A stretch of DNA of 64,000 nucleotides from Octopus sinensis (lineage: Eukaryota). The DNA is taken from the NCBI RefSeq assembly GCF_006345805.1, contig NW_021833417.1, positions 66,019-130,018 of the forward strand, given 5' to 3'. The notes beneath the pieces were generated by a model that saw only the letters and a program-made list of their open reading frames with translations, searched no databases and had not been told where the DNA came from. Shown piece by piece: positions 1 through 64,000 of the stretch (positions within the stretch are counted from its first letter, which is position 1; every line of letters begins with the position of its first letter). The position numbers and the translations under genes were made by a program.

Positions 1-120
1 TTGGAAAATCTCTTGAAAAAAATAATGAAAATAATCAAAATAAAAATAAGAGTTACTTTTCACTAAAATTTAAGATTAAAAAAAATATTATATCGCACAA
101 TATAAAAAAATAGAGAAATT

Positions 121-149
121 AGAAAACCGGATTTTTTTTGCGCCCACTG
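121..149. mobile_element. Probable right terminal inverted repeat of a Tc1/mariner-type element extending left out of the window
   Basis: Reverse complement reads TA|CAGTGGGCGCAAAAAAAATCCGG, i.e. a CAGT-starting end next to TA at 150-151. No partner TIR in the window. Confidence 0.35.
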
Positions 150-383
150 TATGTTTAATGATGAATGATTTAGTTTATTGTAATTAACCGAGAAAGAGAA
201 AGTGACAGGAATTAAGGACGGTGATAGGACGGGACTGATGCCAAGGCAACTGAACTCTTCTGAGCTTGCGTCCAATTCATCTGTCGTAAGCCAGAGTTAA
301 TAGTGGCTATGTTGCTGAATTGCTCCATTCTAGCAGGAGCTCTTGCAGCATATTCATGTCCACTCCAAGTTTGGTCAGGGCTC

Positions 384-1607
384 CTACATACCAGCGGAAG
401 ACTTCCAGTTGGGAATCTCTGTTGAGTAGGTCCTGATCGAGTGGGCTCCTCTTTGTGACAAAGCTTTGTCACGGTGGGTTTTTCTCCTCTTATGAGGGAC
501 AGCCGAGCGGACCACTTCTGAGTTATGGCACTCATTAGTGTTTGACTCCGCGCTTGTGAGTGTGTTGTGGGCCGGCGACGTCTGAGTAGAGACATCGACT
601 TTGGACGGACTTGGGGGAGACCCTTTTGTCCAGACTGATTCTATCGGTTTGGCTTTTACCCAGCGTACTGGGCTTTTAGTCTGTGAGCTCTTCGCAACCC
701 TTGAGACTGCTGTTGCTGCTTTGGCAGACGGACATCCACCGTAGCACGCCAAGTGCCCAGTGTTCTTGCAGTTAATGCAAGTTTTTGCAGCTGGGACACT
801 CTGTTTCGGCTTGGAACTCTGGCAGTTTTGGTGCCTGTGTTCATTACCGCAGAGGAGACAACGGAGTTTTTCGGAGCATCTGTAGGACGTATGTCCAAAC
901 TGATTGCAACGGAAGCATCTCGTTGCTGAAGGCTTGTGCCATTCGCAGCGGATATGGCTGAAGCCCGCAGTTATTCCAAAGCGGATGAGGGTGTTGGCCT
1001 CTGCTCTGGAATCCAGCGTGAGTCTGCCGACAGGCATGTCGGTTCCATTGCGAGAAAATCTTTCGAACTTGAGGTCCGATTCTAGACTTTCTCTCAAGTG
1101 GAGGTTAAGATCCTCTGTCGAGATCCAATGAGGGATTCCTTTAAGGACCAAGACTGAGGCCTTCTCAGCTACTGAGGCAAGTTTATGGCTGCCTTCGCCA
1201 AACATATTCGATTGAGACAGCTCTGCTTTGAAAGCAGCAGCATCCTCGGGCGATCTGAATTTTAGAATGAAAGTGCCGGACTTCTGTAAAGTTATCCGGG
1301 CTTTGGAAGCAGTTGGAGACTTGGATGGGAGGTTAAACCTCTTGATCTTTCCAAGTGCCGGGTTTTCGATACTCAGAGAATATGTGAGGTTTGAGCTGTT
1401 AGGCTCAGTTGTCGTCTGATGGCATTGGGTCTCACTGTGTTTTTGACCCACAGTAGGGTTCGGATGTTCGGTGGGATATTCAGCCTTGATGGGTTCGCAA
1501 AAGGGCTGTGGCTTTGCCGGTGTTCGTCTTTTAGCTTTGGAGCAAGCTTTGATTGATGAGAGATTTTGATTATTCTTGACCATTTTTTCTTTCTTCTCCT
1601 TGACCAT
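384..1607 (-). mobile_element. Non-LTR retrotransposon ORF1 (gag-like, I/Jockey/R1 type), intact 407 aa
   Basis: Zinc knuckles CFRCNQFGHTSYRC, CLLCGNEHRHQNC and CINCKNTGHLACYGGCP, preceded by an RRM-like region (VLKGIPHWISTEDL). No introns. Confidence 0.85.
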
Positions 1608-1629
1608 GCAACTGGATTCTCACAGCGAT

Positions 1630-2610
1630 TTTATTTTAAACAACTTTGCAAGTTCTGAAGGGAAAAATATGTTTAACACAAACCACCTCGTGTTTATTGA
1701 CGACATTGCTGCTCAGAGCAACTTCACTCTATTGGAAAGTGTGTAAAGGAATTATTGGGGCAAATAGGATTTGAACTAAATTTTTCCAAGTCGGCAACTA
1801 ATTCGCAATTTTTTAACAATTTGGTCAAAGTCTTGAAAGTCCACGAAGGATATAAGTACCTCTGCATCACAGAAAGCCACAAATTGCTCATACTCCCTGA
1901 AACCAAGATCCAACTAATAGAGGGAGTACGGAAGAGAGCAGCAATGTTGTGTGCAACTCGTTTAAATGCTAGGAATTTATTCCATGCAGTAAATGGGTAT
2001 GCCATTTCATTGCTTAATTATTATGTTGGTATATGGAGTTTGAGCCACATAAGTACGATGATATGGATTGTATGATTCGCTAGTCACTTTGGAACTATGA
2101 AGCCATATTTATTGGCTAAATACGGTTTCACACGTTAAAAAGTGATAGATGTGAAGGGGTTGATTAAAGTACAAAAAAGTCTTTGATAAAAAAGATTAAA
2201 TTGAAAATTATTCACAAAACCCTCTTCAAAGCTTTGGACAATCCTCATGTTGACGTAAAGTTGTCAACGACTTTGCTAAAATAAGTATGACTTTTTTTGC
2301 AGAAAAACTTGGTTTGATGCACAGTTGGAAGGTCCTGGTCGTTCCTTGTTTAATGACATGAGAAGGAATATTAAAGTAACACAAGAGCTATCTTAGGCAG
2401 TTAGGAATCTATAGGTACATTCAGTCTATATGCAGTCTACTGCCTTGAAGAGAGCTCTAGAGGGTGTATCTGTTGATTTACGCAGATGGGCCGGTCGGTA
2501 ATGTCTAATGTCTTATGGAAAGATTGGAAAATACTCTCACTGAGGTTTTTTAACCAGAAGCACAAGAGGCTGTTCTCCAGACTTCGCAAGCGGAAAGGTC
2601 GTCGGATTAA
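1630..2610 (+). mobile_element. Degenerate R4/Dong-like RT fragment
   Basis: NHLVFIDDI, EGYKYLCITE, LNARNLFHAVNGYAISLLNYYVGI and LFKALDNPHVD match in order the element at 40437-43823. Many stops and deletions. Confidence 0.75.
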
Positions 2611-2679
2611 CTTAGTTAACTTTTAATTAAAGGTTAGATAATCAAAGAGAAATTAGATTGTTTAAATGTCTGATTAGTA

Positions 2680-3477
2680 TTAATGATCATTTAACATGTA
2701 AGCGACTACAATTCCAGAAAACTATAATATTTTAGGTAAAAATAATACTGCAATGAAACTGTAGATTACTACTCCGACAATCATATATATTTTATATTTT
2801 TCTATCAAATTTTCATATTTTGTGATACAGCCCTAAAAATATACTTCCCAAGCTACTTCAGAGTAGTAGCTTTTGCAATTTTCTGAAGCGCAGCAACTTG
2901 AAGGAGTATTTCCAGAATAGTCTGATTTCGAAAGTGCACCGCAGCATTTCAATGAACTTTGCCAAAAGTCAATATCGGCTTTATTTGTATCATAATTATT
3001 GACTCCTTCATTGAATTGTTTAGTCAATGATTTAAACATCTAAACAAATATTTAAAGTCGGGTACTTTATCTTTATTTATAGAATATTCGACAGTTACCC
3101 CCAAAACAAGTGTCATTATAAGTAAAAGACATATCGTGAACTAAGGAAATACACATATCAATATACATACAAATAGTTTACTGCAACAGCCGGGAAATGT
3201 AGAAATTAAAATCAATCCAGAAATGAATCCAAAAAAGCAAACAATTCCAATAGTTATCAAGATAAATCCAGTGATTTTAAAATTCTGGAGAGTAAATAAT
3301 TTCTGATTGACATAGTCTCTAGTAATCACTCCTCCGCCATACAAAGCTAATCCAGAAATTGTCTATTAAAATTTACTATAATAATTGTTTTACTCCTAGA
3401 ACAATGATGTTGATAAATATCACAAGCTTAGCAAGCATTCGAACGTTCAAAACCGCGTTCAAATTTATATTCGACAT
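2680..3477 (-). CDS. Tetraspanin, 6 exons
   Basis: Four hydrophobic segments and a large loop with CCG (SSLKCCGALSKSDY), PSSCC and GCITK. GT-AG introns of 31, 30, 26, 24 (2833-2856) and 27 nt give one open frame from ATG 3477 to TAA 2680. Confidence 0.88.
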
Positions 3478-4995
3478 GAGAGTAATTAAATACGTTTTAA
3501 ATTCCGGATTTGTTTACTTGAAATGCTATTAATTTGATTAATGATCTTAAGTGCTAAATAGATAAACCTGGTCTACTTTTCATAATAAAAAGTAATCTCC
3601 GACTTTTTGACTTTATCAAAAATTTTTTATAATAGAAAATTCTAAAAGTATTACAAATTATTGCTTTTTTGATTAGTTTTAACCTGTGATTTTTGTCATT
3701 GTAATCTAAATGTAATTAGAAGCTGAAAAAAAAGTACTAGAAAAAAGAAACACTATTTTTACTTAAATTTAATCCGGACCCTGTTTAATTTTTTTAAATT
3801 CCCCAAAAACAAAAAAACCAAATTATTCATTAATTTATTTAAAAAATACTCATTTCTTTTTAACTCTAGAGACAAATTTTTATGCAAACTACAGTATTCT
3901 ATAAGTAATTGCAAAACTTTCAAATTAGAAAGTTAGTGGAATGATTGGCAAGTTTTCCATCAATTAAACAAATTGACCTCTGTCTAGGCAGAAATCCAGA
4001 AAGAGGACATATAGTATTTTTAATAACTTCAAAAAAATAATTCCATATAGACGGGACTTGGCATATCAAAAAAAAGTTTGTGAACTCAGGACTTCTAACT
4101 TTTCCGTGATTTAATAGACGGTTATTAATATCTTAAAGCTGCGGTTTTCAATCGTGGTCCCCAGAAATTTTAGAAAATTAAAAAAATAAAGCTAATTAAA
4201 AAACGGATGAACAATGTGCTTTTCTAGTTATGCTCAATAAAAATCCTTGTTTGCAGAAATATGAAAAAAAGCAAAAAATCCTTTAAAATATCAAACATTA
4301 AAATTAGAATTTGTTGTATTATCTATCCGTAGTAAAACCTTGTAAGAAAAGACCTAAAATATTCACTTTATCTCCTGAAAAACCCCGTTTTTTAAAAATT
4401 TAGAGCTGAGTGTTAAATATAGATTAAAAAGTTTAAATTTAATTTTAAAACTTTATTGAACTAACAATCGTAAAATTCGCTAAATAATAAACAATACCGG
4501 TTTTTTTCCCAATAAAATGTCAATGTTTTTAAAGGGATTCTGTGATCTCCCACGATCGGTCATAAATCTGTTAATCAGATTCCACGTGGAAGATTCTTGA
4601 ACGCTAGAAAAATTCATGAAAGTCAAAAGAATAAAAGATTTGAATAAAAGTCAGCTTTTTGCATTCCAGTTTGAGAGCCTTCCCACCTGCAAAAAATTGA
4701 TCTATTTATGATTTTTGGACCTTTAAATCTTGAGGTTTATTTAGCACTATATTACTCAAAATTGTAAAACAATTCTCAACGAATATTCGCAGCTTCCCTT
4801 TGATTATTTTATGTGAAAAAACTTGAGAGGAGTGAAAAGAAGTAGACACCGAGACCAACAACAGAGCAAGTCAATAATAATTTTTCCTAACACAGTAAAA
4901 TTTTATTGTACTCATTTTTCTACTAAAAATATTATATATAAGCTTATTTTAGTTTTAGTCTATTTACAAAACTAAATAAAATATAAATTAATTAA

Positions 4996-5917
4996 ATGCC
5001 GATGACCTCTTTTCTATGTTCCTTAATCTTATTATTTTTAGTTTTTTGTCTTTTCTTCTGTACATTCAGCACACAAAAAACAGACACCACCAAAAAAACA
5101 GCCACCACCAACAAAACAGCCACCACCAACAAAACAGCCACCACCAAAAAAACAGCCACCACCAAAAAAACAGCTACCACCAGTAAAAATAAGGGTCAAT
5201 TTTAATGAAATTTAAACATTTAGTCACAGAAACTTCGAAACCTAAACCAAGATATCCCGGACTTTGGGCTTTAGATGATGAATTTGATCACGACCTCCAC
5301 GCTTTGCTAAGTAGTTTTATCGAAGTGAAATATGTCTCCGGAAATAAAGTACAACAATATTTCTAGAGAGTTAGTTACTTTCAATTTCGTACAAAAACAC
5401 TTCTCATTTTCAAGGTTACGTCTCTAGATACCAAACAGTCGCTTCTCTTAGAGAAGAACATGTCACAATCGTTTTTTTTGGACTTTCCAACGACGTAGGA
5501 GAATATTATATCAACAGAACTATACTTTTAATTGGTAACAGAATTATAAATATATTCTTAGGAAACAAACCATATTTCAACAACGAGAAATATAGTTATG
5601 CATATAAAGGAGGTTATCATATTTGTAGAAGCATATTTCTTAATTTTCCTGGAATTGCAAATGTAACAATGAAACAATTCAGGTATCTGCTTTACGGAGA
5701 TGACAGAGTTATAGACTTTGTTGGAACTGGTAATCAATTCATAGCTAATATTTAGCTACCGAATGCGATCCGAATCCACATCCTCTAAATTTGGCACCCC
5801 TTATTACACTTTTTGTATGTTTTGTCATCGCTATGATCGCATTGGCTATCTTCTTAATTGTGAAATTGTACAAAAACACTTATCAACAAGCAAACTAACA
5901 TTATGAATATCTTCTAA
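4996..5917 (+). CDS. Type I membrane protein with signal peptide, Thr/Lys mucin stalk and LAMP-like domain (CD68/LAMP-like architecture), 5 exons
   Basis: Introns of 41 (5183-5223), 26, 27 and 27 nt join the signal peptide, KKTATT repeats, a lumenal domain ending DFVGT-ATECDP, a TM helix (LITLFVCFVIAMIALAIFLIV) and a short tail in one frame. Confidence 0.7.
5086..5182 (+). repeat. Coding 18-nt tandem repeat, about 5 copies (TT[K/N]KTA)
   Basis: Units of ACCACCAA[A/C]AAAACAGC[C/T] are directly visible. Confidence 0.95.
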
Positions 5918-6322
5918 CATTTAATTCAGGCTTAATAATTCTAATTATTTTAACTGTAATTAGTTCCAAAGCCTCTCAATAAGACAAGACCGTTAAAAAT
6001 AAATTGTAAAACCTCATTTTAGCGAAATCACTTATTCTATTAATAAATAGGTTCTCAGCAATAATTTTTTCGAGAAATTATTTCTAAATCGAAGTGAAAA
6101 TTGGAAGAATTAAATCAAAAGTATTAAAAATCGAGAGCATTCGAGATCAAATGTTTAAGTAGAAAACAAACGCAAAATGCACAACTTATAATTAGACTGC
6201 TATTAAAGAATAGTGAACGTCAAATCTTGTGTGAACACAAAAAATATTAAATTTAATATTTTTACATGTGTTTATTTGAAATTCTTAAAAATGAATAAAT
6301 CACACGATCTACAGTTGTTAGC

Positions 6323-7570
6323 ATGATGGAAAGTCGAAAACGCTCATGGTTTTTTCAAAAGAAGGAAATAATCGAATTTTATCATAAAAATAGACATTAC
6401 ACACACCGCGATTTATCCATTTATTTCAATGTTTCTCTGGACTGTATAAACAAAATTCTGAAAAATACTGAACGAATACCTACTTTTAAAGATGATCAAA
6501 AAATAAAAAATTACTTTCCCAAGTCTCAATCATTCGACAAAGATCTATTTGAATTGTTCGTTTAAAAACGATCATTTGGATTTACAATCAATGAATATCT
6601 TTTGAAGTCTATATCTTTAAAAATGGCGAAAGTTTGTAATATTCAAGGATTTCAAGCAGCAAATGAATGGCTTGAGAAATGTAAAAATCGATATTGAATT
6701 GCTTGCAGTGCTTTATGTGGGGAAAATCAATTTGTTGAAACCTCTGTGATTGAAAATTTTACAGAAGGCCACAATAGAAAATTAGAACAATATTTAGGGA
6801 ATTTACATTCCTAATCCAAAGGATCCTGTTGGCCGTTGTGCGTGGGAACAGCTGTTCCATCCGGCTTGCTGGCCGATTAATTTCTGATTAATTTAACTTT
6901 CAATTGGAGATATTTCTTAAAAAAAATATGTAGTGTAAAATGTAGAATATTGTTCAAAAAATATTTTTAATTTGGACAAAACTGGATTGTTTTTACACTT
7001 TTGTCCAACAGAACATTAACTCTTATTCGGACAAAAATCTGTCTAATAAATCAATAAAAGAAGGAGTAACTGTTATGTTTTGGGTTAGTATGATTGGAGA
7101 AAAACTTGACCTATTTGTTATTGGAAAACCCAAAAATCCACGCTGCTTTAAAGGAAGAAGAAATTTAATTAATAATTTACAAATGGAATACACGTCAAAT
7201 AAAGAGCATTGATGTCATATGGTTATTTCTCAGAATAGCTTATAGAATTGAGCAAAGAAATGATTTTGCCAAAAAATTCTAATTTTATTTGGTACACTCA
7301 CATGATTTAGAGTTCAGTAACATCGAACTCTTTTTCCCCTCTAAATACAACATCGAAGTTAAAACCCCTTGATCAAGGAATAATGAAATCATTCAAAGAC
7401 AGGTATAGACAACTCCTATGTGCACACTGATTGAATTTTATACTAATGATGGCAATGTAGATCACGAAAAAGTTACGGAAAAGTTAAAGAAATTCACTCT
7501 ATTGAATTGCTTGATATTCATAAATGAAGCTTGGTTAGAAGTATCGGAATTGACAATTAAAAATGTTTCG
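6323..7570 (+). mobile_element. Degenerate pogo/Tigger transposase (CENP-B HTH plus DDE_1)
   Basis: HTH-like start (KKEIIEFYHKNRHYTHRDLSIYFNVS), FQAANEWLEK, IFNLDKTGLF, VIGKPKNPRCFK and VKPLDQGI. Many stops and frameshifts. Confidence 0.8.
6805..6927 (+). mobile_element. Short 3' end of a CRE-clade LINE inserted in the Tigger remnant
   Basis: GC-rich insert translates FLIQRILLAVVRGNSCSIR, matching the CRE C-terminus at 49870-49930, and is followed by an A-tail near 6918-6927. Confidence 0.7.
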
Positions 7571-7666
7571 TAAAGCTTATAATTAGATTGTTATTTTGAT
7601 ATAAAAATAAGAAAATTAAAAAATTTTCCATAATTAATATGTTTTTCCTAAACAAGTAAATCGTAA

Positions 7667-8273
7667 CTAATCCTTCCGATCTTTTGAACGAGCGATCATT
7701 TTGCGCATTTTCATTCTTCTGTTTTGGAACCAAATTTTGATTTGTTTTTCACTGAGTCTAAGCTGCTGTGAAATATTCCACCTCCGTTCTCTTGTTAGAT
7801 ATCGGTTTGTTTCAAATTCTAGTTCCAGTAATGATATTTGAGGCCTTGAATATGGTTTTCTTCTAGCATGTTCTTGTCTCATGTTTTCTAAAATATGAAT
7901 GTTTGTATAAACCATTAAAACTGGAAATTACTTTGGGAAGTTTCTCGTGTCTTGGAAACTCAGTTAGTTGATTCTGACAGTAGTCACTTGGTCCCTCACA
8001 ATAAGCAAGTTCTGAAGGCTCGTTACATTGTGATGACATTTTATTCAGTTCAAAGTAAAGATTATCTTCATTGTAGGTTTGAATCGACGAATAATTATTG
8101 TTCTCAATATTTTGATTAAAAATCAAATTGTTATTCCAACAGTCGTAGCAGTTATGGTTTTCAGTAGTGTACAAATCATTATTTGAATGGAAGTATGTAA
8201 AATTTTCTGGGCACAACTCATTATTGTTGTTCAAATTGATGAAATATAAATAATCTGAAGGTTGGTTGTTCAT
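7667..8273 (-). CDS. Posterior Hox (Abd-B/Post2-class) homeobox protein, 2 exons
   Basis: A 25-nt GT-AG intron (7888-7912) fuses the two ORFs in frame. Homeodomain [52 protein letters not shown] has the KPY arm and Trp32 of posterior Hox. No YPWM motif. Confidence 0.8.
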
Positions 8274-8961
8274 TAGTCAAAATATCGGAAACGTTGCAAA
8301 ACCAACCTATTTGACTATAAATAAAGATTTTCCATAGAATGGCAATAAAATACCTCTTGAAATCTGATAACAAAGTCACATGTTATTGCGTCTTTCTGAA
8401 TCTTTTAAATATATATTTTCAAATGCACAGTTGTGTCTTTAGTAAAATACAAATATTAATAGACTAAAAACAATACAAGGACAGGAATTATCTTCAACCA
8501 AACCTAAAAGATGTGATATTTATCACAATAAGGAAACGGAAGTGTAAGCAATTAATAATTACGCTTTGAACTTTACTGACCAAAACATTTAAAGTAATAG
8601 ATTGTCATAGAAACCACATAATATTGTGATAGTGAGGCAATTATACTATCATGTGAGAAAATCTAATTCGGAAACAGATCATCCAATTAAACATTTTATC
8701 AAATTATTCTCCTTTCTATGAAAGAAAAATCACATCCAACTTATTGTTACTTTTTCAGAAACAGAAATAATAAAGCAACGTCATCCCAACTAATAAAAAC
8801 TACCAAGAGAGATATTGAATTGTACAAAAATGCAACTCAATCAACAAGATGCTTGACTACGCTCATGTCAATATTCGATGGTAAACTGCCTAACCCGACT
8901 TTAAAAAACTAAAAGGGAGATTACTATTGAGAACAATAAACAATTAATTTACTAAATGAAA

Positions 8962-9768
8962 TCAAGAAGTAGTTTTACGCCTCTTTTTGGCCAGTCTAAA
9001 ACAATCCCCAAAAGCCTTTACTTGTACATTTTCTTAACCTTCTCCTCGCCCAACGACAGCAAATATTTGACCTCCCTCGAATTCTGGTCCATCTTCTTCA
9101 ATTTCCTCTACAAATGACCCCCGTCAGTACATATTTCCCCTTTATCTGCTCGAGCACACTCGAAGGCACTTGTTTCTTCACATCAGATATGGCCGCCTTC
9201 AACGCATCCTTCAACGGCTCGCACGGCACTGGATTGGCCGGTTCCATCGTCAAATTCACACGGTACAATTCACAGACACTGTCCGTGCTGATGTGTCCCC
9301 ATTTGTGACATTTTATACACCGGACATTCCTCACTTCTATTCCGAATGGACGGTCCAACAATTCCGTGTTGTTTTTGGCGAATCTAACAAGGTCGGGGAG
9401 ATTATTACATTTCTCGGGGAGCGTTGTACTTCCTCTGCCATTCGAATTTTACTTCCACTGCGGGTTCCTTGGGATTAGTCACGAATTACTGACTTCTTTC
9501 TCGACAAGACCTGAGGGAGGCTCGTACAGAAAACTGATTCCGTAAATTGCTTTCTTATCGCCTAACAGAGCTTTGTTTTCCAAGTAATCTTGTTCTCGCT
9601 TGTACTGTTCGATTAGATTCTCTTGCTTCTTTTTATCGAATGCAGCTTGTTGTTGCGCCATCCAGATCTGGGTTGTTTTAATATAATTTTTAATACTTTT
9701 TCAATGTTTTCTGGATTCTGAGGATGAAAGAACTTTTTACACATGTAGTTGTGATAACCTTTCCCCAT
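8962..9768 (-). CDS. CIR1: Corepressor interacting with RBPJ 1 (CIR1)
   Basis: MGKGYHNYMCKKFFHP...IWMAQQQ, ISFLYEPP, KFEWQRKYNAPRE and PFGIEVRNVRCIKCHKWGH. Five GT-AG introns of 23-29 nt. Confidence 0.92.
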
Positions 9769-10149
9769 TTGTACAACACGACAACAACGACCACAGGAAT
9801 GATTTTATTAATAATTTATTAAAAAAATTAATATTATTAAAAATCATTAATATTAGTTAGTTATTAACAAAATATATTCCTTAAGTTGAAGACAGCAAGA
9901 AATTCTGAACATGTTGTAAAGTGCAATGTCTTCATCGGATCTAATACATAAGGAGTTAATCCTATTAGAGAAAGAGATAATTCATCTCCAGGTCACCGTC
10001 AAATAGAATTGTTGGTTCAAAGAGCATGAGAGGGGATCACCTAGAAAAGATTAATCACAGACTTATTTGGTTATCCAAATGATCTGGTTAAGAAAATGTA
10101 TTTCTATCAAACAGAAAAAGCAAATTGCTTTTAGTTACTCGTTTAAGTG

Positions 10150-10760
10150 TGATATATTTGTGCCATATACACTGAACAAAAATAAAAACTGAGTATATGG
10201 AAAATATTAACAGAGGAATTTTTGTTCAATTATTCCTTATTTGTAAACATAAAAAGCTTCTGATATTTTCGATGCAGTTAATCGTTTTTTTAAACAGAAG
10301 GTACACTTTACTTATGATAGATCTATTGTGGCAAAATCTTAGTGCACGCACCACAAATGGAGCATCAGCTATGTTGGTTGTAACTAGTTTTTAGAGTACA
10401 ATCTGTCAATCCAAATGAATGAAAGAAATTGAAAAATATATACCTTAAATTAATGAAGTAGATCTTGAGCTTTTTTCAATACTTTTTCCGTAAAAGTTTA
10501 TGACTTAGCTTCAAATATTCAAGAAGAATTTATTGAATTAATAAATTCTTGCGAGTCAAAAACCTTATTTGCACAATTAATTGAATTTTGGTGTAAAAAG
10601 ATATCAAAACATTATATAATCAATTTTTGCTTTTGTGTCCGACTACTTCAGGCTGAATGTTGTTCATGATATTCGGGTGTGTCTTTCGTCAAAGGATCCA
10701 GAAATCGATAGATTAGTGGTTGATAAACAACGCATCGCATTGATTAAATATTTTTTCCCC
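10150..10760 (+). mobile_element. Highly decayed hAT transposase remnant
   Basis: TTNGASAML resembles CTDGAPAM, and QEEFIELINSCESKNLF...EFWCK resembles the hAT dimerisation region. No intact ends seen. Confidence 0.5.
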
Positions 10761-10962
10761 TAACTTGTTCTCTTTAAAGAGTGCTGACTAGTCAAAAAAA
10801 TATATCAGCCAAAGTTGATTTTAATGTCATTATTTAGACTAAAGTGGTAATAGTGATCAATCAAAAGTGTTATAAAATGTAGAAATATGTTAATGTGTTA
10901 ATTACTACATTGCCTTGAGATTCCTATTCAGATAATCCCTAATAGCAAATAAAGTAATCAAA

Positions 10963-12644
10963 TTACCAATTGACGACCATCATCTTTTGGACAGTAGTCA
11001 ATGCTTGCTGATAAACAGATTCGTCCGTACTCTTCAAAAACTCCAATATCAACGCCTTTCCCCCCAGTCTATCAACCGCCCTACCCAAATGGAGAAAATA
11101 GAGACAACGATTTCCCCAACGGATAGACGGAGATGTAATTCCCAATGTCATGTATTGCCACTGCAGTCGTCAGGGAGTCCTCATTCGCTCGGATCAAATC
11201 AATCAAATCCCCGCCTTCAAAACTCCCCAAAATAACACCTGAGAGTCCCATATTCATTCTCGTTGAATTTGGTCGCATTTTCCACCCAGAATTTATCACT
11301 GGTGTGCACAGGCGTCCACTCCAGTCGTCCTGATCGAATTTCCGTCAAGTATTCGTCGAATGAACTGGAGTGCCTGTGGAGTGCCAACCTTATTTGCTGA
11401 ATGAACTCCTTCAATGTCCCAATGAGGAATTCGAGGTCCTGCATCAACTCCTCGTCGTCGAATGACTTTTCTTCCATCACCTCCAACGTCCTGATCACTC
11501 GCGGCTGGAATATCCCCAACAGAAGGTTCCTCCGTTGCCCCGACTCGACAGACTCCACGGCAATCATATTCTGTCATAGCAAAGCACAACAACTCTGAAC
11601 AACGAGAGAATCACCCGCACTACTTTTTCCTTCACAGCCAATGCCAGAATTCCCCCAATCGCCGACACAAGTCCATTCTTACTGCAAATGAGGCACACCA
11701 ACCAAACTTGAAGGCAATTTCCAACGCGATTTCCCTCGTGAATGACAGCAACCACAGACAGTGGATCAGTTGGTACTGAACTTGGAAACTGCACTTACAC
11801 GCCAGCATTTGTCGGACTCTGCCAAATACGCACAGCAATAAACGTGGTAATAAAATTGACTTGGACCACCACATTCCGGAATTCCTCCACTTTTAAAAGA
11901 TTTTGGAAGCATTCGATGAGAGGGGAAAGAAAGTGGACCTGAAATCGACTCAAATCATAAATTACGGAATTTCTGAGCCGATTGTTGAGAGATTGGAAGA
12001 AAATGTTGATATCCGGGCATTCACGCAGGTTCGGTCGTAAATTATTATTTTCTGGAGGATTTTCGCACTCTGTGATTAAAACGTGAATTTGGTTGGAATT
12101 GTGGGTTATTTGGCAATACTTGGATGTATATGAACTGGTCGTCCCTGTTCAGAAGGTCTGAAAAGAAATTCAGGATGGTTTCTGGGTTCACTCGGCAAAA
12201 GGCCGTGAAAAAGTCGCATCGTTTTGGATTTTCCTTTGATTAGTCCACTTTGGCGAACAACCTCGATTAAGTCGTCGAGAAATGTCAAAATGTACTTTAA
12301 AGTCTCCTGGATTCCAATTTTGTGTAGAATGGTGAGGAATGTCACCGCAAACTTGCCAAATTGGACACAAAATGAACCTGGTTTGCATTTTGAGTCAGGA
12401 AGCACTCCCTTTCGTTCGGATCTGTCAGTTCTTCGAGTTCGACAATGAAGCAGTAGTCCCTTTGGTCAATAGAATTGATTCTATATAGTTAGATCCCGGA
12501 GATTGCACTCGTAGTAAGACTTCCAGTCTATTTTCAAGGATCTTATTCTGTCTACATTATCCTGGTATAACATTATATCGGCCATGTCTGCGTATTACAA
12601 ATATTCTTACTTTCGAATGTTTCATATCGATTATTTGTAGTCAT
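10963..12644 (-). CDS. ATP6V1H: V-type proton ATPase subunit H, 13 exons
   Basis: IDWKSY, FQVQYQLIHCLWLLSF, VKEKVVRVIL, SFDEYLTEIRSGRLEWTPVHTSDKFWVENA, AVAIHDIG and QALTTVQKMMVVNW. Twelve introns of 23-50 nt. One 1-nt deletion near 12013 is needed to keep frame. Confidence 0.95.
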
Positions 12645-14354
12645 TGTGGTACAACAAGAAAAGCCACAAAATTTTGTTAATTTATTTAATTTTAAAACTA
12701 CTGATAATGTGAAATAGCAAATTTATATAATAATAAATGTATGAAATATGATATTAAATGTACTTAATTATGAAACAATGTCTATTAAGCATTCGAAACA
12801 ATTAATGAACTAACAATCCTACCTTCAATGTCAGAGTCTGAAAAGTGGCTAAGAGGCACCTTCTATGTACTGATCTCGAAAAATACCAGGGCTCTATATG
12901 CTGTCTACAGGAGGACTAAAGTAAAACCGGACTGACGAATACACGGAATTATCGCCTAATACTGCTTCCCTCAGAATCTATACATTATGGACAAGGATTC
13001 GCAATACACAAGAACCACACCTCCAGACTATATCGATATTGGAAAGTCAGCGATAGGATCAGCGTCTTACAACTACGTACAATCTCAAGCAGCAAGTCGA
13101 GGAGACTCACGTCAATTGTCAATGTCTACGCGCCACACAGTGGACGTATTCAAAAAAAATCCAGAAGAACTTGATATCTTCTATGAGGATTAGGAAGGAC
13201 ATTAACAGACCTCGGTTCTTCGTACTTTCTGTTTGTTGCCGGGGACTGGAATGCGAAAGTTGGAACCCGTAAGGGAAACGAAAGTTTTATTGGCCATCAC
13301 GGAAGAGGAATCAGAAACTATCCAGGAACTGTTCTAGCTGAATTCTGTCGGGTCTTTGACCTATTCCTATGCAACACGGTTTCCAGCATCCCGCGCGTCA
13401 CAAAACGACGTGGACTGGCCAACGACCCTCACCGACCGCAGGGTCCGTCAACATTTTCAACCAAATTGACTACATCGTCTGTCGAGCCGGGGAAAAATCG
13501 CTTCTCCGAGACTCAAGGTCTTATGGAGGTGCAGCTACTTACAGTGATCATAAAATTGTCTCTGCCAAGTTGCTATGAAGACATCAATTGACCTACGACG
13601 AAGAGGGCCCAACGCTGATGTAAGGATAAGGCATAAAATCGACAACTGTGCTCATCTACGCTGGTCAGAGACAACTACCAACTGTCAATCATGAAATCTC
13701 TTGGAAACATAAATGCCGAACTTTCTCCAGGAGGTGCCTGGGCGGAGACAATGAAAGGGATCCTCTGGCAGCCGACGAGGCAATTGGCTCCGGTCGCAAG
13801 TACAATGGAAGATTCATCACAAATCCCAAAGAGCAGGCTGAATATATAGCCTCGTATTTCGAGAGTATATTAACCGCTCACGGAGAAATATCCGATTACA
13901 CCAGCGGATACACCACTCATCTCAGCCTACCTATCACCACCGGTGAAGTATCAACTGCAATAGCCAAACTTAAAAATGGCGCTCCTCTGGACCGGATGGA
14001 ATAATTCAGAACTGTTTAAATACGGACCGCCTGCACTAACAGACAAACTGGCGGAGCTACTCCATGGTATGTTTATGAAAAGGAATTCCCGGTCTTGATT
14101 CCGGATTATTAATACCGATCCAAAAGCCTAACAAGCAGGCTGGGCCTGTCGAAAATCTACGCCCTATAATCTTGCTAAACACCTTACGGAAAACTTTGGG
14201 ATTAGTTACACTGAAACCGATAAGGAACAGTGGACAACTATCTATCCCCGAGTCAGAGTGGATTTAGGACAGGAAGACCACCGCCGATGCTGTTTGGGCC
14301 ACAATGGTACTGCGCTACACAGAGATACAAAGTGCAACAACAGTAATGGGAATA

Positions 14355-15912
14355 CAGTACCGGTCATATGTTTTTAGACATTCTGAAAAAATCCCAGTGT
14401 TTGATTTTTCTAAAGAAAAATCCAATAAAATAAAATTTTTTAGTAAGTATTATCTATATTATTATATATTTATCATTTTCATATCTTATCTTCGCTTTAT
14501 CTTCGACTTCTTCATATGTTTAAGGATTTTGTCGAAATTGGCCCAGTCATATGTTTTTAGACATTTTATTTAAATTCATTATATTTCAATAAAATTTATA
14601 CTTTTTTTCTATTTTTCGTATCGGAAACGTGTTTTAAATTAATTTGAAAGCAGTATGCCACGACTTTCTGTTGAACAGCGTCATAGAATTGTTTTTATGC
14701 GAGAAAATGGTCATACCGTACAGGAAATATCGATTTTACTTGGAATATCCAGATGCGCCGTAAATCACACTTACCAACGGTATTTGGATGGAAATGGGTT
14801 TTACGACAGACCAAAATCTGGAAGAAATTGTATTCTTTCGGCACGTGCTCAAAGGAATCTTGTACGTGAGTCTCGACGTTTTCCCAAAAAAACAGCGAAT
14901 GAAATCAGAAAAGACCTAAATATTACGGAAACCGTCAGTGTCGAAACTGTACGAAGAATCTTACGCAAAAATGAACTTTTCGTAAGAATAGCAGCCAAAA
15001 AACCTAGACTTTCAACTAATAATATCAAGAAGAGAAAAATATTCTGCACTAGAAACATTTCATTCGATTGGAATAAGGTCATTTTTACTGACGAGTGCCG
15101 CATCGAATTAATTTCGAAAGCACGAGAATTCGTAAGGAGACCTCCTGGAAATAGATTCAATTCGAACTACACAACGAAAACTCAGAAATTCGCACCTTCA
15201 ATCATGGTTTGGGGCGGTATCAGACACGATGGAAAAAGTGCCTTGATATTGTGCGAAGGAAATGTAGATTCCGTAGAATATCAACGAATCTTGGAACAAG
15301 GGCTTTCTGAGATATATGATAACTTTATTTTCCAACAAGATGGTGCATCATGTCATACTTCACGGTCTACAAAAAATTATTTGCTTGAAAAAGGAGTGAA
15401 TATTTTAAACAATTGGCCTGCACAATCGCCAGATCTTAACATAATAGAAAATTGCTGGCATTATTTAAAGAGCAAAATCAGAAATAGAAACCCTCAGAAC
15501 GTTAAGCAACTATGGGAGATGGCAAAAGATGAATGGAACAAGATGGGAGATGATTATATTCAAAACTTGTATTTGTCGATCCCAAATAGAATACATGATG
15601 TAATATCGAAAAAAGGAGATGTAACTAAATACTAACTTGTGTTTTAATTAATAAAAACTCGTTTTAACTTTTAAAATTCCAGATTATGGATGTGCATCGT
15701 AAATGTCTAAAACATATGACTGGGCCAGTTTCGACAAAATCTATAAAAAGATCAAGATGTCGAAAATACATTGACGATGAGATTGGGAAAAAATAAATAA
15801 CTAAAAAAAATGGATAATGCTTAATGAAAAGCATTTTTTTAATAAGATTTTTCTTTAGAAAAATCAAACACTGGGATTTTTTCAGAATGTCTAAAACATA
15901 TGACCGGTACTG
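14355..15912 (+). mobile_element. Full-length Tc1-like DNA transposon with IR/DR ends and TA TSD
   Basis: Ends are TA|CAGTACCGGTCATATG and CATATGACCGGTACTG|TA. The outer ~60 bp of the TIRs are nearly identical, and inner repeats lie at about 14525-14570 and 15701-15742. Confidence 0.97.
14655..15635 (+). CDS. Intact Tc1 transposase, DD35E spacing, 326 aa
   Basis: Paired-like HTH with KSGR, VIFTDE, MVWGGI, FQQDGASCH and WPAQSPDLNIIEN. I count 35 residues between the second D and the E. Confidence 0.95.
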   Translation: MPRLSVEQRHRIVFMRENGHTVQEISILLGISRCAVNHTYQRYLDGNGFYDRPKSGRNCILSARAQRNLVRESRRFPKKTANEIRKDLNITETVSVETVRRILRKNELFVRIAAKKPRLSTNNIKKRKIFCTRNISFDWNKVIFTDECRIELISKAREFVRRPPGNRFNSNYTTKTQKFAPSIMVWGGIRHDGKSALILCEGNVDSVEYQRILEQGLSEIYDNFIFQQDGASCHTSRSTKNYLLEKGVNILNNWPAQSPDLNIIENCWHYLKSKIRNRNPQNVKQLWEMAKDEWNKMGDDYIQNLYLSIPNRIHDVISKKGDVTKY

Positions 15913-17049
15913 TAGACCTTGTCTAGGGCCTTGACACGGTACGCCGTTGGTCTACTCCTCAAATTACTGGAACCAATTCATGGACCTGACTCTGTCAATT
16001 ATGATAAGAGTACTACGATCGCAACACACAGCTCAAGGTGCGGTCGGACGGCGTTTTCCGTGAATTCACGTGCAACGTCGGACCCTCAGGGAGACGCCTC
16101 TCGCGTTGCTATTCGTGATCTATCTGGAGACGGCACTACGAGACCTTCGAAAATTCTATGCTGGCAATATCGTCGAAATTGTATATGCAGATGACGTCGA
16201 CTTCGTGTCAGACGACAAATCGGCCTTACTTCGACTCCTTGAAGTGGCACCTGCTGAGCTGAACAGATGGTTCCTTAAAATGAACGTTGGAAAAACCGAC
16301 CATCGTTGAAATCATGAGGATGGAGAGCAGCTCAAGTGAAGCCTGGCGCAAAAACGAACAAACTTGGTTCTCTACTTGGGGACGGCCATGATATTGTCAG
16401 AAGGAAGGCTCTCGCTTGGGCCACGATGAACAAGATAAAGAAAAGAGTGGATCGGCAAACGACGACTCTGTACGTCACTTCGTCTGAGGATGTATGAAGC
16501 CTTTGTCAAACCAATCCTGACATATATTCGGCGACCTGGGGAATGTCTAGTACTGAACAACGTGGACTCGATTCTTTTCACCGCAGGCAACTTAGATCCC
16601 TACTGGGATTGAACTGGCCTATAAGAATCAACCAGGAATCGCTATACAATAGATGCAGAACTGGCCCTCTGAGTGTGGAAATCGTCAATATGCGGTGGAG
16701 GTTATTTGGCCATATTCTACGAATGGACATGCTTGCCCAGCTAACATAGCAATGGAGGGCTACTTCCTGAAAGAGGGATCGAGCTTCCGTGGACGTCCAC
16801 GTGTTACGCTGCCGGAAACACTTGACGGAGACCTGAAATGTGTGAAGAAAAGGCTAAGGAGTGGTGAGGATCTGGACGAGCTGAGGAAACTCGCTCACGA
16901 CAGAGGAGGTTGGAGGAGGCTGGTTCAAAGGATTGCTTTTAATGCTGCACGAGTAAAATTATAACTAATATGATTCTACGTATGTTGCAAATAATAATAA
17001 TACACTTTGACCGAGAGACATTTAGCAGTCTAGGAATTATATGTGACTA

Positions 17050-20000
17050 CAGTCCGACCCCAAAATGGGGCAGCCCAGGGTGGGGCACCCTCGGATTTTG
17101 GGGCACCCGCAATTGGGGCACTTTATTCCAAAAGTACATTTTGGCAGAAAAAAAATAAAAATCGATAAAAAATTATGGAATTTTTGGGGCACCATAAAAT
17201 CATTTATAAGGAATTAAAAAAAATAAAATTATAATAAATTAATTATTTTTTGTTTTATTTTCAATTTATATTTGTATTGTTGTGGTTAGGATTACGAAAC
17301 TAAATGAAGATTGCTAAAGAAATTTTGAAGAAAAAATTTATCTGAGAGGCAACTAATGAAAAAGTACAACACAAGTAAAGGAACAATATCAAGAATAAAC
17401 GAAATATTGTACCTTTCTTGCAACACGGCAATACTATTTCTGAGGAATATGACAAATTTAAAGCCGATAAAGATAAATTTGATGATCAAGTCTTTGAAAT
17501 ATTTCAAGACTACGCGTAGATAAATTCGATTTCAGGCCCTATTTTGAAAAAAATTGCCTTAGTTACAGCTTCAAAAATTGGATTATTACTTTTTAAGCCT
17601 TCCAATGGGTGGCTTGATAGATTTAAATTGCGGATGAACTTCAATTCAAGTCAATATGTGGTGAAAAAGCTTCATGTGATTTATCTTATTGAAAAAATTA
17701 TTTTGAAAATATGACCAGAAAGTATTAAAATATGGACCTGAGAATATATTTAATTGTGATGAAACTGCGCTTTTTATAAAAAGAACTCCTCAAAAATCAT
17801 TTGTTGAACAAGGCGAACCGTGTTTTGGTTATAAACAAGGGAAAGAAAGACTCACTGTTCTTCTATGCTGCAGTTTAATCGGGGAAAACTTAATCCATTG
17901 ATTATTGGAAAATATAAAAAACCTCGGTGTCTAAAAAAATTTGATGTTCAAGATTTTGGGTTATTGTAATCATCTTCTCAAAATGCATGGATGACTGGAA
18001 AGACTTTTATGAGTTGGCTTACACTTATAAATGAATCGTTTTGCAAAAACAACAGAAAAATATTATTAATACTTGACAATGCGGGATGCCATAAAACTGC
18101 CGAATGTTCGAACATCGAATTTTTATTTTTGCCGAAAAATACAACGCCCTATTTACAACCTTTGGATATGGGCATAATCAAGATTTTAAAGATTATTATT
18201 CCTCTTTCTTAATGGAATTTTTATGTTTTCAAGATTTCGAAAACGATTTTACACATTCTATTGGTAAATTAAATTTGCGTCAGGTTATGATGCTAATTTC
18301 AAAAGGATGGGGAAAAATAGATGCTAAAAGTATTGTTAATTTTGGAAGAAAATCGACAGGAACCGTGATTCTTATGCAACAAAAACTGTCTAACAGATGA
18401 ACATTTACACCCCTCGACATTAAAATCCGGACAGTTAATAAATCGTCTTTTATTAGCAATTTATTAAATTAAAAACTTAAGCATGCTAATATCATCTATA
18501 TTTTTAATTTTATAATATTTATTTATAAATCTTTTTAAATATTGAGAATAAAGCAAAAACCGATTTTTTTAAGACAAAAATTCCGGACAAATTTCAAAAT
18601 AAAATATCAATAAGGAATATGCTTTCCTCTTGATTTATTAACTCAAACTCCGAGTTTTCATCGAATTTATTAATTTTCGAATAAAATCAATTGGACTTTA
18701 TTCCAAATTTTCTAATTTTCTCCTTTTGTTGATGTTTATTTTTTGGTCGATTTTCTGTATCATCCCTCGATAATTCATATTTAATTTTGACCAAATATGT
18801 TCAATGGGATTCATATCGGGGGATTGAGCCGGCCAATCGAGTAAATTAATTTTGTTTGCAGAAAAATACTCCTTTGTTGCTTTCGAAGAGTATGACATGG
18901 GGCATTATCTTGTGAATATGAAGCTGTTTAATCCCATTTTAATGGCTGATTTTTCCAGATTGTTAGCAAGATGTTTATATATTGTCCTGAGTTTATTTTT
19001 CATCAATGAAACATAACGAACCCATTCCAAAATATGAAAGCATCCCCAGACCATAATTTTGCCACCACCACACTTAACAGTTGGCTGATAATTTGAATTT
19101 TTGAATTCATTTCCCCTTTTTCGGTATATAATTTTTCTTTTACGTGCATAATAAACTTCAAAAGTACACTCGTCTAAAAAAAGACTGATCTCCATCCTTC
19201 ATCACACATACCAACGAATATTTTCGATATTTCATATCTTTTGAGTATGTTTTTTTTACTCAACAATGGTTTTTTCTTTGCTACTCTTCAAATAAACCGT
19301 TCTTATTCAAATTGCGGTAATTGTTCGCGGGGAGGAAATTACTTTGAGTGATGGTTTTCATTTCTAGAGCGAGGTCTTTAGCAGATTTTCACTATTGGCT
19401 TCAGAAAGTTCCACTAATATTTTGATTTCGTTTGTATTGAGTAATGTTGGTCTTCCAGACCCACGTTTTCTATAATGGTTCCTGAGTTTATGTATTTTCG
19501 AATAACATCGAAAACGGTCGATTTTCGGAACTCCGAGGATATCAGAAATTCTCCTATAAGAAAAATTTTGCTGGTAATAAGAAATAATTTGTCCTTTACA
19601 AAAAGAATCCATTAATTTGTTCTAAAATATTTAAAAAATTAGCTCTTTTAACTATAATAGCAAAAGTGTCCGGAATTTACGCCACTGAAAACACGTTTTA
19701 TGCTTTTAAATATCGTTTTATAAAACTTTTGTAAATATATTTTTTTAATATAAAATATAGAAAAAAATATTATGCTCAAAGGTTTTTTTTTCTAAATTTG
19801 ATAATAAAATGACGATTATTAACTGTCGGATTTTAAGTCGAGGGGTGTAGATCAAGTTGTTAACGAAACAATGATGGGAATGCGAAGACATGAACAATAA
19901 TTTTTATGATACATATTCAGAAACCGAAAAATGTGAAAATGTCGTAGCAAAAACAAAAGATCTGCTTAACAATTTAGAAGAAAAATTTCTAATGTTGCAC

Positions 20001-20213
20001 CAAGTATGCTCCGAGAATTTTTTTGATTTTCGGCTGAAATTGACGAACAATATCAGACAAACTCTACAAATAAAAAGAAAATAACTGAATATTTTAGTAA
20101 AAATGTTTTTTGATGTTTATTAATGGTTTAATTTTTAAAAAAAATAAAAAACCCTGTTTTTGGGGCACCCCCGCATTTTGGGGCACTTGGTGCCCCATTT
20201 GGGGGTCGGACTG
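17050..20213 (+). mobile_element. pogo/Tigger element with 23-bp TIRs and TA TSD, decayed transposase
   Basis: TA|CAGTCCGACCCCAAAATGGGGCA versus TGCCCCATTTGGGGGTCGGACTG|TA (1 mismatch). Repeated subterminal TGGGGCAC motifs. Transposase motifs PSNGWLDRF, IFNCDETALF, LLILDNAGCH and YLQPLDMGII. Confidence 0.9.
18408..19847 (-). mobile_element. Decayed Tc1-like element nested in the Tigger
   Basis: TA|CACCCCTCGAC..TAAAATCCG and CGGATTTTAAGTCGAGGGGTG|TA. Transposase fragments GSGRP, FLDEC, GGGKIMVWGCF and WPAQSPDMNPIEHIW. Confidence 0.9.
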
Positions 20214-20355
20214 TATACTGATTTAAGAAAGTTTAAACATATGGACTAATCGGAGACCAGAATATTGAAGTTGGATTAAGTGAATGAGTGTTGTTATATG
20301 AACAGCCTTCTCCACATACTAAAAATAACAGCTGACATTTTCAGTTATCTTAGAC

Positions 20356-21813
20356 CAGGTGTTCTCAACCGGGGCGAATCGCTTCCCTACGGCAAAAATT
20401 TTGTAGAGGGGGCGATAATATATTTAATTAAATATTCGAATTTAAATATTATACAAGTATTTATACATGTTAATTTTAATAATGTTTCAGATTTAAAACG
20501 CAAGTACCCAAATAAAATGTCAAAGCCTATTGAATACTTTCAAACTTTAAAATACAATTTTGAAAATAAGAAAACGATTAAATCGTTATTCACAAAGCCA
20601 GTACATGATGGTTATTTAAGATTTATTTATATGTAGTTGTGGGTGTGTAGATCGCTTCTTATAAAATTGCTGAAATTATTGAGAAAACTTCCAGTTCTCA
20701 TACTATCTAGCAATAATTCGATTCGTCGAAGAATTGATGAAATGGGTGATAATGTAAAAGAAATTCTTATTGAAAGACTGAAGCAAAGTAAGTTTTCTTT
20801 ACAAATTGATGAAAACGTATTGTGGATAGTAGAGCTGTTTTAATGGGATTTGTGAGGTTATTTTCAAATCTGTAATAAAATTTAGGTATTTTGATAATGA
20901 ATTTGTATTAAATGAGGATTTATTGTTTGTCGAATTATTGGAAACCTGTACGACTGGAATGTCACTATATTCCGTAGTAAAAGTGTTTTTTGAAACAAAT
21001 GGAATAATATTTGAAAATTTGGCTTCCTGTGCGACGGATGGTCCTATGTCAATGGTTTGAAAATATAAGGGATTTGTTTCTCTTCTTAAAAAAGATTATC
21101 CATGGGTCATTACGGTTCATTATATTTTGCATCGGCATCAATTGTATCAAAGATTTTATGTCATGATTTACATAAATCTTTAAACATTGTAATCAAAACA
21201 ATTAACAAAATAAAAACACGAAGCAAATGTGATCGTCTTTTTAGATGCTGGTGAAGATTTTATTTGACTTTTATTACACACGGAAGTAAAATGGCTTTCA
21301 AAAGGAAATGCTTTAGAAAGATTTGTTAATTTTTTCGATGCAATAGTCGCATTTTTCTAGACTGAAGAAGACTTGGTTTTGGCTGAAGAAATCATTTCAC
21401 GAAAAAATGATATATTCTATTTGAATTGAATTTTTACAAAATTTAATGAAATTACTATTTTTCTTCAAGGAAATTTTGTCAACATGATTGATTGCAAAAA
21501 AATAATGAAAACATTTGCAAGAAAATTATTGCTTTATCGACATAATTTTTCTATAAATCAGTTTAAAAACATTTCACAACTATCTGAGATAAGTAAAATA
21601 CTACTAAAGTTGAGCAGAATTAACAATATCATGGGTCTAACTAATAATTTTTAATAAAAATTTAATGTTTAATTTGATTTATTGTTTTATATTTTGACTT
21701 TTGAGTTATATACAAAAAACAACCAATTAAAGGATAATGCACAAAAATTTTTAAATTGTATGTGGACAAAATATCTAAGGGGGCGATGAACAAAAAAAGG
21801 TTGCGAATGCCCG
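20356..21813 (+). mobile_element. Decayed hAT (Buster/ZBED5-like) element containing a 29-nt intron
   Basis: Left end CAGGTGTTCTCAACC, degenerate right end GGTTGCGAATGCCCG, flanks TCTTAGAC/TCTTAGTG. Motifs IRRRIDEM, FSLQIDE, CATDG and LLHTEVKWLSKGNAL. Confidence 0.8.
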
Positions 21814-22382
21814 TCTTAGTGAAAAGATAATAATAGTCGTAATTTTTATCGAAAAAGTGGTCGGATGGACTTGGAGAGTTTATGTTCTTGGCTATTTTAT
21901 TAAGATTAAAACGTAAATTCTTTGAATTACATTTGTCTGGTGATATGAATGCATGATTCTTTTTAGTTTTGTCGAGAAAAAAGTGAAATTTATTTATTTA
22001 TAACCCCCAAGCTTGCACAACATGGCAAGCCCAGCACAAACAGTCACAACTAACTAATCAAATGAAGGAGCAAGGAACGAAGGGATTGCTTGTGCCGATC
22101 ACGATCAAAAAAAAAGTGAAATAGAAACATTAAAAGTATTTTTTGTTAAAAAAAACTTTTTAGAATTAGAGCTGAATAGTTAAAAAATTGACCACAATAA
22201 TTCCATTAATAATGTTTAATTGGTTCCATTAATTTATATTGTTATATTCATCGATTACTCTCAGCTTTTTGACTAAAGTAGCTAGTTATTCAAATTTTAT
22301 TACGAAGGCTTAATTTTTATTGTACTCGAATTAATCTTACATATAAAGTGTTTTATTAAAACTAATCTTTGAATAACACACA

Positions 22383-23590
22383 ATGGAGGCTGAAATATCT
22401 AAATATAAAAAACTCTGCAAAAAATATAATGCATCCGAGCTTACAATTTCCAAGAGCCAGCTTGGATCTGAAGAAGTTAACCTGAATGGATACAGTCTTA
22501 CTGAAACTGATCTCAAATGTTTTTTCCTATCTTGGGATGTCGAATTTGTGATTTAACAAGTTAGAATTCTTTGATAAAACTTCAAAAACTCAATTTAAAT
22601 GGGACTAAGATAGCCGACGATTTGGTTCAATTTTTGTCAAATTTCATCCAAAAGGCGACTTGCTTAACTTCACTGGTTTATAATATTTTCAAATTCTTTA
22701 GAGTCTTGAAAATTGTTTGATTGGAAATAAATTGCGTCTTGTTTTAGACTCGCTGAAAAATAAAAAACTTGAAGATTTAAATCTTTCAGGTTTATTGTCA
22801 AATCTTATTTATAGGGAATGTAATTAAGGAATCGACCATGACTAGTTTAATTGAGAATTTGCAGGTTTAAAATACACCAATCATTTCAAGCACCAGGAAA
22901 CTCTTTTGAAACTTACATTGTCAAAATGTTCGATAGAAAACAGTTCTGTTCAATTATTGGCATCTTATTTACGTACTTCTAAGTGTAAATAATAAATAGT
23001 CAAGAATCGCTCGATTAAATCCGTTGACCTTAGCTGGAATAAAATTTCGAAAAATGGTTCCGTTTCAATATCAGAAATTTTTATGGTCTCTTTTATGTTT
23101 TTTTTTAATTGAAAGAAAAATCAATGTATTAAATTTTGAATGTTTCAATGAATGGGTTTGGATTGGAAGCTTGTCAGAAATTTTGCTTTTCACTGAGAAA
23201 TACAAATTCATTAAACGTTTTAGATCTTTCCTATAATCATTTGGATTCCAAAAGTCTAAATTTTTTACTAAATGGTCTTAACTACAACAGTTCTGTTGAA
23301 ACTTTAATTGTAAAGCCGAGTAATTTTATTTAAAGCTTACGGGGAATTCCTTTGATACCAACGGTCCGATCATGATCTTGAAAATGTTGAAATTTTCAAC
23401 AATGTCAGTTTTATCCAAAGTTGAAATTGATGTATATAAATTTATTGAAATCTTTCAGAATAGTGCAGTCAATTCAGAGTTCGAAAAATTGTACTCAGAG
23501 CTCGATCTAAAAAGGAAAATCGAGATTTTCTATGTAAAAAAACTTTTTAACTCAATAATTTTGAAAAACAATAAGCAAATAATATTTTAA
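22383..23590 (+). CDS. Leucine-rich repeat (RNI-like) protein, multi-exon
   Basis: LRR units LQKLNLNGTKI, LEDLNLSGNVI, IKSVDLSWNKI and LNVLDLSYNHL, joined by 25-29 nt GT-AG introns. One 1-nt deletion near 23130 is absent from the second copy. Confidence 0.78.
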
Positions 23591-23858
23591 AAATTCCTTA
23601 ATTGAACAAAGAACTGGATGTATGTTTTATTAAAATAAAATTTAATTTGAAAAAGTTCGTCTTTGTATTGTATCATTAATATCAATTTCGAGAATTTTTT
23701 TATTTAATGCATTAAAACAATTCCTGATCATTCCTTTAGATAAGACAGTATTCCGTATTGTAAAAAGATCGTATCCTCTAAATTCTATTTTTACAATTAA
23801 TTATGAACAAAATTTCTCCTTTTTGTTGTAAAAATATAAAGCTTTGTTCGAACAAATA

Positions 23859-24460
23859 TCAATATCGTAAGAAGTAGTCAATTACTGTACTAAAAGCAGC
23901 AAATCCAATTGCCCCGAAGAGACCAGGCTTAAATCCGGCTAATTTATTAATACTTGGCAAACCTCTAAAACCCAGCAATCCCCCAGTAATTCCCCCTGCG
24001 GCAGTTCCATTGATAAGTTCGCTCTTGCCACGATACTGCGAGAATAGAATGACATGTCTAACGCTCTCAATCGAACATTCAATTCCCGAAAATAGAAATC
24101 CAACCACGGAAAAATTCCTGGCATACGACCAAGAACGAGATTTCATGTCGTTCAGTACAGATCGGAAGGTCTGTGTCTGTGAAGTCGACGGGGGTTCCAA
24201 TCCGACAGAAAAAACGCCAAAAAGTGACCCGAGTCCAAGACCAAAGAATCTCAGTTAATTTCATTACCAGCAAAATAGCTCAAAACAGCACGAAATGGAC
24301 ATGATTCAGTCAGCTGCATGATTACTTGCTGTTCGTTTGGTATTGGTGGTTTCCTTAAATACGGTTTACTTAGAACATGGTCTATGTTTTCACGTTGATT
24401 TCCAAAATAATTTTTAATGAGGTGGTTATATAATTTTGGAACATCGGCATGTGAATCCAT
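23859..24460 (-). CDS. TIMM22: Mitochondrial inner membrane translocase Tim22
   Basis: ESCPFRAVLS, GLGSLFGVF, SYARNFSVVGFLFSGIECSIES|YRGK, GITGGLLGFR|AG and FAAFSTVIDYFL. In-frame introns of 27 and 24 nt; one intron lacks a frame-preserving AG. Start codon uncertain. Confidence 0.9.
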
Positions 24461-25881
24461 ATAACGTGCAACACTTTTCACCTCGTTATTTAAATGTGAA
24501 TCATATTTATTACCATAATTATCATCAGAATATAACTTTTTTATTAACGGAAATTAAACCCTTATGCTGAGTGAATTTTCAAGCAATTCTCGCGATTGAT
24601 AACTAGGCAGATACGCTAGAAAAGCCAGCTAGTCTCTCTAGGCCTGCGAGTTCCTTCAAATGCTTTTATGGGCCTTCACTTTGAAAACTTGGCTGGTTTC
24701 AACAGCAATGAGCAAAAAGATTTAACGATTTTCAGTATGCTGACTCAGAAGAACAGGCAGAGTTAATCAAATTATATTTGTCGAAAAGTTCAACCTGGAT
24801 GACATCTCAGACGAGGCATTTGCCCTCAGCCAATTTAAATATTTCGAAACGTAATTTTAAATGCAGTATTCATTTTTGACATTATTCAAAAATTAAAGAT
24901 TATTCTATCTTTGATGCATTTTTCAGAGTTACCGCAGGTCCATTCGACAACACGCAATCAATAAAGTCATCTCACGTACTCAGAGTCGGCGGCATCACTT
25001 ACTCAGCTGGAACCCATCGACTAAGAAAACAAAGATAGAAATTTTTTCTTATCAAGTTTTGTAAGATTTTAATTTTTAAAAAGACATGTTCCATTTTATT
25101 ATTGAAATGAAAATCTTATATTAAAATAAAAAATCATTAAAATTTACTTTCTGTTTAAATCATCAATGATTTATCCACTTAAGTTTTTGAAGGTTTAAAT
25201 ATGCTTGAAATTGATTATTTATCATTTTTGAGTTTTAATAAATTAACATTACGAACAAAATTAACAATATCAATGTATGAATCCCACTGATGAGACGGTA
25301 AATTTATTTGTAGATAGAGCTATCAAACATAATAAAGTCTAGTAAAAGTAAGAAAATTCAGATGAGCACAAATTTGAACCAAGTACGTATTTCTTTCATA
25401 TTTAACAGCCTTTTAATAGTTTTTTCTTTATGACTCTTTCCCGATGTAATGACTAGTTTTCTTGTTATAATAAATAAAAATTAGTTATTGGCCATATGTT
25501 ATCAACTTATATTTTGTCTCAAGTATTATGACAAATGCGACAAACATATCGTTTTTATTGAGTTAATTTATTAAAATTGCGTATTCACAAGTATAGTGAC
25601 TGTTACCTCCAACAATATTTGGTAATTATCATTATTCATTGATTATAAGAATCACATTAATTAGATTATTCATGTTTATTAATATCTTTGTATTTAAATA
25701 TATTTGGCCTCGCAATAGTTTAGTTTTGTGCAATACTAGTTTAGAAAATTATGTATTAGTAAAATAATTCTATAGGTGCCAATAAATATAGATTTTTTTT
25801 CACAGCTGATAAGTATTCAATTTTGATAATGGCATTAGTTGACGTTTATTTATAATTATTAATTTTTTGCTTATTTTAGAA

Positions 25882-27492
25882 ATGAAAATAACAATTTTCC
25901 TGGTTTTCTACTCAAGCATGGGATTCAAAAATTATTTATATTTTCAAATTCCTGAAGAATCTAAACCGGCAACATTCGTTGGAGCCATTTCCAGCCAATC
26001 TAACAAACAATCAGGAAACGTCATGAAATTTTATAAACTGACAAATAATATTGAGAGCAGTTATTTTATTATAAACAAAACAACTGGAATTATTACAACA
26101 GCTTCAATCATTTTACGTGAAAGTATAATTCGGTGCCGTGGACAAAAAAAATGTGTTGTAGAATTTAAAGCAAGTTCTATTTCAAAACAGGAGTTCAGAG
26201 TCTATGTGATACAAATCAATATATGTGATGTTAATAACAATGCTCCAACTTTTTACCCAAATTACATTTCGCATGAAATTGAAGACTTAGTGAATGACGT
26301 TTTGATACAACTCCCTTCTCCTTATGACTACGACAGTCCTAAATTTGGCATTAGAACATGTTTTCTGGAAAATTCAGAAAATTGGACATCAATTTTGGTA
26401 ACTAAAATGAATTCGGGACAATATAACCTTAAACTTAAGGTTTATGTTAATTTAACATACTCTAATTCGAAACTTGTAACTATTCAGTGTTTGGATTGGG
26501 GATATCCCCCTTTAAAGGGACGACTTTTTGTACATCTCATTTTTAAAAAAACAGTTATTTGCTCGAAGCCAATTTTTGAATACAAAAAATTAAGAATTTC
26601 AGTAAAAAACAAAACAGATTCTAATCCATTTATAATTACAAAACTGGCTGCAGTCAGAAATTCAAGTTTCCGTGGGAAAGAAGAATACAAATCACAGATT
26701 TTGGCTTACAAGATCATTGGAAATACGGTTTTTAAAATTGATCCAGTAAACGGAACAGTTTATGGTTATATTGATGAAATGGGACACTTTTTTAATTCTG
26801 GAAAACTTTTGATGCTTAATGCAAGTGTTTGTTGTGGAATTATGTGTGACTATTGTGAAATATATATTAAATTCGAGCGAATTACAAGGAAAACAGAAAA
26901 TTCCTTTGGTTTTGAAAATTATATAAACATCTTTCTCGAAAAGGAAAAGTTTAGTGTTTCCAGAAAATCAGCAAATGGAACTATTCTTGGCTATGTAGTA
27001 ATTGATAGCAATTCTCATGCTTCTGCCCGATGTAGAATTTTTTCTTCAAGTCAAATTGTTATTCAAAAATTGACAAATACCACATTCGTAATTCTCAATA
27101 TCTTAGATAATGAGAATACTATATTTAATATGACCAAATGTTTTGAATTAGAGTGCAAAATTACAAACAAATTATTTCGCTCAAAAATTATTTGTGTTAA
27201 TATTACAGAAAATGCAGTCTCGCCCGGGATTATAAAATTTCTAAAAAACAAGTTTTCAAGTTATGTATTTATTCTTGTTACAACATCACTTGGAATATTT
27301 TTTTCAATTTTTTTTCTTTTTATTTTCATTCGATATAGTCGTTACCATTTCAAAGTAAATTTCATGTTACCAATTTAGAATGACCGAAAACACAACTTTG
27401 TTAATTCGAATAATTCAAATAAATATCCCGACTGTATTAAACAATTAAATTTTCCTTACTGCGATAGTAGGGGATATAATTACGGGAAATAA
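25882..27492 (+). CDS. Divergent protocadherin-like type I membrane protein
   Basis: Signal peptide, IPEESKPATFVG, ICDVNNNAPTF, PYDYDSP, CLDWGYPPLKG and FKIDPVNGTV, then a TM helix. One large exon, a 24-nt intron and a short cytoplasmic exon. Confidence 0.8.
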
Positions 27493-27560
27493 AAATAAAG
27501 CTAACACCAATTATATATATGATGATATATACAATTTTTATGTTTGTTCCTTCGAAAATA

Positions 27561-28050
27561 CTAAAATAGGTCAACCGAGTCACTGGGATTTTTCACATCC
27601 ACATAAATCGTTGTCAGTGAATTTCGATAGGGTCTCGATCAGTATTTGTTAACCAATACCTGATTCTTAACTCTCTGACAATTCCTTCAAATTCCTAACT
27701 AGTTTTTGTAAACAGAATCGCATTCACTTACAAAAAAGTCATCAACAGATAAGACGATAATCATTCGAGCAGACTGGTTATCTAATTGAAAGATTAAATA
27801 AGCGCCCCAGTACATAACCACTCTGAAATCGAGAGAGAATCAAGATATGGGTTATTGCTTCATCAAACATATTTCAGAGCCAAAAGGAAGTATTCTAAAC
27901 ATGAGATAGTCTTCGGTAACTCAGATGGTCAGTAATTTGCAATTACAAGTACATATTCATGTATCATTTGCAGTCTTGGGTGGCGTGTGGGGACAATACC
28001 GAGTGAAGATAAGGTCGCTTGTGAAGTGCGTCAGGATAACGTGATTAATT
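27561..28050 (-). CDS. Possible small multi-exon gene of unknown function
   Basis: GT-AG segments at 27634-27659 and 27695-27731 join DNQSARMIIVLSVDDFF-EFEGIVRELRI-RPYRNSLTTIYVDVKNPSDSVDLF*. The 5' exons could not be resolved. Confidence 0.35.
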
Positions 28051-28152
28051 TGTTTTGTTTTTACCGTGTCTTTGTTAAATAAAACTTAAAACGAGTGAGT
28101 TAATTTATTAATTTGTTTGATTAATGTATAAAAATTAATTCTAGCAAAATCA

Positions 28153-29258
28153 ATGTGGTATTCCTCATGGGGGTTTGACGACATTGAATTATTAGAAGAT
28201 AAAATAATTTTTTCGAGTCATTTTATAATTGATAAATTATTCAGAACTAAAATCTCCTTCTCGACGATTTTTTATAGAACTCAAGAACGGCAATAAAATT
28301 TGGACTGTCTCCTTCAACGAAACAAATCCGAACATTCCCCTCGTACTTGTACATGGCTATGCCGGTTCAATCGGAATTTGGGCCTCAAACTTTGACAATT
28401 TATCATTCGACCGTCCGGTGTATGCTTTTGATCTGATCGGCTTCGGATCGAGCAGTAGATGTGATTTCCCAGCTGACCCACATGAGATTGAGAGTTTTTT
28501 TATCTCCACAATTCATGAATGGACATGTGCCCTCAAATTGGAAAGATTTCATTTGCTTGGTCACAGCTTTGGTGGCTATCTTGTTTATTTCGAAAGTAAT
28601 AGTCTAGGCTACTCTGTATTGGGTCAAATATCCGAATAGAGTGGCCGAACTGATCTTGGCTGATCCGTGGGGATTTGATTCCAGACCAAGCGACGACGAA
28701 ATCAAGCCTCGGCCTTCTCTGGTCACCAGATTTATGTACAATTACGTCAACTCGATGTCACTTTTAAGAATTTTTGGTATTTTCGGTTGCTCATGAAAAA
28801 TACTTACGAAACAATTTAGGAAATTACATATTGAATTACTCTCGGCCAAGATTAATTACAAATTTTGAGCAAGCGGGTTATCCTCGAATGGGAGAATATA
28901 TATGCATGTCTAACGGGCATTCCAACCCATGGTTTCCTTCCGTGGCTTTATTTTAGTGGGGAATATGCATTTCATGGACTGACGACGCTCTATAACTATG
29001 CTCTCAATCCATTAGCGGGGAGAATCGAGGCATATAAAGATAAATTTAGTGCAGCCTTTATCTATGGGGATATGTCTGGGATTAGTCGAGTTTCAGTTAA
29101 AATTATGGCTCAATCGCCGGATTATAATATTACATTATACGTGAGTGGTTTTCTGGAATTTGCAGACATTGAATGGGGCAGATCACCATTTGTATTTACA
29201 TCCGGACTTTGATGGCATTGTTAATAATATCTGCCGGGGGAAGTGCTATTCCGTTTAA
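28153..29258 (+). CDS. ABHD4: Alpha/beta hydrolase, ABHD4/ABHD5 family (Ser in nucleophile motif)
   Basis: PLVLVHGYAG, VYAFDLIGFGSSSR, HLLGHSFGGYL, KYPNRVAELILADPWGF and GADHHLY. Five GT-AG introns of 28, 25, 43, 25 and 25 nt. Confidence 0.85.
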
Positions 29259-29865
29259 TTATAGTCCTGCCATTCGATTATTAATGTAATGGACTGGTGC
29301 AAGCAATTGCTTTCATATGCAGTTTTATTTCTTAATTTGTCCGATATTTTAATGGTCTGAAATCAAGAAATTAGTAAATTTTATAAAAAACTTGTTGGGA
29401 AAAAAGAGGAATGAAATAGAAAGCATGAAATGTTTTTTGGAAGATTCATACTTTTACCCACTGCAAAGATGTAAGAATTTTGGGTGGTTTTCGTCGTCCT
29501 TTGAGTAGAGGGTTTTTAGAAACCTTGAGAAATTGAATTTAGCTAAAGAGAACAGTAGAAGTAGGTGTGTTTTCTGACTGAAACAAATCTATTGCAACGT
29601 CTGAGGAATACTGTGGCAGGACAAGGCACATTTTGAAAAGTTTGGTCATGAAATTGTTGTGATGTAATTTATTTATGGGTAGGAAAAACGTCAAGACAGG
29701 AAAAATTATTTCATTTATCCCATTAAAAGTTAAACATGTCAAATATCAAGTTGAACAAAAAGAAGAGCATTTCGAAAATGATTTTTCCCTAATCTTTAAA
29801 TAAAGCTTTTCTTATAAAACACAAAAATAAACAAGAAACGCCAATTTACTGAAACTCGAATAGTT

Positions 29866-30656
29866 TTAATTATTAAAGGATCCATAATCGTCGCCAATCA
29901 AATTTAGCGAGTCTGCAGACACAACGAAGGGTCCCTCTTGTCTGGACACACCCGGAGTGACCACAGTCAAGTAATACTACACTAAACAGTGCACACCAAC
30001 CTTGGGGACATAGAGAGAACATCGTGCACTCAATGCTTTGTAGCACGTCTCGATTGCCTTCTTCACATCCTCCTCCGATCCATTCGGGAAATTGGGAACT
30101 TGGCGCAAAATGGATTCGGACATTTGGCGGGCAAAAGCAGTGTCGACCACGTCATTTTCAAAGGAGACTCCTCGTTCGTTGACCATCCCCAAAAACCTTG
30201 TCATGTCGAGGAAACATACTTTGAGCCATCAGGGGAGAACCCGGCGACAGCGAAGGCACACAAAATAGGCTTGAGTTTACTTCTGCGCATATAAAGGAAT
30301 CTTTCCAGATATGAAAAGAGCATTTTCACGTCGACCGAATGCCCGTCCTTCAAAACGGAGTATTCCGAACTAATTTTATTTATTTATTACTCACATCATT
30401 CTTTCCATCAGAGAAATGACGTGCTGAGAATCGGCCAAATCTCCGGAGTACCCAACGACACTGCTGGGGTTTAGTTGGGAGAATCGAGGCACATCCGAGA
30501 TTTGAATGAGTGAACCGTGGTATATATTTCCACAGTCGGCAGCCAATATTATTCCGTCTTTGAACTTGCAGCCAATCACTCCCGTTTGATAAATTCCGAT
30601 ACTAGTTTATGTTTTATTTGTTGCGGGTATTTTAATTACAATATTACCCACCTCAT
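29866..30656 (-). CDS. PSMB4: Proteasome subunit beta type-4 (beta7)
   Basis: GVIGCKFKDGIILAAD, VGYSGDLADSQH, YMRRSKLKP and FLGMVNERG. Introns of 49, 25, 23 and 24 nt. Confidence 0.85.
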
Positions 30657-30899
30657 ATGTATAGTGTGTTTCTCTGTCTATTTAAAAATATTTTAATGTT
30701 GATTTACTAAGTTTAAAATAACAAAATACACTAAGTTATAAATCAAGGGAACTACACAACGAGTATCGAATCATCCCCTTTCCATCAGAATCTCATCATT
30801 ATGGCCAGAAGTTCGGTATTCATTAGACTTTGAATTTGATTCACAAATATTATCACGTAGAGGTTATCCGATTAAGTCGTGTCCGACTATTGGAGATCG

Positions 30900-31870
30900 A
30901 ATAAGCCAATATTTAAAAGTCAGAATATATGACGAAATCGTCAGAACGATAAAACCACTGCCAATCCAGTGAAACTCCTTTACTCAAAGCAGGTTAAGAC
31001 GCCCGCATATGTGTATACAACTCATACACAACCTCAAAGAACTCGGATAAAATTATTAGCATCAACAATGCGGAAGAATGCAGAAAAACGTGGATAGACT
31101 AGACTCCTTTTACCATAATGATCTACACGAGTATAAAAACATTCTTCTTTATACTAATTGCTGGCGAATGGAATGCAAAAGCAGGAAAAGACCACGACAA
31201 GAAATGTTTATGGGAGACATGAACGAAAAAACACACCAGGTGACAGCATACTACTACATGCGGTACGTCATAAAACCGGGACTAGAAAAAACAAAAAGTG
31301 AATACACTAACATTTATAACCAAATTGATTAATTTGCAGACAATAAGAAAAACTGGGCACTTGTACTGGAGAGCGAAAACACCAGCGACTAGGAAACAAA
31401 GGAACAAGTACAAACAGAAATTAGGAAAGTATCGACAACAATCAAGTATGTAAAAACTTATTGAACTCTCGAATGTCAGAAGATGATCTGGAAAATGGTG
31501 GACAGATGTACAGAACACACGAAAACAGCCAAACTCAACAAAATTGGAACACTACTATAGAGAAGACATCATAAGGAGAATAATGCTGTCGACTGTCGGA
31601 CTACATGGCTAGGAAAGTTTTATGTGCCAAGTTATACACTGCTTTTGTTAAACCTATACTTTTGTACAACAGAAAAGGGGCATCTGAGTCTGAACTAAAA
31701 TACCGCACAAGACAGTTAAGATTTTTTATCACATAAACTGGTCGAAGAAAATCAAAACTCTTCTCTATCCCCCATCAGTAGACCCTTCACCTTGGACATT
31801 ACTCGTTGGGGTCTATTCAGCCTTCAGAGGACGTCCACGGACAACATACACATCTGGTAGCCAATCAATA
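30900..31870 (+). mobile_element. Old, heavily decayed RTE-like fragment
   Basis: AGEWNAKAGK and NQID motifs of the RTE endonuclease, with many stops. Confidence 0.5.
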
Positions 31871-31978
31871 CCTTTTAATTTATTGTTGGGGATAAACTAT
31901 AGAAAAAACAAATTATAGTAACGTCTAAACCACAGTTTGGTTTCACTGAGGTGGAAAGGAAGTTGGAGTATAATGTTT

Positions 31979-32667
31979 ATTATTATTATTATTTGCAACA
32001 TACGTAGAATCATATTAGTTAATTTTACTCGTGCAGCATTAAAAACAATCCTTTGAACCAGCCTCCTCCAACTCTCTGTCGTGAGCGAGTTTCCTCAGCT
32101 CGTCCAGATCCTCACCACTCCTTAGCTTTTCTTCACACATTTCAGGTCTCCGTCAAGTTTTCCGGCAGCGTAACACGTGGACTCCACGGAAGCTCGATCC
32201 CTCTTTCAGGAAGTAGCCCTCCATTGCTATGTTAGCTGGGGCAAGCATGTCCATTCGTAAATATGGCCAAATAACCTCCACCGCATATTAACGATTCCAC
32301 ACTCGAGGGCCATTTCTGCATCTATTGTATAGCGATCCTGGTTGATTCTTATAGGCCAGTTCAATCCCAGTAGGGATCTAAGTTGCCTGCGGTGAAAAGA
32401 ATCGAGTCCACGTTGTGTTCAGTACTAGACATTCCCCAGGTCGCCGAATTATATGTTGGATTGGTTTGACAAAGGCTTCATACATCCTCAGACAAGTGAC
32501 GTACAGATCGTCGTTTGCCGATCCACTCTTTCTTTATCTTGTTCATCGTGGCCCAAGCGAGAGCCTTTCTTCTGACAATATCATGGCCGTCCCAAGTAGA
32601 GAACCAAGTTTGTTCGTTTTGGCGCCAGGCTTCACTTGAGCTGCTCTCCATCCTCATGATTTTCAAC
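31979..32667 (-). mobile_element. 5'-truncated copy of the RTE element with a 13-bp TSD
   Basis: Highly similar to 16305-17000, with a (TAA)n tail. GAGTATAATGTTT occurs at 31966-31978 and 32668-32680. Confidence 0.95.
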
Positions 32668-33519
32668 GAGTATAATGTTTCTTGTCGCAAAAATTGAAAT
32701 TACATACTGAAATATACTTGTTTAAATTAATTTTTATCATTTTTTGGATAAAAGTTCAAATAAAATTAAATTTTCAAAACTTGTTGTATGGAGTGCTTTG
32801 GTGTAAGAAGGATTTCTGATAGGTAAATATTGTCTAGCATATCATTTATAGTTTAATTGATAAAAATGGACAAACAAATTCGGACTGGATGATAGATAAA
32901 ATTCCAATTCCTGATTCACTAAAGAAACCTTTAGAGATTGAACGCCGACTGATAATCCCCGTAGTGTTGGTGATTCCCATATTTTAAGTCTCTACGATTC
33001 CCGCTTCTGAAGAGTTCAAATCTCGCCATTTCAGTTCTCGATGGGTCAATTGATGAACTAAATATCTCCGTTCCTGAAGAAAGATTGACGTTGACGGAAG
33101 ACGCCGTCGACGAGTTCTGTTCTCGGGGATTTAATTATTTCCTTCATTAATTCATTTTGATTCCTATTTTTGTCACTTGTTACATTTATTTTATAATTTA
33201 ATGGTCCAGCGTGTTCTGGCATACTTTGAATACTGGCTATTTGGGAAGAACTATAAACCTGCCGATATATCACGCCCAACTACCTTAGTAGTTTTTGTTG
33301 TATTAATTATTTCATCAGACTTGCTCGATCTGTCCTCAGTCAAGTTTCTGTCTTTCAAATATGAGAATAACCTTTTTGATTAGGGATATTTATTCTTGTA
33401 TTTTAGTCACGTCGATATCTGGTGGAAATTTTGTGAGACTTATCCTTTTAAGTAATGATTTCGGCAGAAGCATGATCCCTAATTGTTTTCCACCTGCTTT
33501 TTCTGTAGGAATAGCAAAA

Positions 33520-33830
33520 TATTTCTCAACAATATTCCCCCCATCCTAAAAAAGTGGATAGCTAATTCTCACTGGGCAATCAATACGAAAAGCACGAAAT
33601 CAAGCTCGAAGTATTTTCCAAATGGAGTACCTCAAAACTTGCCTTTATCACCAGCTCTTTTCAGCTTATACTTATCAGATCTCCCGTGATTAAAAGTTGA
33701 AGATTTAATTGTTTTATCATATGGGGAGGATATTGTGGTTGCCTCTCACAACCAAGAGGTCATAATAGCTGCGGAAAAGCTGCAAAACTACCTCTACAGT
33801 CTTGAAGGGTGGTTGCTAATATAGGGTTTT
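33520..33830 (+). mobile_element. I/Jockey-like RT fragment
   Basis: NGVPQNLPLSPALFSLYLSDLP and YGEDIVV are decayed versions of the GVPQGS and YADD motifs. Confidence 0.65.
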
Positions 33831-34029
33831 CCACACTTTTTCGCCACTTTTTCATTCAATTTCGTGTAAAGTAGATTATCGGCTTTTCGTTTCAAGCAAT
33901 TCTGCCACTTTATCAAGCAATTTCGTGCATAAGAAGATTATCGGTTTACTGTCTTGAAGGGTGGTTGCTAATAAACCGACTGTCAATGTCAGGGAAAAAT
34001 GAGGACCCTCCTTAGAGAAGCCGGGATCA

Positions 34030-34385
34030 GTTATTGGAGATCGGAAAACTTTTCCGTTTTGTCCCAATCTCGATAGAGACGTCTGGTGTAGTGGGATCCA
34101 AAACCGCGGAATTTCTCAAGGAAATTGGGGCGATGCTGGCTAAACGAAGGAGGGACAGTCGCGAGGGGTATTGGCTTCGCCAACGTATCGGAATTGCAGT
34201 TCTTCGTGGCAACACGCACGCGATACTGGCTGCCGGAGCAATCAATTCATGAAATAGAACTTTATTGTTGGGTTGTGGGGAGGAGCAAACCACCTCCTCA
34301 ATTCGATAATGAAGTCCTGAAAATGTTTTACAGTTCCATTTTTACTTTTCTTAATAAAAAATGATTTATTAAAAAAAAAAAAAAA
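34030..34385 (+). mobile_element. 3' end of a CRE-clade LINE with poly(A) tail
   Basis: FVPISIETSGVVGS...WLRQRIGIAVLRGN and a long A run near 34370-34385. Confidence 0.85.
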
Positions 34386-34836
34386 GATACCAACGTCTAT
34401 TTTATTTAATAAATTTTACAAATAAATTCGATTTTATAACTATTAAAAAGTATTATTTTAAAATGGTAAACCTCGAAATATAATAAACATTATGAATTTT
34501 AATCAATAATCCTAGAAAAAACGGTGTGGTTGGTTTTGTTAGCTCTCCTATTTTCTCAAAAGTCACCAAATTCATCGAAAATAGGCTTAAAATGGGATTT
34601 GGAAAAAATTAATGTATGTTTTATAGGAGCAAAATTGAAATAAATGAGATTTTGAAAGTGTCCAACGAACGGCGCCGTCCAGCCTACGGCCGGTGACAAA
34701 TAGTAATATCAAATTTCTAAAATAAAAATTAAAGCCAGTTGGTCGGCAATCTAAACATTTATCTTTAAGCAAGATAAGAAACGTTTTAAGGAAATGTGGT
34801 ATTAACAATGAACTTGTTATATGTTAGATTAATAGC

Positions 34837-36119
34837 CTATTTCTGACGCTTGTAAATGACACCGAGACATGCATAGAATATATCGAGAGGTAATTGGAGG
34901 GCTCCACTCTTCAGTTCACACAATCGTGAGACCTCCTTTGAGATCAACGCGAATGATTCACTCTCGAATGTGCGGTAGAGATCGCAAAGACCGAGATCCG
35001 AATATATTTTCCTAACACATTCGTTAGAGTTAGGAGTTCCATATTTCTGAACTAATAAATTCATTTCTTGAGGGGAGGCTTTCTTCAAGGCCTGGACAAT
35101 CAACCAAGAACATTTATAATCCTCAATGTCAGTCCCCACCTTCCCCAACACTTCGGGGGACGCGAAACAATCCAGGTAATCATCTTGAGCCTGAAATAAT
35201 TCTCCTACCTTCATTAACACCTCTTCGAACTACAAAATGATATTAATATAGTCGACCAGGACTTTATAGTCCTCGTTGAGTGTTATGCCGTTCTGTCCCG
35301 ACTCGGTGTAGTGCAGTTCAGCCACATAAATTGCCAAGTGAATGGGGAGAACGAAGGTGTAGAAGGCAGTCTTCCAGCGGACTATAGTCCTGTAGTGTTC
35401 TGGAGTGTATATTTCGCGGACATCCAGGCCATTCGCAACCGCGTTCTTCCACCTGATAGGACTCATCAAATCAAGCTGCTGACCCACCACAGTGCGGAGA
35501 ATGGTCTGTCACAATAAACAACTCAGTTCTACATCATGAAATAACTGGAATAGTCTCTGATAGTTATGTTCGTGTGAAAAATACTCCTCCAGTAGAACAA
35601 ACACTGCCGATTCCAAAAAGAAGGAATCATTAATCGCAATATTCCCAACCTCTGTCTACTTTAATTGAAACAAGGAAATGCCACCCGTTTGTACCAGCAA
35701 GGTTTCCCACGTCGGGTAGAGGAATTGTCCATAATGTCATCGGCCACAAGAAAGAATGACTGGAGGAGTTCAACTGCCCAACCGAGAATGACGGCCTGGT
35801 TGAGACGTGTTGGAGAGGACGGGAGATTGTTGGCCTCTCGGATGAGTTCGTAGGCAACGACGACTGTAAGTCCTCTCACTTTCTTACCGTCAAATGCGTT
35901 GTACTTGAGACTCTGCGGCTGTGATTGCAATAACTGTACATTTATGAACCACTCCACTGATGGCCTGATTTCTGGGTATGACGAGAGCTTTGTTTCAATT
36001 TTTTGGAGGACTGTTGAGAATCCTTCGTTGAATAACTCTGAATATTTTTTAAACATTTCATTGTATTTGTCGATTTTTTCTAGGAAAAAATTGTAATAAG
36101 TTACACCTGGAATTATCAT
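34837..36119 (-). CDS. FDPS: Farnesyl pyrophosphate synthase, 7 exons
   Basis: GKKVRG, ELLQSFFLVADDIMDNSSTRRGKPCWY, GQQLDL, KTAFYTF, FQAQDDYLD and GTDIEDYKCSWL. Introns of 27, 27, 29, 26, 24 and 33 nt. Confidence 0.95.
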
Positions 36120-36491
36120 ATGGTGACTATTGGATTCAAATGTGATTTTTAAATTAATTTAGCTTAGCTACTTTTTATGCTTTACAAATATTTATTAAAT
36201 TTTAATAGATGATTATTCACAAAATACTGTAAAAGTCATGTTTTAACGTTTTCTGATTTTGTTGAATTTTTCTTTAAAAAGACTTTAGATTCACTTCCGA
36301 TTGTCATTGCAGAAAAATAAGAAAAGTAGAAAGGAATTATTTGACGAGACTCAGGACTGAAAGAATCGGAAGTATTAAAAATAATCCACTAAAGGACATT
36401 AAACTGACACAAATTCAATATCCATTAACCAATCGACATAAAGGAAATAATAAAAATAGTTTAATTCAAAAAGGAAGTATATAGATTGTCA

Positions 36492-37776
36492 TTATTTTGA
36501 GAAATTGTGTCTAATTCTATTCCTCAACCGCAGTAGAAAGCCACAACACCTGTCTGAATCGCCGCTGCCCATCTCTTTATAAGAATTCCGGAACTTGCCA
36601 TTGACGGAACTCTAAAAACAAACAAAATAAGAGGAAACCTTAACGGAAGATACGACAGGAACAACCGTTTTCTGCCTAGGCTGAACAAATGAGCAGAACA
36701 AACTGACCACAGCGGGGTGTCTGCCGATCCAATCGAAGGCCCAGTCACACTGCAAGTTCTTACGAGCCAACAGCTTGTGAAACAGTCCTCTGAGATGACT
36801 ATAGTCTGGTTTATCAACAAAGCCTAATCCACGACAGTACGACAAAAATGTGCTGAACTCGACTAAAATAGGGACTAGCCAACTGACCTGGATATCCCTG
36901 ACATAATTCAGACACGGGAACTGTTTTCTTAGTCTCTCCTATCTTTTTATATCGATCAGTTATATTCTCAGCCTTCAGTCCCTGCCACGGCAAACTTCCC
37001 CGGAGAAAATAGAGGAGCATGTGCCCCAATGACTCCAAATCATCCCTCCTGCTCTGTTCTAACAATATGGCAGAAGGTGACCTCTCCCCAGGTGACTGTT
37101 GATGCTCATATAACGGGCTGTCCCCGTCAGACTTTTCTGTTCGCGGTAGGGAATGTGGTGGCCACTCTCCCGAATCATGTACTCCTTGGCCAGTCCAAAG
37201 TCGACTGAATGGACGAGGTGACATCTGTTGGGAGTAGACTGATGTCCCACCAGAAAGTTCTCAGGCTTTATATCTCTGTAAACAATGCCCTGTCCGTGAA
37301 TAAACTCCAGTCGATGCAACTATTATAAACTCGGGCAGACAACCAGCTGGATTGCCACCATCGAGACTGTCTTTACTGAAAACTTTCTGTTGCAACTGTC
37401 AAACAGATTCTCTAAACTAGGACCCAGTAGTTCCATGACCAGGGCGTTGTATCTCCCAGCTGGACCGAAGAAGAAGACGTGAGGGATCCCCTCTAAACAC
37501 GTGTTTAAGGACAGTCAACCTCCCCCACAAAGTCGACCATAAAATTTATATTCGAGATGGAGTTGGGGACTCTTGCACTTGATTAGTTCGAGTTTGACAG
37601 CCACGTATTCGTTTGTGTATAAATTACGGCCTGGAATGCTCGTATGTGGATTTACCAAGTCTAATTTCTCCGAAGTTTCCAGATCCTATTTTACGCCCAA
37701 TTCGATAGTTTGACCCGACCATGAGGATTCCTTTGTCTTGGTTGTGTCCGCTAATTGAATTTCTGGTATCTCCCAT
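36492..37776 (-). CDS. CSNK1G: Casein kinase I gamma (gilgamesh-like), 8 exons
   Basis: [56 protein letters not shown] and SRRDDLE. C-terminal CCGFLLR resembles the CK1-gamma palmitoylation motif. Introns of 23-30 nt. Confidence 0.92.
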
Positions 37777-38858
37777 TCCTCAAATGGCAAAATACGCCAC
37801 AGTAAAACAAAACTATGTTCAATTATTCATTTTTTAATTATTTCAAACAATCTTGTTTTTAGATAGTAATATAATGTAATTAATTATTTGATCTATTTAT
37901 ATCATTGTATTTAAATGATCTATGTATATTTGTTATTTCCATATTACTTGAATGTTTTCCAAAGACAAACATGTCTAAAGTTAATCCCAAAAATCGTCAA
38001 ATTAATATATTTTTGTAAGTGCTACTTAAGTTATATTCAAATAAGGAATGTTTTAACATTATACCATTTAAATCACATCTTCTTGTATCAGGAATCTGAA
38101 AAGACTGTCTACCAAGTTTGTACTAATGCAGATTTCAAATATTTTGTATTGAGCTAATACCATTGCTCAACTTTGCAATAGTCAAATTGTACATTATGCA
38201 GTTTGCATTAGAAATAAGGAAATTAAAAACTTCAAGACCAACTCTGAAGTGGAAGTGCGTAAATTCGACCTGGTTGTTCAATGAACTGGCAATTATCCAC
38301 AATGGTGGGGTGAACATGATGCGTTTGCTGTAAACTGGTGACGGAATTGTCAGAGTTTTACAAAAACCATAAAAATTGCCTAATGAGGACAATACAATCA
38401 ATCCACATATTCAGAGTACTCAGATGAGGAACACTCTGGAAACTATGGGAGTTGAATATAAAAATTGGGCAATTGACAAGGATTTGACGATTGGAGGAAG
38501 ACTGTTTAAAAAAGATTTAAAATAATAATGCAAGTCAGGAAGACTATCAACTCAAAGTAGACGCCAATATTGATCTTTTGACGAGGAAGAGACTGAGGGA
38601 GGGTTGGAGGGTGACTAGAAAAGAAACGAACAGATTCTGCCGAATTCGTTCTCATATTTAAAAACTGATTTGGCTAATTAATGGCTAATTAATACTATTG
38701 AAGAACCTCGGGGAGAAGATTATGGTAAAAACCAGACCTGACGTAAATGGGGAGTAATTTTTAACGGCCTGCCAATTTCTCTACTTTATGAAACATTATT
38801 TTTAATACTGGAGACATCTTAGCATCAATAATTATTATCGCCATGACAACTACTTTAT

Positions 38859-39357
38859 ATGGAGAGACCCATATTGCCAGTCATAATTGCAATCGCCCTG
38901 ATCAGTTGGCTCATTCTTGTTCTTATTATTATTTTTGTGATAAAATATTTCCAGGTCAGCTTAGTTTTTGTAATGCTAGAGAAAACGAGGGTACAATTGC
39001 TCATGTAATGATGGAATGTGCTGCAATGTTGAAGAATGCTGTTTTCAAGTATCAAAGAATTGTGACTGTGACTGTGGAGTATTCAATTGTTGTCTCCCGC
39101 AATTAGTTTAGTCAGACTAAAGATATTTTAGAACCAAAGAAGAATATTTGACTGCATTGCATGCCATTGCTGTTTCGGAGACGCCTGTATTGTATGTGTT
39201 TTAGATATAAACAAACTAGTTTGGAAATACCGCTATTCGAATTACATTTTCCCCCAAACCTCCAAACGTTTCTGGCTTTTGCTGTTGTTATTGGAGTGGA
39301 CTAGACGAATTAGTCGATAAAGGAAAAAATATTGAATTAGAGGGAAATCGACAATAA
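38859..39357 (+). CDS. Small single-pass membrane protein with a Cys-rich tail, 4 exons (not in ORF track)
   Basis: MERP, a TM helix (ILPVIIAIALISWLILVLIIIFVI), then RKRGYNCSCNDGMCCNVEECC...CDCDCGVFNCCLPQL-NQRRIFDCIACHCCFGDACI-FGNT...GFCCCYW. Three GT-AG introns of 25 (38955-38979), 26 and 28 nt keep one frame. Confidence 0.7.
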
Positions 39358-39849
39358 TAAACGTTATAGACTTCCTCTTTTAAAAATAAACGGATTCAGA
39401 AGATATGCAATATTTATAAATTAGCACAATTAATTCCATTTTCCCAAAGAATTTTTGCTTTACTATTTATGTGTCAGGCTTTTGTGGATAAAAGTCAAGT
39501 CATTGCCAAGCTGGAGAAGCACATGCTGTGTCTACCCGCGAGTAAGCTTTAAGACATGTCGACATAGATATGGTATCTCTTAGTGACCGGAGGGACTCTA
39601 TACATTTCTAAGTTGTAGAAAAACCGCATTGTTTGGTATGACAGGATGGTGTTTCGAGGCACTGGCGCTCACTATTGCCGACACTTACTTTTAACAAAGT
39701 CTAACTGAAGTCGATTAAAAAAGCATATTATTTACTCAACTCAATTCATTTGCTAAAAAACTGTCCTATTTTTTATGATCACGATAATTCATGTTAAAAT
39801 AATTTCAACAAAAATATTTGAACTAAAGAAGAATACTACTCTCGTTTAA

Positions 39850-40170
39850 TGTCAGAGGAATCGCTAAATCTTGGAAAAGAACAGCATTGTGCGAAGAACT
39901 GAAAAGATACAAAGTCTGTTGGATGTTTACATGAGACAAAACTGCATTAGAAGAGGAACTGTCGGGCTATCACTTCATCTCATTCCGAAGTGAATGCAGA
40001 CACTTTGGCCAAGGATTTGTAATAAAGAAGAAATTGAAATCAATGGTTCATCGCTTTTGGAGCACAAGGGACTTAACACAACTGGGTGCAGATAAGTCTC
40101 TACAGGATTATATGCAGTCACCTTTCTTAAGAGGACTCTGGAGAGTGTCTCGTTTGATGCTCGAGAGTGT
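39850..40170 (+). mobile_element. Fused fragments: RTE endonuclease piece joined to the 3' end of an R4-like element
   Basis: GYHFISFRSECRHFGQGFVIKKKLK is followed near 40070 by TQLGADKSLQDYMQS..LKRTLESVSFDAR, which matches 53488-53739. Confidence 0.55.
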
Positions 40171-40374
40171 TCTCTTTCACTAGAGAACTAAAATATCTGT
40201 AAGCGACGTATATAGCTTTTTTACTTGGTCTTTTTATTAAAATCAGTCGTTTTTAAAACTTTCCTTCCATCCTAAAGTTTTTTCGAAAGGTATAATTTGA
40301 CTTTTTACAGATGTGTTTAACTCCATTACAGTTTCTTTTTTTCGGAGTATGGAAGTGCTATTCTTAAAGTCTTT

Positions 40375-43300
40375 ATTTTTTTTTAACAAACCAATGTTTA
40401 ATAAAAATTAATTATGTAAATTCTATCTTAAATTATTTAAGAATCCAGATCGTCAGTGATTTCTCTTCTTCGCTTGGAAGAAGAGTTTGCAACAAAATTC
40501 TCATCATTTTCCATTTCTGCGTCAAAGTAATTGTTCAACTGAGTGTCCTCACGACATGCCAGCTCCGCAAGTTGATTGGCGGCAGAGGCGTACTCCTCGT
40601 TGTCTACCTTCATCCCATGTCTGTGTTCAATAAGCATACTCTCTAGAGTCCTCTTCAGCACAACCGACTGGATGTATGTCCTCGTTCCTTCTTCAATGGA
40701 TAATTTGTCCATATGACTTTTAAAGAACTTTGAGACAACTCCATCCCATGTCAAGACAATTGGAATAATCTTCACTTTTGCTTCATAGAGAACCGACAGT
40801 TCGTTTGCAAGCAGGTCATATTTGTGAAATTTCTCCACTTCAACTTGCTTTAAACGGTCTTGCGAGGTAACTCCCACTTCGATTAAATGAATTTCTCTTT
40901 TCCTCTTGTCATAAACGAAGATATCAGGTTTATTGAATTGAACCTTTGTTTCAGTCATAATTGAAGTGTCAACTCTGATTTCGACATTTTGGGTCGACAT
41001 TGTTGACACGACTGAATGTCCTTTCAATTTCCTGCTTCGTTTTATTCCATACATTCGACACAAGTGGAGATGAATACACTTTACCACTTCGTTGTGTCTT
41101 CGGAGATAATCACTGTTTAGCATCCTACCACACCGCGTGGCTAGATGGTCAACAGTCTGCCTGCTTTTTTTGCAGTGGACGCATAGTGATCCCGTGTATG
41201 CAAAGAACAAATTCCTATCTTGCAAAAGACAGTACAATGCTTCGCTTCGTGGACCATTGTTCCCTTTCGATAGCCATTGCGAAGAAGTAGATATGTCGAC
41301 ATCTGATTCCTCCATACATTTGAACATCACCGAGTGTAGTGATTTACTGTTAATTCGGTTAAGCAAGAGTTTCCTTTGTGCGTCCTTCAGTAACTCAATG
41401 GTCAGATTTTCCCTGCCGACAGCTGCATATTTGGAGACAAGAAATTCTGCGATTGTGGCTAAGTGCCATTTTTTTCCTTTTATTACTCGCAGAATACCCG
41501 ACCTCCGCAGACAGGTAGTCGACTGTTTTTCCAAACTTTTAAGAAACTGGAAGAGCATTAATTCGCTTTTGAAAGAAATTGAGGCAAGTCCTCTTCCAAG
41601 GGTCTTGCGGTCCAAATACAACCTCTCCTTATTTGCAGGCTGGAGGTGTAACTTGAGAGTCGTAAGTAATCGGCGTATTTGTTGGTCAATCTCATCAAAT
41701 TCGTAAGGTTCAATATTGATTAGCCCAATATAATAATTATATAGGGATAATGCATATTCATTGATTCCACGAAACAAATTTACAGCATTCAGGTTTGTTT
41801 TTGACAACATAGTTATCCTCTTCTTGACATTCTCCAATATGGAGTCCATAACTTTATTCTTGAGAACATTACTTCCGCCATCTTCAAGTACACCCAAGTA
41901 GCGATATCCGTTGATTCCATCGACAGTCTCACAGCATGATAAAGATTCCACATTAGATGCTGATTTTTCGGAATTCATCTCTAGGCCGACACTTTCAAAA
42001 AATCCATTAACAGCCTCCATCATTTTGACTAACACATCTTCTTTGAGGGCAACTATTTTCAGATCGTCAATAAAGAAGAAATGATTGGTGGAGTATGTCA
42101 ACATATTGGGATCTTCCCGACTAATTTCGAGTTTGGGAAACATGGAGTTAAGCATCCTGCTTAGGGGATCCATCGCCATAACGAATAGCAGCGGGGACAA
42201 TGAATCTCCTTGGAGTATTCCCCGGCTTAACTTTACTTTCCCAATTCTTTTCCCATCGATATGTAAGTTTACTGTCCACTTCTTGACTATGTTCTTTACA
42301 AAGCTGACAATCCAATGTGGTATTCCAGAGCAATCCAATACGTGGAACAAGAACTCGTGATCAACTGAGTCAAATGCCTTCTTCACATCGACCCAAGCAG
42401 AATAGAGGCCATTTCCATACTCCTTATTTAAGCATTGGTTAATGAGGGCTTGCTCTTGGCGCCTTGACATTGCTTCCTCGTCCCAAGCTGATTATCTGAG
42501 ATTAAGCCAAATGCCTCGATGAAATCGGCCAGTTTGGCATTAACACATTTGGTGACAAGTTTATACAAAGTTGGCATACACGTTATAGGGCGTAAGTCCT
42601 TCGGGGTCTCACACTCACTTTTTTAGGGATCAAGTAAGTTACGCCAGTGTAAAACCAGCTATCAGGCGTGTACTCTCCATTAATTATTCGGACTATCTCT
42701 TTACACAGAACCCATGCAAAGAATCCATCTTCTTTAAGAAAAAGTTATACGTTCCGTCGCATCCGCATGCCTTCCAGTCAGGTGCATATTTGAGCATATC
42801 CATAATAAAATCACTTGTGAATTGAGGTCGCATGGTTTCACCGCCAGTACACCTCACACCCACAAAATCATAAACTACGGGCCCCATATTTTTCTTGCTC
42901 CAGACATCTTCCCAAAATGATAAGCACTCACCATCACCAAACCCATACAGGGTGGCTTCGTTGCTCGAAGATAAGTTTCGATAAAATCTTCTGCGGTTTA
43001 ATTCAAAACACGCATTGTCTTTCCGGAAATTTTTCCTCGAGGAATGGATAGATATCTGTTTCTTTTTGATTCTAATTAGATCATTCAATAGAGTCTCAAT
43101 TCTGGTTAGCTCCCCCTTCTTAGACTTCTTATATCCGTAGCGGCAGAGAACATCCATTGCCTTTTGCTTTTCTGCCTGAGGCAAGGTTTGTTTGGAGAAG
43201 GAACGAACTGTGTCAATTTCATCTGCTAATTTAGAGATTTTTCTTTCCGTGTTTTCCAACCATGTGCTCTGTGGTCTGGCTCTCGTAGTTAAGGCCAAAT

Positions 43301-43950
43301 AAGCACACTGTGCAGCATATAGAATATCGGTAATTTGATTAATATCTTGGGGCGGATCATCTTTTGTAATATGATAAATTGCAGAATTTAATCCAGCCAG
43401 GATATCAGTTTTTACCATCCTTCGTTGCACCTTTGGAGTTGGCTTTCGAGAGTCTCTCTGAATAGACTGAACTTTCCCAATTTGGAATTTGAGTTCCTCT
43501 AGGCAATTTCTGAAACTGGAAATTTCTACGTCCACATCATCTTGCACTCTGGAAGAGTCGCATCTCCCTTGCACATTGTTATTCCGTCTAGCCATGCTCT
43601 TTAGTTGGCATAAACTGGAGCACTTTGCCGAGTACTTCTCATTGAACTTCTCCAGGACAAGGTTCCAACCACCTCTTGGCATCCTTCCAAGTCTTTGCTT
43701 CACGGCAAGGGCAATCTGAGACACCCATTCGCCTTCAGAGACACCATTGACATTTCCGATGATCGCAGAAAGAGAATGCATCACCAACAAGATCTTCTTT
43801 AACACCATTAGCTCTTGTGGCATTGTGAGGTCCCATAGGCGACGGTCCTGTCTTTTTTAAGTTCTTTTTATTTGCAGGAAGGCCCGTAGGTTTCGTTTTC
43901 CTTAACTGCTTGGAAACGTACATGCACACACCACAACAACTAAACAAATT
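40375..43950 (-). mobile_element. Near full-length R4/Dong-like non-LTR retrotransposon (RT, CCHC and REL endonuclease)
   Basis: LRPITCMPTLYK, AWVDVKKAFDSVDH, GILQGDSLSPLLF, FFIDDLK, CVHCKKSRQTVDHLATRC and KPDIFVYD..IEVGVT. The two long ORFs are linked by three 1-nt deletions. Confidence 0.92.
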
Positions 43951-44070
43951 TTTCCTTAAAGTCTTTATAAATTAATTTTAAAATAAAACGACAAAAATTT
44001 TATTAAATCAGAAAAAACAAAATTAACGAGAACAGAAAATTATTTAATCAGTTAAATGAGAAAAACACCC

Positions 44071-44907
44071 CTATGCCATCGCCTTAGAATTAAGTCGGCA
44101 ATCTAGTTTCAAATGATTGTTATTATGCTTGCATCTTTCCTTTAAGTAATTGAACTGATAACAGTAGACAGTCGGCAAATCTATAGACAGGCGGCCTTTA
44201 ATCACGTCAAATTTCTTGAATCCCAATTGTTTTAGTTTTGAAGAATTATCGCCCAATATAACAACTGAGTAGGGTCCGAACCTAAAATATCTCAGTCGTA
44301 ACAAATACAGTTTTTCTCCCCCCACATACTCCAAATTTTTAAGAAACTCAAAAGTTTGTAATTCATTAGGAACGGAAAAGATGATGAATCCAGTCAGTGC
44401 CTGGATCCAACTTAAATATTTCAAGTTCTCGATTCGAATAATTCTAATTATAGTAATTTGCAATCAGTACTCTTGAGGCCTCAAGTAAAGACTCCCGATT
44501 ATGACAGAACAACTCTCAAATTGATTGATATTCGAACTGGTGATCACAATGATTTCTTTCACGCCTTCACAAACTATTTTTTGTAAATAAAGACATTTCT
44601 AAACTATAAGAGTTGTTGAAAAGGTTCATTTTTATTGCGAGTCCGCCGATTAATACTTCCCGTTGTCCACAGTCCAACTCATTTTCACAATCGTGAATTA
44701 TTTGTGCTGTTAAAATGTGTGTGATCACAAAACTTTTAACAAGTGTAGCGCCACACGGATATTTTATGAAGGAAATTTGCTCTTCCCCGGAATCCAGCGT
44801 TATTCTTTTTGTTTTGTTGCATTCTATGTATAAATAATGAGTAAATTTTCACCTTGTGAAGTCACAAGAAAAACCAGGGAGCTTACAATCGCTAGATAAC
44901 CGAGCAT
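44071..44907 (-). CDS. Secreted receptor L-domain (EGFR/insulin-receptor L2-like) protein without TM or kinase
   Basis: Signal peptide MLGYLAIVSSLVFLVTSQ, then VCEGVKEIIVITSSNINQFESCSVIIGSLYL, LKYLSWIQALTGFII, FEFLKNLEYVGG and LKQLGFKK. Tiny introns; stop at 44071. Confidence 0.75.
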
Positions 44908-44932
44908 TTTAACGAACAGCAAACAAATATCC

Positions 44933-44939
44933 TTTTATA
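44933..44939 (-). promoter_or_regulatory. Candidate TATA box of the L-domain gene
   Basis: TATAAAA on the minus strand, ending about 25 nt upstream of the ATG at 44907. Confidence 0.4.
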
Positions 44940-44963
44940 TTAATCAGGTTCGTGAGTCTAGAG

Positions 44964-47210
44964 CAGGGTTTCTCAAGTTTTTTAACGTCGGGGCCAAATC
45001 GATAATTAACCATTGTCTTCGGGGCCGCAGAATAAATTAAATTAAAACTTTCATTAACTTTTAACTAATTTTTTTTTAGATTCATTTTTTATTCAGAAAC
45101 CGAGATAGTTAGTCTTAATTAATTAAAGGAAAATGACTAAAACGAAAAATTGTTAACTAAAACGAAAAATTGTTAGCTATTTTAACTAATTGTTAACTAA
45201 TTTGTCATAACACGGAATATAGGAGGCACATGTAGATCGCAAAAGCTGGCATAAGTGATTATCAGTCAATTTATTTCGATATTTATTTTTTATGTGAATC
45301 ATTTTACTGAAAATTGACTCACATAAATAAGTGGATCCGAACATTGAAGCATATTTATAAGCATTTATGAGTATATTCGGATATTTTTCTTTGGGAAGTG
45401 AACTATAAAATTCCATTAAATTTTCAATCTTTTGCACTGAGGTAAATTGCACATCTGATTGAAGGTCTATCAATTCTAATTGGAGTGATGGCGGAGCATT
45501 CTTAGGATCTATATTGAATGGTGCTGCAAAAATTTTCATTGATGGCAAAATTTCATCAAAATTCTTAAAATAAACTAATTTTAATAAACCTTAGAACGTT
45601 TTTCAAATTCAACAATAAGGTGACTGATAATGGTAGTATATTTTTCAAATGAACCGTTAGCTTTATTTTCACTCAAACAAGTAAAATGAATTGTATCTTT
45701 GAGCATTATTTGATCCCTCCAAAGTTTTAATTTTGATATAAAAGAAGCAATAGATCCATAGAGTTGATGGCAAAATTTATATTTCCCCTGTAATTCACAA
45801 TTTAACGACGATAAATGAGAGGTTAGATCTACCCAAAAAGCTAAATCGGCAATCCACTCTTTACTGCTCAACAAATCATGGTATTTGTGGTCTTTAACAA
45901 ATTCTCTTATTTGAGGGAGTAGTTCATAAAATCTAACTTCTATTCAAGCAAATATACCTTTTGAGGCACGCGGCACGACTCAACCATCGAACAGTGGTAT
46001 GGTAAAGCACATCATTATGCACTGTGTCAATTTCCACTAACATTTTTTTAATCTCCTGTGATTGAGAGATTTACCGCGTATCCAATTCACAATGGACAAC
46101 ACCGTACTTATTACATTTTGCATTTTAAGTGACTTTGCGATTATATTCTCCTGATGAATGATACAATGTTGCCAAAATATAGGATCAAGATTTTTTTCAA
46201 GTCTCCATTCTGAATAAAGTCCATGAAACCCTTTATTACGACCAATCATATTCGCCCCCCCATCAGTACATATGGAAATTATTTTGGAAGGATCAATGTC
46301 AAATTCTTTAATACTTTCAAGGAATTCGTTAAGTACATCCATTCCTTTTGTAGTGCCTTTTAATGAACGAAGAGAAAAAAATTCTTCAGAAATTTTAAAA
46401 TCCGAAGTGACACCTCTAATGCATACGACCATTTGTTCGGTATCAGAGATATCTTTACTCGTGTCGACAGCAAAAGAATGATATAAAAAATCTTTCGATG
46501 TTCTATAAAAATTATTTTTAATAGTAAAGAACTTGATTAGCTGACGGGCAAGGTCCTCAAAAAACATTCTATTCTTCTTGTAATATATCTATCATTACTT
46601 AATGGTAATCGTTTTGCAATATTTTGTATATTTGACGGACAACATTCATCACAAAAAATGGAAATAGCAGTTTTAATAATTTCTCCGTCAGAATAAGGTT
46701 TCATATTTACAGCAAGAAGGTGGCTAATTTTATAAGACGTTAATAACTGATGCTTATTTTCCACTGGTTTAAATATTGAGGACTGATTTTTAAATGACGT
46801 CTTTAATATATTGAGTTTTTTTTTCCTTGACTCTCCGAGATATAAATTGTATATTTCGGAGTGCTTCTTATAATGACGTTCAATAGTATAATTTTTCAAT
46901 GAATTAATGACACAGTTGCATATCAAACAAACAGCTTTACCATTCAGTTCAACGAAAAAAAACTTTTCTTCCCATTCAATTTGAAATTCTCTATTTTCTT
47001 GAGATAATGTTCGATATTTCTTTGATGGCATGAAAAAATACTCAACCTGAAATATATTTACAAACACGTGTAGTTAAAATATTATCTTTAATAATATTAA
47101 TTTACAATTAATTTTATATCCAAAATTTATTTTAAAGTTTGGAAGTCGGGGCCGCAAAAAAGATTCTCGGGGCCGCATGCGGCCCCGAGGGCCGCACTTG
47201 AGAACCCCTG
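44964..47210 (-). mobile_element. Full-length hAT (Buster/SPIN-like) transposon with a perfect 8-bp TSD
   Basis: GTCTAGAG at 44956-44963 and 47211-47218. 15-bp TIRs CAGGG[T/G]TTCTCAAGT. Subterminal GGGGCCGC motifs, including the palindrome CGGGGCCGCATGCGGCCCCG at 47168-47187. Confidence 0.97.
45186..47031 (-). CDS. hAT transposase with three tiny GT-AG introns
   Basis: BED-like CLICN..H, SFAVDTSKD, ICTDGGANMIG, HCIIHQE, VRWLSR and MFGSTYLCESIFSKM. Introns at 46503-46532, 45933-45957 and 45564-45589, plus two 1-nt homopolymer deletions. Confidence 0.85.
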
Positions 47211-47229
47211 GTCTAGAGGGCGACAAATT

Positions 47230-48040
47230 CAATAATTGTCGCGCGCAATGGATTAAACGTGCGCCTAAAGTGAAACGATGTGGCCTTGAGAAAACCACGA
47301 AAAACCTCGAAAATAAAATTAACAATCGAGATTGCGAGAGAAGTTTTTATGGCTGATCGATACATAGTACTTCATAATCTTGTTTGCAAGTTTGAGAGCG
47401 GGTTCCGAGGAATTGTGGGCAACGGCCTCAGTTCCTCCGTCCTCCTCGCCGATAAGGCAATTAATCCTTCTTAGCGTTTTCCAGAAGGTGGCGCAGGAAT
47501 TTCTGTGACATAATCGTCCAACGCGACGACTCCACTTGAGTCCGTTATTAGTCCGGATCAGTTCAGAAATTTTGATATTCAACGAACGTATAGTATGATA
47601 TGATTCATTGGACTTGTTTTTCTTCAGGGCATCCCGTTCTTTGATAAGTGATAGGATTTGTGATGATAATCTTGGATTGAACTTCTTATATGAAGCGACA
47701 GGTATAAATAATTTATCGGCTTGCAAAATGATAGTAGACAGGATCTTGGCCGTCCTTTCCACCGTGCAATTTTCCATAGAGAGATCGAGCAGGCAGTCGT
47801 CTACATACAGCCCGAAACCATGCCAGTTAGCCTTCGAGTAATTTTCGAACTTCGTAGGGCGGCGCGTTGGGCAGAAAGGCCTTCTAAGTGTCAGTACAAT
47901 GGGGTTATGGTCGCTCGAGAAGCCATAACGAACATTCCACGAGATATATCCAGCCAAGGATGGAGTGCAGAGAGACAGGTCCGGGGATGTTGGGCTGTCT
48001 CTTCTACGGGTTGGTGTCCTTGTATGAGCATATGGGAATT
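47230..48040 (-). mobile_element. I/Jockey-like ORF2 fragment (end of the endonuclease and linker)
   Basis: SPDLSL, FSSDHNPIVLTL, KANWHGF, LIKERDAL and FWKTLRR. Confidence 0.75.
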
Positions 48041-48289
48041 GTTGTAATTTTTATTTAATTAGTATTGCTTTTTTATTGATTTTTTGTAGAAAGACGGAAC
48101 TTTCTTAATTTTCTATTTTTACGCATGTTTAAAGTTTTTGACAGTTTTTATCGAAAAACAAATCTTAAATAGACATTAAAATATACATTAAAATACATTT
48201 AAATTTTAATCAAAAAACAATTTGATTAAAATTTACCTTTTTTGAAATTTCGTTCGCTCTGTTCTCAATAACTCACTCGAATTACGAGA

Positions 48290-48490
48290 GCTATCGGAAT
48301 ACAGAGCTGCTGTTCACGAATTCAGATCTCTCGGACCTGACCTCCCAAAAATTCCTTCCATACAGAAGATTTGAGATCCCATCAGGTGTTCTCATTTAGT
48401 GGAATGTTCTCGCTCGCAAGCCGACCAGATGCAGTTGGCGTCGTTGAACTGTGCCTGCCAAGCTCATTCTGGGGATTGGTTAAATGCTCT
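48290..48490 (+). mobile_element. CRE-clade LINE fragment (second subfamily)
   Basis: QLASLNCACQAHSGDWLNAL is paralogous to 49240-49300. Confidence 0.7.
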
Positions 48491-48719
48491 CCAACTGGCG
48501 TTTGAGGTAAATTGTCAATTACTGATTTCAGATAATCCTTTATTATCGTGAATGCAAGTATCATTATAAATAATGGATTTAGAATATCATAATTTGTATT
48601 GCAAATATCTCAAAGTTTGATCAAACATTCTTTAAAAGTTTCCCCATCTATAGAAAAATTGAAAATTTCATGGAATATAATCATTGCTGACCTGTTGATA
48701 TTTTCACAATTAATTTCAC

Positions 48720-49990
48720 TGTGAAGGCTTTATGTGACAGGCTCGAAGAATTGGAAAGTCTAATCTCTCGCATTTCCAAACTTGAGTCCCATTTAGGCCT
48801 TTTCTTGCTCAAGAACTATCTCTTTATACCGAAGCTAACTTATCTCATGCGCTCATCGCCCTGCTTTCTCGAACAAAATCATTTGTCTTGTCTCGACAAC
48901 ATGGTCTCCAAAGCTCTTGAGCTTCTCGTAAACATCAAATTCAAACCTTCAGACATGCGACGGGTTAATTTACCTATTCGTTACGGGGGCATCGGCATTC
49001 GTTCCTGTGTTGATTTATCCCTCCCATGTTACCTTTCCTCATTGTCTGCTTCTGCCAGTTCCTTCAACTCTGTTCTCTTCCCCTCCCCTGAACAGCCCGA
49101 GTTGGTGGAATATACGCCGGGTGTCAACATGTGGATTTCTCGTGGGCTTTAAATCCCGGACGTCCCTTCAGTTCAAAAGAACTGGGATGATATACATTGC
49201 TCCCATGTACTCGAAGATATCCGCCTACGTGCTGACCAATTTCAGTTGGCAAGCATCAATTGTGCCTGTCAACCCCACTCGGGCGATTGGCTTGACGCTT
49301 TGCCGATTTCTTCTGCTGGAATGTTGCTGGACGACGAATCTGTCCGCATCGGAATCTGTTTACGGCTTGGCATAGAGATTTGCCAGCCGCACCATTGCAG
49401 ATGTGGACAACTCATTGACAGGAGAGGTTTACACCCTCTCTCTTGTCGCCTCAGTGCCGGCAGGATCCCCAGGCACGCCTCATTGAATGACGTTGTGAAG
49501 CGCGCGCTTAACGCCGCTGGATTTTCCTCGATGTTGGAACCGATAGGACTAGACCGTGGAGATGGAAAACGCCCTGACGGGTCGACCTTATTCCCGTTCA
49601 GGAAGGGAATGGCACTCGTGTGGGATGTTACCTGCATAGACTCATTTTCTCCTTCATCGTTGGTCGACTCCGCTTCTCGTCCTGGATCTGCATCTGGCCT
49701 TGCCGAATCTAGGAAAACTGCAAAATATGCCTCTTTGACCGATACCTGCTGCTTCATTCCCCTGGCTTTCGAGACCAGTGGGATAATTGGACCCAAAGCC
49801 CTCAAACTCCTCTCAGAGATTGGTTCAATCATCTCGAGGAGGAGTCACGACAGTCGTGAAACGAGCTGGCTTTTTCAGCGGATATTGTTCGCGATATTAC
49901 GTGGAAATTGCCTGTCCATCCGCTCGGCGACTCATCTAGTTTAGTTAACTTCTCTTCTCTAATTTTCTTGTTTCAAAAAAAAAAATTATT
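48720..49990 (+). mobile_element. 5'-truncated CRE-clade LINE (RT tail, CCHC and REL domain) with an A-rich tail
   Basis: LPIRYGGIGIR, HSGDWLDALP, CRCG..GLHPLSC, RHASLND, DGKRPDG, VWDVTC and FIPLAFETSG..QRILFAILRGN, followed by poly(A). Confidence 0.9.
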
Positions 49991-50188
49991 ATTCAAAAAA
50001 AAAAATTTCACTGTGTAGTAACAGTCTTTAAGACATCGTTAATACTACTCGGAGTGAATTTTATCCGATATTCAGCCTTGATATTGTCAAAAATGAATTA
50101 TCATCTTCCAAACAAAAATGTATTGCTTAGCATTCGGCTTATGGAGGATTGAGCTAAAAAAATTAATAAATTCAATCTAAACTAATAA

Positions 50189-51410
50189 TTAGACGACTCT
50201 CAAATTTTTGCTTTCCGAGTTCCCCATGACTCCACTTTGATCTTCCCCGCCATGATCCTCAATCTCATCCTGGGGCGTGCAGTCTCTGGGTCTCTTAAGG
50301 GACCTGCTGATCTTCATAGAGAAATTATATTTCCGCCAGTTCCTATTTACGGAATTTGCAGAGTCCAGAATTTCACTGAAGCCATGTTTGTACTCGATAA
50401 ACATGCTCTCCAGAGTGGCCTTCAGCGTTACAGTCTGGATGCAAGACCGAACACGTTCTTCAATCCCAAGGAGCTCCATGTACTTGCGGTAGATTGTTGA
50501 GACGATTCCATCCCACGTAATGACAATTGGCACAATCTTCACCTTAGCCTTGTGAATCAGTTGTAATTCACTAGCTAAAATGTCGTATTTGTGCAGTTTT
50601 TCTACTTCCACACTCTTTAGGTTATTTATTGAAGTCACACCAACTTCAATAAGCCATATTAGGTTCTCTCTTTTGTCGTAGAGGAAAATGTCGGGTTTTT
50701 TATATTGAATTTTCAACTCTGTTAAATTGTTGTATCAACTCGTATTTCTGCCAAGGTGTTGCACATTATACTCTGGACAGATAATAAATACACAACTATG
50801 AATGGGTTTTATTTCCAATGCGTGTATTGTGCAATAGTCTTTTCAATTCAAAATTCTTGCCTACGGAACTCTCAAACTTGTCCACTCAAAGTTCAAAGTC
50901 TGCGAGTTCATGGTTAACCTGGACATTAATTCAAACTAAATAAATCGCATATCAAGTGACAAAAGTGGTCCAGAATGTAGATTACAACTTTAGTCCACGT
51001 CACGTTCAACTCTACGAGAGAATGATCAATGGAAAAATCTTTACTTGAAAATCGTAGAACAGCGAAAGGTTATTTTCAAAAAGTTATATTCATAGCACTT
51101 CTCATCATCAACTTGATTCAGAATTTTGGGAGATAAATTTCACTTTAATATTGTTGTGAACATTTTTGAACTTTGTTTCCGTCAGAATCGTCAAACTCCA
51201 ATTTCAACTTTAAATAAGAAATCGTGATCACAGAATCAGAAGGCTTCCCAAATCAACCCAGCTAGAATAACGGGCATTTGCATGCTTCTTATTGAATCAG
51301 TGATTCATACGAGCTTGTTCTTTAGAACCCTGGCACTGTTTCCTCGTCTCTAACTGGTTATCAGAAATGAACCCAAACGCATTCACAAAATCTGAACTTT
51401 TTCATTTTCA
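50189..51410 (-). mobile_element. Decayed, internally deleted R4/Dong-like copy
   Basis: KPDIFLYD..IEVGVT..KYDILASEL..TWDGIV at 50189-50716, and FGFISDNQLETRKQCQGSKEQA near 51300-51400. Confidence 0.8.
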
Positions 51411-51676
51411 AATTTAATATGTTATTTTAGAGTGGAATCAATCATCGGGAATGTATTTTTATGCAATTAATCTTTTTACATAACAATCCATGCAGGGGTC
51501 TTTAAAATTATTCCATCAGTGATATGTAAAATTATATCCATGGTGTAGCTATCAATCAGCTCTGACAGCACTGCCAGTTATTTCTTTCCAGAAAAACTGT
51601 TGTTGGACTGTTGGAGCCAATCAATAACATATGGCATCCAAATAACAACAGAAAAAGGAAATAAATAAAAGAATAA

Positions 51677-52698
51677 TTATTGATCATTAAGATTATCCGC
51701 GCCGCTTTTAAGTTGTGGCGAGTTTGCAGTTCCCACCAAAGACAAGAATGACTGTTCGCCCTGCAAGGAATCGTCGTTCCATTTATCCACACTCCGTCTC
51801 CGAGCATTCATAAAAAAGTTGGCGACCGTGGTGACCTGCAATCCGAGATTGGAGGCAAGCGTAGTCTGCATCTCCTTGGAAGGGCGACGACAGTCCTTGA
51901 AGACACCATTGAGTGTTTGTCGTTGGTAGTCAGTAAACACAAGTCGTGGCTTCTTAATAAAAGTCCTGTCAGTGTGCCGGTCGTACTCATAATCCTTGCG
52001 GTGCATAACTAGAGGGGGTTAGCATTACAATCAATAAAACTAATCGAATATGTAATAATCAATACACAACCTGCCTCCCTCAATTGAGCCACCCGCTCGT
52101 TTTCTGGCTCCATCATCCACCGTCTCATTCTCCGGAAGGTCTCTCGGCCTGATTTTAGTTTATTCCACGGCTTCGGATTCCGCAATAAATCGGAGAGAGT
52201 GCCCTGACTCCGCCGTAGCACACGCTTGGAGAATATTGCTTGAGGAATGCTGAATCTCTTCAACTCGGCAATGATCTGCATAGTCAGTTCGCGGGTGTCA
52301 ATCTCCTCCCCACACACCCCTTCCGAGTCCACCGAGTCCTTCCCTGAGTTGTCGTGAGTATAAAACTCGTGTCTATACTCCATGCCAGAACGACCCAAGT
52401 CGGGTTTCAATTCCCCCCATTTCGACGGGAATGGAACGTGGTGGTGCTCCACGGGTCCGGAGTGGGGGGGACAAGTGGAGAGCATGGCTGGGATGTGAGA
52501 TAAAGTGGGGGGCGGGGGAATGTTGGTCGAACCATCTCCAAGATACTCCAACAGCATATAATTGCCTATTACGCCTGGAAAATTAAAATATGAGTTTTGT
52601 TGGGCATTCTCGAGAGAAAAGGGAAAAGATCCAGTCAACGAACGGGGGGCATTTGAGGTGTAGGGGGTGCTCAAAGTAGAAGATGCATCCCTCAACAT
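51677..52698 (-). CDS. ONECUT: ONECUT (CUT domain plus homeodomain) transcription factor
   Basis: CUT domain ELKRFSIPQAIFSKRVLRRSQGTLSDLLRNPKPWNKLKSGRETFRRM and homeodomain KKPRLVFTDYQRQTL..VANFFMNARRR, joined by a 62-nt intron. Confidence 0.93.
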
Positions 52699-53179
52699 CA
52701 CGATAAACAAACAGTCGCTTAAATATTAAAAATCCTATTTCATCAATTTGAATAATCATTTTAAATAAATAATAAACAATAATCATTTAATATCAAAATA
52801 GCAAAGGATACATTAATCTTGTATGATTCCGGAACTAAAGATTGCTATTTCTTCATTCTATGGGGACATTTGTCTCAGCTGGAAATGACTAGCAGACAGT
52901 CATTCAACCCAGTTACTTTGACATTGCTTCAATTTATAAGCGATCAATCGGTGAAAGTCCTTTCTATAGGGACCCGATATTTCAAGGGGATCAATTTACA
53001 AAAAAGAATAGTCTTGTTAAATAAGGTCACTGAATACAACAAAAGTTTTTATCAGGATTTAATTAATTGTTTAAATTAAATCTTAATAGCTAATTTAATT
53101 TATTTTTACAAATTTATACAACAGTCCTTTAAATATTTCAATCGGAATTTTTGGGGAAGCTCAAACTATGGATCACCAG

Positions 53180-53470
53180 CTTCCTACAAAGGGTGTGCCT
53201 CGGAGAATTAATTATATGTCACGTCCTTTCCTCTCTGTTCCCTGCTCTATTTCTTGCTGTAATCATCCCTTGTAGACAAAAATGATGTTTTATGTGATGA
53301 CATTGTATTGGCTTCACGGGATCGGGCATCTAAAAAGCCACTGAAAGAATTCTTTAACCTGGATTGGCTCAATGCTACTCTATCTATCAACAAAAACTAT
53401 TCTTTTACTGTGGAAAATGCCCCATCTACACTCAATTCTAAAACCAGGATTATTGAACAAGTCATTTATA
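53180..53470 (+). mobile_element. Decayed RT fragment
   Basis: KGVP.. and CDDIVLAS-type motifs with frameshifts. Confidence 0.45.
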
Positions 53471-53487
53471 AAAAAGAAACTAATTAG

Positions 53488-54654
53488 CTAAGTAATTTTT
53501 CCAAGTCCAGAGCCTTCGAAGTGAGTAGAGGGTGGCACTTTACGTACCTCCTCCCCTTCTTCCTCCTCTTCTCTGGCACTGTAGACCTTCGAAAAGATGC
53601 AGTCCAGCGCCTCTCGCTGACTAAACGTCAGGAAAGGGCTGGATCGGCGAGCATCAAACGAGACACACTCCAGAGTCCTCTTAAGAACAGTTGACTGTAT
53701 ATAAGCCTGTAGAGACATATCTACACCCAACTGTCTCAAGTACTGCTTGTGGTATTTGGTGCATCAGTCCTAGCTCGTTTGCAAGAAAGTCATACTTCCT
53801 CCTTTTCTCTACTTCCACTATCTGCAAACGGTCTAGGCACGTGATGCCCACCTCCACGATAACAATCTCCCCGGTGACCTTATCGTAACAACAATATCGG
53901 GTCTGTTGTGCTGGACAACAATCGAGGTGCGTATGGGGGTATCCACCTTAATGCACACCCGCGAGTTCTCACACACCGATTGAACTCGATGGGTTCGCAA
54001 CTTTCTGGACCGCCTCAAGCCATACTTATTGCAGAGAAAAAGATGGAGAAACCTAACCATCTCGAAATGCTCCATGTGTAATCATGGTAAAGCATACTCC
54101 CGCACTTCGTAGCAAAATGGGCAACGGTCATTGCCTTACTCTTACAGTGGTTACACTGTTTCCGTTGAGCATTAAAAAAGTTTCTGTCCTGCAAATATGA
54201 GAACAACCCTTCAGATCGGGGAGAGTTATTCCCATATTTCAGCCACGTTGTGACAATGAAACGTCAATGTGCGGGTTGTCCAGACTGCTAAAGAGAGTCT
54301 TGTGAAGGACTTTTAAGTTGATCTTTTAATTAGGGATTCCTTTTGAAGTTTGATCAACTCCTTCACATTAACTTGAGTAGCACCTAGACCATACTTAGCC
54401 GACACATAGCCTTTTATGGTCCCTAGGTGTGTACCACGCGCTTTTTCAGCAGCAAGGATGGCAGCCTTCCTTTGGGATACACTCGACCCACTCCACAAGG
54501 TGTCGTGCATCTTAGTAAGAATTTGCTCACTTAAGTGTACGATGTTATTCAGTCCACGTCCTAGCTGCCCGCGAGACAAGTAGAATCTCTCCTTATTGCT
54601 CGCACACGTGGACACGATTCTCTCGGAGACTCTTCGGACAATAAGATCCATTTC
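53488..54654 (-). mobile_element. R4/Dong-like 3' portion (third subfamily), frameshifted
   Basis: SNKERFYLSRGQLGRGL, QDRNFF, CNHCKSKAMTVAHFATKC, HNRPDIVV and AYIQSTVLKRTLECVSFD. Confidence 0.85.
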
Positions 54655-56045
54655 ATGGAATAATATTTGAAAATTTGGCTTCCTGTGCGACGGATGGTCC
54701 TATGTCAATGGTTTGAAAATATAAGGATTTGTTTCTTTCTTAAAAAAGATTATCCATGGGTCATTACGGTTCATTATATTTTGCATCGGCATCAATTGTA
54801 TCAAAGATTTTATGTCATGATTTACATAAATCTTTAAACATGGTAATCAAAACAATAACAAAATAAAAACACGAAGCAAATGTGATCGTCTTTTTAGATG
54901 CTGGTGAAGATTTTATTTGACTTTTATTACACACGGAAGTAAAATGGCTTTCAAAAGGAAATGCTTTAGAAAGATTTGTTAATTTTTCGATGCAATAGTC
55001 GCATTTTTCTAGACTGAAGAAGACTTGGTTTGGCTGAAGAAATCATTTCACGAAAAAATGATATATTCTATTTGAATTGAATTTTACAAAATTTAATGAA
55101 ATTACTATTTTTCTTCAAGGAAATTTTGTCAACATGATTGATTGCAAAAAAATAATGAAAACATTTGCAAGAAAATTATTGCGTTATCGACATAATTTTT
55201 CTATAAATCAGTTTTAAAAACATTTCACAACTATCTGAGATAAGTAAAATACTACTAAAGTTGAGCAGAATTAACAATATCATGGTCTAACTAATAATTT
55301 TTAATAAAAATTTAATGTTTAATTTGATTTATTTTTTATATTTTGACTTTTGAGTTAATACAAAAACAACCAATTAAAGGATAATGCACAAAAATTTTTA
55401 AATTGTATGTGGACAAGGGGGCGATAAAATATCTAAGGGGGCGATGAACAAAAAAAGGTTGCGAATGCCCGTCTTAGTGAAAGGATAATAATAGTCGTAA
55501 TTTTTATCGAAAAAGTGGTCGGATGGACTTGGAGAGTTTATGTTCTTGGCTATTTTATTAAGATTAAAACGTAAATTCTTTGAATTACATTTGTCTGGTG
55601 ATATGAATGCATGATTCTTTTTAGTTTTGTCGAGAAAAAGTGAAATTTATTTATTTATAACCCCCAAGCTTGCACAACATGGCAAGCCCAGCACAAACAG
55701 TCACAACTAACTAATCAAATGAAGGAGCAAGGAACGAAGGGATTGCTTGTGCCGATCCGATCACGATCAAAAAAAAGTGAAATAGAAACATTAAAAGTAT
55801 TTTTTGTTAAAAAAAAACTTTTTAGAATTAGAGCTGAATAGTTAAAAAATTGACCACAATAATTCCATTAATAATGTTTAATTGGTTCCATTAATTTATA
55901 TTGTTATATTCATCGATTACTCTCAGCTTTTTGACTAAAGTAGCTAGTTATTCAAATTTTATTACGAAGGCTTAATTTTTATTGTACTCGAATTAATCTT
56001 ACATATAAAGTGTTTTTATTAAAACTAATCTTTGAATAACACACA

Positions 56046-57245
56046 ATGGAGGCTGAAATATCTAAATATAAAAAACTCTGCAAAAAATATAATGCATCCG
56101 AGCTTACAATTTCCAAGAGCCAGCTTGGATCTGAAGAAGTTAACCTGAATGGATACAGTCTTACTGAAACTGATCTCAAATGTTTTTTCCTATCTTGGGA
56201 TGTCGAATTTGTGATTTAACAAGTTAGAATTCTTTGATAAAATTCAAAAACTCAATTTAAATGGGACTAAGATAGCCGACGATTTGGTTCAATTTTTGTC
56301 AATTTCATCCAAAGGCGACTTGCTTAACTTCACTGTTTATAATATTTCAAATTCTTTAGAGTCTTGAAAATTGTTTGATTGGAAATAAATTGCGTCGTTT
56401 TAGACTCGCTGAAAAATAAAAAACTTGAAGATTTAAATCTTTCAGGTTTATTGTCAAATCTTATTTATAGGGAATGTAATTAAGGAATCGACCATGACTA
56501 GTTTATTGAGAATTTGCAGGTTTAAAATCACCAATCATTTCAAGCACCAGGAAACTCTTTTGAAACTTACATTGTCAAAATGTTCGATAGAAAACAGTTC
56601 TGTTCAATTATTGGCATCTTATTTACGTACTTCTAAGTGTAAATAATAAATAGTCAAGATCGCTCGATTAAATCCGTTGACCTTAGCTGGAATAAAATTT
56701 CGAAAAATGGTTCCGTTTCAATATCAGAAATTTTTATGGTCTCTTTTATGTTTTTTTTTAAATTGAAAGAAAAATCAATGTATTAAAATTTTGAATGTTT
56801 CAATGAATGGGTTTGGATTGGAAGCTTGTCAGAAATTTTGCTTTTCACTGAGAAATACAAATTCATTAAACGTTTTAGATCTTTCCTATAATCATTTGGA
56901 TTCCAAAAGTCTAAATTTTTTACTAAATGGTCTTAACTACAACAGTTCTGTTGAAACTTTAATTGTAAAGCCGAGTAATTTTATTTAAAGCTTACGGGGA
57001 ATTCCTTTGATACCAACGGTCCGATCATGATCTTGAAAATGTTGAAATTTTCAACAATGTCAGTTTTATCCAAAGTTGAAATTGATGTATATAAATTTAT
57101 TGAAATCTTTCAGAATAGTGCAGTCAATTCAGAGTTCGAAAAATTGTACTCAGAGCTCGATCTAAAAAGGAAAATCGAGATTTTCTATGTAAAAAAACTT
57201 TTTAACTCAATAATTTTGAAAAACAATAAGCAAATAATATTTTAA
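56046..57245 (+). CDS. LRR protein, copy 2 (5' half frameshifted by small deletions)
   Basis: Duplicate of 22383-23590. Confidence 0.7.
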
Positions 57246-57513
57246 AAATTCCTTAATTGAACAAAGAACTGGATGTATGTTTTATTAAAATAAAATTTAA
57301 TTTGAAAAAGTTCGTCTTTGTATTGTATCATTAATATCAATTTCGAGAATTTTTTTATTTAATGCATTAAAACAATTCCTGATCATTCCTTTAGATAAGA
57401 CAGTATTCCGTATTGTAAAAAGATCGTATCCTCTAAATTCTATTTTTACAATTAATTATGAACAAAATTTCTCCTTTTTGTTGTAAAAATATAAAGCTTT
57501 GTTCGAACAAATA

Positions 57514-58115
57514 TCAATATCGTAAGAAGTAGTCAATTACTGTACTAAAAGCAGCAAATCCAATTGCCCCGAAGAGACCAGGCTTAAATCCGGCTAATTT
57601 ATTAATACTTGGCAAACCTCTAAAACCCAGCAATCCCCCAGTAATTCCCCCTGCGGCAGTTCCATTGATAAGTTCGCTCTTGCCACGATACTGCGAGAAT
57701 AGAATGACATGTCTAACGCTCTCAATCGAACATTCAATTCCCGAAAATAGAAATCCAACCACGGAAAAATTCCTGGCATACGACCAAGAACGAGATTTCA
57801 TGTCGTTCAGTACAGATCGGAAGGTCTGTGTCTGTGAAGTCGACGGGGGTTCCAATCCGACAGAAAAAACGCCAAAAAGTGACCCGAGTCCAAGACCAAA
57901 GAATCTCAGTTAATTTCATTACCAGCAAAATAGCTCAAAACAGCACGAAATGGACATGATTCAGTCAGCTGCATGATTATTTGCTGTTCGTTTGGTATTG
58001 GTGGTTTCCTTAAATACGGTTTACTTAGAACATGGTCTATGTTTTCACGTTGATTTCCAAGATAATTTTTAATGAGGTGGTTATATAATTTTGGAACATC
58101 GGCATGTGAATCCAT
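57514..58115 (-). CDS. TIMM22: Tim22, copy 2
   Basis: Duplicate of 23859-24460 with two amino acid differences (F/L and V/I). Confidence 0.88.
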
Positions 58116-59536
58116 ATAACGTGCAACACTTTTCACCTCGTTATTTAAATGTGAATCATATTTATTACCATAATTATCATCAGAATATAACTTTTTTATT
58201 AACGGAAATTAAACCCTTATGCTGAGTGAATTTTCAAGCAATTCTCGCGATTGATAACTAGGCAGATACGCTAGAAAAGCCAGCTAGTCTCTCTAGGCCT
58301 GCGAGTTCCTTCAAATGCTTTTATGGGCCTTCACTTCGAAAACTTGGCTGGTTTCAACAGCAATGAGCAAAAAGATTTAACGATTTTCAGTATGCTGACT
58401 CAGAAGAGCAGGCAGAGTTAATCAAATTATATTTGTCGAAAAGTTCAACCTGGATGACATCTCAGACGAGGCATTTGCCCTCAGCCAATTTAAATATTTC
58501 GAAACGTAATTTTAAATGCAGTATTCATTTTTGACATTATTCAAAAATTAAAGATTATTCTATCTTTGATGCATTTTTCAGAGTTACCGCAGGTCCATTC
58601 GACAACACGCAATCAATAAAGTCATCTCACGTACTCAGAGTCGGCGGCATCACTTACTCAGCTGGAACCCATCGACTAAGAAAACAAAGATAGAAATTTT
58701 TTCTTATCAAGTTTTGTAAGATTTTAATTTTTAAAAAGACATGTTCCATTTTATTATTGAAATGAAAATCTTATATTAAAATAAAAAATCATTAAAATTT
58801 ACTTTCTGTTTAAATCATCAATGATTTATCCACTTAAGTTTTTGAAGGTTTAAATATGCTTGAAATTGATTATTTATCATTTTTGAGTTTTAATAAATTA
58901 ACATTACGAACAAAATTAACAATATCAATGTATGAATCCCACTGATGAGACGGTAAATTTATTTGTAGATAGAGCTATCAAACATAATAAAGTCTAGTAA
59001 AAGTAAGAAAATTCAGATGAGCACAAATTTGAACCAAGTACGTATTTCTTTCATATTTAACAGCCTTTTAATAGTTTTTTCTTTATGACTCTTTCCCGAT
59101 GTAATGACTAGTTTTCTTGTTATAATAAATAAAAATTAGTTATTGGCCATATGTTATCAACTTATATTTTGTCTCAAGTATTATGACAAATGCGACAAAC
59201 ATATCGTTTTTATTGAGTTAATTTATTAAAATTGCGTATTCACAAGTATAGTGACTGTTACCTCCAACAATATTTGGTAATTATCATTATTCATTGATTA
59301 TAAGAATCACATTAATTAGATTATTCATGTTTATTAATATCTTTGTATTTAAATATATTTGGCCTCGCAATAGTTTAGTTTTGTGCAATACTAGTTTAGA
59401 AAATTATGTATTAGTAAAATAATTCTATAGGTGCCAATAAATATAGATTTTTTTTCACAGCTGATAAGTATTCAATTTTGATAATGGCATTAGTTGACGT
59501 TTATTTATAATTATTAATTTTTTGCTTATTTTAGAA

Positions 59537-61147
59537 ATGAAAATAACAATTTTCCTGGTTTTCTACTCAAGCATGGGATTCAAAAATTATTTATATTTTC
59601 AAATTCCTGAAGAATCTAAACCGGCAACATTCGTTGGAGCCATTTCCAGCCAATCTAACAAACAATCAGGAAACGTCATGAAATTTTATAAACTGACAAA
59701 TAATATTGAGAGCAGTTATTTTATTATAAACAAAACAACTGGAATTATTACAACAGCTTCAATCATTTTACGTGAAAGTATAATTCGGTGCCGTGGACAA
59801 AAAAAATGTGTTGTAGAATTTAAAGCAAGTTCTATTTCAAAACAGGAGTTCAGAGTCTATGTGATACAAATCAATATATGTGATGTTAATAACAATGCTC
59901 CAACTTTTTACCCAAATTACATTTCGCATGAAATTGAAGACTTAGTGAATGACGTTTTGATACAACTCCCTTCTCCTTATGACTACGACAGTCCTAAATT
60001 TGGCATTAGAACATGTTTTCTGGAAAATTCAGAAAATTGGACATCAATTTTGGTAACTAAAATGAATTCGGGACAATATAACCTTAAACTTAAGGTTTAT
60101 GTTAATTTAACATACTCTAATTCGAAACTTGTAACTATTCAGTGTTTGGATTGGGGATATCCCCCTTTAAAGGGACGACTTTTTGTACATCTCATTTTTA
60201 AAAAAACAGTTATTTGCTCGAAGCCAATTTTTGAATACAAAAAATTAAGAATTTCAGTAAAAAACAAAACAGATTCTAATCCATTTATAATTACAAAACT
60301 GGCTGCAGTCAGAAATTCAAGTTTCCGTGGGAAAGAAGAATACAAATCACAGATTTTGGCTTACAAGATCATTGGAAATACGGTTTTTAAAATTGATCCA
60401 GTAAACGGAACAGTTTATGGTTATATTGATGAAATGGGACACTTTTTTAATTCTGGAAAACTTTTGATGCTTAATGCAAGTGTTTGTTGTGGAATTATGT
60501 GTGACTATTGTGAAATATATATTAAATTCGAGCGAATTACAAGGAAAACAGAAAATTCCTTTGGTTTTGAAAATTATATAAACATCTTTCTCGAAAAGGA
60601 AAAGTTTAGTGTTTCCAGAAAATCAGCAAATGGAACTATTCTTGGCTATGTAGTAATTGATAGCAATTCTCATGCTTCTGCCCGATGTAGAATTTTTTCT
60701 TCAAGTCAAATTGTTATTCAAAAATTGACAAATACCACATTCGTAATTCTCAATATCTTAGATAATGAGAATACTATATTTAATATGACCAAATGTTTTG
60801 AATTAGAGTGCAAAATTACAAACAAATTATTTCGCTCAAAAATTATTTGTGTTAATATTACAGAAAATGCAGTCTCGCCCGGGATTATAAAATTTCTAAA
60901 AAACAAGTTTTCAAGTTATGTATTTATTCTTGTTACAACATCACTTGGAATATTTTTTTCAATTTTTTTTCTTTTTATTTTCATTCGATATAGTCGTTAC
61001 CATTTCAAAGTAAATTTCATGTTACCAATTTAGAATGACCGAAAACACAACTTTGTTAATTCGAATAATTCAAATAAATATCCCGACTGTATTAAACAAT
61101 TAAATTTTCCTTACTGCGATAGTAGGGGATATAATTACGGGAAATAA
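59537..61147 (+). CDS. Protocadherin-like protein, copy 2
   Basis: Translation identical to 25882-27492. Confidence 0.8.
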
Positions 61148-61807
61148 AAATAAAGCTAACACCAATTATATATATGATGATATATACAATTTTTATGTTT
61201 GTTCCTTCGAAAATACTAAAATAGGTCAACCGAGTCACTGGGATTTTTCACATCCACATAAATCGTTGTCAGTGAATTTCGATAGGGTCTCGATCAGTAT
61301 TTGTTAACCAATACCTGATTCTTAACTCTCTGACAATTCCTTCAAATTCCTAACTAGTTTTTGTAAACAGAATCGCATTCACTTACAAAAAAGTCATCAA
61401 CAGATAAGACGATAATCATTCGAGCAGACTGGTTATCTAATTGAAAGATTAAATAAGCGCCCCAGTACATAACCACTCTGAAATCGAGAGAGAATCAAGA
61501 TATGGGTTATTGCTTCATCAAACATATTTCAGAGCCAAAAGGAAGTATTCTAAACATGAGATAGTCTTCGGTAACTCAGATGGTCAGTAATTTGCAATTA
61601 CAAGTACATATTCATGTATCATTTGCAGTCTTGGGTGGCGTGTGGGGACAATACCGAGTGAAGATAAGGTCGCTTGTGAAGTGCGTCAGGATAACGTGAT
61701 TAATTTGTTTTGTTTTTACCGTGTCTTTGTTAAATAAAACTTAAAACGAGTGAGTTAATTTATTAATTTGTTTGATTAATGTATAAAAATTAATTCTAGC
61801 AAAATCA

Positions 61808-62913
61808 ATGTGGTATTCCTCATGGGGGTTTGACGACATTGAATTATTAGAAGATAAAATAATTTTTTCGAGTCATTTTATAATTGATAAATTATTCAGA
61901 ACTAAAATCTCCTTCTCGACGATTTTTTATAGAACTCAAGAACGGCAATAAAATTTGGACTGTCTCCTTCAACGAAACAAATCCGAACATTCCCCTCGTA
62001 CTTGTACATGGCTATGCCGGTTCAATCGGAATTTGGGCCTCAAACTTTGACAATTTATCATTCGACCGTCCGGTGTATGCTTTTGATCTGATCGGCTTCG
62101 GATCGAGCAGTAGATGTGATTTCCCAGCTGACCCACATGAGATTGAGAGTTTTTTTATCTCCACAATTCATGAATGGACATGTGCCCTCAAATTGGAAAG
62201 ATTTCATTTGCTTGGTCACAGCTTTGGTGGCTATCTTGTTTATTTCGAAAGTAATAGTCTAGGCTACTCTGTATTGGGTCAAATATCCGAATAGAGTGGC
62301 CGAACTGATCTTGGCTGATCCGTGGGGATTTGATTCCAGACCAAGCGACGACGAAATCAAGCCTCGGCCTTCTCTGGTCACCAGATTTATGTACAATTAC
62401 GTCAACTCGATGTCACTTTTAAGAATTTTTGGTATTTTCGGTTGCTCATGAAAAATACTTACGAAACAATTTAGGAAATTACATATTGAATTACTCTCGG
62501 CCAAGATTAATTACAAATTTTGAGCAAGCGGGTTATCCTCGAATGGGAGAATATATATGCATGTCTAACGGGCATTCCAACCCATGGTTTCCTTCCGTGG
62601 CTTTATTTTAGTGGGGAATATGCATTTCATGGACTGACGACGCTCTATAACTATGCTCTCAATCCATTAGCGGGGAGAATCGAGGCATATAAAGATAAAT
62701 TTAGTGCAGCCTTTATCTATGGGGATATGTCTGGGATTAGTCGAGTTTCAGTTAAAATTATGGCTCAATCGCCGGATTATAATATTACATTATACGTGAG
62801 TGGTTTTCTGGAATTTGCAGACATTGAATGGGGCAGATCACCATTTGTATTTACATCCGGACTTTGATGGCATTGTTAATAATATCTGCCGGGGGAAGTG
62901 CTATTCCGTTTAA
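61808..62913 (+). CDS. ABHD4: ABHD4-like hydrolase, copy 2
   Basis: Duplicate of 28153-29258. Confidence 0.85.
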
Positions 62914-63520
62914 TTATAGTCCTGCCATTCGATTATTAATGTAATGGACTGGTGCAAGCAATTGCTTTCATATGCAGTTTTATTTCTTAATTTGTCCGAT
63001 ATTTTAATGGTCTGAAATCAAGAAATTAGTAAATTTTATAAAAAACTTGTTGGGAAAAAAGAGGAATGAAATAGAAAGCATGAAATGTTTTTTGGAAGAT
63101 TCATACTTTTACCCACTGCAAAGATGTAAGAATTTTGGGTGGTTTTCGTCGTCCTTTGAGTAGAGGGTTTTTAGAAACCTTGAGAAATTGAATTTAGCTA
63201 AAGAGAACAGTAGAAGTAGGTGTGTTTTCTGACTGAAACAAATCTATTGCAACGTCTGAGGAATACTGTGGCAGGACAAGGCACATTTTGAAAAGTTTGG
63301 TCATGAAATTGTTGTGATGTAATTTATTTATGGGTAGGAAAAACGTCAAGACAGGAAAAATTATTTCATTTATCCCATTAAAAGTTAAACATGTCAAATA
63401 TCAAGTTGAACAAAAAGAAGAGCATTTCGAAAATGATTTTTCCCTAATCTTTAAATAAAGCTTTTCTTATAAAACACAAAAATAAACAAGAAACGCCAAT
63501 TTACTGAAACTCGAATAGTT

Positions 63521-64000
63521 TTAATTATTAAAGGATCCATAATCGTCGCCAATCAAATTTAGCGAGTCTGCAGACACAACGAAGGGTCCCTCTTGTCTGG
63601 ACACACCCGGAGTGACCACAGTCAAGTAATACTGCACTAATCAGTGGACACCAACCTTGGGGACATAGAGAGAACATCGTGCACTCAATGCTTTGTAGCA
63701 CGTCTCGATTGCCTTCTTCACATCCTCCTCCGATCCATTCGGGAAATTGGGAACTTGGCGCAAAATGGATTCGGACATTTGGCGGGCAAAAGCAGTGTCG
63801 ACCACGTCATTTTCAAAGGAGACTCCTCGTTCGTTGACCATCCCCAAAAACCTTGTCATGTCGAGGAAACATACTTTGAGCCATCAGGGGAGAACCCGGC
63901 GACAGCGAAGGCACACAAAATAGGCTTGAGTTTACTTCTGCGCATATAAAGGAATCTTTCCAGATATGAAAAGAGCATTTTCACGTCGACCGAATGCCCG
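63521..64000 (-). CDS. PSMB4: PSMB4, copy 2 (5' part outside the window)
   Basis: Duplicate of 29866-30345 with three SNPs in the last intron. Confidence 0.85.

What the first reader, a model, noticed from the sequence alone, without database searches (positions are those of the whole stretch)
44964..47210. Intact-ended Buster/SPIN-type hAT whose transposase carries three host-sized tiny spliceosomal introns
Seen: 15-bp TIRs and a perfect GTCTAGAG TSD, so this copy arrived by transposition. The transposase has three AT-rich GT-AG segments of 30 nt (46503-46532), 25 nt (45933-45957) and 26 nt (45564-45589). Removing them gives QLIK|TSKDFLYHSFAVD, LKR|FYELLPQIREF and EKRSK|NFDEILP, which align without gaps to the hAT motifs as I recall them. 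Two of the three remove frameshifts and stops. The only other defects are 1-nt deletions in a T run and an A run. Known: some hATs have introns (Ac, Tol2), but Buster/SPIN transposases are usually single-exon. Inference: the introns were gained in this lineage at host intron size, in a mobile element. This would be a natural system for studying de novo tiny-intron gain and possibly splicing-based control of transposase.
Basis: partly seen in the sequence, partly recalled or inferred. Interest (0 to 1): 0.82.

Follow-up and report, generated by a model that had tools for sequence, protein, structure and literature searches.

The report
Jumping gene with three newly gained tiny introns
A recently active cut-and-paste transposon, apparently in the genome of a dicyemid (a tiny octopus kidney parasite), has a transposase gene broken by three 25-30-base introns that its relatives elsewhere lack, so it is a clean, recent case of intron gain at the smallest intron size known in animals.

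Summary
Window 44964-47210 is a 2,247-bp Buster/SPIN-type hAT element. It has 15-bp TIRs (14/15 matching), a perfect 8-bp TSD (GTCTAGAG) and a minus-strand transposase gene. Three GT..AG segments of 30, 25 and 26 nt interrupt that gene.

Five sibling copies at four other sites (99.3-99.7% identical) lie on contigs labelled Octopus sinensis. Each site has its own nnnTAnnn TSD. All carry the segments, except one allele pair whose internal deletion removed segment 2. In two siblings, removing the three segments leaves an uninterrupted 587-codon ORF, while the unspliced reading stops at codon 365, upstream of the catalytic Glu.

Eighteen homologues align without gaps across all three junctions. 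Three outgroup genes in genomic DNA, and a second Buster family in the same genome, have no insertion there. Host genes on the same contigs have 23-29-nt introns. Their proteins are very divergent (CK1-gamma at most 65% identical to any known), so the host is a dicyemid-like animal, not the octopus.

The window copy itself is defective: two private 1-nt deletions and a 3-nt insertion.

I found no RNA evidence, so splicing is inferred, though strongly (chance about 1e-7). Any regulatory role for the splicing is untested.

The parts
44956..44963 (.). Target-site duplication, left copy (GTCTAGAG)
   Evidence: Identical 8-mer at 47211-47218. It fits the Buster consensus nnnTAnnn (PMC3517528) and the SPIN consensus NYYTARRN (PMC3014272).
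44964..44978 (+). Terminal inverted repeat at the 3' end of the element (relative to the transposase): CAGGGTTTCTCAAGT
   Evidence: Matches the other terminus at 14 of 15 positions. Identical in all six copies.
44989..45026 (+). Two subterminal CGGGGCC motifs (44989-44995, 45020-45026)
   Evidence: All five CGGGGCC sites in the 64-kb window lie within about 65 nt of the element's ends. The expected number is 0.9, and 0 of 100 shuffles reached 5. That they bind transposase is inferred.
45136..45175 (.). Perfect 2 x 20-bp tandem repeat in the 3' untranslated part
   Evidence: Repeat family D3.
45186..45563 (-). Exon 4, including the TAG stop at 45186-45188. It encodes the hAT C-terminal region with the catalytic Glu (YLCESIFS, 45306-45329).
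   Evidence: Pfam Dimer_Tnp_hAT scores 27.8 bits against a cut-off of 21.4. A profile match to the Hermes transposase C-terminus has E = 0.002. C543 and E544 are invariant in 60 homologues.
45564..45589 (-). Intron 3: GTTTATTAAAATTAGTTTATTTTAAG. 26 nt here, 27 nt in L001, L009 and L010. Phase 0, contains in-frame stops, AAG acceptor.
45590..45932 (-). Exon 3
   Evidence: It is 50-53% identical to the nearest outgroups, the same as exons 1-2.
45933..45957 (-). Intron 2: GTATATTTGCTTGAATAGAAGTTAG. 25 nt, phase 2. Unspliced, it shifts the frame and stops translation at codon 365.
45958..46502 (-). Exon 2. It carries both catalytic Asp residues (FAVDTS 46457-46474, CTDGGANM 46247-46270), the CxxH motif (46148-46165) and RW (45975-45992). 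It has a private 1-nt deletion at 46052.
46503..46532 (-). Intron 1: GTTCTTTACTATTAAAAATAATTTTTATAG. 30 nt, phase 2, in frame without a stop. If retained it adds FFTIKNNFYR, 12 codons upstream of the first catalytic Asp.
   Evidence: None of 18 homologues has residues at this position.
46533..47031 (-). Exon 1, starting with ATG at 47029-47031. It encodes the N-terminal CxxC...HxxxH zinc finger (46861-46929). It has a private 1-nt deletion at 46564 and a net +3-nt change at 46586-46589.
   Evidence: Pfam SPIN-DOC zinc finger scores 26.1 bits, just below the cut-off of 27.3.
47147..47189 (.). Three subterminal CGGGGCC motifs, including a perfect 24-nt palindrome CTCGGGGCCGCATGCGGCCCCGAG (47166-47189)
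   Evidence: (I17).
47196..47210 (-). Terminal inverted repeat at the 5' end of the element: CAGGGGTTCTCAAGT on the minus strand
   Evidence: Matches 12 of 15 positions of the SPIN terminus CAGYGGTTCTCAACC (PMC3014272).
47211..47218 (.). Target-site duplication, right copy (GTCTAGAG)

Best explanation
This is a copy of a young, recently mobile Buster/SPIN-type hAT DNA transposon. It lives in the genome of an animal with ultra-short introns, most probably a dicyemid, the kidney parasite of octopuses.

The transposase gene has four exons separated by three spliceosomal GT-AG introns of 30, 25 and 26-27 nt, the normal intron size of this host. The host spliceosome must remove introns 2 and 3 to join the N-terminal half (zinc finger and both catalytic Asp residues) to the C-terminal half (catalytic Glu and the hAT dimerisation region). 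Unspliced RNA encodes only a 365-residue truncated protein. The spliced 587-residue enzyme would then cut the element at its CAGGG termini, probably guided by the subterminal CGGGGCC repeats, and insert it at nnnTAnnn sites with an 8-bp duplication.

The introns arose within this element's lineage, after it split from its intronless relatives.

Shown: the anatomy, the multiple independent insertions, an ORF that is intact only after segment removal, the absence of the segments from outgroups, and the host intron size.
Inferred: that the segments are actually spliced, that the enzyme is active, that the CGGGGCC repeats are binding sites, and that the host is a dicyemid.

The window copy carries two private frameshifts and is probably dead, unless these are assembly errors.
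For: 1. Termini, TSD and segments are as described.
2. There are five further copies at four further sites, 99.3-99.7% identical. Each site has its own TSD: ATCTAGAC, G/ATATAGAC, GTCTAGAT, CACTAGAC. Excising the L009 copy restores one continuous frame in the element it interrupted.
3. In L001 and L009, removing exactly the three segments gives a 587-codon ORF from ATG to the natural stop. The unspliced ORF is 365 codons.
4. The junctions align without gaps in 18 homologues from sponge to vertebrates. All 31 invariant columns of a 60-sequence alignment are kept, including D179, C279/H282, W339 and C543/E544.
5. Exons downstream of the stop-containing segments are as conserved as the upstream ones, 49-53% against 52-57%.
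6. P(GT..AG) per random insertion is 0.0049, so about 1.2e-7 for all three.
7. Host introns on the same contigs measure 25, 27, 24, 23, 25 nt (CK1-gamma) and 29, 27, 27 nt (FPPS) in the window, and 24, 24, 25, 25, 24 nt (DEAH helicase) in L010. The published dicyemid median is 27 bp (PMC6543705).
8. Outgroups are single exons in genomic DNA: P0004 1806 nt for 601 aa, Clavelina 1461 nt for 486 aa, Hydra 1809 nt for 602 aa.
9. hAT identity rests on Pfam PF05699 above its cut-off, GTF2IRD2-like/Buster best hits and a profile hit to Hermes.
Against: - There is no RNA evidence. No spliced or partly spliced product is present as an exact sequence among about 15 billion proteins. No protein 90% or more identical to the C-terminal half exists in the searched collection. 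NCBI's gene models for the sibling copies are all unspliced.
- The copies are so young (0.3-0.7% divergence) that an intact downstream ORF is expected even without selection. ORF integrity among siblings therefore does not prove function by itself.
- Intron 1 is in frame and stop-free, so it could be retained as coding sequence.
- Intron 3 uses an AAG acceptor, whereas 12 of the 13 host introns I mapped end in TAG and one in CAG.
- The host was identified indirectly. No dicyemid reference sequence was compared.
Confidence: 0.82

Rival explanations
1. The three segments are ordinary small insertions in a non-autonomous, already dead family that an intact relative moves in trans. The GT..AG ends and the sizes are coincidence, and nothing is spliced.
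For: No transcript evidence was found. The copies are young enough that downstream ORF integrity needs no selection. A second Buster family with similar termini exists in the same genome.
Against: Three of three insertions bounded by GT..AG has P of about 1.2e-7. All three fall in the narrow host intron size range. The family consensus has no other defect in 587 codons. The second family is only 37% identical and has different termini, and the copy seen is itself decayed, with an in-frame stop.
Confidence: 0.04
2. The introns are real but ancestral. They were inherited from an older intron-bearing Buster lineage, possibly in another host and at larger size. They were lost in the sampled relatives and merely shrank in this host.
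For: The nearest outgroups are only 52-54% identical, which leaves a long unsampled branch. Buster/SPIN elements are known for horizontal transfer (PMC3014272, PMC3517528).
Against: Every relative whose genomic structure was checked is a single exon. So is the co-resident second family. Parsimony favours gain on the branch leading to this element.
Confidence: 0.1
3. The segments are removed at the DNA level, as internal eliminated sequences during programmed DNA elimination, rather than by RNA splicing.
For: Only general knowledge that dicyemids have been reported to eliminate DNA during development (from memory, not checked here). The tools cannot tell removal from DNA apart from removal from RNA.
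Against: The boundaries are GT..AG, not the TA..TA typical of ciliate IESs. Size and end motifs equal those of introns in ordinary host genes on the same contigs. No copy lacking a segment precisely was seen among six copies.
Confidence: 0.02
4. The element belongs to the octopus genome, as the database labels say, where 25-30-nt segments could not be spliced. The copies would then be inert there or result from host-parasite transfer.
For: The sibling copies sit in assembly GCA_006345805.1, and their products are named Octopus sinensis in RefSeq.
Against: The contigs that carry the copies also carry conserved genes with 23-29-nt introns. The window's CK1-gamma is at most 65% identical to any known protein, including molluscan ones. 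Introns under 30 bp are known in animals only from dicyemids and myxobolid myxozoans (PMC13644364). D. japonicum was collected from O. sinensis (PMC6736024).
Confidence: 0.03

Closest known systems
SPIN and other Buster-family (hAT-Charlie) transposons, e.g. SPIN_AC, TcBuster, AeBuster1, and the GTF2IRD2-like proteins derived from them
   Same: - 8-bp TSD fitting nnnTAnnn / NYYTARRN.
- Termini CAGGGGTTCTCAAGT against CAGYGGTTCTCAACC.
- About 590-600-residue transposase with an N-terminal zinc finger, a DDE core and a C-terminal hAT dimerisation region.
- Best database hits are GTF2IRD2-like.
   Different: - Every relative whose gene structure I checked is a single exon. This family has three introns of 25-30 nt.
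- The nearest relative is only 52-54% identical.
- Placement against named reference Buster sequences was not done.
Intron-containing hAT elements of the Ac family: Ac (maize), Tol2 (medaka), Restless (Tolypocladium)
   Same: The transposase mRNA must be spliced by the host before a full-length enzyme can be made (established knowledge, from memory).
   Different: They belong to the other major hAT clade. Their introns are of ordinary size (tens to hundreds of nt) and lie at unrelated positions. No case with introns under 30 nt is known to me. I found none in the literature searches, which returned no paper on dicyemid transposable elements.
Host spliceosomal introns of dicyemids (Dicyema japonicum, Dicyema sp.)
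   Same: GT..AG ends, 23-30 nt, T-rich 3' part. Published median is 27 bp, with two thirds under 30 bp (PMC6543705). The introns mapped here are 23-29 nt.
   Different: They lie in a mobile element rather than a host gene and are demonstrably derived. Host introns are reported to sit mostly at conserved ancestral positions (Ogino et al. 2010, as cited in PMC6543705).
Drosophila P element, third intron
   Same: Unspliced message would encode a truncated N-terminal protein, and the full transposase needs intron removal (established knowledge).
   Different: There is no evidence here for regulated or tissue-specific retention. This is an analogy only.
Introners (transposable elements that create introns; PMC9860276)
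   Same: Both link mobile DNA with intron gain.
   Different: Introners are themselves the introns and occur as many near-identical copies in unrelated genes. Here the three intron sequences occur nowhere else in the roughly 185 kb of sequence compared (the window and ten loci), and the introns sit inside the transposase gene.

Membership tests
hAT superfamily, Buster/SPIN (hAT-Charlie) clade | 8-bp target-site duplication | tested here: met
   Five insertion sites. Four TSDs are perfect and one matches 7 of 8.
hAT superfamily, Buster/SPIN (hAT-Charlie) clade | TSD consensus nnnTAnnn (Buster) rather than nTnnnnAn (Ac) | tested here: met
   CTCTAGAC, ATCTAGAC, RTATAGAC, GTCTAGAT and CACTAGAC all have TA at positions 4-5. 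The consensus is from PMC3517528.
hAT superfamily, Buster/SPIN (hAT-Charlie) clade | Short TIRs with a YARNG terminal motif, SPIN-like CAGYGGTTCTCAACC | tested here: met
   CAGGG fits YARNG. The terminus matches SPIN_AC at 12 of 15 positions.
hAT superfamily, Buster/SPIN (hAT-Charlie) clade | Transposase with a DDE triad, CxxH and RW motifs, and a C-terminal hAT dimerisation domain | tested here: met
   PF05699 scores 27.8 bits against a cut-off of 21.4. D179, D246, C279/H282, W339 and E544 are conserved in a 60-sequence alignment. Hermes C-terminus profile hit has E = 0.002. All of this requires removal of the three segments.
hAT superfamily, Buster/SPIN (hAT-Charlie) clade | N-terminal BED/SPIN-DOC-type zinc finger | tested here: inconclusive
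   PF18658 scores 26.1 bits, just under the cut-off of 27.3. C35, C38, H53 and H57 are invariant or nearly so.
hAT superfamily, Buster/SPIN (hAT-Charlie) clade | Phylogenetic placement with reference Buster transposases (TcBuster, AeBuster1, SPIN) | not tested
   No reference sequences were at hand. The only support is indirect: the best hits are GTF2IRD2-like proteins, which PMC3517528 places in the Buster family.
U2-type spliceosomal introns of the host | GT at the 5' end and AG at the 3' end | tested here: met
   Three of three segments, identical in all copies that carry them. Chance is about 1.2e-7.
U2-type spliceosomal introns of the host | Length within the host's intron length distribution | tested here: met
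   30, 25 and 26/27 nt against 23-29 nt for 13 host introns mapped here. The published median is 27 bp, with one third at 30 bp or more (PMC6543705).
U2-type spliceosomal introns of the host | Removal restores the reading frame and collinearity with intronless homologues | tested here: met
U2-type spliceosomal introns of the host | Absent from mature mRNA | not testable with these tools
   No RNA-seq access. Exact look-ups and homology searches found no spliced product.
Introners | The intron sequence recurs as near-identical copies in unrelated genes | tested here: not met
   Only low-complexity 14-18-nt matches outside the element, in the window plus ten loci.
Ciliate-type internal eliminated sequences | TA..TA boundaries and excision from DNA | tested here: not met
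   Boundaries are CAA|GT..AG|AAC, AAG|GT..AG|ATT and AAG|GT..AG|AAT. The DNA-level excision part is not testable.

The most novel reading that the evidence does not exclude
In this animal new introns are born already ultra-short: an AT-rich 25-30-nt filler with GT..AG ends is enough to be spliced. An active transposon has picked up three of them and now depends on host splicing. Differential removal would then act as a switch on transposition. Intron 1 is in frame and so optional, while retention of intron 2 gives a truncated 365-residue protein with the DNA-binding part but no catalytic Glu. This would resemble the P-element repressor, perhaps restricting activity to the germ-line (axoblast) cells.
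Probability: 0.15. Interest if true: 0.8.

Novelty: new variant of a known kind. Interest (0 to 1): 0.62.

Why it matters
- **A polarised case of intron gain.** Intron gain is rare and hard to catch in animals. Most dicyemid introns are thought to be old introns that shrank. Here the ancestral state is known to be zero introns, because the relatives are single-exon transposases. The three gains are therefore polarised without ambiguity, and they have the host's 25-30-nt size.
- **A defined test substrate.** The family gives a small, multi-copy substrate for asking what the minimal signals are for splicing introns under 30 nt, and whether such introns arise at that size.
- **A database problem.** At least five RefSeq proteins named Octopus sinensis (XP_029657494.1 and others) are truncated, unspliced readings of this transposon. 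They lie on contigs that look like parasite contamination.
- **If the introns are not spliced,** the family is simply a dead hAT with odd insertions and the interest falls away.

Tried and rejected
- **PDB by single sequence:** no hit. Only the profile of 60 homologues reached Hermes.
- **Structure prediction of the spliced protein:** No fold comparison was made.
- **Source of the window:** I looked up two window ORFs (Tc1/mariner 14655-15635 and RT 40437-42470). Neither is on record.
- **Host identity:** the CK1-gamma search gave no near-identical self-hit, so the host label stays indirect.
- **Transcript evidence:** five spliced or partly spliced products are absent as exact sequences. A search with the C-terminal 288 residues found nothing above 52% identity except the overlap with P0001. 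A metagenome scan with a pattern matching both the spliced and unspliced junction 2 gave 0 hits.
- **Paralogous empty site for the window copy:** none found in the window or the loci.
- **Intron sequences elsewhere (introner-like spread):** none found.
- **Bacterial-type promoter/terminator scan:** not meaningful for a eukaryote. Its only use was to flag the 24-nt palindrome.
- **Rejected ideas:** octopus origin of the contigs, ciliate-type IESs, and chance insertions (see rivals).
Full report
**1. The observation**

- The element spans 44964-47210 (2,247 bp).
- Its ends are CAGGGTTTCTCAAGT and, reverse-complemented, CAGGGGTTCTCAAGT. They match at 14 of 15 positions.
- GTCTAGAG flanks both sides (44956-44963 and 47211-47218).
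- The transposase reading frame runs on the minus strand from the ATG at 47031.
- It is interrupted by three GT..AG segments: 46532-46503 (30 nt, in frame, no stop), 45957-45933 (25 nt) and 45589-45564 (26 nt).
- Removing these, and repairing two 1-nt frameshifts, gives a 588-residue protein.
- That protein matches Pfam Dimer_Tnp_hAT above its cut-off. It matches the SPIN-DOC zinc finger and DUF4371 more weakly.

**2. Sibling copies**

[quoted passage not shown] Its cluster has four members.

Fetching the encoding contigs gave five more copies of the same element in assembly GCA_006345805.1. They are 99.3-99.7% identical to the window copy over their whole length.

| Copy | TSD (transposase orientation) | Note |
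|---|---|---|
| window | CTCTAGAC | two private frameshifts |
| L001 | ATCTAGAC | intact after segment removal |
| L009 | GTATAGAC / ATATAGAC | intact after segment removal; nested in another element |
| L010 | GTCTAGAT | own small deletions |
| L007 / L008 | CACTAGAC | same site on two contigs, probably alleles; 273-bp internal deletion |

- Each copy has different flanking DNA and its own 8-bp duplication.
- All TSDs fit the Buster consensus nnnTAnnn (PMC3517528). Most fit the SPIN consensus NYYTARRN, and the termini resemble SPIN's CAGYGGTTCTCAACC (PMC3014272).
- The L009 copy sits inside a different Buster-type element. Deleting it together with one TSD copy restores a single continuous reading of that older element. 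This serves as an empty-site proof of transposition.

**3. Are the segments introns?**

- All six copies carry segment 1. The four full-length copies carry segments 2 and 3. The L007/L008 pair lost segment 2 in its deletion and keeps segment 3.
- Segment 3 is 27 nt in L001, L009 and L010, and 26 nt in the window and L007/L008. This length difference would shift the frame if the segment were coding.
- In L001 and L009, removing exactly the three segments leaves an uninterrupted 587-codon ORF from the ATG to the natural stop. Unspliced, the ORF ends at codon 365 inside segment 2. That truncated reading is what NCBI annotated.
- The spliced protein aligns without a gap across all three junctions with 18 homologues from sponge, Hydra, tunicates, hagfish, fish, amphibians, a bryozoan and a lobster.
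- It keeps all 31 invariant columns of a 60-sequence alignment. These include both catalytic Asp residues in exon 2 and the Cys-Glu of the catalytic Glu motif in exon 4. A profile of this alignment reaches the C-terminal catalytic region of the Hermes transposase in the PDB (E = 0.002).
- Exons 3 and 4 are as similar to the nearest outgroups (49-53%) as exons 1 and 2 (52-57%).
- A simulated random insertion of the same composition is bounded by GT..AG in 0.49% of trials, allowing for sliding. For three of three that is about 1.2e-7.

**4. The host and its introns**

The window is a TE-rich animal genome. Using recalled human proteins only as guides to locate exons, I mapped introns in conserved host genes.

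| Gene | Location | Intron lengths (nt) |
|---|---|---|
| Casein kinase I gamma | window | 25, 27, 24, 23, 25 |
| Farnesyl-diphosphate synthase | window | 29, 27, 27 |
| DEAH-box helicase | L010, next to the L010 copy | 24, 24, 25, 25, 24 |

- All 13 introns have GT..AG ends, and 12 of the 13 end in TAG.
- The transposon's 30, 25 and 26/27 nt therefore match host size.
- The spliced CK1-gamma is at most 65% identical to any protein in the collection, with a flatworm, molluscs and rotifers at the top. That is far too divergent for an octopus gene.
- Among animals, introns under 30 bp are reported only for dicyemids and myxobolid myxozoans (PMC13644364).
- The dicyemid median is 27 bp (PMC6543705).
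- D. japonicum has 36.7% GC and 49% repeats rich in LINEs, and was collected from Octopus sinensis (PMC6736024).
- Together with metazoan-specific genes in the window (ONECUT-like, cadherin-like), this points to a dicyemid.
- It also suggests that the 'Octopus sinensis' contigs carrying the element are parasite contamination.
- This assignment is inferred. I could not compare with a dicyemid reference, and the source of the window was not found.

**5. Gained or inherited?**

- The nearest relatives (52-54% identity) are from tunicates and unnamed marine samples.
- Three outgroup genes on genomic contigs are single exons:
  - P0004: 1,806 nt for 601 residues
  - Clavelina P0006: 1,461 nt for 486 residues
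  - Hydra P0024: 1,809 nt for 602 residues
- P0002 is also a single ORF, but it lies on short Logan contigs that may be transcripts.
- The second Buster family in the same genome (37% identity) reads in one frame through all three positions.
- Parsimony therefore places the three gains on the branch leading to this family.
- Whether they arose at 25-30 nt or shrank afterwards cannot be decided, because no older copies of the family were available.
- The intron sequences occur nowhere else in the sequence compared, so they are not introner-like repeats.
- Intron 3 is flanked by a 4-nt direct repeat (TAAG) and intron 2 by AG. This is weak and may be chance.

**6. The window copy**

- Relative to all five siblings it lacks an A at 46564 and a T at 46052, and has a net +3-nt change at 46586-46589.
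- All its private differences but one substitution are indels, and that substitution adjoins the 3-nt insertion. The pattern is compatible with long-read assembly error, but the loss of an A between Ts is not a simple homopolymer contraction.
- As it stands, this copy cannot encode the enzyme. L001 and L009 can, if spliced.

**7. Mechanism**

- Shown: the anatomy of a cut-and-paste hAT element, and recent transposition to at least five sites.
- Shown: five CGGGGCC motifs confined to the two subterminal regions (5 observed, 0.9 expected), including a 24-nt palindrome at 47166-47189.
- Inferred: the host spliceosome removes the three introns, and introns 2 and 3 are obligatory because the catalytic Glu lies in exon 4.
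- Inferred: the 587-residue enzyme binds the subterminal repeats and moves the element.
- Speculative: that intron retention regulates activity. Unspliced RNA would give a 365-residue protein with the zinc finger and both Asp residues but no Glu. Retaining intron 1 would add ten residues just upstream of the first Asp.

**8. What is missing**

There is no RNA evidence.
- Exact look-ups of five spliced or partly spliced products failed.
- A homology search with the C-terminal half found nothing above 52% identity apart from the overlap with P0001.
- A metagenome scan for junction 2, spliced or unspliced, found nothing.

**9. Comparison and novelty**

- The element is a new member of the Buster/SPIN clade.
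- Introns in transposase genes are known, for example in Ac, Tol2, Restless and CACTA elements (PMC4158355, listed).
- My searches returned no paper on dicyemid transposable elements, and I know of no animal transposase gene with introns under 30 nt.
- I rate it a new variant of a known kind.
- It is of real interest for intron-gain and minimal-intron research, and it has a practical side result for the Octopus sinensis annotation.

Noticed in passing
window 20999-30345 and 54655-64000: A 9.37-kb stretch is repeated at 99.4% identity with a spacing of 33,656 bp. It runs to the end of the window and includes the cadherin-like, Tim17/22-like and hydrolase-like ORFs. It may be a segmental duplication or an assembly artefact. 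The hAT element lies between the two copies.
   Followed up: partly
L001, L007, L008, L009, L010 (contigs VCDQ01002078.1, VCDQ01011168.1, VCDQ01006159.1, VCDQ01013161.1, VCDQ01002361.1 of GCA_006345805.1): RefSeq proteins named Octopus sinensis (XP_029657494.1, XP_029655752.1, XP_029656231.1, XP_029655454.1, XP_029654578.1) are unspliced, truncated readings of this transposon. At least one of these contigs (L010, positions 1376-2900) carries a DEAH helicase gene with 24-25-nt introns. These contigs are therefore probably dicyemid contamination of the octopus assembly.
   Followed up: partly
L009 8989-9834 and 12072-12987 (minus strand); L001 2979-4362; L007/L008 12147-12839: The same genome holds a second Buster-type hAT family, about 37% identical in protein, without the three introns. 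The L009 copy of the studied element is nested inside one of its copies. L001 holds a 1.4-kb derivative with termini CAGCGGTTCTCAAAT / CAGGGGTTCTCAACC.
   Followed up: partly
window 20356-21588: A lone SPIN-like terminus CAGGTGTTCTCAACC at 20356, followed by a weak (23%) hAT transposase similarity at 20872-21588. No matching second terminus was found in the window.
   Followed up: partly
window 14655-15635 (+): An uninterrupted 326-residue Tc1/mariner-type transposase ORF, judged by eye from the ORF listing translation and not scanned against any family library. It is not on record as an exact protein in the public collection.
   Followed up: no
window 384-1607, 40437-43823, 47319-47957, 48721-49944, 50189-50716: Several long ORFs of non-LTR retrotransposons (CCHC gag-like, reverse transcriptase, endonuclease part) surround the element. 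This fits the LINE-rich, roughly 49% repetitive dicyemid genome described in PMC6736024.
   Followed up: no
window 34837-36119 (-) and about 36700-37750 (-): The host farnesyl-diphosphate synthase and casein kinase I gamma genes lie tail to head and are split by 23-29-nt GT..AG introns. Standard tblastn reads straight through these as short in-frame insertions.
   Followed up: yes
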